64,000 nt of DNA from contig OZ076409.1 in assembly GCA_964187785.1 (NCBI GenBank), positions 60,700,001 to 60,764,000 of the forward strand. The letters are read 5' to 3'. A program made the position numbers and the translations under genes. Origin of the DNA: Amphiscolops sp. MND2022. Taxonomy: Eukaryota. The notes under the pieces were generated by a model. It worked only from the letters and a program-made list of their open reading frames with translations, was not told where the DNA came from and made no database searches. This document shows, one piece after another, positions 1-64,000 of this stretch; positions within the stretch are counted from its first letter, which is position 1, and every line of letters begins with the position of its first letter.

Positions 1-3000
1 CAGAACAAGCCCCAGAACCAATCATTTACCATGAGGCCCGTCAACATAACCACAAGGAAATTTGATGGCAAAAGCCAAAAATTTGAATTGTTTGAAGACC
101 TTTTTCATACCATGATAAAAATGCAACCCGAGATGACAGAACAGATGAAGATTAACCACCTCCACTCCCTTCTGAGAAAAAATTGTCTCCAAACTTTCCG
201 TAACATCAACTCTTCCAACAGACAAACACTTGAAGACGTTTTAATGATTTTCCGTAGAAACAACGTCAATCCCGAATCCCAAGCTACAGCCAAACATAAA
301 TGGCACCGCCTAACATTTGACCCAGCCACTCTGAAATTGCGAGGCTTCTTGGAAGAATTAAACCAGGAGCGGAAAAAGCGTTTGGCGAAAACGCTAAAAG
401 CATGATTGATAGCTTACTCTATGCCAAACTTCCACCCAAACTCAAACGATCTGTCAACATGGCCAGATTTGAAAATGGTGAGGAAATAGTGGCACACCTA
501 GAACGCGAAATTGAACTGAACGCGCTTGAAGAATCAGAAGATTTACCTGTTGCGACCATGACATCAGCTCAGACAAAAGGTGGAGGCAACCTCCTCTCAT
601 CAGGCATTGACCCAAAAACCAATTGAACCTAGTGTAAGGAAGAAGGACACCTTTATAAAAATTGCCCAAAATTGAAAGCCAAAAAAGAAAGAGAGTCGAA
701 AGTTGGGAAAAAACCAATAATGGTATATCCTAAATGCCCCACCTGCGAAAAAAACAACCACCTAGCAGAAAGATGTTGGAAGGGAGCGGGCGCTCACCTC
801 AACCCCAAACGAAAAAAAACTGAGGACAAGGAGACAATAGACGAATCCAACAAGAAAGAAGAACCCTCAGATAACAGATCTACCATATCGAAAACACCAA
901 ATTCTATACTCAAAAATCCAAACCCAAAAAAAACTAATTTTGCCACGACTCCAAGTTTATCCGTTGACAAAAATTACCTATTTTGTCATATCTGACCCTC
1001 CATTAGCCACAAATAAAGAATATCAAAAATACACTGTTGGCATACCAACCGTTTTCTGGCAGCAACAGATGGAAGTTGCTCGAATTGAAACACAAAACAT
1101 AATTAATAACACCGATACATCTCTCCCCAAATGGGGGGATGACTATACTAACGACTTTACTACTAGATTCAGACCACTTTCCCTCATAGAAGATTACGAC
1201 CCCCTCTTATATAGATACTGACTACAACCGGGATCCTTACTGGGATGATGAATTATACGACCAACAACAACTACGATTCCATCAAAACCTATCACGTCAC
1301 ACAAATGATCAAGAAACAGACGATCCGGTGGTGAAAACAAAATAACATGCAATAATCCATCTATGGGAACCCGACCAGTCTACACCATCCGGACACTCTC
1401 AGCCCCGGGAGCGAAATGCAACACACATAAATGAGGAGACATCCGTCCTGGATGAGACCATTTTTGCTAACGTCTTTATATCTTTGGAAGGACCTCCACC
1501 TTACGTTCCTCTGTCAACTAACCTTGGCCTCAAATACAAACACAGGATGCTCTGTTTTCCCATGGACTTCGGTGCATGTACCGGTGCAAAACCGGATTCT
1601 GACCTCCGGAAAATCAAATTGATAACCCCTAAATCGATCAAAAGGAAGGTCCTCCTCCAAACTTCCCAATAATGGTAGTCAGCAGACAATTGGAAACACC
1701 AAAAGCTACAGTAGAACTCAAATTTGAAGTTGGAGGCTCTGAACTCCACGAAATTTTCGTAGTGATAGAAAACCTGACCGGACCCATGATAGGGCTCATG
1801 TTCATAGAGAAGAAACACATAGTACTGGACATGAGACAAGCGATACTAAATTTTCCTTATTTCTCCATGCAACTAGAAACCGCTGATCACAAATACTCCA
1901 ATGTCATGGAGCCGATTCTCAATCCATACGACATTACAATTCCACCTAACGACAGAGTGACAATCCAAATCCAATCTTAAATTTATTCTGAACATGCCGT
2001 GAATGGAATACTACAACCGAGTGATTCATTGCATAAAAACGGAGATGTGACATTTCGCCCGGTTATAATAACAATGACAGAATGCAACACAAAAATACAC
2101 ATAACCAATTTCACAGACCAACCATTCTGTATAAAGAAAGGACTTCATATAGCAACTTTCTCGGTACTAACTCCAGAACAACTGAAGAAAATCCAAACGG
2201 TGGATCCTGTCACAACATGGCATTCACTTCAAGAGAAAGAAGAAAATGCAGTTCAATACGTTAGTAGCCTCGTTAAAACCCACCGGAACAGCGAAGACAT
2301 GGAACAATATTGGTTCCCTACACCAGAGAATCCAGGTGATGAAACGATCTACACTCCGATTCAAAAGAGAATACTCGCAGAATTGCCTAACTTACAGCAA
2401 TTAGAACAACTCAATCCCCTAGAAAATGAACAATTAAGACAACAATTCTCGAATAATTTTGACTGGAAAGATTCCATGCTCAACAGACAAAAAATCGCGG
2501 ATATAGAAAACTTCCTGGTATAGAAACCGTCCTTTCACGACATATTTGCGCGTCACAGACTTGACATTGGAATGAATGAGGAAATTACCATCAAACTAAC
2601 ACCAAAAGACGACCCACCAGCATAGAGCCTTATTCCACCTACCCCAGTAAACCTCAAAGACGACATTATGTCTGAATTAGCACTACTACACAAATACGGA
2701 ATAATCGCAACATTACCGTTCTCAAAATACGCCACCCCTATTTTCGCACAGAAAAATCCAAACGGTAAACTGCGCCTCCTAGTAGATCTTAGAAAAATCA
2801 ATAACCTCATTTCCGACAATTACCAGAATAATAACCACTCAGTTAGTACATTAACTGACGCCGCAAAACACATGGCAGGCAAAAAGCTATTTTGCAAACT
2901 TGACTGCTCGCAAGCCTACCATTGCCTACAAACGGCTGACCAAAAGTCATTTGAATAATTAGCATTCAATTTCGCAAGCAAGACATTTTCGTAGAGGCGA

Positions 3001-5215
3001 CTTTCACAAGGATCCTGCAGATCATTGTCTGCCTTCTCCATCTCGATGCGGGAATATCTAGATCCAGGCAAACCAATGTGCCCAATTGTCGATCATATTG
3101 GGATAGCAGCCAACAGCGCGGACAAATTACTGAAAAACCTACGCGAAACGTTCAAGTGCATTCGCCAAGCCGGACTCAAGCTAACAAAGCATAAATGCCA
3201 CTTCGGAGCCAACTTCCTAAGACGAGCAATCACTCCAACAGGAGTTAAACCTCAGAAGGAAAACGTGCAAACCTTCCTAGAGAAAACCAAATTTTCAGAA
3301 TCAAAAAAAAAGATTTCCAACGATACCTTGGGTCCCTTACTTACTATAGAAATTACATCCCAGGACTATCGGAAAAAATAGCACCATTTTTCCAAATGCT
3401 CAATTTTGACGACAAGGTATTAGTTACCCAAGAACTAATACAGCATTTCAACGCCATCAATAAAGACCTAGACCGATGCGGCGAGTTGACACTCAAACAA
3501 CCATTGCCTAACAAACAATTGGCTTTAAATGACTGACGCCAGTTTTTCAGCAGCAGGATATGCCCTCCTCACGGAAGACGATCCCGAACAAAATTACACC
3601 TCATTAAGGAAAGCTTATGCTCCAATAGCATATGGCTCGAAAACATTCACACCCTCACAACTGAAGATGTCCAAATATGCCAAAGAATTTCTATCCAAAT
3701 ACTCTGCATTCAAGGAATTTGGACATATCTTCTCGGGAGCAACACAGCTCATAATCATACTTACGGACAATAAAGCGGTCACCAAATTCTTCCAAACAAA
3801 GATAGTCCCACCGCCACTATGGAACCCCTGTCACTATTATAACTGTATCATAACAGCAATTGATATTGATGTATTCTCAAGATACCTGTTCGCATACCCG
3901 TTAGTCGAGGCAACAGCAACATCGACAGCTAAAGTTCTCATTGATATAATGACCAAACACTGATACAACGCTGCTAACGGACAAAGGGTTGGTATTCACA
4001 TCAATCATCATTGAAGAAATAACCTAAGATCAGGGAACAACACTCAAATGTGCCACAACAAAACACCCACAAACTATAGGCAAACTCGAGCGAACTCACG
4101 CCTCACTCAAAACAAACCTCAAAATGGCATCAGGCGAGTATCGTCGTCAATGGCACAAATACTTACCCTTAGCAGTGTTGAACTATAAGACCACATACCA
4201 TACGACCCTTGGGTGTGAACCAACTCGCGTTTTCTACTGTCGGATACCGCACAAAATATTGGATCATGGAATAGGTATCAATCCTAATGAAAAATTCTTA
4301 CCAACAACAGAAGAATTACAAAGAAAAACGCAAATACTTATAGACCAAACAAAACACAATGTCATGCAATCGTATTTGAAATACAAAGAATATTATGATC
4401 ACAAGGCCGCGCTGCACCATTAAAAGAAAAAGACTTTTGTTTCGTCTTACAGTCTAAAGGGGTCCACCAAGTATATAAAATCCCATTCAGTGATTAAAGA
4501 TGGGTTGGTCCTTACATTGTCTGAAAAACCTTGTCTAATGACACTTACATAGTGCGCAAAATTAACACCAACAAAACACAAATCTTGCATCGAATACGCT
4601 TGAAAAAATTTTTCCTTAATAAATCGATCATCGATTCCTATCAAAATGAAAAAGTTCAAGCAGATGATGATATTATCGTACCGCAAGATTATGTGTACAC
4701 ACTAGCATGGGAAACTGACTTCGGTTACCAACTTATAGAGCATCCCGATACCGTGTCTATACCAGTGTCTGCGCGACAAGAAGCGCATGAGACGGAGACG
4801 GCTGACGAAGCGGCTACGACTCGCACACGCGAAGATAGCAATCCAAACAATCCGAATAGCTTTGACGTTAACGACAAGTCCGTTCGGAGTCACGCAACAA
4901 GACACAACGACGTCACACCACTTACTAATGAAACAAACGAACAACAACCTGTCCCGGATTTGTCAAAACAGCGTCAAACGAATGAAAACGCACCAAAAGA
5001 CGATGAAAATAAATTTGAGAAAACCAAGGAAAGTCACGTCAAAGAAACTATTGATGACTCTAAAGACTATTTAGCCGGGGGAGATATTACCGTGACCGGC
5101 AAATCAGAAAACGATAAAAATGTAAAAACAAACAAAAATAAGAGTCCTAGAGGAGGGAAATAGAACCTTCGACCTAACCCCCTCCCCCAGCTATACTGAT
5201 GATTACAGATAGACT
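1..5215 (+). mobile_element. Degraded Ty3/Gypsy LTR retrotransposon gag-pol (5' end outside window; multiple stops, frameshifts and internal deletions)
   Basis: Gag-like FDGKSQKFELFEDLF and zinc knuckle CPTCEKNNHLAERC; protease C-terminal region (IGLMF); RT motifs (PIFAQKNPNGKLRLLVDLRKIN, KLDCSQAYH); RNase H (TDASFSAAG...YGSK...KEFL...TDNKA); integrase (IDVFSRY, GKLER, YKTTYHTTLGCEP, WVGPY). Order PR-RT-RH-IN is Gypsy-type. Confidence 0.93.
1925..2165 (+). pseudogene. Degenerate dUTPase-like domain between protease and RT
   Basis: DITIPPNDRVTI and IHITNFTDQPFCIKKGLHIA resemble the N- and C-terminal strands of trimeric dUTPase folds; catalytic motifs not recognisable. Confidence 0.5.
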
Positions 5216-7274
5216 CAAAACTAAATTGATAACCCCTTTTTTCTCATTTTAATATATATTGGAATCTTGAAGGGGACATGCATTATTCTCTAGCAAATAA
5301 TTTGGTCTCCAAGCAATTGGATAAAATAAACAAAAACAGACATTTTCACTCATGACATACAGATGAACGATGAGTTTATAAACACAAACTTCTCTATAGA
5401 AATGAAAGTACATAACAAATGAATGAGTTTGAGCACGACAAGGAAAGAATTAAAACATAGAAGTTCCTTGCAAATCAGCAACACCTCGGGCTACATAAGA
5501 TTTGCTGACGCTACCAAACCATTTACGACCCTTTACTCGGCGGCTGGGTCGAAGTGGTAACAGCTCTGAACTAGCTGTTCCAGCAGGCCTAACATGTACC
5601 CGTCGGGAGCTCTCCTTTTATGAGCAAAGTGGGACAATTTAGAAAGAAAGACAGAGACACCTAGGTCCCGCGAGGACGCCTATATACTCGTCTCTGCATT
5701 CTTGTTCGCTAGTGCTCTGAACCCACCCTCTCAATTTAAAGCCACAGTAAATGTCGCTGAAACATCTCGTGCCGAAATCCAGTGGCATATCTATCATGAC
5801 GTGGGGATCGAAACAAGCCATTCCTCGAACATTGTTTGTGGTCATAGTGATATGCTTGCGGGCGCCCTCAATGAGGAAGAGATAATAATTGCGAGCCGAA
5901 TTACAAAACTCGGTACGTAGTGTGGACACAAGTCATCAAGAATTGAGCGATCTAGCTTTTTGTCGCTGAGCTCCGCGGCTGCTTTCTTTCGCAACGCAAC
6001 ATCCATCTTACTCGTGAGGTTAAACGTGTGTAGAAAACCCTCTGGCAGTAAGGCTTCTTGGCTCTCTATATGCAGGAAAGGAGGCCGGTCCAATCGTCGT
6101 CAGCAGGGACACAGCGGTCTATCAGGCACGGCACACACAACTTATGAATAAAGCGTGATAACTGACCATAGATGTGGAAACCGGCATGCCTCCTGTTGTT
6201 GAGTGAACGCTCGAACTATGTGACGACTTAAACGCGAACAACACATATAGCATAAGAAGCCTGTGAAAATTACACTATGACATATAGGAATTGTGTACAC
6301 ATCTGAGACATATAGAAACGCGAAACAACCTGGGTCATAAATAGTTAAGGATAAGTCAGGTATGTTCGGTAATGTAGACAACAGTTGTCAGAAAACTTAC
6401 AGTCGTGCACGATTCGGGAGAAGAGCTCGAGTTTGATGGTGAACAGATCAGATTGTCCATCAGGATCATCCAGTCCAAGGTCTGCGGCTGAAAGTGAACA
6501 CGAATAATAAACTAGACTTGTATTTCCTCAAAAAATCGACCAGATTGTAACTAAACTTCGTCCTAATGCCAGCCATTTCTTGGTACCGAGTTGTCTTCCG
6601 AAGGTACTCGCTCACTTGGGACCAGTGCGTTAACAGCTCGTGGCACACTAGGGGCAAAGTCATAAACTGGATTTTGCGCGCAAGAATAGCCTGAAAAGAC
6701 AACGAACTTAACGTACGTACATAGAGAATTGAGATCAAGGAAACTACAAAATACCTTATTCAGCTCATGGCACTCCAAGGTCCAGCTGAGGGACAAGCTG
6801 CCTCCAAGAGAAACTATCAGACCCTGGAGGACTGAAAAGAAATCCACCATCTCGAACACACTACGGGGGGACAACCATGAGGGTTATCACTGGAGGTTGA
6901 CAGTTTCAAAACGAAATGGTGATTGCAGGGTGTGTTTGAAAACTCCGAAATCGTCAATAGTCTGGATAAAGTCTTTGGGACAACCACAGACAGCAACCAA
7001 TTGGGGCCTGGTAGAAACAGCGGAAAGGACCCTTGACAATGACCTCTTTTCCCCAGCTAAATGAGGACTTTGTAGGCCGTATCTGCACAAGAAGGCCTTG
7101 ACGAGGCTTTCAAATTTCCAGAAGCTGATGAAGACATGCTTGAAGCACCCACACTTCCTCAAACTCTAACGCAAATTGACCAGTGGTGAGGAGCTGTTGC
7201 CCAAGATTATTGAGCAGGCAGATGAAGAAATGATACAAGACAACCTATTAAACAGAAAATACGAGTTAGGAGAG

Positions 7275-9175
7275 TGTGGAAATTTTAGTTTTTGGCGTCT
7301 GCGAAAACCCATTGTGTTGCGCGAAGTGCATACGATCGACAGAAATATAATAATCATGTTTTTAGACCGTCGTAATAGTGAAAACAGCTGAACAGTGAAC
7401 CCATGTTTCGATATGGCTTATTTGGCAAACGGAATGTAGAAAGAATAAATTTGATTGTTTGAGGAAGATAGAATTGACGCCAACAACGAATTTGTTCGAA
7501 TTAGCTAAGTTAGAATCGACCGCTTAGAACGAACATTACCAAGTTTTTCCTTTGAGAGAAAATGAGAGGATGTGAAAAAACACCACCCCCCCCGTCCCGG
7601 TGAACTACTGAACCGATCCCGCTGAAATTTGGCACACGTATACCTGAGGTGTTATGCTACTCGCCAATGAAAACGGAACCGAGCCGAGACTCCCAGTCCC
7701 GGGCTATTAGCACCGGAAGTGGCCTAGGTCGACCCCCCTATGAACTCGTCGGCCAAGCACGGAAAAAGTCGTATTATATATATGATCGATAGCCCATATG
7801 ACATTAGGCCGTTTGCGAATGTTTTGGGAACCCTACGACGCGCGTAGGAGGAGCACGGACCCTAAGTAAATAAACCCCGAACGTTATGTAAATCGCCAAC
7901 GGATGACCCGAAGATCATGAATCTTACCCGAGATGTTCACCTAGTAACACTAAGTAATATACATGCAAGATACATCGATCGATACACCACGCGCGGAGTA
8001 TTGTTTGTTTAAGGCACGCGGGACCGGACGCACGGGCCCGACCGATAAATGACATTTGACCTTGGCTTGTAACATATCAAACGAACCGGAATAATGAACG
8101 TAGTCGCTTTATAACAAGAATGAGACCGTATTTGTAACCCATGCGGGGGTAGCCGCCTTAAGTAAACAAACCATACGCATATCATGTAACTCGAAGACTA
8201 TTGACCCTAGGATGACATAACTTGGCATGTAACAACTCTGGATGAGGGCAATTAACTTCAAGGTCACCGATGGACCTCAAGGTCATTCCAGATGCAACTT
8301 AGGAACATATAGAGAAACTTGTGATAAAACATGTAAATCAGCGTCTTTAAGTGATAATTTATGCAATTCAGCCAGGCGGAACGATTCGCGATGCATTGCG
8401 CCCAAAAGGACGGAAAAGTAACCCTCACACGTAGAGAGCATGTAAACCATAAAATTGAAGGTCATTAAACGATTGGCTCGATATTGGAAATATCTTGGTT
8501 GACTTGAATTATTATTGAAATGTGAACTTTGTACAACCATTGTTGAACTATTTGTCGTTGGCGGCGAAGAATGTTTGACCGAAAAAATAACTAAGGCGCT
8601 GCCATGCCATAAAAGGAAAGGAGACACATGAAGTTAAAAGCATGCAAATAAAAGAGCGACATCGGTACAACAAAAATGCAGCTGATGAATAAATATCTCA
8701 GGGAGGGAAAAAAGACCGATTTAAGACACAAGAACGATTACGAAGTTAAGAGTAAGTTGAGCCGCGTGCGGGCAGGAAACCTACTCGAGAACGATTTGAC
8801 TTAACTGCTTTGTGAGAGCAGCGAATTAGTTACAAGTCCAGGACTTGGAAATCTTAGTGTGAATCGTGATTCTGGCACAGTCTTGTCGAGTTATTGTATA
8901 TAATTCATTCACCTGCTGTGCTATTGTTATTGTTTGATTAAGTAGTTACGTACTGTGGAAATATTCAACTTGTATTATCCAGATAACTCCTGAATTAGAG
9001 TATTAATTGCGAGTAACTTTTCAATAGTATTTTTGGAGTCGAAGCTTGAGCACCGGAGAGACTTTGTGAAAAGAGTACGCGGTACGTGGACGAAACTTAC
9101 TCACTAAAAACTAAATCTTTCTATTAGAATCGAGCAGTGGGATTCCTCTCCAACCCTCTAGCAAAAATTTCTACA
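7275..9175 (+). repeat. 5' LTR
   Basis: Starts TGTGGAAATTTT and ends AAAATTTCTACA (imperfect terminal inverted repeat); near-identical to 13889-15788. Confidence 0.97.
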
Positions 9176-9176
9176 G

Positions 9177-9194
9177 TGGCGCTCCTGGGTGGGC
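9177..9194 (+). promoter_or_regulatory. Primer-binding site, probably tRNA-Asn
   Basis: TGGCGCTCCTGGGTGGGC, 1 nt after the LTR; its reverse complement GCCCACCCAGGAGCGCCA resembles the 3' end of metazoan tRNA-Asn. Confidence 0.75.
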
Positions 9195-9382
9195 AATTTT
9201 CGTAGTTCTGTATCGCTGTTATTTTGGAATTGTTTTACTGGGACTTAGCTGTAATCCCTTGACGACGCGATCAAAACAAGCACATTATCTGATGAGGTTG
9301 ATCGACTGAGAACGTTTTCGTACGATAGAACAGAGAGGTTTCTCTATTGCAACTAGTTGGTGCCTGAAGTAACGCTTTGGGT

Positions 9383-11716
9383 ATGGAAGACGAACAGCGA
9401 CTTGCAATAATGGAGGCTGTCGCCCAAGGTGTGATACAGGGCCTCAACGGGAATGAGAATCGGCTGTTTGGCAATGGAGCAATCAGACCTGACAGCTTCC
9501 CCTCGCAGAACTATCCAGTTTGGTCCCAATGGAAAACGCACTTTTGCAGAGTTGGCAGAACAAACGGATGGACAGAGTTGTAAAGTCTACAAGCTGTGCC
9601 TGTGTGCTTGATTGGGTACGCATTGGACGAGTACAACGCTGCGCCTCGAGAACTGGGAGAGCAAGTGGATGGGGAAGATGCACCTACGTTAGCTGCACTA
9701 TTCAATCACCTGGGGAGAGAAATGGGAATGATGCGAAATGACCGTCTGGGGAAAGCAGAAATCAGACAACTGCGACAGCGACCAGAGGAAACCCTGAGGG
9801 AATTTGCCCGACGAGTGAGAAACATTGGAAAGATTGCCTACTCAGAGAAGGACCCCAACACGAGAGACGAGTTGTTTCGGGAGAACTTTCTCGAGGGTTT
9901 GAGCGACGTACAACTGGAAGTTCAGTTGTTGAAAGAAAACCCACAAACATTTGGGAATCTAGTGGACAGGGCCGTTGACTTGGAAGTTATTGCTCGAACA
10001 ACACGTGGCCATTCACGGAATGAACAAGAGCAGTACGAAGAGTTCGGAAGGCAGCAAGACTCAAGTCGTGACATCCGTGGTTATTAAGACGAACCGTGGA
10101 AAGAAGGGTTACAACAGCTCACTAGAAGAATGGACCAGATGACGCAGATGATGATGACTTTCATGGAAACTCTGTCAACAATTGTGAGGCCTGAGAAGCA
10201 GGCTGGGATGACAGACCCACCCAAACGCGAGGTCACCCCTGTGGCGACCGAACAAAAATTCAAGGGGAATTGCGGTTTTGTAGCCGATATCTGCCCTGTT
10301 TGCGATGGTTTTGGACATTTTTCCCAGCAATGCCCCAAACGGCAGGTGATGGTCGAAGACGCTCCTGAGGTGCACGGGAAGTTGACAAGAGAGAAAGCTG
10401 CACAAATTGTTGAGAGGGCCGGCTTAGCAATTGAAAGAAAAGCGCTGAACGCTGTGCGTGTGGTAGACTGTTCTGGTTGTAACAGCGGGGTTTTCGTGAA
10501 AGCCCGAATCGAGGGAAGAGAGATGGACATTTTGTTGCACACGGGAGCTGGCGTGAACGTGGTGGACTCAAGTACAATGGAATCGTTTAGACCCCCTGAT
10601 GAGGTCGAAGAATTTCGTGGAGAGTTGCGGTCTGTAGACGGTCAACCAGTGACGACTAAAAGACTAACCCGACTGAATTTGCAGCTGGGACCCTTGAAGG
10701 AGCAGGAAAAATTTGTGGTGGTTCCCCACTGCGAGCCATCCGTTATTCTAGGCTTGAACTTCGTGAAAAAGCATAGAATGATTTTTGACTTTGGGAAAGA
10801 CGAACTGTCCATACCTCCTCTGTCCCCGGAACCGCTGAAAATGAGAGTTGTTGCATCGCAATGGGGCGAAGACGGAGGAAGTTGTTACCAGCGGAGCACC
10901 AGTGACAGCCGTGAAAGCGCGGAGACTGAACCCTCACGGTCGACATCCTCCACTCAGCACTGGAGCGTTCCCGACAGCAAGAATCCAAGATGGGATTCCG
11001 GAGAGAAACCGCCACCAAAGCGATGGGACGCAATGATAGTGGACACAGATGCTAATTTCTGCATGGTATCGACAACAGAGTCTCAAAACAGGAGTGATGG
11101 CAGCGGATGCTCCATCGTTACTAGCCTGAAACCTTATCAGATGACCCTTTTTGGCGATGATGACGTCGACGGAGGACGCGGAAACCTGAAGTACAAAGAG
11201 ATCGAAGGAGACCTATTTTCGTCCAAAGGTTGTTTGGCTGACTGTTTTTCGGCAGATTTCCACATGGGGATCGGAGTTGCCAAGCAAGTCAAAACGAGTT
11301 ATCCCACTACCTATCCGAAGGGTGTCAACCACAAGAAACAGCCAGTTTTTGCGCAGTGGATTGAAGGAGAACGTCGTTACGTGTATCACTTGGTCACCAA
11401 ACAACGATACTTCGAGAAACCGACCTACGACTCCGTGGAAACGTCGCTGCAACAGATGAGAACCCACGCGGAGTGGTCTGGGGTCCACAGAATAGGCCTG
11501 TCGAGGATGGGCTGTGGCTTGGATAAACTGAATCGGAGTGAAATACGAAGCCTAATTAAAGACGTCTTCAAAGGGAGTCACGTAGCTATTACAGTGTATG
11601 TAGTCCCTCAGCAGAACCCGACTCCCAATTGCGAGACTGACGTCGAAGAAGTTGGAAGCAGAAGGGGAGAACGCCCTTCGCCGACACATTCCAGCTCGGA
11701 GTACATTGACGACTAG
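9383..11716 (+). pseudogene. Gag-CCHC knuckle-aspartic protease-macrodomain polyprotein (one frame, in-frame stops at 9581 and 10085)
   Basis: ORFs at 9377, 9596 and 10130 share a frame; gag QRPEETLREFARR/FLEGL; CPVCDGFGHFSQQC; protease LL(H)TGAG...ILGLNF; macrodomain at the C-terminus. Confidence 0.9.
11186..11599 (+). other. TARG1/OARD1 (Poa1p-like) macrodomain, ADP-ribose glycohydrolase fold
   Basis: GDLFS, LAxCxSADxxMGxGVA, YVYHLVTKQRYFEKPTY, SLQQMR, RMGCGLDKL and DVF...ITVY match hallmark motifs of the TARG1 class. Confidence 0.92.
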
Positions 11717-12668
11717 TTCGACAGGAACCAACAATCAGAACTTTGAAAGTTCAAAGAGCGAGGGTTGCGGTCTCTCCGACACAAGAGGAGCGAGAATGCA
11801 GGTTTTTTGGTCAGTCAAACGCGGAGCGGCTCAGCCGGATGCCACTGGACCGTACAAACGTGAGAAGATGATGGCTTAATGAACAACTATCACTTCGGGA
11901 GATTGACGTGTCTTTGGTTAGATGTATTTGACCCGAAACTTCGATTCGGCTTGACGACTTTTCGAAACTTAGTGAAACTTTCCTTAATCTTAATTTTTGT
12001 TTTTGTTTTTTTTTATATAAATCAGGTAACGCGCCACCCGTGAACACCTGAAACCCCCTGTGACGTTGTTTCGAAGCGAGCAGAAGGGAAGAAAGAATTT
12101 TTAATTAGCAGTGCTAGATATTAGAAATTCGGGTATTACTAAAACAACGGCGCCTCGAAACAATGTCCCCCCAAGGCTCAAGGCATGTTCTTGTGTATAA
12201 TTTTTACGACCCAACGAGACCTGTTCCTGAGGATTCCCCCTTCCAAAGAAAGTATGTCTCTTCGACGAATTATGACCATTGCCCCATGTTTTAATCGCCC
12301 TGAGATACTCTTCCATCAAAGCGCTGTTCCGCCTTGTCTATATTTTTTTTATTATCTACGATCAATCGACCTCCCCTCCCTAAAATGACTACCCCGAGTT
12401 AATGATGCGGTGAAAAATCAGAGTTTTGTACCTAGTGATGAATCGTAGCCCCCCAGATTTGCTTTGATATAGTTTTGTGCAGTATTTTTTTGTTACATTC
12501 TTTGACCCTTGCACCCTTCTCTTTATAGAAGACTCGACCAAACCCTGAATCGTACTCGTTCGTAAGCATTAAAGGGGACTTTCTCAAATTAGAGGGAGAA
12601 CTATGAATACTGTATTTCAATTATAACGAAAGAAGTCAATGATTACAGACGATGCTTATACGGATGAA

Positions 12669-13094
12669 CTAAAGTAAGAAATGTGGAGGGGTTGGCTCCC
12701 GCAGAGCACCCCAGAGTTTTTGGCGGGCAATGAGGAAACGAAGTTGTTGCACTCCCACCAGACCAATCTCCGATGTGGCTAAGTTCCTCAGAAAGATGAC
12801 AAATTCTACCCAACCAGGGCTAAGGTAGTCCAGACATAACGCGCCCAATTCGCCCTCCACGGTCAGCTGGACCTCGTGATGCTCTGCAATTTCCATACGG
12901 GTGATCTCGAACACCACGCGGAAGTACTGAGATTCCCAATACAGACTCAATAGGAAAGAACCTTGTGCCATGTTGCTATTCTCGTTTTGATATAGGCGTA
13001 GAGGAAAGCGTATGGATGTATAATTTAGCAGTACCGAAACTCCGAGCTGACGAAAGTTGACTGTGGTAAAAGAGTAAATATGTCGAGTAAACAA
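12669..13094 (-). CDS. Antisense hypothetical ORF (141 aa) inside the non-autonomous LTR element
   Basis: Open frame only; no recognisable motif. Confidence 0.25.
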   Translation of the reverse strand: MFTRHIYSFTTVNFRQLGVSVLLNYTSIRFPLRLYQNENSNMAQGSFLLSLYWESQYFRVVFEITRMEIAEHHEVQLTVEGELGALCLDYLSPGWVEFVIFLRNLATSEIGLVGVQQLRFLIARQKLWGALREPTPPHFLL

Positions 13095-13876
13095 AACTTA
13101 CAACGACAAAAATCCCACTTCAATTAATTTTTGATTCTTTGACATACTTCTGAAAGCGAATATCTAAGCAAGTAAAAGGAGAACCATGAAAACCCGTACC
13201 CGAATGTTGCTGAAAGTAATGAACTACAGGAAACAATTGTTTGCTCTCTAAACAGATCTCGAAGTGGCCCTCCAAATGAAACCTCACGAGTACGAAAGAC
13301 TTGAAAACAAACATTTTCGTTAGAGTGGATAGACTTCGCAAAATAAATTTGCCGAGCAAACAAAGACAAGAACGGGGAGATATTCACATTATTTCAATTT
13401 TGGCTGCTTAGCGAGTGTTAGTAAAACTAGCTTTTATTGAATGGCGTATATGGCATTATACTGGTCTTGGGACTGCGGAATTTGATGAAATAGTAATTCT
13501 AGAAAGTGTCGGGAGTAACATATCGCAGACAGTTTTCAATACAGGGACCTATTCATGTTACCCATCAGATAGTTCATTCTATGAAGTTTCATTGGTTCAA
13601 CATTTTCATGACTAAATAACCACAGGGTGCTACTTTAATAAAATTATGTTTAAATTGACTGATAAATATTTATCATTTCTTTTATGCTGTGTTATACTAG
13701 TTCTTGAAATCTTTAGATATCATCAATAATCGGTACCATTGTTTTTTTTGGAAATCGTTCTGAACAATGCCTAGCCCCCCAGAATCGTTGATCATGTTTA
13801 AACTGGACCCCACGATTCAGCCTATGAAAACGGTTAATTCGAAAAATGTTAGGTTTATTCGGGAGAATAAAAGTTC

Positions 13877-13888
13877 AGAAAAGAAGAG
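13877..13888 (+). promoter_or_regulatory. Polypurine tract
   Basis: AGAAAAGAAGAG immediately before the 3' LTR. Confidence 0.8.
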
Positions 13889-15788
13889 TGTGGAAATTTT
13901 AGTTTTTGGCGTCTACGAAAACCCATTGCGTTGCGCGAAGTACATACGATCGACAGAAATATAATAATCATGTTTTTAGAACGTCGTAATAGTGAAAACA
14001 GCTGAACAGTGAACCCATGTTTCGATATGGCTTATTTGGCAAACGGAATGTAGAAAGAGTAAATTTGATTGTTTGAGGAAGATAGAATTGACGCCAACAA
14101 CGAAATTGTTCGAATTAGCTAAGTTACAATCGACCGCTTAGAGCGAACATTACTAAGTTTTCCTTTGAGAGAAAATGAGAGGATGTAAAAAAACACCACC
14201 CCCCCCGTCCCGGTGAATTACTGAACCGATCCCGCTGAAATTTGGCACACGTATACCTGAGGTGTTATGCTACTCGCCAATGAAAACGGAACCGAGCCGA
14301 GACTCCCAGTCCCGGGCTATTAGCACCGGAAGTGGCCTAGGTTGACCCCCCTATGAACTCGTCGGCCAAGCACGGAAAAAGTCGTATTATATATATGATC
14401 GATAGCCCATATGACATTAGGCCGTTTGCGAATGTTTTGGGAACCCTACGACGCGCGTAGGAGGAGCACGGACCCTAAGTAAATAAACCCCGAACGTTAT
14501 GTAAATCGCCAACGGATGACCCGAAGACCATGAAACTTACCCAAGATGTTCACCTAGTAACCCTTAGAAATATACATGAAAGATACATCGATCGATACAC
14601 AACGCGCGGAGTAATGTTTGTTTAAGGCACGCGGGACCGGACGCGCGGGCCCGACCGATAAATGACATTTGACCTTGGCTTGTAACATATCAAACTAACG
14701 GAATAATGAGCGTAGTCGATTTATAACAAGAATGAGACCGTATTTGTAACCCACGCGGGGGTAGCCGCCTTAAGTAAACAAACCATACGCATATCATGTA
14801 ACTCGAAGACTATTGACCCTAGGATGACATAACTTGGCATGTAGCAACTCTGGATGAGGGCAATTAACTTCAAGGTCACCGATGGACCTCAAGGTCATTC
14901 CAGATGCAACCTAGGAACATATAGAGAAACTTGTGATAAAACATGTAAATCAGCGTCTTTAAGTGATACATTATGCAATTCAGCCAGGCGGAACGATTCG
15001 CGATGCATTGCGCCCGAAAGGACGGAAAAGTAACCCTCACACGTAGAGAGCATGTAAACCATGTACTTGAAGGTCATTAAACGATTGGCTCGATATTAGA
15101 AATATCTTGGTTGATTTGAATTATTATTGAAATGTGAACTTTGTACAACCATTGTTGAACTATTTGTCGTTGGCGGCGAAGAATGTTTGACCGAAAAAAT
15201 AACCAAGGCGCTGCCATGCTATAAAAGAAATGGAGACACATGAAGTTAAAAGCATGCAAATAAAAGAGCGACATCGGTACAACAAAAATGCGGCTGATGA
15301 ATAAATATCTCAGGGAGAGAAAAATAGACCGAATTAGGACACAAGAACGATTACGAAGTTAAGAGTAAGTTGAACCGCGTGCGGGCAAGAAACCTACTCG
15401 AGAACGATTTGACTTAACTGCTTTGTGAGAGCAGCGAATTAGTTACAAGTCCGGGACTTGGAAATCTTAGTGTGAATCGTGATTCTGGCACAGTCTTGTC
15501 GAGTTATTGTATATAATTCATTCACCTGCTGTGCTATTGTTTTTGTTTGATTGAGTAGTTACGTACTGTGGAAATATTCAACTTGTATTATCCAGATAAC
15601 TCCTGAATTAGAGTATTTTTTGCGAGTAACTTTTCCATAGCATTTTTGGAGTCGAAGTTTGAGCACCGGAGAGACTTTGTGAAAAGAGTACGCGATACGT
15701 GGACGAAACTTACTCACTAAAAACTAAACCTTTCTGTTAGAATCGAGCAGTGGGATTCCTCTCCAACCCTCTAGCAAAACTTTCTACA
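13889..15788 (+). repeat. 3' LTR
   Basis: Direct repeat of 7275-9175, TG...CA. Confidence 0.97.
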
Positions 15789-18700
15789 GAGAGGGTACCT
15801 GACAAAACAAGCGTGAAACACGACATTAACAAACAAAAGTAGTGCATGTAAATCCATATAAAGATAAACATAACTAAATCGGAACTTACTGTCATTTTCT
15901 CCTCACTCCAGTCAAAGTCGCTGAACCAACTCTGGTGTTTTTTGAAGGTCCCTACTTTTGTCCAAATGCCCCGCAACGTCACCAAGTCTCCAGAAGTCTT
16001 CAAATAATCTCCAACTAAGCACAGTTGAGAGTAATTTCGACTCCCGTTGGAAGTAGAACTGTCTCGAGTTGCCTTGAAATTTTCATAAAAGGGAAACTTC
16101 TTGCCCAACTCGACCAATTCCTCATCTATGAACTTGGGTAATTCGAGCTCCAACTCGAACTTGTCCGTTATGTTCCCCTTTTTGTCACAAACGAAATGGG
16201 TGGAGGTCTTGCTCACGGAGTCAGTCCTTCCAAGGTGGGTTAACTCCACTTTTGGTCCTTGTAAAAATGTTCACGGAATGAATAATGGCGCTTGTCTTCA
16301 GCTTCCCCCTTTTCCATAGATGGAAATATTTCTGCGCTAAAAACAAATTTGGCAATAAAAACAATGGGGGATTTTCTAAGGGCTCATGGGACCTGACACA
16401 AACACACGAGACCACTCTTACTTTCGGAAATATGTCTCCTTGAATACCTTGTCTGGCCGCTTCATTCTCTGTCGTTTTTGGGGAAGATCGCCAACCCCAC
16501 CGTTCTGGTGGCACTCTCACTTCCAATGGCCCGTGGAGTCTCGGATAATGCCTTTTTGCGGCGTGTTGCTGGAGGAATTTGTTTTTGACTCCTTCCAAAT
16601 GCTTCTAACGTCTCGAACGGCTCTGCATTTTGTCCTTCAGTGTCAGAAAGACTCGGCAAGCTCAAATCACTTTCTCCCGTCTGTATTGCTCTGCTGATAT
16701 AACTTCCAGCAACGCCACTGTCTGGACAGACATGACTGTCATTAGACGACCCGGTGAAGGACGGTAGTGGTGTCGCCGCTCTAGCTCGCCCTACTCGGAA
16801 AGACTGATCCTGGTTAGTGGCTACCTTACCTCCACTAGAGAGTCTGGATGCTCACTGCAGAAGTCCAATCATCATCTCCAAAGAGATATGTGCAGTTTCG
16901 TCACAGGCTACTCTTATTAGGTTTTAAACTTGATCTTCACTGAAGGCAACTGTGGTATGATCAGTAGGTAGCTCCACTGGGGGATTTTGCTCAAAATATT
17001 TTTTCAAAAAAGAACGACTGGGCCATGTGAGTCGCCTAAGCTGAGGGTAAGGGTCAATTGAATTCAACCCAATTTCAGTTTGATTGTCCTCTGTTTCAGT
17101 CTGCTCCGCATCAGAGGTGTCGGTTCTTAACCCGCTGAGTCGTCCAGTGGGCCGTGGTGTCTCATGTAGGACGGCATTTTGATACACTCACCAAGGATGA
17201 GCACATCAGAGTCGCTGTCGAGGATATCGCGCATAATGGTGTTGAAGGATGGTGAAGTTCGGGCTTGAAGTTGCCCTGCTGACTTGATGACTTCTGACTC
17301 ACCATGGATGATTGTTGACGTTTCCCCATGACATATGCGGGTAGGGGACTTGCTGGAAGTATCGACAACAACCGAACTGGGAATTCCCTCAGAGTTGGCT
17401 TCGCCACAATTTCCAGAAGTCGGCTCACCACCTCGAACGACCTTACGGCTAATGTAATCAAAAGCGTATAGGTTAACATCATCCCCAGAGCTTCCGCTGG
17501 ACTGGAATGCTAGAAGGGCGGGAGCTAGAGAGACTGAATTGGGGGCATGGTATTGATCTTCTTGTGAAAGTTTGGGAACAATTTGTGAGTTAGTGCGATT
17601 GGACGATGGGTGTCTTTCCGGAGATGACATTCCTAAGCGGAAGGAGATTTGATTACGCGGAACACTTCCTGAGTAAAAATCCATTTTGCCGCATAAAAAG
17701 CTTCCGGAAGCTAAATAGAAGTTTTTCCACGCAACAACAGCGTGTGTTTTGATGGAGGAAGTGCATAGTATAGGAAAGCCCTGATCAAGCTAAAGTCCTA
17801 TGCAACAAACTACGCCAATCGAGAAAACTCACCTGAAACTGGAAATCCTGAGAAGATGTGACCGGAAGTAGAACGGATGGTTCCTGGTTGAAGGCTGTTA
17901 TCTAGACAGGAAGTGAATAAGAAATGAGCCTGGATGAAGACAAAGAGCAAGAAACAATGCTTGAGAGTGGAAAGGTAACAAGTGACAGCTGCTAATCAGG
18001 AAACGAAGGTAGTAAGACATAATGATGGACAGCACAAAAATGTCTAGTGGTTTATTGAATACTGCTTGACTGAGAGGAAGTTGTGAAACAAAAGACAATA
18101 ATATGGTAAATAACTAAAACGAAATGTTGGAACAAAATCTGGAAATTATTAAAGAATGCAATTGAACCAGTAGAACTGTGTACAATACAACCCGCCTGAT
18201 TGACAAAGTAAAGGCAATGAGCAATGGACAAACGAATAGCTTTTTGTAACAATAGTTAGGTGTGAACAAATTGGAGTGGTTAATTGGAGTTCGTGGCAAC
18301 GAGACAAATAAAGGTACAGGTATACTAATGAAAGTAAGTGCGCTTAGTCTGCCAGCCTGTGCTTTAAATTGTCCGTTTGATGTCTATTTGGACAAAGCTG
18401 AACAAAGAAAAATGGAAAAGACATTAATTAAAACGAAAAAAAAATTAAAATTATTTCGACATAAAAATTAAATTCAGTAGATTAGAACTTGAAAAATTAT
18501 TAATTTATCAAAGGCATATGATTGGCTGAGAATAGTAGTAAGTCAGCTCGAATACAAATTTTAATTACCTACTTGAGGGACGATAGTTGGGGCGAAGATG
18601 AGTGGTAAACAACTGAAAGGATAATTAAAGAGGATTGAGGTGTTGTTATGAAATCCTTGAGCCAACTTAAGACAAGCACTTGAGACTCCATTCAGAAACA

Positions 18701-18896
18701 AATTGAAAAAACTTTGTCGCACCGACATCTTCAGAATCACAGCAAAGCGTGAATTTATCACGGGAAAGTCGAAAATAAAAAAATTACCCACAAGTTGGTA
18801 ACCTACCAAAAACGGTCATTCAGAAATTGGAAAGCCTACAGTTCGGTTGAATCTGGCACCAAAATTTCGAAGAAATTACTGATTAGAAAATACAAC

Positions 18897-19810
18897 ATGG
18901 ACCCCCAAGTTTATCTCGAGCCCGTGCAAGGATCACTCTACTCAGAACTCATCATGATTTCGAGCGACGAGGAAGAGACCTTCAGTGATGGTTTTTCTAT
19001 AATCTCTTAGAATTTGAGGCAAATATGATGGACGTGGAGGCCCAGGTGATGGCGATGAACATAGATGCCCAGCTGTCCAACCCAGTGGCCGTCCGTGGTA
19101 GACAGATGACAGTGGAAGCTAAAAATAACACCACTCTGGCGCCTACGCCTATACATTGTGTTGGCCCCTATCCAAGTTACCAACCCCGTGGGGTAAATAG
19201 CTTCAGGGACGTTCCGACAGTGGATGACCACCGAAGAGAGCATCACCCTATGGCTGCGTGTTGCAACTTGATACCATTTGTGGACACTACATCGTCCCAC
19301 CCTCCACATGAAAGGGGGTTTTTGGATATATCGATTAATGACTTGCTGACACCTTACACCCAGCCGAAGAAAGTGTCAGTAGGAGTCCAAATCTTGCCTT
19401 CATGAGCATTCCAGCCTCCTTTGACTCCTGTAGCTCCTCCTTCAACTCCAATGATGCCCAGAAGTCTCGCCCATTTCCCAACCGGTCAACAGGCGCCCAA
19501 CGGTACCAAACGATGGTACTTTACCGACTGTATGATATGTGGGAAGCCGTATGAGCAGATAGCGAATGAAATAGTGATTGACTGCAACCATCATACAGAA
19601 TATCCGGGGGAGCCTTACTATGTCAAAGAGGCGAGATGGAGAGCGTTCGTAGAAGGAATGCATGAGGGTACTTACTTCCTCATTCCTCGGGGAGAGTCCC
19701 AGGCGGCCGATTGTGATGGGAATGTCCAGGCGATCCCTCAGAACGCAGTGGAAACGAACAGAGCACCCTCAAGCCTACCCTTAGAAGCAAAGAAAAACCC
19801 GACAAACTAA
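18897..19810 (+). pseudogene. Disrupted sense accessory ORF (acidic ISSDEEE patch, Pro-rich region, CxxC CMICGK)
   Basis: Consecutive ORF pieces 18897-19010, 19025-19405 and 19421-19810 with protein-like composition, just upstream of the candidate LTR. Confidence 0.45.
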
Positions 19811-20091
19811 AACTATGAAATATTGTTAAGTCATATAATGCATTTATAATGCCATACACTGTCTCCCCAAGACTGTAAAGTACATGTAAAGTTGACTAGA
19901 ATAGCTTATTAATAGTGTCGATCAAAATGCCTTTAAGACATTAAGGGAAAAAACCAACCCACTTCATGTGCAGTACACATTATTTTGTATCATTCACCAT
20001 GCTTGCATTAAACTGATATTCAGAAGCGCTATTATAGTACACGTAGCGTTACTCTCTACAGACAACCTTGGATCACCTTTGAAGGCGGCAA

Positions 20092-20256
20092 TGACGTCCC
20101 TAACCGTAATGCCGCCCTCCCTTTGATGATGCTAAAAATAGAAACTACTCACATGTTTGTTACGCAATTTGTAGTATTTTTAGAGAATGAGAACCCCAAA
20201 AGTGAAAGTCATGCAATGTAAGATATATAAGTACCCGTACCCCGAGAGGGGACACA
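20092..20256 (+). repeat. Candidate short LTR (~165 bp)
   Basis: TGACGTCCC...GGGACACA ends (TG..CA, imperfect inverted repeat); preceded by purine-rich GAAGGCGGCAA; contains TATATAA; no second copy in window. Confidence 0.55.
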
Positions 20257-20378
20257 ATTGTTACTCTGGTTTTTGGTTGAAACGTTGTAAACGAAAATCC
20301 TTGAGATTATATTTTTATTACGCTTTGCAATATCTGAATTGAGATAATCAATTTGCCAAGTTACTAAAATTTCTCAAG

Positions 20379-20890
20379 ATGCCCTCAACGAGAAGCAAGA
20401 AAGCTAACGCGAGGTGGTCAAGGGAAGCAGACATAACGTCAGACATAGAGAAAATGGACGTTACGCTTGGTACTGGTGAATACAATAAGATAGAGAGGGA
20501 TATTGACCAGATGATTGGTTTTTCTATTATGTAAAATAGGGATGAATATGAGGAAGGGCACTCCTTAAGACGTAATTCCTCACAGGACATTGAAATCAGG
20601 AATATGCCTGAAAACAGGAATGATCATGGTTTCTCTTGGGACCTAGACGTGTTAACGGGTGAAATAAACTTGAGGATATCTCAAGAGATTGGGAGTTTGA
20701 TAAATGGAATGAATTCCCAGATAGAAAGTGCGATAAGTTCCGCTATATCTGAAAGAATCATCCTTTAGTTGCAGGGTGTTGTAGAGGCGATTTTAAACAG
20801 GCAATTAGAAGGTGTCTCGTCAATGTCCAGGAGACCTCAGAATACAGATAGTGATAAACGCAATAAGATTGATATGCAAAACAGGAACTC
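20379..20890 (+). pseudogene. Truncated gag-like N-terminus of a further retroelement
   Basis: MPSTRSKKANAR...SDIEKMDVTLG followed by a coiled-coil-like stretch, 120 bp after the candidate LTR; cut off by LINE sequence. Confidence 0.5.
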
Positions 20891-22783
20891 CCGTTTTTGG
20901 CTGAATTTTACAGAACCTGAGGGTGAGTGTTCTTACATTCTCATATACAACCACCCCCCAGCAACATCCGATTATCGTATTGCTCTCGATCAATTGTTGT
21001 TCTGTTTTGAGTTTCATTTGGATCAAATACGTGAGAATGCACTATCAAATCAGCTCGTAAAGTTTGTTCTAGGAGATTTCAACCTACATACTGCCTTCGA
21101 AAACCTCTCCAATTATGAACATTCAAACTTCACGTTTTTTCTGAACAAATCGATTTAGCGCAGATGGTCGAATTTCCTACACATAAGTCAGGTAACAGGA
21201 ACTAACCTTCACTAACTCAACATCCTTCAACAATTTTCCCTCGTCTTCGTTATACTCGGATCAATATGCAATCTTGACCGTTCTCATGTAGCAGTCTTAA
21301 CAGGGAATTATTCGATGCTTTACTAGACACTCTCTACAAAAGAATTTAATGCAACCAACAGCCCGGTTTCCCTAACCATTTCACGAGCCACACCCTATCT
21401 TGCCTTCCCCTCTGTTGCTCCAAGAACTCTAAACGACGCATGGGATTTCCTTATTATTCATCTCATCCAATACATATTTGTAATGAAATCAGAACGGCAT
21501 AATCCAAACCGAACATGTCGCCTTATCTGTTGGCGAAGCTGGAAAATGATCTCAACGTCAGTGTAACCCTAGACAGAACATTGATGTTCAACAATTTACA
21601 AACTAAAAACATCTACTCAGCTATTGAATGTCTTCAAAGATTCAGGAGGGATGCAGATCTTCCGTCAACTGTCTCCTACAAAAAAGAAATGGCTCACTCA
21701 GATAATGGCACCGCTAAATTATTCAACAAGTACTTCGTGCCGGTTTTTAATTCTGGAACTCAGTCCATCTTGGTGCTTACAATTAGAGCGTCAATTTTCC
21801 TTGCATACGTCGTCATCCTTCCTCAAACAGTTTCCAAACTTCTTGGTAAATACAAAATCTCATTGAGTGCTGACCTTGTTCCACTATTCATTTACCACCA
21901 TGACTGTGTTGAAGTTATTACACCATTGTTATGTCAAGTTTATAACAACGTGATAAAAAGCTGTTCATGGCCTTATGGATGGAAATGTAGTTTAATAAAA
22001 CCTATTCTTAAATCTGGAAAATCCAATGACAATAAAAACTATCGCCCAATCAGTATCCTACCTCCTTTATCTCTCATTCTGGAGAAAATACTGGTCATTT
22101 TCTTGTACCCGAAATCATCAATCCTCTCAAACAACTGTCAACATGGTTTTAGAAAACGGCGCGCGACTAATACTCTGTTGTTCACGTATTTGGAATCATT
22201 ATACAGAAATGTTGACGGGAATTCCCCTGTGGTTCTATCTACTTCGGTTTTTCCAAAGGATTCGACACTGTAGTTTTTGATATCCTACTACAAAGCTTTC
22301 CATTTTTTGTCTAGACGATGGTTTTCTGAAACTGTTCTTATCGTATTTACAAAATCGAGTACAAAGAGTGAAAGTCAGAAATAGCGTCTCGTCTGCAAAA
22401 CGCAATAGCTCTGGTGTTCCCGAAGGTAGCATTTTGGGTCCTCAGCTGTTCCTGAATTTAATACCAATTAACCAGAACACTCTAAGTCTCAAGTCTTCCT
22501 CTTCGCTGATGACTCCAAATTCCGAGGTACTGTTCCGAGTATTCTCAATTCTTAATGCTGACATTGGCCACTCCACCGACTGGAGCGATACGAACAAGCT
22601 GAGTATCAACCTTTTGAAGTGTCAGTACTTTGTTCAGGCTCTGTTCCAGAAACAGCACAACTGTCTTTGGTACCAAAATCGAACATTCTTCACTAATGGA
22701 AGATTTTGGTCTATCTATCTCTTCTTTTACAGTTCTTTTCTCTGTCAACATGTTAAGGAATCTGTAATCAAATCTTGCGTTAT
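20890..22783 (+). mobile_element. Degraded APE-type LINE ORF2 fragment
   Basis: Endonuclease VLGDFN; RT motifs PILKSG...NYRPISILP, QHGFRK, GVPEGSILGP, FADD. Confidence 0.88.
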
Positions 22784-22792
22784 TGAATTAAT

Positions 22793-23254
22793 GGGCTTGC
22801 AGCAATAAACTCGAATTTTGACTCGTCGAATGAATAACGTAGATGAATAACGTCGAATGACTAGCGTAGAATTTATTCGAACAGATTTGAGTCAAATGCT
22901 TGTCGAATTTTTGTTGAATTTGGTCGACTTAAAGTTTTAGGGTCAAAAAAACCTTTTAGGTACTTTTCCCCATCTAATATGGGGTCATATCTTCGCGATC
23001 TCCGTTCCCGTTCTCGCTAGATCTTTGCTCCTGTTCGACCTCGCTTAGCAAGATGGGAATATATGCGGCCGCAGGTGGCCGCGGGGCACTAGAGGAAATG
23101 TGGCATATCCGACGGTCAAAACAATGTTTGACCATTTTACATTTGCAATGACATCCTCGCAAAAACTGCGACATAAGTCCGTCGACGATGGTACTTCAAC
23201 GCTAGTTATACGGTTCGAATTCGACTTTAGTCGTTCGACTTTATTGCTGGACAC
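22793..23254. mobile_element. MITE (MULE-like) with 9-10 bp TSD
   Basis: TIR CAGCAATAAA.TCGAA / TTCGACTTTATTGCTG; TSD TGAATTAAT at 22784-22792 and 23255-23263. Confidence 0.75.
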
Positions 23255-23544
23255 TGAATTAATGTGTTGTTCTCACTGTTGTTCACCTGCAATCACCTGA
23301 CAGGTCTTCATGAGTACTTCGGCTTCAGATTTGCAATATCCTACCAATATCATTCGATAATATGTGCAGAGACGCAATGTTGTTCTACAAACTATACAAT
23401 GGTCTTTACGATTCACACTTTATGACTATTTCACCGTTTCAGCTAAATGACGGCGCATCTACGTGACGCCTAATTACAAGTTCAAGAAATTGAAATTCAA
23501 CAGTACATTCACCGAAAGGACAGCACGATTAACGAATGTTTTTC

Positions 23545-23888
23545 GGGTCAGGGTCATTTCGTCACCAGCCATTTGGGCAACAATACGGCGTCGGTCACAT
23601 GGGCGACAAAAGTGTCGACCGAATGGGTTGATCAAATTGATCAATTAACTGATATATTTACAGAGGTTAGCATCTTTGTTGTATGGCTCGGTCGCTTCGC
23701 TCCCTTGGCCAAGTAGTAACATTGAGGCATGGCCATATGGCACGTAGCTCCGCTTCGCTTCGCTCCTGCATTTAGGGCACTAGGGGTATGTGAACATATT
23801 TGACGTGACATTTGGGCGACATTATTGTTGCTGAAATGGGCAGAAGTTTTTGTCGCCCAAATGGCTAGTGACGAAATGTCCCTGCCCC
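23545..23888. mobile_element. MITE (MULE-like) with 9-bp TSD
   Basis: ~39-bp TIRs (GGGTCAGGGTCATTTCGTCACCAGCCATTTGGGC...); TSD ATGTTTTTC at 23536-23544 and 23889-23897. Confidence 0.9.
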
Positions 23889-24087
23889 ATGTTTTTCTCA
23901 ACCGATCGAAAGCACAACACCGTCTGTGAAAGTCCGTTTAAAACAAAGATAAAGTCTTTTCTTTGCACCTCTCAAAAATTTTTCTGTGAAAACACATGCT
24001 CCTGGTTTATTCCTTGTAATTGTCCGAATTGTCGGTGCCAGGGTTGCCAAATAGTTAACCCAATTAATTGTGCAAATAGTGGTACGT

Positions 24088-27000
24088 AATAACAAACATA
24101 TAAACTCTAAAATTAAGCCCCTCTTTGCGGGCAGGTATGAAACAGAACAATTTAAGAACAGTTACAATATAGTGGATGCTTACATATTAGGCAGGATCGC
24201 CTACGCCAGTTTCAGTACATTAAATATTATTTGTACCGGAGATGAAATTTCTAATAATGGCATAGTCATCAGAGATGAAAAGATCAAAAGAATTGAGATG
24301 AAAGGGTCTGAAATTACGATAATCTGGACAGTAGAAGAAATAGTGGTAGCTGTTCTGCTCTGACGTTCCACAAATACACATGGGCGATGGTGTGCGGCTC
24401 AGTTTCCATAAGTTTTCAGCAAATCTTCGTGAGCTTCCGATGAGAAGATCGCTTGTCATATTGGCAATCAAATGGTTTCCGTCTAGTAAAGGTGAATGAA
24501 TCATTTCTTGTGGTAAGTTGGAAATGAAATTCCTGAGGAAATTGTCATTATACGGACTGTTCCATCTGCGGTTCCAGTTATCCCTGATGAAGGCATTGAT
24601 GGAGTCCCGAGTGTAAGAATGAGACATAAGAGTTCTTTCAAAGTTTGCTTTGGAGAAGGGAGGAGAGACTACTTGGTCTTTTCAAGGTTTTGACATGCGT
24701 CGCGGTAACTAAATCATCTTTATTCACTGCTTTGAATAAAAATTTATTTTCAATTGAAGAACAATAAATATCTAAAGGAGAAATCATCGTCAACACTTCA
24801 CTGCTGTGTTTCATTATGGAGCGAATGATTCGATTTTGTACAATCTGTAGGCTTGCATAGTTTGTTTGGTCCCATATTGGCTCCGCATATAGTAACTGTG
24901 GTCTGATTATGGTTTTAAACAGATAGGCTTGTGTTGGTATACTGAGGCCCCACCTGTTAGAGTATTTACTCTCAAGGTAGCCTCCAGCTAGTTGAAGCTT
25001 TCGAGGCCGTAATAGACCTATGCTCTCTATAGGTGAGATTAGTGTCTATAGTTAAGCCCAGAGATTTAGTAGTTTGCTTCGTCTTGCATCGCTCCCCGTT
25101 GAGAAGGATTGGCTCAGTGTTGTCAGCCAAGCAATTCAAAAGAAGTAGCTCAGTTTTAGACCCATTAACTACCATTCTCCACTTTTTGCACCAAAACTCT
25201 ATATTATGACAAATAGCTTGTAGAGCTGAATGTAAGGTATCTGTGTTAAAACCAGCGATGATAGCCGAGCTGTCATCTGCAAATTTGAACTTTACATCGA
25301 CTTCGGATAAGAAGTCACTGAGTTAAAAAATAAAAAGAAGAGGGAAAAGCACACTGACTTGGGGAAGACCAACATTAATATCGAAAAGTTCAGTGTAATG
25401 GCCGTTGATATCAATGAATCCCTTCCAATTGCTAAGAAAGGATGATATGATAGATAGCAGCCTGTGGGGCAAATTCGCCGATTCAAGTTTATAAAGCAGA
25501 CTTTGGACCCAAACGCTATCAAACGCCTTTACCAGATCAATATTCAGTGGTGCAGTCGGCTTTTTCGAGCGCTTTGCTTCCTCTAATACGAGATGCAAAC
25601 GATACAAAGAACGGGTTGTGCTCCGATGAGTCCTGAAACCTTCTTATTCTTCATCAAGGATTTTGTGAGTTTCGAAGTGAAGCTTCAGTCTAGCAGAAAT
25701 CATTCTCTCAAATAATTTTCCAACATGGTTAGAAATAGATAATGGTCTATAGCTGGAGCATTGTTCATAGGATTTTTTTCCCGGCTTTTTTATAAGAGTG
25801 ATCCTAGATATGTTCCAAGGCCATGTGGATGTGATCCAACATGTGTTGAACAGGAAGAGCAATAAATTTTTCATGTTGGCTCCCAGTTTTTTCAGCATAG
25901 TAACATGAATCATGTCATTGTCAAATGAAGAAAATCGGCAATTTTTCAAGGCATCTTTAGTTCGACCATACTAAAATCACGGTCAAGCTCATGCCATAAC
26001 TCAGGTATAGTTTAATCAACAGTTGGTTGCCAGTCATGGAAATCGTTTCCTTCAAGATGCCTGCCTTCGAAAAAAAAATTGCGAAATTCTTGTGAAATGG
26101 ACATTGGATCGCACAAAAGCTCGCCATTTTTGTTTCTGAAATGCCAATATTCTCAAACTTATCTTTGAAAGTCTCTTATGACGTTTCCAGAATTCTCTAC
26201 CTTTTTTGGGCTCAAGCTGCTCTAGTTGATTACGTATCCACGTTGATGCAGACTCGCTCAAAAGGTCTTTGAAAAGCTCACTCTTTTCTTTCAAATCTTC
26301 GCCATTCGAGTAAATGGAACTGCGTTTAATTTTTCTTCTTGCTTCCCGCAATGATTTACTCGCCTCTTCCAGCTTGGTATTCCACAAAAGTTTGCTATGT
26401 TTCGATACAGTTTTTGAGGGAATGAAACACTGTGAGGCGTGGGCGATAAGTGACTTAGTGAATATCCAGGGTTCTCAGCTTGATTGCTGGGAACAGTGTA
26501 GCTATTCTGCTCCAGAATCAACGACCAATTGTCCCAATCGGCTATCCATGGTTTAGACTTGTTGTTATTGCTTCAGATACTGACTCGAATTCTACTGTGA
26601 CTGATATGCGGCCTCTTTTTGGAGCACCCGAAAAAAGCTCAACATCCTTGTCTACTGATTTTCTATTTGGAATGTCACATATAGAGCCGCAACAAATTAT
26701 CAGATCAATTACACTAGATCCATTTTTAGCCAAAAAAAGTGGGCTCAGGTCCATTTAAGATGGCGAAATCAGTTCCAATGTAATCTTCAAGGTGGGTTTC
26801 ATGTGAATTATCAGTGTTGTCACCCCAAGCGACATTTCGGGCGTTGCAATCGCCAATGAAAATTCCTCCATTTATTGCATTAGATATACAATAGGACTTC
26901 AAGATCCCTAGAGAGTTTATGAAATGTTGCAGTTTTTCTGGAGAGTTGGGTTGAATATATGCTGTGACAATGACAACCTTTTTTTCCATTTAAAACAGTC

Positions 27001-28138
27001 ACAATTCAAATGCTGTCAAAATGAATATTTTCGAGATCATATATTCGTAGATAAGGAAGGCTGGAATGTATAAGCATGGCAACACCTTGGCTGTTGTTTC
27101 CATTGATAGCTGGTACCACGGTGTAATTATCGAATTTATCACTAGTCATGTCCTTTTTCGTTTCGTTGATGCATAAGACATACGGATGCGTAATGTTGAT
27201 GAATTTATTCAGAGCGATCTGTCTATGGTTGCTCATTCCACAAATGTTAATCTGGGATAACTTGATGTTTCGTCTATACATACAGGGAAGCAACACGTTT
27301 TTTGACAGAGATTGGTATTTCTACTCCGAGTGCATTGTATACCGTTATTAATTGTCTGAGAAAGGCTGTGCAGCTTGTTGAGTCGGACGTGTGAGCTTCG
27401 CTGCAATTGACGCAATTGGTGTTTCATAGTGCAATCTTTGCATTTGTGAATACCGGTGCAGTGTCCACACGCTATGTCAGACTTACTGTTTATACCAATA
27501 TGTCCAAATTTTTGACATTTGAAGTAGCGTATAAATTTGAATTCCTGTTTGAATGAATTTTTGCGTTCTGTATTAGATGTTGTCAACAAAAATGCCTTCA
27601 TTCAGTGCTTTCTTATGCAGTTGGCTCGATTTGAATACTATTTTGACCGTACCCAACGGAGTTCTGTCTTTTTTTCACAAATCGCGTAGCGGTTGAATCC
27701 GGGTAAGTTTCTTCGATGGAGTCAATTATATCTTGCTCAGTCAACTCTATTGGAACATCACGAATCAAAACTGCTCTCAGGGGCCTCTCAGGTTGATTAG
27801 CTTTCCTTATCTAAGTTTTTTCACCGAAGCAGTTTTTGTTCCACTTATTGAGTACTTCCGACGCCTTTTCAGATGACATAAACTGAAGGTGAATATTTCC
27901 ACGGGCCGTATTGAACGAACACACCAGTCTTCTCAGTGGAAAATATATTGCAAATTCTTTTTTGATTGTCATACTATCCCGAAAATTTTGTCGGATTAGC
28001 TATGAGGATTGTTTGCGGGTCTCTTTCTGTTTTTTCTACGTTCTTTGGTGACTTTGTGTGCAGCTTGTGTTTGACTACATCAGCATTTGCATGTTGATTG
28101 TATTCAGATTCGTTCAAGGCTTCTGTTTGTGGCTTATA
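24088..28138 (-). mobile_element. Near full-length degraded APE-type LINE (LINE-A; gag-knuckle ORF1, EN, RT, C-terminal Zn finger)
   Basis: FKCQKFGH...CGHCTGIH knuckles; QINICG, INET, GDCNA (EN); SYRPLS, IDLVKAFDSV, GLPQ, FADD (RT); CICG...HYFFYC. Confidence 0.9.
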
Positions 28139-28577
28139 TATATAAAAATTCTAGCAAAGAATGCCTCTATTTGCAGGACATGATTATACAAATATATGAA
28201 GTTTACAAATGATCATGATTTCTTTGCGTCAGGTGAGTTTTAGTTTTCACAAATTACAGAAACGGGACGATTTTTTGAAAGAGTCCAACAGGTTAATCAT
28301 ATCACTATGGCTTCTTTTTCTTATTAGTCCTTCAAATGATCCAAATTTTAAGTGCTCCTCTCTCAAGTTATTGCAAAAACTGCAGTAAAAGATAAAATGC
28401 GTAGACGTCTCCTCGTGGTTGCAGATACAGTGTGGTGACGATGTTCATGATACTTGGTATTGAAAGTCTCGTAGATTGCATTGGTTTGTGAGCATCTCAA
28501 TTATCAAATTGGTAGCAAGTTTGCTGAAAGATCTTGGTATCAAAGGTTCTGTCGATTCTATTTGAGGGAAAGATTTA

Positions 28578-29176
28578 CTTATGAATAATGATGAAAAGTT
28601 GGTTTTGACAACCTGTACAAGCTCCAAAAATGGGACGCTGAACTATTTAATTGTGCTTACAAAAGTCTGAAAAAGTACTCCCCGAGACATTGGGTTGTCT
28701 GACAAAATAATTTTTTGTATGCTGAACTTTTGATGTTTTGCTGTGGTGACATTGAACTGAATCCAGGTCCTGAGATGTGCTACGAATACTTTGTCAAAGT
28801 TTCTGAGAAGTATAAAAACAACTTACGCTTTGTTCGTCTGAATTTCCAAGATCTATCTAAAAAGCCAATCCAATTGAAGTCTTTTATCAACGACATGGGC
28901 AAAACGCTATTATTGGGATTTCTGAAAGTTGACTCACTACCAACGATAAAATATCTTCATGTAATGTGTCTCCAAAAACTCATAAACTTTTCAGACGTGA
29001 CAGAAGTTCAACTAACTGTAAGTAGGGTGGAGGAGTAATGCTTTTGTACCCTTGAAACTAGCTAGCTCTCAGGGAACGTGATGATTCAAATCTTTTCGAT
29101 AACTCAACTTTTGAATCGCTATGGGTAGAATGTCGCTGTAGTTTTTTAAAAACCGTGAGTCTAAAATACTCTTGAA
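28578..29176 (+). mobile_element. L2/CR1-like LINE fragment, copy 1 (ORF1 end, 2A-like motif, EN start)
   Basis: Near-identical to 34522-34890 plus 37010-37250, and to 39274-39876. Confidence 0.85.
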
Positions 29177-30944
29177 TATATGTCCACACGGGGATTACCA
29201 CGCAATTCATAAGTTTCAAAATGGTGGAAGGCGTGATGAATTGATTTTGTACAAGAGGTTCCAAAACTCCATGGCTTTTTCTGCTTTTCTCGAATTGTGC
29301 TCGAAAATTCAGTTTGTTATCGATTTTGATACTGAGCGCTGTTGACTCTGTCGCGAACTTTATTGTGTTTCCTTGCAACACTATATTCTTTGTAGGTTCT
29401 CGGATTTCTTCACGGATACTTGAAAAGATGACAACTTCTGTTTTCGTCACCGAGATTTTAAGACGCCACTTTCCAATCCATTTTGTAATTTCTTCGCAAT
29501 CTTTTTGAAGATGCGAAAGAACTTCTTCTATCGAGTCACCTGCTGAAACATGTGTGGCGTCATCGGCGTACTTTTCAGTTTTACCTTTGCATTCTTGGAA
29601 CATTTCTGCAATGTAAAAGATAAATAAGATTAGGGAGAGAATGCTTCCTTGAGGGAGGCCAACTTCTGGCTGGAAGCTTTCTGATCGGTTCTCGTCTATA
29701 TCGATGTAAACGTTTCTGTTTCGTAGATAATGGTCAATGATGTTCAAAATGTAGCTGTTTATTCCTGCTTCACGGAGTTTGTACATGAGACCGTCAATCC
29801 AAATCGAGTCGAATGCTTTCTCGAGGTCGATGAAAAGGGCAGCCGCCACTTTTCCTCGCTGAATAATATTTTGAATATTGTCTAAGAGTTTATAAATGCA
29901 TCTACCAGTGCCTCTCTGTTTTTTTATTCCTTCTTGGCTGTCATCGATCAGTCCGTTTGCCTCCAAGTCGTTTCTCAATCGTCTCTCTATTATGCGTTCA
30001 AACAGCTTTCCTACGTAGGAAGTGAGTGTAATTGGTCTGTAGCTGTTTGCGATATTATAGTCATCTTTGTGAGGTTTTCGGAGGAAAATGACTTTACCTA
30101 AACTCGAAATGTAGGTGCCTGCATGTAAGCAGAGGTCAAAAAGCTTGAGGCAGGCAGTTTTGAAGAAAGTTCCGGTGTGACGAAGCATGAGTGGATGTAT
30201 GCCATCTGGGTCGGAACTTCTTTCTTATTTGAGATTCCTTCAGAGCGTTGTCAAGTTCTTCTTCTCTTATCTGTATGCTCGGTGGTTGCAAATAATCCGG
30301 ATGGAGATTTGCCGTGACTTTGTCTTCGTCATTTCTCAGCCAAGATTCGTCAAACATATTTCCGCGAAGGTGACTGTCGAAGAAAAACGTAGAGCGAAGA
30401 TGTTCAAACTTATCAGCGTCACTATCTAGAACTTTGCCATTTGAAATAAAACATCCCCTTGGTATTGTTTCTCTGGTACGAGTAAACAAATTTTTGGCTT
30501 TCCAGAAATCTGAGCCCTTGCTGGCGTTTAGGGTTTCTGCACAAGTTTTATAATGCTCAGCTTTAGACTTCATCAAGGTAGTCTGAAATTGTCGTTTGAG
30601 GATTTCGTAATTGAAGGTTTTATGGGGTCCGATCTGAGTTTCATTTTTTCTGGCTTTTCGGAGTTGAAGTGAATGCATTTTCAACTCTTCATTAAAGTAT
30701 GGCTTTGAGTGTGAAGTGATTTGCTTGAGAGGTATAGTAAGATTGGCTGCTTCGCTGATACTTTGCAGCAGGATGCCCCATAAACATGTAGCATCATAGC
30801 ATTCGCCAATTTCAGGCCATCGAGATTGAACGCAATTTTCTAGGGTTTCCCTCCATTTTTCCCAGTCGGTTTTCTTGAGGTCTTTTACATGAGTGGATCT
30901 GCTGTTTCCTGCGATGTCGAATGTGGCAATAACTAGGTAATGGC

Positions 30945-31504
30945 GGTTACCAGTCACTTGGCTTAATACCATTTGGCTTAATTTTTTCGTCGAGTCATTT
31001 GGCTTAAAAATTTTAAGCCAAGTGACCACAAAATTAAGCCAACTCCATTCCAACTCAAGGAATAAATATGTCAACTCCCGGAAATATCATAATGTGGGGC
31101 ATATGCGGTGTATGCACGCTCGCCCTCACCGTCGCAAAGACCAGCTCCCACTACGATCGCTTCGCGATCTTCGTTCCCGCTAGGTCTTTGCTCCTGTTCG
31201 ACCTCGCTTAGCAAGATGGAAATATAAGCGGCCCCAAGGGGCCGCAGGGCACTAGAGGAAATGGGGACATACCCGAGGGGTACTTGATATGACATGTTAT
31301 AATAATACGCTGACTACGTTATAAAGATAAATTCGACAAAATCTGCCACGTGTTTTCAACTAAGTGGTTTTTAAGTCAAATGACTTTTTAAGCCAAGTGA
31401 CCAATACCCGAGACACTTAGCTTAAAAAAATTAAGCCAAGTGACCAATTGTATTAAGCCAAGTGACTTTAAGCCAAATGGCATTAAGCCAAGTGACCATT
31501 TACC
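30945..31504. mobile_element. MITE with TTAAGCCAAGTGAC subrepeats, inserted in LINE-B
   Basis: ~37-bp TIRs; 8-bp TSD GTAATGGC (30937-30944, 31505-31512); removal restores LINE peptide YTGAPNRGHYLV. Confidence 0.9.
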
Positions 31505-33149
31505 GTAATGGCCTCTGTTTGGGGCGCCAGTGTACATTTCATTGTTTGTGGCTTGAGATATGATAGCTTGGATTTGGCTTCCTCTGCTATAGTTAAATTT
31601 TCTTCAATTTTTTGTTTGTTAATCTCTTGTTGTTTAGTACTCTCCAGTAAAAGTTTATGATTCTCTGCAAACTTCGACTCTTGCTCACGAAGGATTTTGT
31701 CCATTCTCGAGATGGAAGTCTTCGAATTCACAATGTCAAGAACTGGCTGACATTCATTGGAATACCAGAAAAGGGAACTGTATTTAGAGATAATAGGAAG
31801 ATGTTCCACTTCGATGTCGGCACACGATGCGTGATACCAATCATTGCAATTGTCACATCCGATGGAGTGATTGTTATCATGGGATATTTTTTTTGGCATT
31901 AATGGAATTTGTTATCTGAGTTTGAATTGAATCTGGATTTTTTGTCAGGCATGGTTGTAACAAGGGAGGGAAGAGCACACGGCCTGTATTGATAGATTAG
32001 GATAGATAAAGGAACGAACAGAATATAGTTGAGCCTGTAGCCTTTTTGCAAACCAGTCAAGGTCCAATCCAGGTCCGCAAGCAATCAATTCCTTGTAGCC
32101 GTTTGCAACCAGTTAAGGTCCAATCCAGGTCCTCGAGATCCGAAGATGTGTGCAACAACCAGATGTGTTCACGATTTCAATCAACGTCTCTGAAACTATT
32201 TATTAAGTTTATCACAATTAGGTTTGCTAAATACTAATTAATATATAATTTCTAGGAAAGAATGCCTCTATCTGCAGGCCATGATTATACAAGTATATGA
32301 AATTTACAAATGATCATGATTTCTTGGCATCAGGTGAGTTTTAGTTTTCACAAATTACAATCCACTAATTACTAATTACAATCCACTAATTACAAATACC
32401 CAACCCAATTAGTGAATGGACCCCAAATACCCAACCCATTATCCAGGGCACCCAACCCAAATACGCAATTAGTCGAGTTTACCCCCCAAATACCGCGAAC
32501 CACCCAAATACCCAACCAATTAGTGGTTGTACCTCAAATACCCAAATAGTGAATCTGCAACCCAAATATCAACCCAATTAATCGGCAACCCTGGTCGGGG
32601 CTGAGTGCGGGGTATGTTCTTAATATAGCCTTTTATTTATAGTAAAAGGAAATTGACATACTACCACTACTATTCCGGATCAGTTCCGTTATGTCCGCTA
32701 GTGCTTGCAATGTACTCATTTTTGATCTGAATCCGAATTCAAGCTTTTTTGAAACTTGTTTCTACCAGTCGACTGGGATAGTGGCTGGTATGAGTAGTTT
32801 GTTAGTTGTTTTTTCGTGATACTTGTCTACTGGAATAGTGGCAGGTATGGGGTTTCCTCCTTTCGTTGCAGACTACGAGTGTGTGTCTTTTCACCCCAAC
32901 ATGATGACACACATGGCATATGATTGATGACGAAGATCTATGATATCTGATAGAAAAAACTTATGGTGAACAATCGTGAACTTTTTTGTATCGTTTGCGT
33001 TGTTTTTCTAGATGAAAATGAACGTTTCGCGTCAAATATGTTCCTCCAAGTGCGATAGAATTATGTGACAATTCTGCCTTCACGCATTCAATTGGTACCT
33101 AATCTCATTTTTATCAATCTTTGTTATTCTCTTTGTCGTCCCGAATATA

Positions 33150-33323
33150 ATGATTTGCCACCAAGAAGTTTTAATGTGGTTTCTTCCCACGATCCTGTGT
33201 ATCACACTGGTAGCTGTTCTACAAGTTCATGTTGAAGCGAAGAATATCGTTTTGGAATCAAGATCTGCCCAATCTGAAGTCCAATCTCTCGCAGAAAGAC
33301 ATGATTTCCTGGTGATCAAACGG
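33150..33323 (+). CDS. Proprotein convertase (S8B kexin/furin family) exon 1: signal peptide and start of prodomain
   Basis: Hydrophobic signal LMWFLPTILCITLVAVLQVHVEA; prodomain-like LAERHDF; donor CGG|GTTAGT in phase 0, matching exon 2. Confidence 0.7.
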
Positions 33324-33534
33324 GTTAGTGAATTAGCAATCGTTCAGCTCTGTTAAATGAAAAGATGGAACATGAAGGAGCTCCCGGTTGATAATACAAA
33401 TCTAAATGAATGATAATACAAATACACTGAACCAATCAAATTTTAAACTTTCAAAGCTGTAGGAAATATTGGAGAATCTGCAACTGATTCATTCCAATCT
33501 TTCGAAGTATGATTGCCCTTTTCCCTACATGAAT

Positions 33535-33610
33535 TGCGCTCGGCGGTTAAGGCGGATTTTCAGGTGTGTCGACGACCTGAGAAGCAGAAATACGGGGTTC
33601 GAGTCCCGCA
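33535..33610 (+). repeat. tRNA-derived (SINE-like) sequence
   Basis: A-box-like GGCGGTTAAG and B box GGTTCGAGTCCC followed by a T-run; no clean cloverleaf. Confidence 0.45.
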
Positions 33611-34069
33611 TTTTTTTTTAGTTTTTCGGCATTATGCTAATTTTTTAAACCGAATTCCTTCGTTTTTTTTCAGCTCAAAAAAGTCGTTCACGAGCGTAGA
33701 GGGACACCTTAGGTTTTTTGGCTTACTGAACCATTTTTTGAGAATTAAACAAAATTTCTATACTATTTTTAGATTTTGAGGTCTTCTGTGGGACTAAGAA
33801 GAGGTTTCTCAATAATTGTGGAAAAGACCTTCTTCAAGTTGTTGTGATGAACTTATTAAATAGCCTCGGCTGTTTTATAAGTCTTTTCAGATTAATTGTT
33901 AAAACGACCATCAAGATGCGTCCATCTCGTACAAATTAAACCTCAGCGCAAAACACAGCGAAGAAAGGTAATCATCTGGTCGAATGCACAGGGCCCGGAG
34001 TTGATGGGAGCGGCTGTGTCATCTGGACCAACAGCTGGGTACCAACGTTGATTCCCAAAAACTTTAGGC

Positions 34070-37000
34070 CTTTCCTCTGTGCCCTTGAGGAACTCAAAAA
34101 GATCAATGTTCTGCTGCTGGGGATATGTCTCCTGTCATCGAGGCTGACAGCATTGAACAATACGGGCGCGGAGAAAATGTAAGGATATTTGTTGTGGAGG
34201 AGGAACCGGGCGAAGACGATTTGCAAAGGTGGTTAGTGTGGCTGAGAAAACAGGTGTGTCAATAACAAAAAATGATGTTAGTATCTGCCATCACTTACCA
34301 AGTGGTGGTACTGGCCCTAAACCACTGATTGCCAAGTTTGTAAGACGAGAAACTAAACACCAACATATGAAGAACAAAAGGAATTTACAAACACCAACAT
34401 CTTTGTCAATGATGATCTCACCCCCCTTCGTGCTAAATTAACACGTTATTTGAGGAAAAGAGATAATGTTCGCATTGTGGTTAGTTAACGAAAGAATAAT
34501 TCATAAAAAAATAAAAATTTTATTCATGAATAATGATGAAAAGTTGGTTTTGACAACCTGTACAAGCTCCAAAAATGGGACGCTGAACTATTTAATTGTG
34601 CTTACAAAAGTCTGAAAAAGTACTCCCCGAGACATTGGGTTATCTGACAAAATAATTTTTTTGTATGCTGAACTTGTTTTGCTGTGGTGACATTGAACTG
34701 AATCCAGGTCCTGAGATGAGCTACGAATACTTTGTCAAAGTTTCTGAGAAGTATAAAAACAACTTACGCTTTGTTCGTCTGAATTTCCAAGATCTATCTA
34801 AAAAGCAAATCCAATTGAAGTCTTTTGTCAACGACATGGGCAAAACGCTATTATTGGGATTTCTGAAAGTTGACTCACTACCAACGATAAAAAAACGACC
34901 TATGAAAGTCCTGAGGTTGAGGGCATTCTGCTAATCGATGCTCAAAATGCATTTAACAGCCTCAACAGAGAACTAGCGCTGAAAAATATCGACAAACTGT
35001 GCCCCTCCCTATCCCAAGCCATCGGGAACTCGTACTCCACGCCATCCGACCTGTACATTAACCGGAGCACAGTAAAATCTCAAGAAGGTACAACCCAGGG
35101 CGATCCACTGGCCATGGCCATGTACGGTATAGCCATTCTTCCTCTCATTAAACGAGTAATGTCTGACAACGTCACTCAAAAATGGTATGCCGATAATGGA
35201 AATGCTGCAGGATCAATTCCTTTGCTATCAAAGCTATACCACGACCTTAAGGAGATTGGACCTCATTTCGGTTACAAGGTCATCAAATGCCATCTCATTA
35301 CAAAACCCGACTTCGAACAGAGAGCAAGAGATTTATTTGCAAACGAGGACGTGGAAGTAATAAATGGCCATAGAGTCCTTGGCTCTGTAATCGGAACTGA
35401 GGAGCGCTGCCAAGAATTTTTCGACGAAAAAAGCAACACTTACTCGAAACTGCTGAAAAAGCTATCAAAGCATGCAAAGGTCGCACCCCAAAACGTTTAC
35501 AAAGCCTTCACAAACGGGGTCCAACAAAAACTTACCTTTATTACCCGTACCACACCCAAATCCGAAGACCTAATCGAGAAAACTGAGAAGTTTATCACCG
35601 ACGACCTCATACCATCTTTGGTCAGCCACCCAACATACAATGAGAAATATCGAAAAATATTCTCGCTTCCTGTTCGTAAAGGGGGCCTCAGCATCCTCTT
35701 ACCCGAGGACAGAGCTCACGAATACGAGCGGTCACTGAAAATAACTAAACCCTTCGAAAATATGCACGATCACACTGACATCGATGCAGAGCAAATGCAA
35801 ATCGCCAAAAACATCAAAAGAGAAAAAATCGAAATGTCAAAATCAAAAGAAAACGAAATCGACGCTTTACTCACAAAAGACGAAAAGTACGCAATAAAAC
35901 TGGCCAAAGAAAAGGGCGCCTCCTGCTGGCTCAATGCCCTGCCGCTTAAGAAATATCACTTCGACTTAACAAAAAGTGAATTTCGCGACGGCATAGCGCT
36001 GCGATACGGATGGGAACCAGTTAAACTTCCGAGTAACTGTGCTTGCAACGAACCATTCACAGTATCCCACGCATTGCACTGCCCTAAAGGTGGTTACACC
36101 CACATCAGACACAATGACATCGTGATTCCTTCGCCAATCTCCTGAACGAAGTATGCGACGATGTCGAAATCGAGCCTTGTCTTCAGACTTTGCAAGGCGA
36201 AGCCTTCGCAAATAGAACTACCACTACTGATGACGATGCCCGCCTCGACATTCGAGCAAATGGTCTGTGGGAGAATAGATTCTCGAAGACTTTCTTCGAC
36301 GTGAAGATTTTCAATCCTCACGCAAGAACATGTCCAAAAGACATTGGCGGAGCATACAAAATGCACGAACAAGTAAAAAAGCTAAAATACGAACAACGAA
36401 TCCGAGAAGTCGAACATGCCACCTTCAATCCGCTCGTCTTCTCCTGCACTGGAGGAGCAGGCCCATCCGCGTCAAAGGTAATCAAGCGGATAGCAGGAAA
36501 ACTGAGCGACAAAAAGGAGGATTCCTACTCGGACATCATCACTTATATCCGGACAAAAATCAGCTTCGCGCTTTTGCGAAGTTCCATTCTGTGTATCCGT
36601 GGCTCGCGTTCGCTGCGTCGTCGTGGGATAGTTGAAGCCTCGATAGGAACTGTCGTTGAGGAAGGTAGACTGCTGATCTAATATAAAATGCCTTAGTGCT
36701 ATTCACATGACGTGCTTTCAAGCTAGACATTTATATTTGATGCTATTTTTATTTTGATAAATTTAGGAGCCTCCACTTGTTTAATTCAATTGATAATTTT
36801 TTACTAATAATTGTAAGTTATTGGGGGTCGTCGTTGACACCTGGGGAGGCTTCGGGCTTGGAGCGTATCGGTGCCACCCTTCATTTCTAGACTGCCCACC
36901 ATTTAATTTCGGGCTACACATTTAAAAATCATCCATCCTAAAACGTGGCCCCGATGCGCACGACCCCTTGTATTTTTCCTGAAAAATAAGGAAAGATGAA

Positions 37001-37251
37001 AGAAAAAAAACCAACGATGAAATATCTTCATGTAATGTGGCTCCGAAAACTCAGAAACTTTCCAGACGTGACAGAAGTTCAACTAACTGTAAGTAGGGTG
37101 GAGGAGTAATGCTTTTTGTACCCTTGAAACTAGCTAGCTCCCAGGGAACGTGATGGTTCAAATCTTTTCGATAACTCAACTTTTGAATCGCTATGGGTAG
37201 AATGTCGCTGTAGTTTTTTAAAAACCGTGAGTCTAAAATACTCTTGAATAT
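34070..37251 (+). mobile_element. L2/CR1-like LINE fragment, copy 2, interrupted by an RLE retrotransposon
   Basis: ORF1 DVSICHHLP...KPLIAKFVRRETK; GDIELNPGP; duplicate of 38820-39878. Confidence 0.85.
34893..37009 (+). mobile_element. 5'-truncated RLE-type (CRE-like) non-LTR retrotransposon
   Basis: RT IDAQNAFNSLNR, GTTQGDPLAM, WYADNG; CACNEPFTVSHALHC...RHN; RLE RLDI...FFDV...KKLKY; one frameshift near 36125; A-rich tail; TSD ACCAACGAT(A/G)AAA at 34880 and 37010. Confidence 0.9.
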
Positions 37252-38638
37252 AATTTGCTTGTTCTGGATGCAGTGGGATTGGCCCAAATATGACTCAGGT
37301 ATGTCCACACGGGGATTACCACGCAATTCATAAGTTTCAAAATGGTGGAAGGCGTGATGAATTGATTTTGTACAAGAGGTTCCAAAACTCCATGGCTTTT
37401 TCTGCTTTTCTTGAACATTTCTCGAATTGTGCTCGAAAATACAATTTGTTATCGATTGTGATACCGAGCGCTGTTGACTCTGTCGCGAACTTTATTGTGT
37501 TTCCTTGCAACACTATATTCTTTGTAGGTTCTCGGATTTCTTCACGGATACTTGAAAAGATGACAACTTCTGTTTTCGGCACCGAGATTTTAAGACGCCA
37601 CTTTCCAATCCATTTTGTAATTTCTTCGCAATCTTTTTGAAGATGCGAAAGAGCTTCTTCTATCGAGTCACCTGCTGAAACATGTGTGGCGTCATCAGCG
37701 TACTTTTCAGTTTTACCTTTGCATTGTTGGAACATTTCTGCAATGTAAAAGATATATAAGATTGGGGAGAGAATGCTTCCTTGAGGGAGGCCAACTTCTG
37801 GTTTGAAGCTTTCTGATCGGTTCTCGCCTATATCGATGTAAACGTTTCTGTTTCGGAGATAATGGTCAATGATGTTCAAAATGTAGCTGTTTATTCCTGC
37901 TTCACGGAGTTTGTACATGAGACCGTCAATCCAAATCGAGTCGAATGCTTTCTCGAGGTCGATGAAAAGGGCAGCCGCCACTTTTCCTTGCTGAATAATA
38001 TTTTGAATATTGTCTAAGAGTTTATGAATGCATCTACCAGTGCCTCTCCGCTTTCTGAATCCTTCTTGGCTGTCATCGATCAGCCCTTTCGCCTCCAAGT
38101 CATTTCTCAATCGTCTCTCTAATATGCGTTCATTCAGCTTTCCTACGTAGGAAGTGAGTGTGATTGGTCTGTAGCTGTTTGCGACATTATAGTCTTCTTT
38201 GTGAGGTTTTCGGAGGAAAATGACTTTACCTAAATTCCAAATGTAGGTGCCTGTATGTGAGCAGAGGTTAAAAAGCTTGAGGCAGGCAATTTTGAAGAAA
38301 GTTCCGGTGTGACGAAGCATGAGTGGATGTATGCCATCTGGGTCGGAGGACCTCTTGCTTGTTTGAGATTCCTTCAGAGCGTTGTCAAGCTCTTCTTCTC
38401 TTATCTGTATGCTCGGTGGTTGCAAATAATCCGGATGGAGATTTGCCGTGAGTTTGTCTTCGACATTTCTCAACCAAGATTCGTCAAACATATTTCCGCC
38501 AAGGTGGCTGTCGGAGAAAAACGTAGAGCGAAGATGTTTAAACTTATCAGCGTCACTATCTAGAACTTTGCCATTTGAAATAAAACATCCCATTGGTATT
38601 GTTTCTCTGGTACGAGTAAACAAATTTTTGGCTTTCCA
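37252..38638 (-). mobile_element. Second copy of the LINE-B RT region, truncated at both ends
   Basis: Near-identical to 29177-30503; 437-aa ORF with YADD. Confidence 0.92.
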
Positions 38639-38819
38639 TATGAAGAACAAAAGGAATTTACAAACACCAACATTTTTGTCAATGATGATCTCACCCCCCT
38701 TCGTGCTAAATTAACACGTTATTTGAGGAAAAGAGATAATGTTCGCATTGTGGTTAGTTAACGAAAAAATAATTCATAAAAAATAAAAATTTTATTCATG
38801 AATAATGATGTTATTTTTT

Positions 38820-41800
38820 CCTTTCCTCTGTGCCCTTGAGGAACTCAAAAAGATCAATGTTCTGCTGCTGGGGATATGTCTCCTGTCATCGAGGCTGACA
38901 GCATTGAACAATACGGGCGCGGAGAAAATGTAAGGATATTTGTTGTGGAGGAGGAACCGGGCGAAGACGATTTGCAAAGGTGGTTAGTGTGGCTGAGAAA
39001 GCAGGTGTGTCAATAACAAAAAATGATGTTAGTATCTGCCATCGCTTACCAAGTGGTGGTACTGGCCCTAAACCACTGATTGCCAAGTTTGTAAGACGAG
39101 AAACTAAACACCAACATATTGAGAACAAAAGGAATTTACAAACACCAACATCTTTGTCAATGATGATCTCACCCCCCTTCGTGCTAAATTAACACGTTAT
39201 TTGAGGAAAAGAGATAATGTTCGCATTGTGGTTAGTTAACGAAAGAATAATTCATAAAAAAAATAAAAATTTTATTCATGAATAATGATGAAAAGTTGGT
39301 TTTGACAACCTGTACAAGCTCCAAAAATGGGACGCTGAACTATTTAATTGTGCTTACAAAAGTCTGAAAAAGTACTCCCCGAGACATTGGGTTATCTGAC
39401 AAAATAATTTTTTGTATGCTGAACTTTTGATGTTTTGCTGTGGTGACATTGAACTGAATCCAGGTCCTGAGATGAGCTACGAATACTTTGTCAAAGTTTC
39501 TGAGAAGTATAAAAACAACTTACGCTTTGTTCGTCTGAATTTCCAAGATCTATCTAAAAAGCAAATCCAATTGAAGTCTTTTGTCAACGACATGGGCAAA
39601 ACGCTATTATTGGGATTTCTGAAAGTTGACTCACTACCAATGATAAAATATCTTCATGTAATGTGGCTCCGAAAACTCAAACTTTTCAGACGTGACAGAA
39701 GTTCAACTAACTGTAAGTAGGGTGGAGGAGTAATGCTTTTTGTACCCTTGAAACTAGCTAGCTCCCAGGGAACGTGATGATTCAAATCTTTTCGATAACT
39801 CAACTTTTGAATCGCTATGGGTAGAATGTCGCTGTAATTTTTTAAAAAACAGTGAGTCTAAAATACTCTTGAATATAACTTACAATCCCTTGAAGAAATA
39901 CCAAATTGATATCCTCGGGCAATTAATGACAAACCTTGATAATGCATCTTGTGAATCATTCATGAGAATAACTCATATTGGTGACTATAACTTGGATTAC
40001 CTCACTCCGCTTGAAAAAGAAAATCTGGACACAGTAGTGTTACCTTATGGGTTTACAGTAGCCACTCCATGTTTACCAACTCGAGTGTGCAAGTCCACAA
40101 AAACTCACATTGATCACATACTAGCTGAAAATATTGATGACACTTTTGTTTTTGACACTCCCTTCAAAACTGATCACTTCTGCTGTTTTGTTCACAGAAG
40201 TCAGTGCGGGTAAACAAAAGTGCATAAGGCTAGGCATATTTGATAAGACAAAATACGTAAAGGATGCTTTTTGCCAAAATTGTCAGATATTCCATGGTTC
40301 AAAATTTATCATTGTTCAAGTGGGGGAAGTAAATAACTTCTAAATAAATAACTTCTAATTAATATAGTAAACAACTTCTAAATAAATAAGTTCTAAAATT
40401 ATTTTAGTAAATAACTTCTAAATTTCAATGGCATCTAGTAAATAACTTCCAAACAGCTATTTTGACGTAATTATTTCCATAACGTCGTTAGCTATGTTCA
40501 CATACCCCTAGTTCCCTAAATGCAGGAGCGAAGCGAAGCGGAGCGACGTGCCATATGGCCATGCCTCAAAGTTGCTACTTGGTGAAGGGAGCGAAGCAAC
40601 CGAGCCATACAACAAATATGCTAATCTTTTCAAATAACAGTTTTCGGAATAATAGAACGGTAAGTTTATTTTCGGAATAATGGAACGGTTAATTTATTTT
40701 CGGAATAATGAATAGCAATCTTTACTAGAATGATTTTAGAAGTTACCAGACGCAAATGCATTTTAGAAGAAGTTATTTACTAATATAATTTTAGAACTTA
40801 TTTATTTAGAAGTTATTTACTAATATAATTTTAGAACTTATTTATTTAGAAGTTATTTACGTGATCCGTTCAAGTACTAATGATATGTTCAATATGTTTG
40901 TTTATTTGCTATCAAGTGCCCTGGAAAAGCATGCTTCTTTCAAAAACGTTTTTCTGAAGAAAAAACTCCGAGATTTTTCAAAGAGACTTGGTTTGACGAG
41001 GAATGCAAAAACTTACTACGTGAACGGCAGCTGGCCTACGAAAAATTTTCTAAGATTTCATCAACCGAAAACTGGTCTGCTTATAGTAAACTACGATTGA
41101 AAATATCGTCTGCCGTGAAAGAAAAACAAAAACGATTTTCTTGGAATTGTTTTATCTCTCTCAAATCGTCGAAGGACCGCTGGAACTTTATAAACAACGT
41201 AAGGGGTCAAAATCAATCAGTTAACATTGCAGCTTTGAAAAATTCTATTGGAGACTTTATTGTTGATGATAAGAAAATTGCGGAACACTTCAACCTTGTA
41301 TTCTCAAATCTAGGTACATATTCTGGTAAAGAGTATGAGGGTGCTCCTATATATAAGGCTGGTGATGAGTTGTTCAGCTTTTTAATAGAAAAAGATTGCT
41401 ATGATATTCTGAAACAGATAAAACCTCACAAACGAACTGGCCCTTGCAAATTACCTGCTTGGGCAATTCTTGACGGTCAACAAATCGTGTAGTCCCTCAT
41501 CTGACATTCGTTTTGAATGAATCCATTAAGGATTGTGTGTTCCCCTCAATGCTAAAATGGGCAGTGATAGCCCCAATTTTCAAAAAAGATGATATCTTGG
41601 AACCATTAAATTATCGCCCCATTTCTATCACTACTCCCTTCTCTAAAATCCTCGAGAAAGGTTTGCACTCTTACGCAGAGAGTTGTGAGATACTCACACC
41701 ACTTCAATTTGGTTTTCGATCGAAAGTTTCTGCGAAAGGTGCTGTTTTGTAGTTTATTGAAACAATCCAACACAAGATCGAAATTGGAAATTTTGTACCT

Positions 41801-42640
41801 GCTGTCCTATTTGATCTATCAAAAGCATTTGGCTCACTTTCACACCAAATTCTTCTGAAGAAACTTCAGTCGTTACATTTTTCGCCTTCATGATACAAAT
41901 CGTGGAAAGGTTTTTGACTGGTCGATTCCAACATGTGTCTGTAAATGGTGTTCTATTTGAATGGATTGAATTGAGACAAGGAGTTCCCCAAGGAAGAGTC
42001 AAAGGACGGGTATTTTTCAAGATGTTGGTGAATGATCTTCCAGAACTTGTAAGCAAAACCGCTCACGTTTTACATTATGCTGATGTAATGATCAAAAATC
42101 CGAGATTGCTCTTGATGTATTACAAGACGAAATATAAAAGTTAGACGAATAAATTTGTTGAATAGAAGTAAAACCGAATTCATTACCTTCTCCCTCAAAA
42201 TGGTAAACGACTTAGAGACAGTTACTGTAGGCTCCACCATAGTGAAGAAGTCAGGCCATTGCAACTACTTGGGTGTAACCATTGATGAACACCTTGGATT
42301 CCCAACACAAGTTAAAAAGGTGCTAAAAAATATGGCAGTCGGTATAGAAACTGTTGAAACCGTGCAACACAGGTTCCCAACAGGAGTACTTATGCTTTTC
42401 CACGCACTTGTGATGAGTCACCTGGACTATTCTGTTTTTCTTCAAAATTAGTTCTTTATTACTCTCATTAGAAAAATAGATGAATTGGGTTCAGTATATC
42501 AGTATACGTCAGTTGATTATGTTCAAATCCCTGATATACTTCTTTCAGTACATTAATAATCAGAAAAAAGTTTTTCAAAATCAATCGAAATTACTTACCC
42601 ACGGCAACATATCGATGGAATTCCCGTACCAATCAAGTTA
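38820..42640 (+). mobile_element. L2/CR1-like LINE, copy 3 (longest; ORF1 end, 2A-like motif, EN, RT), degraded
   Basis: IGDYN, THIDHI, TDH (EN); NYRPISI, QFGFR, DLSKAF, GVPQG, YAD, YLGV (RT). Confidence 0.9.
40322..40867. mobile_element. MITE with GTAAATAACTTCTAA subrepeats, inserted in L2 copy 3
   Basis: Long imperfect TIRs with GG..CC ends; 8-bp TSD GTTCAAGT (40314-40321, 40868-40875). Confidence 0.88.
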
Positions 42641-42689
42641 TCTATATGGGTAATTTTTCATCAGTTTCAACTTCCTACTCATCGGTTTT

Positions 42690-43570
42690 AGGAGTCGGAA
42701 AAAATTTTTCGACTACTTTTGCAATCGTGCTGTTTTTTTTCTCCCGACCTTTTCATGAAAATTTCAAGTTTCTCAAATACTGTCCATACGATTTCCACGA
42801 AAAATCGTATGGTTGGGATGTGAGAAACATAGCCAAAATTAGCCCAAAAATGGCCAAAAAACAGCGATTTTTCGACTTTTTTCGATTTTCTCAAAAACTG
42901 TCCATACGATTCGAACGAAACTTTCTACAGACGTTCTACATCATAATGGAGTCCTATATGTGCAATGGCATCAAAATCGAATGACTGGGATGTGAGAAAT
43001 TAGGCCAAAATTAGCCCAAAAATGGCCAAAAAACCGCGATTTTTCGACTTTTTTCGATTTTCTCAAAAGCTGTCCATACGATTCGAACGAAATTTTCTAC
43101 AGTTATTCTACACCATATTAGAGTCTTATATGTGCAATGGCATGAAAATCGTATGGCTGGGATGTGAGAAACAGCCAAAATTAGCCCAAAAATGGCCAAA
43201 AAACACTCATTTTTCGATTTTTTCTATTTTCTCCAAAACTGTCCATACGATTCGAATGAAATCTTGTACAGTCATTCTACACCATGTTATGGTCCTTTGT
43301 GTGTAATTTCAACAAATTCGTATTGCTGGGATGTGAGAAACATAGCCTAAATTAACCCAAAAATGGCCAAAAAACAGCCATTTTTCGACTTTTTTTGACT
43401 TTTGCTAAAACTGTTCATACGATTCGAAGGAAAATTTTTACAGTCCTTTTCTACACCATAGTATGGTCCTATGTGTGCAATTCCAATAAATTGTTATGAC
43501 TGGGATTGGGACGAGTCAGAAGAAAAAAACCTAAGCCTACTCCTTTACCGCATATGCGGCTCTGGTTTCA
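42690..43570. repeat. Interspersed element with internal ~172-bp tandem repeats, copy 1
   Basis: Starts AGGAGTCGGAAAAAATTTT; repeated GGGATGTGAGAAACATAGCCAAAATTAGCCC units; ends GCGGCTCTGGTTT. Confidence 0.88.
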
Positions 43571-45299
43571 TTATACTTCACCGAAGTGGAACCCACTACC
43601 GCTGCATATGCTAGATCCAAGTGTGAGCCTACATGTATTCAAAAGTCGATTGAAAATTCATCTGGACAAAGTCAAATGCTGTTCCTATTCAAGTAGCTAG
43701 TGCCTGGCCTGATTTCCGCTTCAAATAAAACTTCTTTCTCAAAATTATTCGTGAAATTCGATAAAACTACTTATGCTTGAATAAGTAGCTTACACTTCTT
43801 GTATGGTAAGCTGTCAGCTATCCCCTCACAATAATATAGTTGTTTTCTGTCTTGAAAGTTTTAAAAGTATTCTTCTTGACAAAGTGTTTTGAGAACCGAA
43901 AGGTCCCCTTTTAGGTTTTTCGACACTATGATGGGTTGTTTGATGTTTCGAGTGGCCCATGCACGCTATATCCGAATTTTTGACGTTATACCCGAAGTTA
44001 AGTTGCGTTCACTAAAAAGTAGGCGGAAGTTCGAAAATATTGGGCTGCATCCGATTTTTTGACGTCATATCCGAACTATATGGAATTAGTATTAATCCTT
44101 AGTATTACGTTTTACCAAGGAGAAGGCAGATGTTCGAAAAAAAAATCGCTCCCATTTGACCCAGTACGCTATATCTGAATTTTTGACGTTATATTCGAAG
44201 TGAATTGCGTTCATCCGAGGAGTCGGGGTTTCGAAAAAAGCGTACCCGTTTTTCCCAGCATGCTATTTCCGAATTTGTGACGGTATATCCGAACTGAATT
44301 GAAACTGCGCTTTTTGAGACGTTCCCGTCTTGATAATTATTTTATCATCGCCCAGCTGCATAGTACAGTTTTTAAGGAAAAATATCTTTGACAGTGGGAA
44401 GGTTTTGTTAGATGGCATATCTCACACTGAGTGGTACTGTGGTAGAGATGTCATTTAATTACCAAAGTTTGTAAATACCGAAGTCACAGAAAATTAGATC
44501 AACTTTTGTCATCAAGTACCTGTGAAAGAACTAAGTGTGGGAACGTCATAGCTTTCACCGTTCTGTTACATTTTGCCAATAAAGCATTTCTACCAAATTC
44601 TGTTCTTTCGCCAATCTCGTAGCAATCGTTAACATGTACACTTTTTACACATAAACTTTATGATCATGAAAGGTCCCCTCTTACACATATTTGCGTGAAA
44701 TAGGAGAAAGCATGAGACCAAAGTGTACTCTTTGTGAGTATTTTAGTCGGCGCATTTTCCTTTAGGGAAAAAGCCCGATTTATAGTGTCAAGTTTTAAAA
44801 CTACAGGACCGGCAAGCGAAAACGAATCTAAGTTAGTGTAAGGGGTCCCCCTTTCATTTATTCCATTTTAAAATACAAAATAGGACGAGACTGTACCCCC
44901 TTCCTTTAAATTATTTTTCCGTAATGTGTGACTTTTTCGAATTTCTCTTCAAAGGGTTCTCCTTCAATTTTTTTGCAATGAACTCGAGTTTCAAAAATCC
45001 CAAAGGGTCTCCCCTTTTACTTTTCTCGGCACTTTGAGACTGTTTCAAAATTCTTTTTTGGTTTGAAATTGAGTTTTCTCAATATATACCCACAAATATT
45101 TTTTATTAAACTCCAAAATTTTGACGTAATATCCGGAGTAGAGCGCTATATCCAAACTTTTGACGTTATATCCGAAGAAATTTGCGTTTTACTGAGGAGG
45201 AGGCATCGGATCGACCTTTTTATGCCTTAGACATTTAGACGTTACTGTCTTGTTTCTTTTTTAACGACTTTAAATTTCGCCAAATGGACACTTTACATT

Positions 45300-45790
45300 C
45301 GAGCGCCCCAATGAAATAATTTTTGTAGAAGTGTAAGTTGAGAACAATAGGTCTTTTCTATATTCTCAAGCATTTTCTCAGCGTATTTTTTGGATGTATA
45401 GTCGAAGCGTCCAGAACTCATAAAATTCATCAGGGTGGTTCAAAGTTTGATAATTCTCGTCATCATAAAATGTTTTTGCTATCCTCGCCATGATGCCATG
45501 GTCGGATCGTCGAAGCTCCTAGCACTCGGATGCTAAAAGGAATGTCGGAGATGTGGCTCTATACAAGTGAAATTTCGTCTCTATGGGTAATATCGATGAC
45601 GTGCTTCGGCACAAAAGGAAGAAGCATTTCATTGCTTTGCCGATTCGGTACTTGACATGGACGCTCCAATTTAGGTTATCGCTGATCATCAGCCCAACGT
45701 CGCTAACAGACTTTTTGTTTTTCTGTTGGGTTCCTGCCGAGCATAAAGTTTCGGCCACATGGGATAAACTGTCTGTGGGCAACTCTGAAT
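45300..45790 (-). mobile_element. Degraded LINE ORF2 3' fragment
   Basis: DVGLMISDNLNWSVHV...LYRA resembles the post-RT region of LINEs. Confidence 0.65.
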
Positions 45791-45877
45791 TCAGTTATCG
45801 AGCGTTTATTGTAATTAAAGAAAAGGTGGTTTTCAGAAGTAATTTGTTTACGGAGCGTTTCCTATGCTTGCATATAC

Positions 45878-47080
45878 TATAGTACTAAAAAGATAGGCAC
45901 TTCAAGTTTTGAACAACTTTTTAGTTCAGCTTCAGTTCCAAAACAGAAGTTCACATTGTTCAAACAGTTCAAACGTTGTTTTTCTCATGAAAATGCGAAA
46001 ATGGCTTGACTCTCATTTTGTTTGCTAAATTGTTACATTAAAAATGTTGGATTTTCTTACCGAGAGATACAAGAGAAGCTCGAAATTAAATCTACAGTTT
46101 CAAATGCCTACTTACGTTACAAAAAAAATTCTTGCATCCCTGAGACACCTACTGGCAGGCCAAAAAAACTTACGAAAAAGGCGAAAAGAAGCCCGTGACC
46201 GATTCGAATGTTTTAAAGAATCTCATGGTGAGTTTGGAAAAGTGAGTACGCTTTAACTCATTTTCGACCAAAGAATCCATTTCGAGGCAGACGATTGGAA
46301 AGATTTTAAGGAAACACGGAATTAGAAGCCGGATTGCAGCTCAAAAGTTAAATATAAAGCGTGAACACAAGATTAAGCGTCAAAAATGGTGTAAATTGAT
46401 GAAAAGTAAGCCTTTGAGTTACTGGCAGAATGTGGTATTTACCGACAAAACTCGTAAGACTAACAAGTGATGAGATCGTGGGAGTTTTAAGAAAAAATGG
46501 AACAAGGTACAATGTAGAAAACTTGAAAAAAGTTAGCAAAGACAAAAGATCGCTCATGTTTTGGGAAGCAATACGTTTTGATGGCCGCAAAATGCTTATT
46601 AAGTGCTTGAACGACATGAATAGTGATGAATAAGTGAAAGTTTTGCAGAAATACCAAGAAAATAGCCATTTTGTCTTACTTTATCAGCAAGACAACGCCC
46701 CTATCCATAAAGCGAAGAAATATATGGATTACCGAAAACAGCTGGAAAATCTTGGATTGGCCCGTATATAACCCTGGCCTGAACCCTATTGAGAATTTAT
46801 GGACCATTGTTAAGGAACGATTGCGCAAACAGACAGTTTTTCTTGAAACAGAAAAATTCTCGAAGTTTGGAACAATATTGATCAAGAAACTGTAGCAAAA
46901 TTATATGAATCTATGGAAAGTAGAACCGAAAATGTGTCCCGTGTGAAAGGCGCACCAATTGGAAACTGAACTGCTAATTTGATTGAATAAAGTAATGTTT
47001 TCTGTTTAAAATGTTCTTTTAAGAAATCTCCAGGGGTACCTATCTTTTTTAGTCGGCACTTTTCTAAAGAGTCGACTATA
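45878..47080 (+). mobile_element. Degraded Tc1/mariner DNA transposon
   Basis: Frameshifted transposase motifs WQNVVFTD, QQDNAPIH, DWP...LNPIENLW; TIR remnants ACTAAAAAGATAGG / CCTATCTTTTTTAGT with TA ends (left TIR internally deleted). Confidence 0.9.
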
Positions 47081-48261
47081 GTCATGGCATTTCGTCAGTG
47101 TTTTTTTTGAAAATATTTTTTCGATACACCTGAAGTGACCAAAATAGTTCTATCCCAAAAGTTCTACAAATTTTCAAGAAGCCGCCAAATTGTACCCGTT
47201 GGCCCAAGGAACTGAATCAAAAAGGTTTCCCGCGTAAATACAATACCGGACGAGACCAAAGGGTGGTCCGCCCTTTCAGTTTTTTCGGCATTGCGAGACT
47301 TTTTCAATTTTTTTTAAAATAGGGTCCCCAATTCACCAATAGTTTGGCATTTTGAAGTCTTTTTGCTATTTTTGAGCCTTAGATATGGCGCCGACTTGGC
47401 CCGGTCCCGGCTTGTTATACCATAGTGTGCGTATATCTACATTGCAATCCCTTCCACGTCCGGTTCAATCAAGAAAACGTCTGAAGGAGGGTTCGTTAGT
47501 TGGCTTTGGAATAGGCTGTTGCATGGTTTCTTCATTTACTCAAAACATGTCCCTCCATTAACGTGTTGATACCGTTAGCGAAGATCGATATTTCGACAGG
47601 AAACAAAAACTTTGGTTCAAAAAACTCCGAAACGTAGTTTTTGGATTGTAACATCAATCTGGCAGTTCGTCTACAGACTACTGCCTCGTGTTATTGATGA
47701 GCTAAAGTAGGCCATTGAGGATCTGGATTTGAGCAAATCAACAGGTGTGCTTCAAAAAATGAACCTATTCAACTAATTTTAACGAAGTGTCCTACAGGAT
47801 GTTGCCCAGAGTCTTGCGAAATTTATCGGCGCAAAAATCAAACTGCTGTCTAGAATAGGTTTAAAGAAATACTTCTACCAAGACTCTTAAACCACTTTTT
47901 ACTTTTCCCCCAACTGGAACCCCATCTTGCTCAACCGAAAAGCTGTCAATGAAAGAAGCTAAACAATGAAAGAAAAAATGTTCGGATTTTTTTTCACAAA
48001 GTGTCTCCGGTGAGTCGCACAGTGCCGAAAACCCTAAGGAGTCCTCTATGCTCGCAAAACCTCTGGTTTTTAGTAAAAATCAAGCGAGGCTTCGATAAAA
48101 GTCGAATAGTCCCGAAAAAACACAGGTCTCAAAAATCGGATAGTATTGAAAAAAATATTGGTAGGTATGTATTGATAAAACCTAATATCAGACAAAAAAT
48201 AAGAATGTTTGGACAGTTCCATAATGCCAAAAAATCTTAAAGGGACCCTTTGGGTTTTTTT

Positions 48262-48432
48262 AGGAGTCGGAAAAAATTTTCGACTACTTATCCATTCGTG
48301 TCGTTTTTTTTCTCCCGACCTTTCGATGAAAATTTAAAATTTCTCAAAAACTGTCCATACGATTTTCATAAAATTTTGCACAGTCATTCTACACCCAAAG
48401 GGGCCCCTGCGTGCGCAAAGGCATCAAAATAG
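48262..48432. repeat. 5' fragment of the 172-bp-repeat element
   Basis: Matches 53583-53750. Confidence 0.8.
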
Positions 48433-51307
48433 TATCTATCATGGGAGATTTTTAAAAATTTCCGAAAATGAGATTTTTTGAACAGTGTCACAGTGCCGAA
48501 AAATGTAAAGGGGGGACTCTTTGGAATTTTTTGACATCCACTGTGCTGCAAAATATCGAAGCAAAAGAAGGGGAGACCCTTTGGTGCAATCCAGAAAATT
48601 TCAAAAAAAGTCGCAAGTCGCACAGTGTCAAAAAAAAGTGGGGCTATGGGGGGATCCTTAGTGTGGTTTTGAAGTTCTGGACGTCTGTTTTGTTTCTTCT
48701 TTTCGTTTTGGACGCGCTTTTCAGGTTCGACTTGTTGAGGTTCCAAGTTGTTGAGGTTTGACATTGTTGAACAAATGAACAAAAAAGGACCTTAAACAAA
48801 TCCAAAAAAATCAAAAAAAGTCGCATAGTGCCGAAAAACTGAGTGAAAAACGACAGGGGGATCCTTAGTATGTTTTTGAGGTTCTGGAAGTCGGTTTTTG
48901 TTTTGGACGACGTTCTGGCGTTTCGAGTATATTTTGGACATCCGTAGTTCAAGTCTCTCTATTCACTTGGTCATCAGGCTTCATATTCGAGGCAATTTTG
49001 TAAAACTTACAGAAAGTGGCCATTGCTGGAAAAAATGCAACTTTGAGTGTGGTACTTTTCTTTCAAAAAGCGCTGACTAAAAAGAGCATGTTTTCAATTT
49101 CAACCTGAATATTTTTTTTATTTCTTGTACTTGTAGTACACTACTTTTTTTACTGAATTTATCATGGTGTCAGTAACAAAGGTCAATACAGTGTTTTTCA
49201 ATAAAAAAAACATTCACAGCACCGAATGGGTGCAAAAGTAGATCATTCTTGGAGCCCTTCAGCAGCAGTGTCAATTTTTCTATTACGCTTCTTAACCTTA
49301 AGTTGGCCAGGAAATTTCTTGTTCCATCCAAAAATCGGGTGCTTCAACTTTAAACCGCAATATCTCCTGAACTATTCAAGTCCGACAAACGATTTACACA
49401 GCGTTCAAAAGAGGAGCATCGGGGCTTTCAAATCAATTTTTAAACTGCTGTGCTGGGGGCCAGCTAGCGCGGGACGCTTGCAAGCAAAGCCCCCCTTGCC
49501 GCACTGGCTCCGAACTTTGCGCCAAAACTTTGCACGCGTCGTGTCCCTGCTTGCTTTTCAGCATGTTTCAAAACATACTGGGGCCGCTTTGACCCAATGT
49601 TGATACCAGTGGGATAAAAGGGGCACAAACGAAAACTGGGAAAACGGAAAATCTGCACTTATTTTTCTTTTGATTTTTTCGTCTCATTTTCTGGATTTTG
49701 GAGACATCACGTCAATATTCCGTGAAAAGGCGCCGAATGCTATGCAATATCGTCTGAAACGCTTTACCATACAATCAGCTGGTGCGTTAAGAATCTGCCG
49801 AAACTAAATGTGCCAAATTTGGCACATTGGTCAAGTTAAGGTTAAAAATACTGAAGATTGTTGTGATCCAACATCGTTTCTTCGTTTGTTTTTAAACTAA
49901 TGTCCAAGCCGAAAGTTTTGAAATGTGGTCACTCGAGCTCCCGACAACGTCATCCCTCTGTATCAGATCAGTTGTCATGAGTGGTGTGTTAAACCTAATA
50001 AAAAACCAGGCATGTGAGGGTTGGAGAGCGGCAGTCCCTTGTGAAAAAATGACCGATTTTTTACTTTCAAAGTTTCAACTGATGCTCTCGTTACTGTTCG
50101 CCTGGTTCGAGCAATGAAAAAGCCTGTTAGTGATTCGATTTTGTAGTAATTGAGTTGATAACCAATCAGAATGGTTCTTAGAAAATCTTCCCGCCTAAAT
50201 ATTTAAGAATCCCCAGGAAGGCGCGCCTGAAAAAGAACGAAACGTGGATCATTGTACCAAAAACCGACTCTCAGCTTATTCACATTACCGAGAATCCGAA
50301 AGGGAGGACCCTTTATGGCTTAAAAATTTTTGCTTGTTTTCCCAGCAGAGACCATAAAACTAAAGCGAGAACCCTTTTGCGAAAAAATTACGAAAAATGC
50401 ACAGTGCCGAAAAAAGCCGAAAGGTCTCCATTGGGCTTCCTATCCAAAATGAAAAAATCAGAGGACGGCCCTTTGGAAAATTTAAATTTATTCAAAAAGT
50501 CACAGCTTCCATAAAAATTATTAGTCCGAATAATAAGTATGTGCAAGTAGGAAATGGGGAGTCAACTAATTTGCCAACTAATTTGCCAATTTGTAGACTT
50601 CTGAATTTTGGCATCCGGTATGAAAGTGGTTACTTCGTCCGGATTGAAAAATGAGACGAACGTTTAAAGTAAGTGCTATATCTAACGCTCAAAAAGCGAA
50701 GTTTTTAAAATATGCGTAGGACGTTTCCTTCAAACCTCCGCCTCCTCCTTAATAAAACGCAATATAGTTCGAATGTAGTGCTTCACTTCGGATATTAAGT
50801 CAAATATTCGGAAAGTGTTGAAATTTTTTTTGACTAGACCTAATAGCAGAAAAAATGAGAATTATGAAACAGTCTCATAGTGCCGAAAAATCTGAAAGGA
50901 TATTTGTTGCAAAATATCAAAAAATCGAAGGACCCTTTGGAAACATTAACAAATTTTCGAAAAAAGTCCCACAGTTCCGGAAAAAAAATCGAAAAGGGGG
51001 ACCCTTAGGTCTCGTCCGGTTTTGTAGGTTACGTTGAAAATCTATAAAAATGAAAAGGGGGACCCTTTGCACTAAGTTTCCACTGGCTGGACTTGGCCTC
51101 AGTAGTTTAGTAGATTCTGTAAAAAGTGGACCTTTCAATGTGAGGTCTGTGGTCTGAAGAAAAAATGAGTCGAGCAATTTGCTTCACAAAAAACGCGGAC
51201 TAAAAACATGACGAAATGTTACTATAATTGTCGTGGTTTATTTCATGAAGCACCGACCGAAAACAGGAGCTGCTTATGTTAGACGAAATTTGGTATTACT
51301 GTTTCAG

Positions 51308-51412
51308 TTTCTTGACAATTATTACCTGCTTGAACAAAAGCGAAGCCCTGGACTGGATGACCACAACCAACATTTCGAAGATACTTTAGCTAACTTGACA
51401 AAAGATGAACAT
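51308..51412 (+). CDS. Proprotein convertase exon 2 (prodomain)
   Basis: TTTCAG|...|GTAAGT, 105 nt, phase 0/0; FLDNYYLLEQ...LTKDEH. Confidence 0.85.
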
Positions 51413-51544
51413 GTAAGTTTTAATGAGTACAGTGCTCTAAAGGTTCTTTGTAATAAGAGCTCCTTCTCTAATCAGTGGATGTTTTGCTGTCTTGTTTACA
51501 AATATGACTTGTGGAGGGTGAAATTTTTGTGTTTGACATGTAGG

Positions 51545-52265
51545 CAGTGATGTCCCTTTTTTAGTTTCCTTTAACGGATCCTTTTTCCTTAAACAAAATG
51601 AAAAGGAAATTTGGCAGCAATTGCATTGTATAAATACAAATAGCGCGGTGATAAAATTATTCTATGAATCTTCTAGATTTTTCGGTGCGGCTGCTTACCA
51701 TAATGGGTCGAACCAATCGATTTGGTTTTTTGCTGGTGTTTTTTGGTGCAACACGTATTAACCCAAGATATCTCGAAATATTTTAACCAATACTGAAAAA
51801 GAAGCTGGTAGACACTTTCTTAAAAGTAATCACAGAAAAACTGAACGATTAAGCCCTATTGAAGCTCAAGACATTACTCAGAATATTTCCGTGCAAAGTT
51901 CGGTAGACGATCCAATAGAGGAAATTTGTTCAACGCTAACGAATTTAACCGAAGATGTTTTTACTCTTCAGAAAAATGAAATAATCGACTCATTTCCTAA
52001 ACTTAAAGAAATTGCGAGGGTACTTTCATGTATCTTGCCATCTAATGCAGAACGTGCATTTTCTCGTGCACATTTTGTGTCGGAAAACCGAAAAAATCGG
52101 CTTTCCATAAGTAATTTGAAATTACGTCACAATGTGTTTAAAATTTGATAATTAAAGTATTTGTTGAAATGTTTTTTTTTCAAAACTTTTAAAGGATCCT
52201 TTAAATTTTAAGGCTGATCCTTTAATGTAAAAAATCTTTTTAAAAATTAAAAAGGGACATCACTG
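51545..52265 (+). mobile_element. Internally deleted hAT transposon
   Basis: TIR CAGTGATGTCCCTTTTT; 8-bp TSD CATGTAGG; C-terminal dimerisation remnant FPKLKEIAR...PSNAERAFS (51891-52148). Confidence 0.93.
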
Positions 52266-52666
52266 CATGTAGGCATCGGTTGATTATCGTTAGATCGAGG
52301 CAACTTTCTTTCAGCTGTGCGATAAAATTAAGCAACATTAGTAAATACCGTGAGACGCTTTTGGATAATTAAAATGTTGCGTGGAACGATTTTGAAAGCC
52401 TTGATAAGAGATATTTTAAAGAAAGGACTGCATGCAAAGCAGTGCGAGTGTGAAGCTTTTTTGCCCACGATGGAAGAAGGGACGCGTCTGTTGATAAATT
52501 GAGAGAATGGTTGTGAATGCGCTGCAAGCTGCGGACCCTCCCACGTAGTTTCAAAAAATGCATTCATGTTTGGTTTAATCTTCTGAATATTGGTGTATCT
52601 TCTGAATATCCTTGTTGAATCTTCGATTTGTGGAAAAGTTTCTCTGACTGGACCTATAATTTTTAG

Positions 52667-52771
52667 GTCAGATGGGTTGACCGAGACGTAGTGAAAGGTC
52701 ACTCGAAGCGAGGCTTCGTGCCAGAATTGCCCGATTTCAATGACCCGCTCTTCTCCGAACAATGGTATTAC
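52667..52771 (+). CDS. Proprotein convertase exon 3 (prodomain end, HSKR cleavage site, FNDPLFSEQWY)
   Basis: TTTTAG|...|GTAAGT, 105 nt, phase 0/0; FNDP.F..QWY marks the start of the mature enzyme. Confidence 0.92.
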
Positions 52772-52966
52772 GTAAGTACATTTTTGACATTCTCGGTCTA
52801 ATAATGTCTACTTGACATAAAAGTACCATTTTATTGTGTGAGTCAGAAAAAGCAACCAATTTTGCAATGATATAAAATTTCCGATTTTGGAGATGAGTCA
52901 AAATAGCCGATTTCGAAAATGGGACGAAAGAGCCGATTGTTTCTTCGGTGTCGGTACACTTTCTAA

Positions 52967-53449
52967 CAGGGTGACCCACTGGGCACTATTTAGTGACCAG
53001 TCACTAAAACTCACAAAAGCGGCCACTATTTTATAACTGGTCACTAAATGTCACTAATTTCCAGGGTGACCAAATGGTTATCTTTTCAAAGTCGGTTTTT
53101 CTCGGTTATATTCAAGTATAATTTCAACAACAGAATTTATTTCAAACTGTCAGAATTTATTTGGGAATGCATTTGGCTATGTGAGGCCTCCATTCGCCAT
53201 GAAAACGAATCCGCGGATGTTATGAATAACATGTTCAAACGATCTCGGCAGAAGAAATCTTAGACTTCCAGTAGATTCATATTTGTTGTTACTTCAAAAA
53301 TATTTGTTGGTATAATAAAATTCAATTTATACTGTTTGCACTCTGTTTTTAATACCGACATACATGTACTGGTCCTAAACAGGTCACTATTTTATGTCGA
53401 AGTCACTAGTTACTGGTCACTATTCTCAGATTCCTAGTTGGTCACCCTG
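52967..53449. mobile_element. hAT-type MITE
   Basis: TIR CAGGGTGACC / GGTCACCCTG; 8-bp TSD CTTTCTAA; GTCACTA subrepeats. Confidence 0.92.
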
Positions 53450-53582
53450 CTTTCTAATAGGCAATTTGGTAATAGATCTTTGCTACCAGGGCATTTGCTA
53501 CAACATTTGCGAAGTAAAACTAACAAGGCGGGAACGGGCCAAGTCAGCGCTCCGCCAAGGTTCTAAAAATTAAATGTTTTTT

Positions 53583-54220
53583 AGGAGTCGGAAAAAATTT
53601 TCGACTACTTATGCAATCGTGTTGTTTTTTTTTCTCCCGACCTTTTCATGAAAATTTCAAATTTCTCAAAAACTGTCCATACGATTTTCACGAAATTTTG
53701 CACAGTCATTCTACACCCAAAGGGGCTCCTGCGTGTGCAAAGGCATCAAAATCGTATGGCTGGGATGTGAGAAACATAGCCAAAATTAGCCCAAAAATGG
53801 CCAAAAAACAGCCATTTTTCGGCTTTTTTCAATTTTCTCAAAAACTGTCCATACGATTCGAACGAAATTTTCTACAGTTGTTCTACACCATATTAGAGTC
53901 CTATTTGTGCAATGGCATCAAAATCGTATGGCTGGGATGTGAGAAACATAGCCAAAATTAGCCCAAAATTGGCCAAAAAACAGCCATTTTTCGACTTTTT
54001 TCGATTTTCTCAAAAACTGTCCATACGATTCGAACGAAATTTTCTACAGATATTCTACACCATATTAGAGTCCTATATGTGCAATGGCATCAAAATCGTA
54101 TGGCTGGGATGTGAGAAACATAGCCAAAATTAGCCCAAAAATGGTCAAAAAAGGGCCATTTTTCGACTTCAGAAAAAAATACCTAAGCCGACTCCTTTAC
54201 CGCACATGCGGCTCTGGTTT
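53583..54220. repeat. Interspersed element with 172-bp tandem repeats, copy 2
   Basis: Units start at ~53742, 53914 and 54086; same start and end as 42690-43570. Confidence 0.9.
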
Positions 54221-55837
54221 ATATATCCAAAAGGACACGATTGTTGAAATTTCATTAATTTTACAGTGCCAAAAAATACCCGAGGGGTACGCATAAAACT
54301 CGAAAACCACATTTTTATTATTTCTGCGATAGCAGAAATATTATTCAAACCTCAAGATTTCCACTTTTTTGTTCAGTACAATTCTTGTGATACTGAAAAC
54401 TAGGCAGTGACAGATATTTTGTTCGGCAAAGACTATAAGCGTGAGATTTAAATTTCTCAAGCTACCGACAACAATTCGTTTCTCGTGCGATGGAACGAGC
54501 GAGTGATAGTTATGCATTCGTACGCGGAATTCATTGAGATGTTCATTGAGATACGCGGAATTGAGGGAATGTTCGTAATTATGCTTTCTTACGCCGAGTT
54601 ATTGAGTTGAAGCGAACGAGTGTTAATTATTCGTTCGCCGAGAGCTTCGCCTGCATTCAAATGCGAATGCGACACTTCGTCTACGCTTAGTAGTTATATT
54701 TTCTTTTGTCCGAAAAGAATTAAAGGCGGTGTAAACTGGTAGTGAATAATTGCGCGCAATAAAAGTAATTAAGGTAAGCTTTTATTATTGAAAATGAAAG
54801 CCTAATAGCAGAAATAGTGTGCCTCGCAGGGGCCTATTTTCCCTAACTGGAAACAACAAAAAACCCACCTTGCTCAAACGAAAACCTCTCAAAAAACGAA
54901 AAATTGAGAAAAAAGCAAATTGTCTCCGGTAAGTGACAGTGCCAAAACCTTAAAGAGGTGACCCTTTGGGGTTTTTTAACATCCAGTCTTACAAAACATT
55001 GATAAAAAATTGATGGGGGCCCTTTGGAGACATCAAAAATTTTGGAAAAAAGTCTCACAAAGCCGAAAAGGTGGAATCTCAGTGTGGAAAAAATGGGGAC
55101 CCTTCTGCTTCGGAATGGTTTTGTATTTCATGTTAGGCTTTGGGTGCGTTCAAAATGGAGTACTGAGTACTTATGGCAAAAGTGCAGAGTGCACAAAAAT
55201 TGGACCGATCGCGTTGAACTGACGAAAAGAAACCAGCCAGTGTAAGTGTCGTGCATTTTCTTCGAAATCGGCGATTAACAATTAAGTGATCAGTTTAGTG
55301 TAAATGCATCATCAAATTCCTGCGAAACTGGCAGAATTGATCTTCAGAGGAAAATGAGCCTCTAATATGGAACGTCCAGCAGAGGTCGCCCAACTCTCAT
55401 CTTTGAGGACTGCGAGTACGTTACAAAGCAAGAAACGCCACAACCTACTGCATTTGCTGAAACTATTGTCGAATCAAATGCTCCACCATTGCAATCACCT
55501 CCGGAGATGTCACCAGCATTCCCGAAGATCATAGTTGCAGTTTCAAACCCGGTGCAACGGAACCGAGACAATTGAAAAACAATCCGGGAACGGCCCAAGT
55601 CGGCGCCATATCTAAGGCTCAAAAATAGAAAAAGGACTTCAAAGTGTCAAGTATTCTTTTCTACAGTAACCGCATGAGGAAAAAATTGAAAATTTGATTT
55701 TTTGGTCTCCGGTAAGTCGCATAGTGCCCAAAAATGTAAAAAGGGGCCCTTTGGGAGTTTTTGAACATCAATTCTTTTGCAAAATAGAAAAAAATTGCGA
55801 AAAGTCAAACCCAAAATAACCTGCACAAAAAATTTTT

Positions 55838-55885
55838 GGTCAAGGGCGGGACTCGAACCCACGTCCTTCTGCTTGGCAGACCTCA
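55838..55885 (-). repeat. tRNA-derived fragment within a dispersed repeat
   Basis: Minus strand GTGGGTTCGAGTCCCGC (B box/T arm). Confidence 0.45.
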
Positions 55886-56704
55886 AAAATCTCCAAAAAT
55901 CAGAAGCAGAATAAGCTACACATTAGTGTGGCAGTTAGTGGAAGCCGACTTATTAAGCTTATAAAATCTGTCACTTTGTTGGTCTTAAAACAAGAGAAAA
56001 AAGACTACTATAGTCTGCGTGTTTCTACGAAAAGCGCCGACTAATGAAAGGAATAGTCTCAACGATGACCAACTACAATGCTATTCCATCTTTTCAAGTC
56101 ATTGCTCTTCCCAACTTTCCACACACGACCAAGTTCGAAATACCTCACGAATTTTCCGATTTAGTTGTCTTCGATACTGGGGCAAACAAACCCTCCTGAT
56201 TTTCGCATTCGTGAAATGCTGTTAACTGCAAAGTTGGGACAGTTTGTTGATGAAACCTTTTAAAAATGCCCCGGAATGTTTCATTAACTGTACACAGTTC
56301 ATGTTGCAGGCGCTTCGTGTTCAGAATCTTATGAGCTCCTATGATGGGTTCTAGAATTCCAAAAAACAACGCATATTATCAATTTTAGTAAATGGGGGCG
56401 CTGTCAATACCTGGGGGCGCCTGGATGAAAAAATGCTCGAGAAACGAACACCGAACCATGAATTTCTACAAAAAAGTTTTCAAACTGAAAATTCGAGAAC
56501 TCTATGAAGTACTAGGTTTGAGTGAATTTTTGTGGTACCCTACTGTTTTTCAAGTTTCCAAATTATTTTCATAATATATAACATAAAATTCATCGTTAAA
56601 AGTGAGAAGTAGCTTTTTGCTTCAAACACGTGTTTCTTTACATGTAATACTGAAAATTTCCCAGTGCGATAAGCATGATTTTATTTTTGTATTTTGTGTT
56701 TAAG

Positions 56705-56934
56705 CAAAGCGAGGGTCAGAGTGGAATAGTGAAGGGCAGTGACCACAGCATCATTGATGTGTGGAAGATGGGCTACAATGGCTCAGGCATCAAAATTGTA
56801 GTAATTGATGACGGCCTAGACCACACGCACTGGGACTTGAGGGATAAATTCAACACCACCATCTCCTACGATTTCAACAACAACGACACTGACCCCGCGC
56901 CCAGGATAGATGAGAAAGATCCCGAGTTTAATGC
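56705..56934 (+). CDS. Proprotein convertase exon 4 (catalytic Asp, VVIDDG)
   Basis: VWKMGYNGSGIKIVVIDDGLDHTHWDL...SYDFNNNDTDPAP; TTTAAG| and GC|GTTAGT, phase 0/2. Confidence 0.96.
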
Positions 56935-57285
56935 GTTAGTCTTTTCTTCTTTTCTTGTTGCAAAACTTCTTCAATTCAACGCAAATCGACAGTACACAAT
57001 CACGATAACGGTACTAAAAGTGTTTCTTCTAATTACTCGTTTAAGTATTTTATAAATAAATCTTATAATTTAGTTCAATTCAGTGTTTTTTCAGTCATCC
57101 AAGTTCTAAGAGGTGATGAATTCAAGTTTCAAATTCAAAAGTTTAATTTTTTCTTTCGTGAGACGTTCGAGCTTACCTCGGCGTGTTTTTTGTGTGGATG
57201 TGTTCCGAACTTTTCGATTTCATAGCACAAAAGAAATTTTTAGAGTATTTTAATTCGCAACTTCGTATCTTTTTCCTCTATCTTT

Positions 57286-57288
<3 letters not shown>

Positions 57289-57348
<60 letters not shown>
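57289..57348. repeat. (TC)n microsatellite
   Basis: About 30 TC units. Confidence 0.98.
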
Positions 57349-57352
<4 letters not shown>

Positions 57353-57529
57353 TTCTTTCTTTCTTTCTTTCTCTTTTGTGAAACTAAATTAAGTCACCAT
57401 GCCAAATCGCTCTCTGTCTCGATTAAAGCAGCTACAACTTAGAACCTTTTGATAACAGAATTGTTTGTATATTTCGTTTTTGGTTTTTTGGGCGGTAGAT
57501 TGTTGGCATTATCCAAGATGTATGTTTAG

Positions 57530-57618
57530 GCATGGTACCAAATGTGCAGGACAGATAGCAGGAGAGCCGGATAACGAAATATGTGGTGTTGGAATTGCTT
57601 ACGGTGCACAAATTGGAG
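57530..57618 (+). CDS. Proprotein convertase exon 5 (catalytic His, HGTKCAG)
   Basis: HGTKCAGQIAGEPDNEICGVGIAYGAQIGG; phase 2/1, consistent with neighbouring exons. Confidence 0.96.
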
Positions 57619-57931
57619 GTTTCTTTTTCCTATCATTTCTTGATCCCCGCCTGTACATGTTTGAATCGGAACAAGACAGATTTACAAATATTGGTCGTTA
57701 CAGGTTGCTGCGTTGAACGTTTAAAACTGTAATACCTATCGGGTTGCGAGTTTAAGCGGTATAATGGTGCAGTCTGTGACGTAAGAATGGAACCCTAAGT
57801 GATATTAATCTTCGGAATCAGTCGGAATTTATTGTGTAGGGGAGGAAAATCATCTGTGTAATGTTTTTTTTACAAATTCTGCCAAATCTCCACTTTATTA
57901 CTCATTTAGTATGTGAAGATATTAGTGGATT

Positions 57932-58000
57932 AGTCACCATGGCGCAGTTGGTAGTGACATGGCAGACAGGAGGTCGTGGGTTCAAACACGGCCTGGAACC
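57932..58000 (+). repeat. tRNA-derived (SINE-like) sequence
   Basis: A box TGGCGCAGTTGG, B box GGTTCAAAC; degenerate anticodon arm. Confidence 0.55.
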
Positions 58001-58120
58001 TGAAATGTTTCTGGCGGAAAATATCCCGATTTTTTGAAAAGTTTTTAAGATTACATTTTTGCACATGAGAAGGAAGATGGGAGTAAGTGAAACAATCGAT
58101 ATATAACTGGTATGTGCTAA

Positions 58121-58418
58121 TTGCACATGACGAAGTCAATGTGCTTTGCAGTCCAGCTAAGAAAGTTTTTTTTCCACTATAGTCAACTTCATAATAAGCG
58201 CCTTTTAGAGAAAAGCCAAAACCCCAGAGAGATTCGAACCTGCAGCCTCCCGATTGCGCGGCATAAGTGTTAACCACTGTGCCATAAGGACGTTATTGAA
58301 TAAAGTTGAACTGTTGAATATATATATATATACGCATGCGATTAAAATAATATATATACGCATATTAAAATAATCGTTGTCTTCGTCATGTGTTGCGAAG
58401 CACCGCTTCGCCTCTGTG
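58121..58418 (+). mobile_element. HINE/DINE-1-like non-autonomous Helentron with internal tRNA-like cassette, copy 1
   Basis: 12-bp subterminal inverted repeat CACATGACGAAG / CTTCGTCATGTG, then 3' hairpin GCGAAGC-ACC-GCTTCGC; TT at the 5' end; no TSD. Confidence 0.75.
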
Positions 58419-58615
58419 GTTAATTTGATTTTTTTTCATGAGAAATATTACGGAAGTTAGCCTTAAACACCTCTCTATAATTCAAGATTTTCATTTGGTT
58501 TGCGTTCTATGTATCTGTTTTTGATTTTTGTGTACTTTGGATATAATTTTAATTGGATTTCTAATATCCCGATTCGTCTTTGTCCGCTTATTGCACTGTG
58601 AAATTCTGATGCTTT

Positions 58616-58895
58616 TTGCACATGACGAAGTCAATGTGCATTGCAGTCCAGCCAAGTAAGTTTTTTTTCCACTATAGTCAACTTCATAATGAGCACCTTT
58701 TAGAAAAAAGCCAAAACCCCAGAGAGATTCGAACCTGCAGCCTCCCGATTGCACGGTATAAGTGTTGACCACTGTGCCATAGGGACGTTATTGAACAAAG
58801 TTGAACTGTTGAATATATACGCATGCGATTGAATATATAGCATTTTTCGGCATTCGTCTTCGTCATGTGTTGCGAAGCACCGCTTCGCCTCTGTG
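58616..58895 (+). mobile_element. HINE-like element, copy 2
   Basis: Same structure as 58121-58418. Confidence 0.75.
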
Positions 58896-59449
58896 TACAA
58901 GTTACACTTCGGAAAAAACTCGACAGTCTTTAGTGACAGATCTGATAGTGATTCAATTCTCTTCTAAAATGATATCGTTACATGTTTTAAGGTTATGTAT
59001 AGATAGATCTAAGACCTAGAAATTTGATATAATGTTTTCCATGTGCAGATTAGACTACTCAGAGTTTTCGAGTATTTTTAGTCAATGATGGGCCTTTCGA
59101 ACAATATCAAAAAATAAAGACTGCCTTCTGCTTCAAGTTTAGGCTTCATGAAGCTGGATCTATATATTTTGTGTGAAAAGTACTAGTAATATGCTTATGC
59201 TGAAATGTTATAGAAGCCGCAAATGTTATCGTTTTATCCAGACTTCTACCGACCCACTTTCGTCGCCAACTCTAGTAGCAGTAAGGTACCGCTATCCTAA
59301 GTTTTAACTAGCTAATTTATTCCTCGTAGCAGCGAGACAACGTTTCTATTGAACTGAAGCGAAGGAGTATTAATTTTTTGTACGGTCGGCGATGAACTAA
59401 TTTCATCTAATCTGACTCAAGCGAACGATGTAAATGTGAAAAAAATTAG

Positions 59450-59622
59450 GTTCAAAAATTCTGGACGGGCGAGTGACGGACTCAATGGAGGCGCGGGCAT
59501 TCAGATATTACTGCGAGGATGTTGACATCTACAGCATGTCATGGGGTCCCACTGACGATGGCATGACATACGGCGGATTCCTCAAGATGTCCTACGCAGC
59601 CATAGACTACTGCATCAAACAT
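59450..59622 (+). CDS. Proprotein convertase exon 6 (DIYSMSWGPTDDG); gene continues beyond the window
   Basis: KILDGRVTDSMEA...DIYSMSWGPTDDG; phase 1/0; donor CAT|GTTAGT. The expected oxyanion-hole (ASGN) and catalytic Ser exons were not found before 64000. Confidence 0.95.
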
Positions 59623-62600
59623 GTTAGTCCATTATAGAAATATTATTTTGTACGCTTTGTAGCCGCGATCAATAGCGTTTAGTTGACTTAGTCTTAAATT
59701 TTTGAGAACATGCGTTCCTTTGAACAAGGCTCAAAGTAATCCTCATAGAAATTGATAGAATAAAAGCAAAAATATGTATCCAATTGAATTTCAATCAATT
59801 TTATGATGTTTTGTCTTTTCTATGTGGAGTCAGTTGAAAAGCTATTAGATTGGAGAATCTTTCCATTTGAAGTTGCTAACAAGCAAGTATTTGATTTTTT
59901 CGATGCTCTTTGTTCCGGGCGCAGTAAGCTAGCTCATGTTTTGATCATGCTTTATCGCCATATTTTCTGTTTGCGTTTGCGCAATTTACTTCAAACTGTC
60001 TTTCTTCTTTTTGCTTAGTAGAAAGTGTTCTCGAAAAAGATCTCATGGTTTTGAAAAGTTTCGTCAAATTATATACATGCAATCCAAATCGTGATAGTTT
60101 CGTAGATCTTCCAGGATATATCATGAAGATCATTTCAACTGCCGTGGCTTCTAAAATGCGATGGTATGTTCCTAATATTCTATATGTTCCGACCATTCAA
60201 TTCTCTAAATAAATGATTCCTAAATTGTCATTGAAACGAATCGTTCCAATGTGAAAGTTTTTCTTTCGGAATGTTCTGTTCCGAATTTTAATATCATGCA
60301 TTCTAGATGGCTCATAAGAGAGGATCATCTCAGGACGATTTTCAGTACCTGTATACATAATCAACCTATGAACTTTTAGAACTTGAATGCATTAAGATGG
60401 CCCATTTCTTGACAACCGGATACATATTTCGTCTTTCTTCAACAGGCTTACAATGATGACACCTGAAGTATTTGACCTGAAGTCTAAATCTTCCAAAAGT
60501 TCCATTCAACACGGTATAGTTTTAACAACCTCTGGTTTTGGATTTTGCTGATGACAATATCCAACTAGAAGAGGAATAAATTTATCAACCAAATACGTTG
60601 GAATATGCACAATGACAACTCTATGGGATCGAAAAACTGTTACAATTTCAAACGAGGTTTTTATGAAATACCTCAAAACTTGTTTTGAATGGACGCGTTT
60701 TGAATGTACGCGAATTAAGAATGTGTACAAAAAGGAATTGATAACTTCGTTCCACTGTTTAGCGTCGATCTAATAAACTTGAGTGGGTTTCGTTTTTTGC
60801 TTGATGATTGTAAACTTGGTGAGATTCTGACATTAGCGAGTGTTTTGTACGTGCTATTAGCGACACTTTGCGTGATCTTTACAGTTATGGAAATTTGGCA
60901 AGACGAGTGTATGGCCATAAACAGATGTTTGACTGCTAATCTCGCGGCCGCCATAATATTTCACAGTTGGCTAGTTATATGGCATTGCACTCAGTTAAGG
61001 TTAATCAAATTCAATGAATTCAACACGGCTGCCTTGAATTTGGACGAAGTAATTTAAATTGGTAATTAAGTTGAAATGAAATGCAAGAATTTTATCAACA
61101 ACAAATTTCCGAATTTGCCCCAAGCCCCATCCCACCAAGCTGCAGCTACACCGCCGACCAACATCGTCCGGGCGTTTAGAGCCACAGAAGTTGTGATTGT
61201 AGAAGCAGATTCACAGCCAACACTCTGCTTGCTCCATTTTACTTGGATCTCTCGGGCAGTTGCAAAAAACGTCTAGATCGTTCTCGGGAATGTCGCGTCT
61301 AGAGTCATATCATGCTCATTCTCTACCCTAATACATTAAATTCTAGTACTCTAATACATTAAACATACGTTACTTCCGTATCTAGGATCTTCATCACATC
61401 ACCAAAAATGAAACAATTCGCCGCTCAATTTATTCAAGTTTTGCTTATTATTGCAGTTTACACTTTTTTTTCAGTTGAAAAACTTACCTCTTACTTACTC
61501 GATGATTTATCAACTACTCACTTAAAAGTTTCATTACTTCGTTCAGTTTTGGTCAGTGAGAACTGCAGAGTCGTAAAATCGTGAAATTTATGGGTTGTCA
61601 AGAATGGCTCAGTTACACGATTTGTTTCACCCGAAGCATCTTCTGGGTTAACACAGCCCGTCCTCGTGAAAAATGACATTGATAGGTTCTTTTGTTGCTG
61701 GTTCAATAATTGTGTTAAAAGTTTTCTTGTGGGTTTGTATATCAAGTATCTGTTCTCATACACGTCACGGATCGGGTTTTCAATTACCAAAATTGGACGA
61801 TGAATCATGTACAGCTAAAAGGTGTTGTTGGAGCCAATAACATGTCATTTTTTCCACACAAACATTAGATGGTAAACAATATGAAAAAAATTATCGAATT
61901 GGCATAATTAATTCTCGGCATTTTATAAATTTTGGATTATTGCGTGATGATAATGATGTTACATGGTCACTTTTATCACAGGACACTTGGACCCCAAGAC
62001 ATGAGATAAAACGCGACTATTTAGGTGATTTTTAGTCGGCGCTTTTATTAATAAAAGAGCCCGACTATTACAGTCACTCGTTTTTTTTTTAAGAGTCTCG
62101 AAGCGACGAACGTTAAAATTAACGTTCACCTACTAAAAGTACTAAACTTCTGGACCGCTAAAGGCAAACACGGAGAGCGCATTCATTTACTTTTTCAACG
62201 CTACATACAAGCCCGGACGGGACTAAAGTTTCGTACAACCCCCCCCCCCCTTTCGATTTTTTTCGGCGCTGTGAGATTTTTTTTCGAATTTTTTTTAATG
62301 TCCCCAAAGGGTCCCCCCTTTGAGTTTTTTGTTATTTTGCTACAGAATGCGTGTTTATAAATCGAAAAGGGTCCCCCCTTTTACATTTTTCGGCACTGTG
62401 CGACATTTTCCGAAAGAATTTTTTTTTCGAAAATTTCAAAGTTTTTTTCCAAAAAAATGTTTTGCGCTTTTTGAGCCTTAGATATAGCGCCGACTTGAGG
62501 CGTTCTCGTCTTGTTCGTAGTTGTTTCGCCTTTTAATTGGTTTTCAATCGGGTCGTAGGGACATTTGAAATTTTTCAAAATGCCAAATATATTCAAAGGG

Positions 62601-62795
62601 TTCTCCTTTTCATTTTTTTTATTTCTGCGATAGAACTTCGCAACTTTTTTCAGTCAACTTTTCGTACGCGACTCAAACACCTACTGAAAAATTCAGATAT
62701 TTTGTCCGGCAGTGAGTATAAGCGTGAGATTTAAATTTCTCAAGCTGCCAACGACAATGCGTTTCTCGTGCGATGAAACGAGCGAGTGGTAATTA

Positions 62796-63085
62796 TTGCA
62801 CATGACGAAGTCAATGTGCATTGCAGTCCAGCTAAGAAAGTTTTTTTTCCACAATAGCCAACTTCATAATAAGCGCCTTTTAGAGAAAAGCCAAAACCCC
62901 ATAGAGATTCGAACCTGCAGCCTCCCGATTGCGCGGCATAAGTGTTAACCACTGTGCCACAAGGACGTTATTAAATAAAGTTGAACTGTTGAATATATAC
63001 GCATGCGATTAAAATAATATATATACGCATATTAAAATAATTGTTGTCTTCGTCATGTGTTGCGAAGCACCGCTTCGCCTCTGTG
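62796..63085 (+). mobile_element. HINE-like element, copy 3
   Basis: Same structure as 58121-58418. Confidence 0.75.
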
Positions 63086-64000
63086 TTAACATATTGAATC
63101 GGATAAAAAGCAATTTGTTGGTTTATTTTTGGCACTGTGCGATTTTATTTCGAAATTTTTATTTTACAAAAGGGTCCTCCTTTTGATTTTAAATGTTTTT
63201 AGAAGAAAAGCTTCTTCAAAGCCCAATGTGCCATTTTGAGTTTTTGTCAGCGCTGCGATCGATTTGAATGTTTCAAAATTTCAGCCTTATGTTTTTTGGC
63301 ATTTCCACTTCAATGGTTTTATGATCTAGTTTTTTTTCGGCACTGTCAGAAAGTTTTTTTAGCATTTTGAAATGGGCTTTTTATGCTTTATTTACTCGCG
63401 TTCTTATTATTCTCTAGTAATTATAATGTACTTCCAGTAAAGAGACTCTAATAAATCAGGTGATTTGACTTGATCTCTGAACAAATTGACTTGTTGATCT
63501 CTTGAATTTTTCAGAACGGTAGTTTGCCTCAGACGTCTAACCATTTCAGTAATGTCGAAAGTTGCTAAATTTGACAAAAGCAGCATTTTTCGGCATTTGC
63601 AGGTGTCCCCTGGTTGGTTCATATGCATTGTCTTTTTAATGAACTGAGCATTCAAGTCGGACATAGTATTAGGATGTTAATTGGTATATACCTCGATTAA
63701 TGTGAATGTAATTATAGTTTTTATATACCTGTAGTACACTATGGGAATGCGTTGAAAAGTATTGCTGGGGTTTTGTTATGTCCCGTGGTGTTGTATAATT
63801 GTGGGGCTACTTTGATAGTCTAATATATTCTTGGCTGCAAGTATAATGAGCGGCTGATGGAAGCATTTGCCTTTTAAATTAAATTATGCTGCTCTTGGTC
63901 TTGCTTCGTTTCTATCATTAACTGTTTTATCATTAAAATATTCTAATGCTACTGCTGCTGCTGTTTCTATCTCATCTCTCCATCTCTTAACGGCTGTTTC

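Follow-up and report, generated by a model that had tools for sequence, protein, structure and literature searches.

A conserved antisense gene with five predicted introns and a likely hAT ancestry in a Gypsy retrotransposon lineage

We propose, with moderate confidence, that a lineage of Gypsy retrotransposons carries a conserved antisense gene with five predicted introns, that this gene likely derives from a hAT transposase, and that its product regulates the element from the nucleus, binding DNA without cutting it. The window (the whole 64,000-nucleotide stretch of Amphiscolops sp. DNA analyzed here) contains a decayed Gypsy copy with the antisense gene between pol and the 3' LTR (Table 1). 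A sequence-only reading of this DNA had suggested a Gypsy lineage in which an accessory gene of its own, antisense and interrupted by introns, is placed between integrase and 3' LTR, and 43 of 50 other loci bear this out; the arrangement is real, with corrections to the gene model.

Table 1. Features of the host Gypsy element, its antisense gene and the nested element (window coordinates)
Feature	Position	Strand	Details
gag-pol remnants, Gypsy element	1-5160		
Decayed pol	1501-5160	+	RT, RNase H, integrase C-terminus, GGKYNLRPNP-type tail with internal stop; from Pfam and DNA identity
Last exon	5450-6226	-	Resembles hAT C-terminus, ~385 aa when intact; window copy frameshifted, with ~145 codons lost near 5605-5660
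Intron 4	6227-6400	-	Phase 1, 174 nt, GTAAGT...TAAG; position conserved
Short exon	6401-6487	-	82 nt in intact copies; frameshifted here
Intron 3	6488-6555	-	Phase 0, 68 nt; conserved donor is TT in the window copy
135-nt exon	6556-6690	-	Open (45/45 aa, no stop); size conserved
Intron 2	6691-6754	-	Phase 0, 64 nt
Exon with putative RNase H-like core	6755-7244	-	486 nt in intact copies; frameshifted here
Intron 1	7245-15889	-	Phase 0, GTAAGT...AATAG; holds nested element
Nested LTR element	7275-15788	+	8514 bp; 1.9-kb LTRs, 96.8% identical; gag-like ORF, aspartic protease
First coding exon (long)	15890-17632	-	Acidic S/T/P-rich part, basic cluster, CxxC...HxxxxxH finger; here stops and frameshifts
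Intron 0	17633-17832	-	200 nt, GTGAGT...CTTAG; five CTTCC/GGAAG motifs
Conserved non-coding block	18341-18617	.	Also retained in one CACTA subfamily
Second accessory ORF, decayed	18897-19810	+ (sense)	Runs into 3' LTR
3' LTR, host Gypsy	19723-20937	+	

The host elements have the hallmarks of Ty3/Gypsy retrotransposons, namely LTRs with TG...CA ends and target site duplications (TSDs) of 4-6 bp. In the window copy the TSD is ttctg/ttctc, and the 3' LTR is 90-91% identical to the 5' LTR, which is partly duplicated and lies upstream of the window. Its pol matched the Pfam family RT_RNaseH (3e-11) and, weakly, RVT_1 and Integrase_p58_C, and is 70-83% identical in DNA to the pol of other copies; the order protease-RT-RNase H-integrase, of which the window holds remnants, was given by Pfam in an intact relative. 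The conserved non-coding block is a candidate promoter or leader. Most young elements examined also have the second accessory ORF, which spans 260-340 aa in intact copies (e.g., L079:3684-4646, minus strand), ends within the 3' LTR, and has an acidic N-terminus with conserved CxxC and AACDG motifs; hydropathy indicated no transmembrane segment in it, and Pfam no family.

Natural copies of the antisense gene were compared exon by exon, with splice positions placed by protein motif alone. The motif chain was completed in 15 of 42 regions, the others failing through decay or motif misses. In these 15 regions an exon of 486 or 495 nt is followed by exons of 135 nt and 82 nt and by a last one of ~385 codons; the four introns concerned, in phases 0, 0, 0 and 1, are 52-500 nt long. 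Exon sizes were constant across copies while intron lengths varied. GT was present at 44 of 45 donors of introns 2-4 and AG at 58 of 60 acceptors in the same 15 regions, more than expected by chance, and the exon chain was fully open in 13 of 49 regions (two mis-picked). Five GT-AG introns are common to subfamilies that are only ~50% identical in protein, and we infer from the genomic sequence that all five are spliced. Two relatives from other assemblies, P0020 and P0140 (best identity to the copies of this genome 39% and 28-37%, respectively), run without interruption from the first coding exon to the second at the intron 1 junction that we predict, which provides independent support for that boundary. 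Altogether, divergent relatives were seen on four ENA contigs of other assemblies (P0020, P0140, P0034 and P0026), two of them without intron 1.

The window copy itself is a pseudogene: 11 stops interrupt its exon pieces as aligned, four exons change frame and one donor is not GT. Much of its earlier description stands: both introns that had been named begin with GT and end with AG on the minus strand, the one at 6691-6754 coincides with conserved intron 2, the gene ends at a stop codon at 5452-5450, and the nested element of about 8.5 kb is flanked on both sides by GAGAG (7270-7274 and 15789-15793), its flanking halves adjoining in uninterrupted relatives (e.g., C13a, C1b, C2a, C2b and C12a). 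The acceptor placed at 15799, however, lies 35 nt upstream of the relatives' conserved acceptor (7246-7245 in the window) and is out of frame; the nested element therefore sits inside intron 1, and the peptide VPSPNSY..., which had been joined to the preceding exon, is intronic. Likewise, the frame thought to run on across the excised junction, VPSPNSYFLFNRL..., reaches a stop after 37 codons and is not the conserved one. Without the insertion, intron 1 is ~126 nt long in the window, compared to 123-139 nt in close relatives. A structure of two introns also missed those at 17832-17633, 6555-6488 and 6400-6227, and the ATG at 17684, from which the gene had been drawn, falls within the 200-nt first intron. 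The ATG at 17630 is the likely start codon.

In 28 of 32 start contexts, a set that leaves out the CACTA copies and one duplicated locus, this first intron (intron 0) lay 5' of the long coding exon and measured 191-205 nt. Either an in-frame ATG mini-exon precedes it or an ATG follows two bases past its acceptor. CTTCC/GGAAG motifs numbered 2-5 per intron in seven copies, where ~0.4 were expected; the window's intron 0 gave no significant RNA fold. The motifs TTGATCAGGG, ACTTCC, ACTTCCGGAAG and CAGGAAG are conserved across deep subfamilies and are possibly DNA sites for protein binding.

No RT was found in the nested element. The end of its ORF at 10088-11716 looked macrodomain-like by eye; Pfam gave no macrodomain match there. 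Elsewhere in the window we observed minus-strand, RT-bearing non-LTR pieces within 28569-39848 (29058-31086 and 37337-38710) with long near-identical duplications, and arrays of a 172-bp repeat (42685-43506, 48196-48512 and 53576-54219).

The carrier family is large and recently active. A search with the exon-1 core yielded at least 150 loci at E < 1e-63, from 8124 first-look candidates. Among 50 other loci, all found through the gene and fetched non-randomly to span close and distant matches, 41 had it antisense behind RT-RNase H-integrase (at least 150 aa of it upstream on the opposite strand), two were deleted Gypsy copies, and seven lay in a family of CACTA DNA transposons. Young Gypsy carriers are numerous, with LTRs 97-100% identical, TG...CA ends, 5-bp TSDs and open frames; pol frames of 1725-1773 aa occur in several of them, and one intact pol shows the Gypsy domain order. 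Subfamily groups agreed between trees of the RT and of the accessory gene (Mantel r 0.26, reached in 0 of 2000 permutations, 27 shared rows). Selection on the antisense gene is purifying: of 309 non-independent pairs of stop-free exons, the 12 unsaturated Gypsy pairs all had a dN/dS of 0.02-0.19. A further 290 pairs were synonymously saturated (mean pN 0.37), and seven near-identical CACTA pairs (dN/dS 0.11-0.78) were uninformative. At L149-L151 (C8:59.33-59.36 Mb) and L075-L076, Gypsy copies contain an internally tandem-duplicated antisense gene.

The seven CACTA loci raise the question of which element owned the gene. Five (L041, L034, L035, L042 and L043) are copies of a 36-kb element, 96-99.6% identical across chromosomes; the two copies in which both ends are visible are bounded by terminal inverted repeats (TIRs) and a TA duplication. 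A young CACTA/EnSpm copy lies at C3 ~39270710-39306800, with others on C10, C2, C9 and C12, and its 654-aa transposase ORF is intact; this transposase matched DUF1258 (4e-9), with Transposase_21 and DUF4218 below the cut-off. The remaining two loci share the left end of the CACTA element (92-94%) and have a version of the gene only 67-72% identical; one also has the transposase ORF within the fetched range. Young, TIR-bounded copies with their own transposase at 7 of 50 loci would suit a gene native to CACTA, or to an independent DNA transposon, that Gypsy picked up or merely hosts as insertions. This reading is largely refuted, and we regard it as very improbable. The five-locus group includes the Gypsy pol tail ...GKYNLRPNP, and in a quick tree of 40 rows, rooted on the most distant subfamily, the CACTA copies fall into two clades, both placed within the Gypsy-borne diversity; a single CACTA clade was rejected (p-AU 0.0067). 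Gypsy-borne diversity is also far deeper, and position and orientation are always identical. Copies bounded by their own TIRs, which the sequence-only reading had named as evidence against a Gypsy gene, thus do exist at seven loci, but as CACTA elements with a Gypsy pol tail, nested among Gypsy-borne copies, which points to secondary capture. Because the CACTA copies fall in two separate clades, the gene probably moved from Gypsy to CACTA twice, or was captured once and later replaced.

The CACTA element contains arrays amplified from an 88-bp unit that is related to the pol tail (window 4931-5013). The element also has a SET-domain-like ORF (L042:6603-7592, plus strand, with a second fragment ~1.5 kb upstream), for which the Pfam SET match was below the cut-off (E 0.08) and which by eye we presume to be SUV4-20-like; it is possible that this ORF is chromatin-modifying cargo. 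At 36 kb, the element exceeds the 16-20 kb CACTAs that excerpts of PMC6431247 cite as enlarged.

The predicted protein has ~1200-1350 aa, with an acidic N-terminus, a C2H2/BED-like finger (CxxC...HxxxxxH conserved in 17 of 17 alignment rows; weak Pfam match), a putative RNase H-like core and a helical C-terminus. The earlier guess, made with low confidence, of a hAT-like transposase gained moderate support, although alignments to profiles were not significant. Two non-overlapping parts of the protein each pointed to hAT clusters in language-model features, and the predicted order of finger, RNase H strands, helices, FDP motif and C-terminal block is the hAT order. Descent from a hAT transposase is likely. 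The accessory gene could instead have been a host gene, or have come from a different element with an RNase H fold, with a superficial hAT likeness: all sequence-profile tests against hATs were non-significant, and the fold matches to Hermes (PDB 8edg) were weak and tied with other RNase H-like and helical folds. Given the independent agreement of the two parts and the shared order, we consider such an origin quite unlikely. Pfam found no C-terminal dimerization domain (PF05699) in the protein; its Atlas neighbors carry one.

The DDE residues, whose positions were assigned by eye against hAT motifs, appear to be lost: 0 of 12 sequences were acidic at position two or three of the triad. A second transposase or nuclease that is active through shifted acidic residues could be read from a nearly invariant E, which lies in the first of the predicted strands. 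With those two positions substituted throughout, and the gene lacking flanking inverted repeats both in the window and in the Gypsy loci inspected (a hAT element would have its own TIRs and an 8-bp TSD), an active enzyme is hardly credible. An env-like ORF was also considered and rejected, as the gene is antisense and the maximum 19-aa hydropathy was 0.5-1.2 in five exon-1 ORFs and 0.8-1.35 in nine sense ORF3s.

Introns in antisense orientation escape removal from sense genomic RNA and hence pass through reverse transcription. We envisage that a hAT element inserted in reverse behind the pol of an ancestral Gypsy, and that its introns would have survived since, in genomic RNA of sense orientation, they are unreadable to the spliceosome. 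Splicing would act on a separate antisense mRNA that starts at a putative internal promoter 5' of 17833 (suggested by the block at 18341-18617 and the CTTCC/GGAAG-rich intron 0). The DDE residues would then have been lost while the finger, RNase H scaffold and helical C-terminal part were kept, and a disordered acidic N-terminus of 400-500 aa would have been added or expanded. The protein may bind element DNA and either promote transcription or shield the element from silencing, a benefit for which the giant CACTA, with its SET-domain-like cargo aboard, might have taken the gene twice. Alternatively, this dead transposase of hAT descent could act in integration or nuclear import, as a tether or targeting factor; it retains a DNA-binding finger and basic clusters, and excerpts of PMC7264820 discuss nuclear import for antisense ORFs. 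However, young CACTA copies lack an integrase and keep open frames, and a Gypsy integration factor would have no obvious use there. This favors a role in transcription or chromatin, and we rate the integration role as unlikely.

A broader conjecture, which we hold tentatively and with more doubt than belief, is that a DNA transposase was domesticated, introns included, as an antisense chromatin-acting factor that can be traded between classes of transposable elements; the 36-kb, SET-collecting CACTA would have captured it twice, and the 88-bp arrays may be its binding sites. If so, an anti-silencing module of Class II descent entered Class I and later returned to Class II. For its antisense gene the family points to a probable source, a DNA transposon that nested in a retrotransposon and was tamed by it. 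Its protein is large, with domains open to testing, its loci number at least 150 and diverge deeply, and the probable double recapture by CACTA is a natural experiment. The family also shows that a gene with five predicted introns can pass, inside a retrotransposon, through many rounds of reverse transcription with its splice sites conserved.

Factors of the proposed kind are encoded by other transposable elements, with anti-silencing or regulatory roles, including VANC of VANDAL elements, whose target repeats are amplified, and PMD/MAIL1. HBZ of HTLV-1, which appears in excerpts of PMC11963269, is a further case. The candidate mode, an element-encoded DNA-binding regulator, would be alike in all of these, with no homology to the gene described here. 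Compared to Hermes and to hATs of the FAM200/ZBED5/GTF2IRD2 and DUF4371 type, the protein is alike in predicted domain order, putative RNase H-like core, Atlas neighbors and weak fold matches; it differs in seemingly substituted DDE positions, a long acidic N-terminus and the absence of its own TIRs, and its carrier is a retrotransposon rather than a domesticating host.

The closest parallels in arrangement are the plant Ty3/Gypsy aORF-3R genes between pol and the 3' LTR, such as maize Grande gene23, rice RIRE2 and Retand, whose antisense ORFs carry TRP28 (PF04195), which resemble it in position, orientation and lineage-wide conservation (excerpts of PMC7264820 and PMC11963269). An internal antisense promoter was shown for Grande, and a nuclear or DNA-binding role has been proposed, in the same excerpts. 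PMC7264820, in the parts seen, reports no similarity of aORFs to other transposable elements, calls their origin unknown and gives no support to an origin from such elements. The word "intron" is absent from the main text of either paper, whereas the present gene has five conserved introns, is hAT-like and spans ~1200-1350 aa; Pfam gave no PF04195 match in its protein, and no sequence relation to plant aORFs was found. Outside plants, brtn is an additional antisense gene of a Boty-like Gypsy in Botrytis (Zhao et al. 2011, as cited in excerpts of PMC8365987 and PMC7264820); both are antisense extra genes of non-plant Gypsy elements, but brtn is fungal and, in those excerpts, without hint of a transposase origin. 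Extra ORFs of LTR retrotransposons in bdelloid rotifers, which are GDSL esterase or DEDDy nuclease ORF3s, are likewise captured, enzyme-derived ORFs of invertebrate LTR elements shared between element types, although "intron" and "transposase" do not occur in the excerpted text of PMC5408684. Our literature search found no LTR element with an antisense gene that has several introns and derives from a hAT. Antisense extra genes in LTR retrotransposons are already known from plants and Botrytis, and the hAT-like, five-intron version is a new variant among them.

What the first reader, a model, noticed from the sequence alone, without database searches (positions are those of the whole stretch)
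7275..15788. Non-autonomous LTR element whose polyprotein is Gag-protease-TARG1-type macrodomain in place of RT/RH/IN
Seen: a structurally complete element (LTRs, TSD, PBS, PPT) with one reading frame running from gag through a CCHC knuckle and protease into a macrodomain (11186-11599); no RT, RNase H or integrase is visible. The VTK lysine and GCGLD aspartate are present. Established: these correspond to the catalytic Lys and Asp of TARG1/OARD1, which removes ADP-ribose from acidic residues and from nucleic acids, and viral macrodomains counter PARP-mediated defence. Inference: this may be a helper-dependent retroelement family that packages a de-ADP-ribosylating anti-defence enzyme in its particle, released by its own protease. 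This copy has two nonsense codons and a protease DTG>HTG change, so it is probably dead. Macrodomains have been reported in some retroelements, so novelty needs checking.
Basis: partly seen in the sequence, partly recalled or inferred. Interest (0 to 1): 0.85.

Follow-up and report, generated by a model that had tools for sequence, protein, structure and literature searches.

The report
Pol-less retrotransposon keeps ADP-ribose eraser
A multi-copy family of jumping genes encodes shell protein, protease and a predicted ADP-ribose-erasing enzyme in one protein that has no reverse transcriptase or integrase, and it keeps that enzyme's catalytic residues, which likely means it strips host ADP-ribose tags from retrotransposon RNA or proteins while borrowing a helper element's copying machinery.

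Summary
Confirmed and extended. The element has 1.9-kb LTRs (96.9% identical), a 5-bp TSD, PBS and PPT. One frame runs Gag-knuckle-protease-TARG1 macrodomain (PDB 2eee, E 8e-25), and there is no trace of RT, RNase H or integrase. This copy is dead, but it is not a one-off. A search gave 18 clusters with 186 member sequences; 40 of 81 fetched hold all three domains in one ORF, and 40 of 40 keep TARG1's catalytic Lys and Asp. Against a diverged sister family the macrodomain is 73% identical and the adjacent linker 35%. Copies are recombination mosaics.

New here: the macrodomain is sister (99/93) to macrodomains inside the pol of autonomous Gypsy elements (RT-RNaseH-macro-integrase). So it is an old retroelement module, not a fresh host capture, and it was kept when RT and integrase were lost. 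That argues against an integrase-tether role and for an enzyme acting in the particle or in trans, made 1:1 with Gag. Activity, substrate and helper are untested. No DNA of other copies was available, so a downstream pol in them is not strictly excluded. Macrodomains are known in fish ERVs; this layout was not found in print.

The parts
7270..7274 (.). 5' target-site duplication GAGAG
7275..9175 (+). 5' LTR (TG...CA), 96.9% identical to the 3' LTR
9177..9194 (+). Primer-binding-site-like stretch starting TGG, 1 nt after the LTR; resembles the complement of a tRNA-Asn 3' end (recalled, not tested)
   Evidence: no tRNA gene in the window
9383..10291 (+). Gag (capsid region and spacer), broken by nonsense codons at 9581-9583 and 10085-10087
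   Evidence: residues 1-480 of intact copy P0005 resemble Gypsy Gag-protease clusters (0.90-0.93)
10292..10333 (+). CX2CX4HX4C zinc knuckle
   Evidence: His and last Cys in 40 of 40 other copies
10478..10807 (+). Aspartyl protease; the catalytic residue is lost in this copy and shared by 40 of 40 other full copies
10808..11182 (+). Variable Ser/Pro-rich linker of 125 aa with no RT or RNase H similarity
11183..11605 (+). TARG1/OARD1-type macrodomain; catalytic Lys at 11399-11401, Asp at 11522-11524
11606..11879 (+). C-terminal tail; early stop at 11714-11716 and a frameshift in this copy; most other copies end about 11876
11880..13876 (+). Non-coding 3' region of about 2 kb, with no pol remnant and no Rfam match
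13877..13888 (+). Polypurine tract
13889..15788 (+). 3' LTR (TG...CA)
15789..15793 (.). 3' target-site duplication GAGAG

Best explanation
This is a dead copy of a multi-copy Ty3/gypsy-type family whose single protein is Gag-protease-TARG1 macrodomain with no RT or integrase; it likely borrows both from an autonomous helper, and its macrodomain is predicted to be an active ADP-ribose eraser that would be packed with every Gag and would likely clear host ADP-ribose marks from element RNA, cDNA or proteins. SHOWN: the anatomy; the family; conserved catalytic residues; constraint on the macrodomain; mosaic copies; shared ancestry of the macrodomain with those in RT-RNaseH-macro-integrase pol proteins. 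INFERRED: (1) the RNA is translated as one ORF, so the macrodomain is made 1:1 with Gag, whereas in the autonomous relatives the ORF begins at the protease and pol is presumably made at a lower level; (2) Gag forms particles that take in helper RT and integrase; (3) the protease frees the macrodomain; (4) it hydrolyses ADP-ribose through Lys and Asp as TARG1 does, with modified single-stranded nucleic acid the favoured substrate because the basic RNA-docking residues are partly kept; (5) PBS, PPT and LTR ends let the helper copy and integrate the RNA. Origin: loss of RT-RNaseH and of integrase on either side of the macrodomain in an old autonomous lineage (about 55%), or transfer of the module onto another Gag-protease (about 35%).
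For: 18 clusters, 186 members. 40 of 81 fetched proteins hold Gag+PR+macro in one ORF; 29 of the 37 main-group ones end at the same C-terminus, which matches window DNA at 11733-11876. 0 of 81 hit RT, RNase H or integrase positions of a pol profile. K84, R86 and D125 equivalents in 40, 39 and 40 of 40. Variable columns: macro 26 of 141, linker 54 of 125, p 1.5e-5. Identity to sister P0015: macro 103 of 141, linker 44 of 125 (p 5e-10), protease 65 of 110 (p 0.02). Four-gamete failures rise from 3% to 60% with distance. Macro tree: family sister to 7 pol-borne macrodomains, 99/93 (97, 90). Autonomous P0243, P0244, P0245 (16, 7, 80 members) carry PR-RT-RH-macro-IN. TARG1 chemistry and RNA-base substrates: PMC9967889 passages; bioRxiv 10.64898/2026.03.31.715305 abstract and section 7.
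Against: No activity, expression or particle data. No DNA for any other copy, so independent TSDs, dN/dS and the absence of a downstream pol ORF in other copies are not shown. Some of the 186 members are fragments or may be allelic duplicates. The family protease is only 25-32% identical to those of the autonomous macro-bearing elements (which share 56-71% among themselves), no closer than to an unrelated Gypsy (33%), so no helper or direct parent is identified. Linker and tail show no clear homology to the pol flanks (best z 2.8 in 22 comparisons). Of TARG1's three RNA-docking residues only R86 is well kept; R126 is K/R in 17 of 40 and K50 is basic in 3 of 40, and the sister's macrodomain has net charge 0. 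No ADP-ribosylation defence against retrotransposons is shown for this host.
Confidence: 0.55

Rival explanations
1. Division of labour without a defence role: the family supplies Gag, protease and a macrodomain that does housekeeping for the particle (for example clearing PARP1-made ADP-ribose at cDNA ends or integration gaps), in a two-component system with an RT/integrase provider.
For: Wheat Fatima subfamilies are proposed to split gag-protease and RT-integrase between them (PMC6097303 passage). TARG1 acts at DNA damage sites (PMC4695847 passage). The conservation data fit this equally well.
Against: The autonomous elements found already carry their own protease and macrodomain. Most Gypsy elements integrate without one (own knowledge). 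Scattered captures at four positions look more like a conflict.
Confidence: 0.2
2. The family is autonomous with the layout gag-PR-macro followed by RT-RNaseH-integrase in a second frame, and the window copy is an internal deletion derivative.
For: Only proteins, not DNA, were seen for other copies. The longer-form search covered 1456-4155 aa and the near search 427-1362 aa; a separate pol ORF would not share words with the query.
Against: No pol remnant in the 2.2 kb behind the ORF. P0023 reads on in line with window DNA past the usual stop. The sister's longest contig is 4375 bp, close to the 4.7-kb interior here, while the autonomous P0244 cluster lies on 10-13 kb contigs (circumstantial).
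Confidence: 0.12
3. The macrodomain is a reader or tether that targets particles or Gag to ADP-ribosylated chromatin or granules, not an eraser.
For: In P0127, P0150 and P0208 the macrodomain lies behind integrase, where chromodomains lie.
Against: The family has no integrase to tether. Both catalytic residues are in 40 of 40 copies and Lys plus Asp in 8 of 9 pol-borne macrodomains checked (P0234 has Asn).
Confidence: 0.08
4. The macrodomain is a neutral passenger, kept only because it lies in the Gag-protease ORF.
For: Some copies have lost or truncated it (P0013, P0016, P0019).
Against: It lies behind the protease, where a stop would cost nothing. It is about twice as conserved as the linker and more than the protease against the sister family.
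Confidence: 0.05

Closest known systems
Non-autonomous gag-protease LTR subfamilies (wheat Fatima RLC_famc1.4/1.5, PMC6097303, passages read)
   Same: LTR element with gag and protease ORFs, no RT or integrase, proposed to be complemented by an autonomous subfamily.
   Different: No macrodomain in the passages read; plant host; the partner subfamily is known there and not here.
TR-GAG elements (PMC4350172, start of abstract and passages read)
   Same: LTR, PBS, PPT, a single ORF with Gag, no RT, RNase H or integrase.
   Different: TR-GAG is under 4 kb and was selected as lacking protease; this element is 8.5 kb with a protease and a macrodomain.
Human TARG1/OARD1/C6orf130 (PDB 2eee, 4j5r)
   Same: E 8e-25 over the whole domain; K84, R86 and D125 equivalents kept.
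   Different: Fused to Gag-protease; K50 and R126 equivalents only partly kept; tree places it with retroelement macrodomains, away from shark OARD1 (P0093).
Fish epsilon-like endogenous retroviruses with macro domain (Basta et al. 2009, seen only as cited in PMC4977317)
   Same: A retroelement carrying a macrodomain.
   Different: Retroviruses with pol; the macrodomain class was not seen, as the primary paper is not held.
Autonomous Gypsy pol with RT-RNaseH-macro-integrase (P0243, P0244, P0245, P0234; unnamed records found here)
   Same: Sister macrodomain, 46-52% identical, catalytic residues kept.
   Different: Full pol in an ORF that starts at the protease; protease only 25-32% identical.

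Membership tests
LTR retrotransposon | TG...CA LTRs, TSD, PBS, PPT | tested here: met
Ty3/gypsy (Metaviridae) | Gypsy-type Gag and aspartyl protease | tested here: met
   Pfam PF13650/PF13975; Atlas Gypsy Gag-protease clusters; weak Gag and protease match to Gypsy P0083
Ty3/gypsy (Metaviridae) | RT phylogeny and PR-RT-RH-IN order | not testable with these tools
   The element has no RT or integrase; placement rests on Gag, protease and the macrodomain's relatives
Non-autonomous LTR family | No RT, RNase H or integrase in the element | tested here: met
   Whole window copy; ORF of 81 of 81 fetched members. DNA behind the ORF of other copies not seen
Non-autonomous LTR family | Many independent insertions with different TSDs | tested here: inconclusive
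   Many distinct proteins on different contigs; flanks not available
Non-autonomous LTR family | Autonomous partner sharing PBS and LTR ends | not testable with these tools
   No DNA for P0243-P0245 (one search found none)
TR-GAG | Under 4 kb, Gag only, no protease | tested here: not met
   8.5 kb with protease against the definition in PMC4350172
TARG1/OARD1 macrodomain | Whole-domain homology with catalytic Lys and Asp | tested here: met
TARG1/OARD1 macrodomain | ADP-ribosyl hydrolase activity | not testable with these tools
   needs an assay

The most novel reading that the evidence does not exclude
A lasting class of helper-dependent retrotransposons whose particles are ADP-ribose-eraser delivery vehicles: having shed RT and integrase, they make one TARG1 enzyme per Gag to undo a host PARP defence that ADP-ribosylates retroelement RNA or cDNA, shielding themselves and perhaps their helpers. 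Repeated, independent TARG1 captures by other Gypsy lineages would then mark an unrecognised, widespread ADP-ribosylation defence against LTR retrotransposons.
Probability: 0.35. Interest if true: 0.88.

Novelty: new variant of a known kind. Interest (0 to 1): 0.68.

Why it matters
Viral macrodomains are the clearest evidence that hosts use ADP-ribosylation against RNA viruses; nothing comparable was found in print for LTR retrotransposons. This family is a natural experiment: it separates the macrodomain from RT and integrase and still conserves its catalytic residues, so the benefit does not need a link to either enzyme. It gives a small, expressible domain with which to ask directly whether retroelement RNA or cDNA is ADP-ribosylated, just as TARG1 has been reported to reverse RNA-base ADP-ribosylation. 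It also shows that a non-autonomous element may keep a costly enzyme rather than being a stripped parasite.

Tried and rejected
No whole genome is held, so copy counting by LTR, TSD comparison, dN/dS and tRNA matching could not be run. Sequencing runs: none was listed. Locus scans found no family DNA: viral contigs with P0005, P0243, P0015, GTDB genomes; metagenome contigs gave one distant macrodomain at 27% (L001). Longer fused forms: 1 weak hit among 7976 candidates, an unrelated Gypsy; weak evidence. Single-sequence AlphaFold of the macrodomain: pLDDT 40, uninformative, not searched. Atlas search with the RH-macro-IN part: all under 0.8, no lead. Rfam: 0 matches. Pfam Macro missed the window and P0005 macrodomains, which is why these ORFs look unannotated. 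Residue labels were offset; counts quoted come unless stated. Rejected: one-off deletion of a P0243-type element; fresh capture of a host-type TARG1 (tandem-macro P0085 and shark OARD1 fall outside the clade; no AU test was run); the neighbouring decayed Gypsy as parent (21-25% RT identity to the macro-bearing pols, no macrodomain). Literature: 10 full-text searches on macrodomain, macro domain, TARG1 or Appr-1 with retrotransposon, gypsy, ERV or retroelement, and on non-autonomous gag-protease elements; listings showed no description of this layout. Basta 2009 and Sharifi 2013 are not held. No supplements were read; Repbase, GyDB and subscription journals were not searchable.
Full report
OBSERVATION. 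The element is as described. The LTRs (7275-9175, 13889-15788) begin TG, end CA and match at 1841 of 1899 bases (K2P 0.031); GAGAG flanks both ends; a TGG-starting PBS-like stretch and a 12-purine PPT are in place. A 5-base match of the flanks has a chance of about 1 in 1000. One frame from 9383 to 11716, read with X at two nonsense codons, holds Gag, a CX2CX4HX4C knuckle, an aspartyl protease, a 125-aa linker and a macrodomain. Pfam misses the macrodomain, but it matches human TARG1 at E 8e-25, with the Lys and Asp aligned to TARG1's and 41 residues apart. K84 as nucleophile and D125 as resolving residue come from PMC9967889 (passages) and bioRxiv 10.64898/2026.03.31.715305 (section 7); the offset between PDB and human numbering is recalled. 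A pol profile finds nothing in the linker, leader or 2.2 kb behind the ORF, while it finds the decayed Gypsy nearby. This copy is dead: two nonsense codons, a lost protease catalytic residue, a third early stop, a tail frameshift and one changed invariant macrodomain residue.

FAMILY. The protein search returned 18 clusters at 58-100% identity with 186 member sequences, all from unnamed assemblies (one is the window's own ORF). I fetched 81 of them. Forty hold Gag, protease and macrodomain in one ORF: 37 in the main group and 3 in a diverged sister cluster, P0015; the other 41 are fragments or truncated copies. Of the 37, 29 end at the same C-terminus, which matches window DNA just behind the early stop. 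None of the 81 matches RT, RNase H or integrase positions of the pol profile, and no longer fused form was found (weak evidence). The sister lies on contigs of at most 4.4 kb, unlike the long contigs of the main group, which suggests a second host or assembly; that is inference. I could not get DNA for any other copy, so the pol-less state is shown for the whole element only here, and for the ORF elsewhere.

CONSTRAINT. The catalytic Lys and Asp are in 40 of 40 full copies, the protease Asp too; among 60 members covering that part (the window's own ORF included) the Lys is in 60 and the Asp in 59. Columns with two well-represented residues: Gag 13 of 205, protease 22 of 110, macro 26 of 141, linker 54 of 125 (macro against linker p 1.5e-5; against protease p 0.75). 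Against the sister: Gag 80%, macro 73%, protease 59%, linker 35%, tail 22%. These are amino-acid proxies, not dN/dS, and the copies are related, so the p-values overstate independence. The domain lies behind the protease, where a stop would not harm Gag or protease, so passive retention is unlikely. Pairs of informative sites fail the four-gamete test in 17 of 587 cases within 20 residues and 764 of 1264 beyond 300. That is recombination between copies, as expected from co-packaged RNAs and template switching; gene conversion could also give it.

ORIGIN OF THE MACRODOMAIN. Among 1.8 billion representatives 2291 proteins matched, and the best 150 were seen. Close outsiders included fragments of Gypsy pol with the macrodomain between RNase H and integrase (P0088, P0092, P0234). 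A targeted search gave full pols P0243, P0244 and P0245 (16, 7 and 80 members; PR-RT-RH-macro-IN). In a 164-row FastTree, a 53-row quick tree and a 37-row careful IQ-TREE (rows chosen by me from the 164), the family groups with these: support 97, 90 and 99/93. In the careful tree it is sister to all seven. Identity is 46-52% for the macrodomain but 25-32% for the protease, against 52-64% and 56-71% among the autonomous elements. Their ORF starts at the protease, while here Gag and protease share a frame. So the module is old retroelement property; the family either lost RT-RNaseH and integrase around it long ago or took it by recombination. That these autonomous elements share the window's host is not shown. 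Five further Gypsy proteins carry TARG1-type domains elsewhere: between RNase H and integrase (P0223), behind integrase (P0127, P0150), behind a chromodomain (P0208) and at the end of RNase H in a Nucella protein (P0246). They fall outside this clade and apart from each other, with modest support, which suggests repeated capture.

MECHANISM. Most likely the RNA is translated into Gag-PR-macro, assembles into particles with RT and integrase from a helper, the protease frees the macrodomain, and the enzyme removes ADP-ribose. All these steps are inferred. TARG1 was reported to reverse uracil-N3 and guanine-N1 ADP-ribosylation of RNA, using a basic surface of K50, R86 and R126. The family keeps R86 (39 of 40) and basic residues on both sides of K50 (39 and 40 of 40), but K50 itself is basic in 3 of 40 and R126 in 17 of 40. 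A nucleic-acid substrate is plausible, not shown. The useful logic is that a tether role for integrase cannot explain retention in an element with no integrase, and that fusion to Gag would raise the dose. Whether the marks removed are defensive or housekeeping is open.

COMPARISON AND NOVELTY. Gag-protease-only subfamilies are described in wheat (PMC6097303, passages) and Gag-only TR-GAG elements in plants (PMC4350172, passages); the element fails the TR-GAG definition. Macrodomains are reported in fish epsilon-like ERVs (PMC4977317, passage citing Basta 2009; the primary paper was not seen). A survey of chromatin domains in transposons (10.1101/2021.11.30.470311, passages) showed no macro fusion in the passages read. 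Ten searches found no pol-less Gag-PR-macro family and no account of TARG1 in Gypsy pol; Repbase, GyDB and most subscription journals were out of reach, and automatic annotations already flag such domains (P0127's name), so the pol-borne form may be known to curators. An earlier AI note (e1-7470572) describes a bacterial-type macrodomain between gag and protease in another genome; it is a lead only.

VERDICT. Real feature; a new variant of non-autonomous LTR retrotransposon that carries a conserved predicted eraser enzyme. Interest 0.68; 0.88 if the counter-defence reading holds (probability about 0.35).

Noticed in passing
P0243, P0244, P0245, P0234 (unnamed assemblies): A radiation of autonomous Gypsy families, one with 80 members, whose pol carries a TARG1-type macrodomain between RNase H and integrase with catalytic Lys kept. 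Worth its own study.
   Followed up: partly
P0223, P0127, P0150, P0208, P0246: TARG1-type macrodomains at four different positions in unrelated Gypsy polyproteins, scattered in the tree; P0208 has integrase-chromodomain-macro followed in frame by a weak rhabdovirus-glycoprotein-like domain.
   Followed up: partly
window 1-5163: A decayed, unrelated Gypsy element (RT and integrase remnants with stops and frameshifts, no macrodomain hit).
   Followed up: partly
window 7268-7274 and 13882-13888: The 5' flank resembles the end of the PPT (6 of 7 bases), so the target site looks like the element's own PPT end; chance or a target preference.
   Followed up: no
window 28569-39848: Several near-identical (96-99%) pieces of a LINE-like element with RT (29058-30224, 37337-38710, minus strand) around an unrelated 423-aa ORF at 34874-36145 with no Pfam hit.
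   Followed up: no
window 42733-43506, 48256-48435, 53576-54219: A roughly 172-bp tandem repeat family in separate short arrays.
   Followed up: no
window 15737-16270 (-) and 17127-17789 (-): Stop-free frames of 177 and 220 aa beside the insertion site with no Pfam match.
   Followed up: no
P0107, P0143, P0153, P0210, P0132, P0177: TARG1-type domains fused to uracil-DNA glycosylase, DNA ligase, PNKP, XPG nuclease and NADAR domains in other organisms, in line with a role on modified nucleic acid.
   Followed up: no
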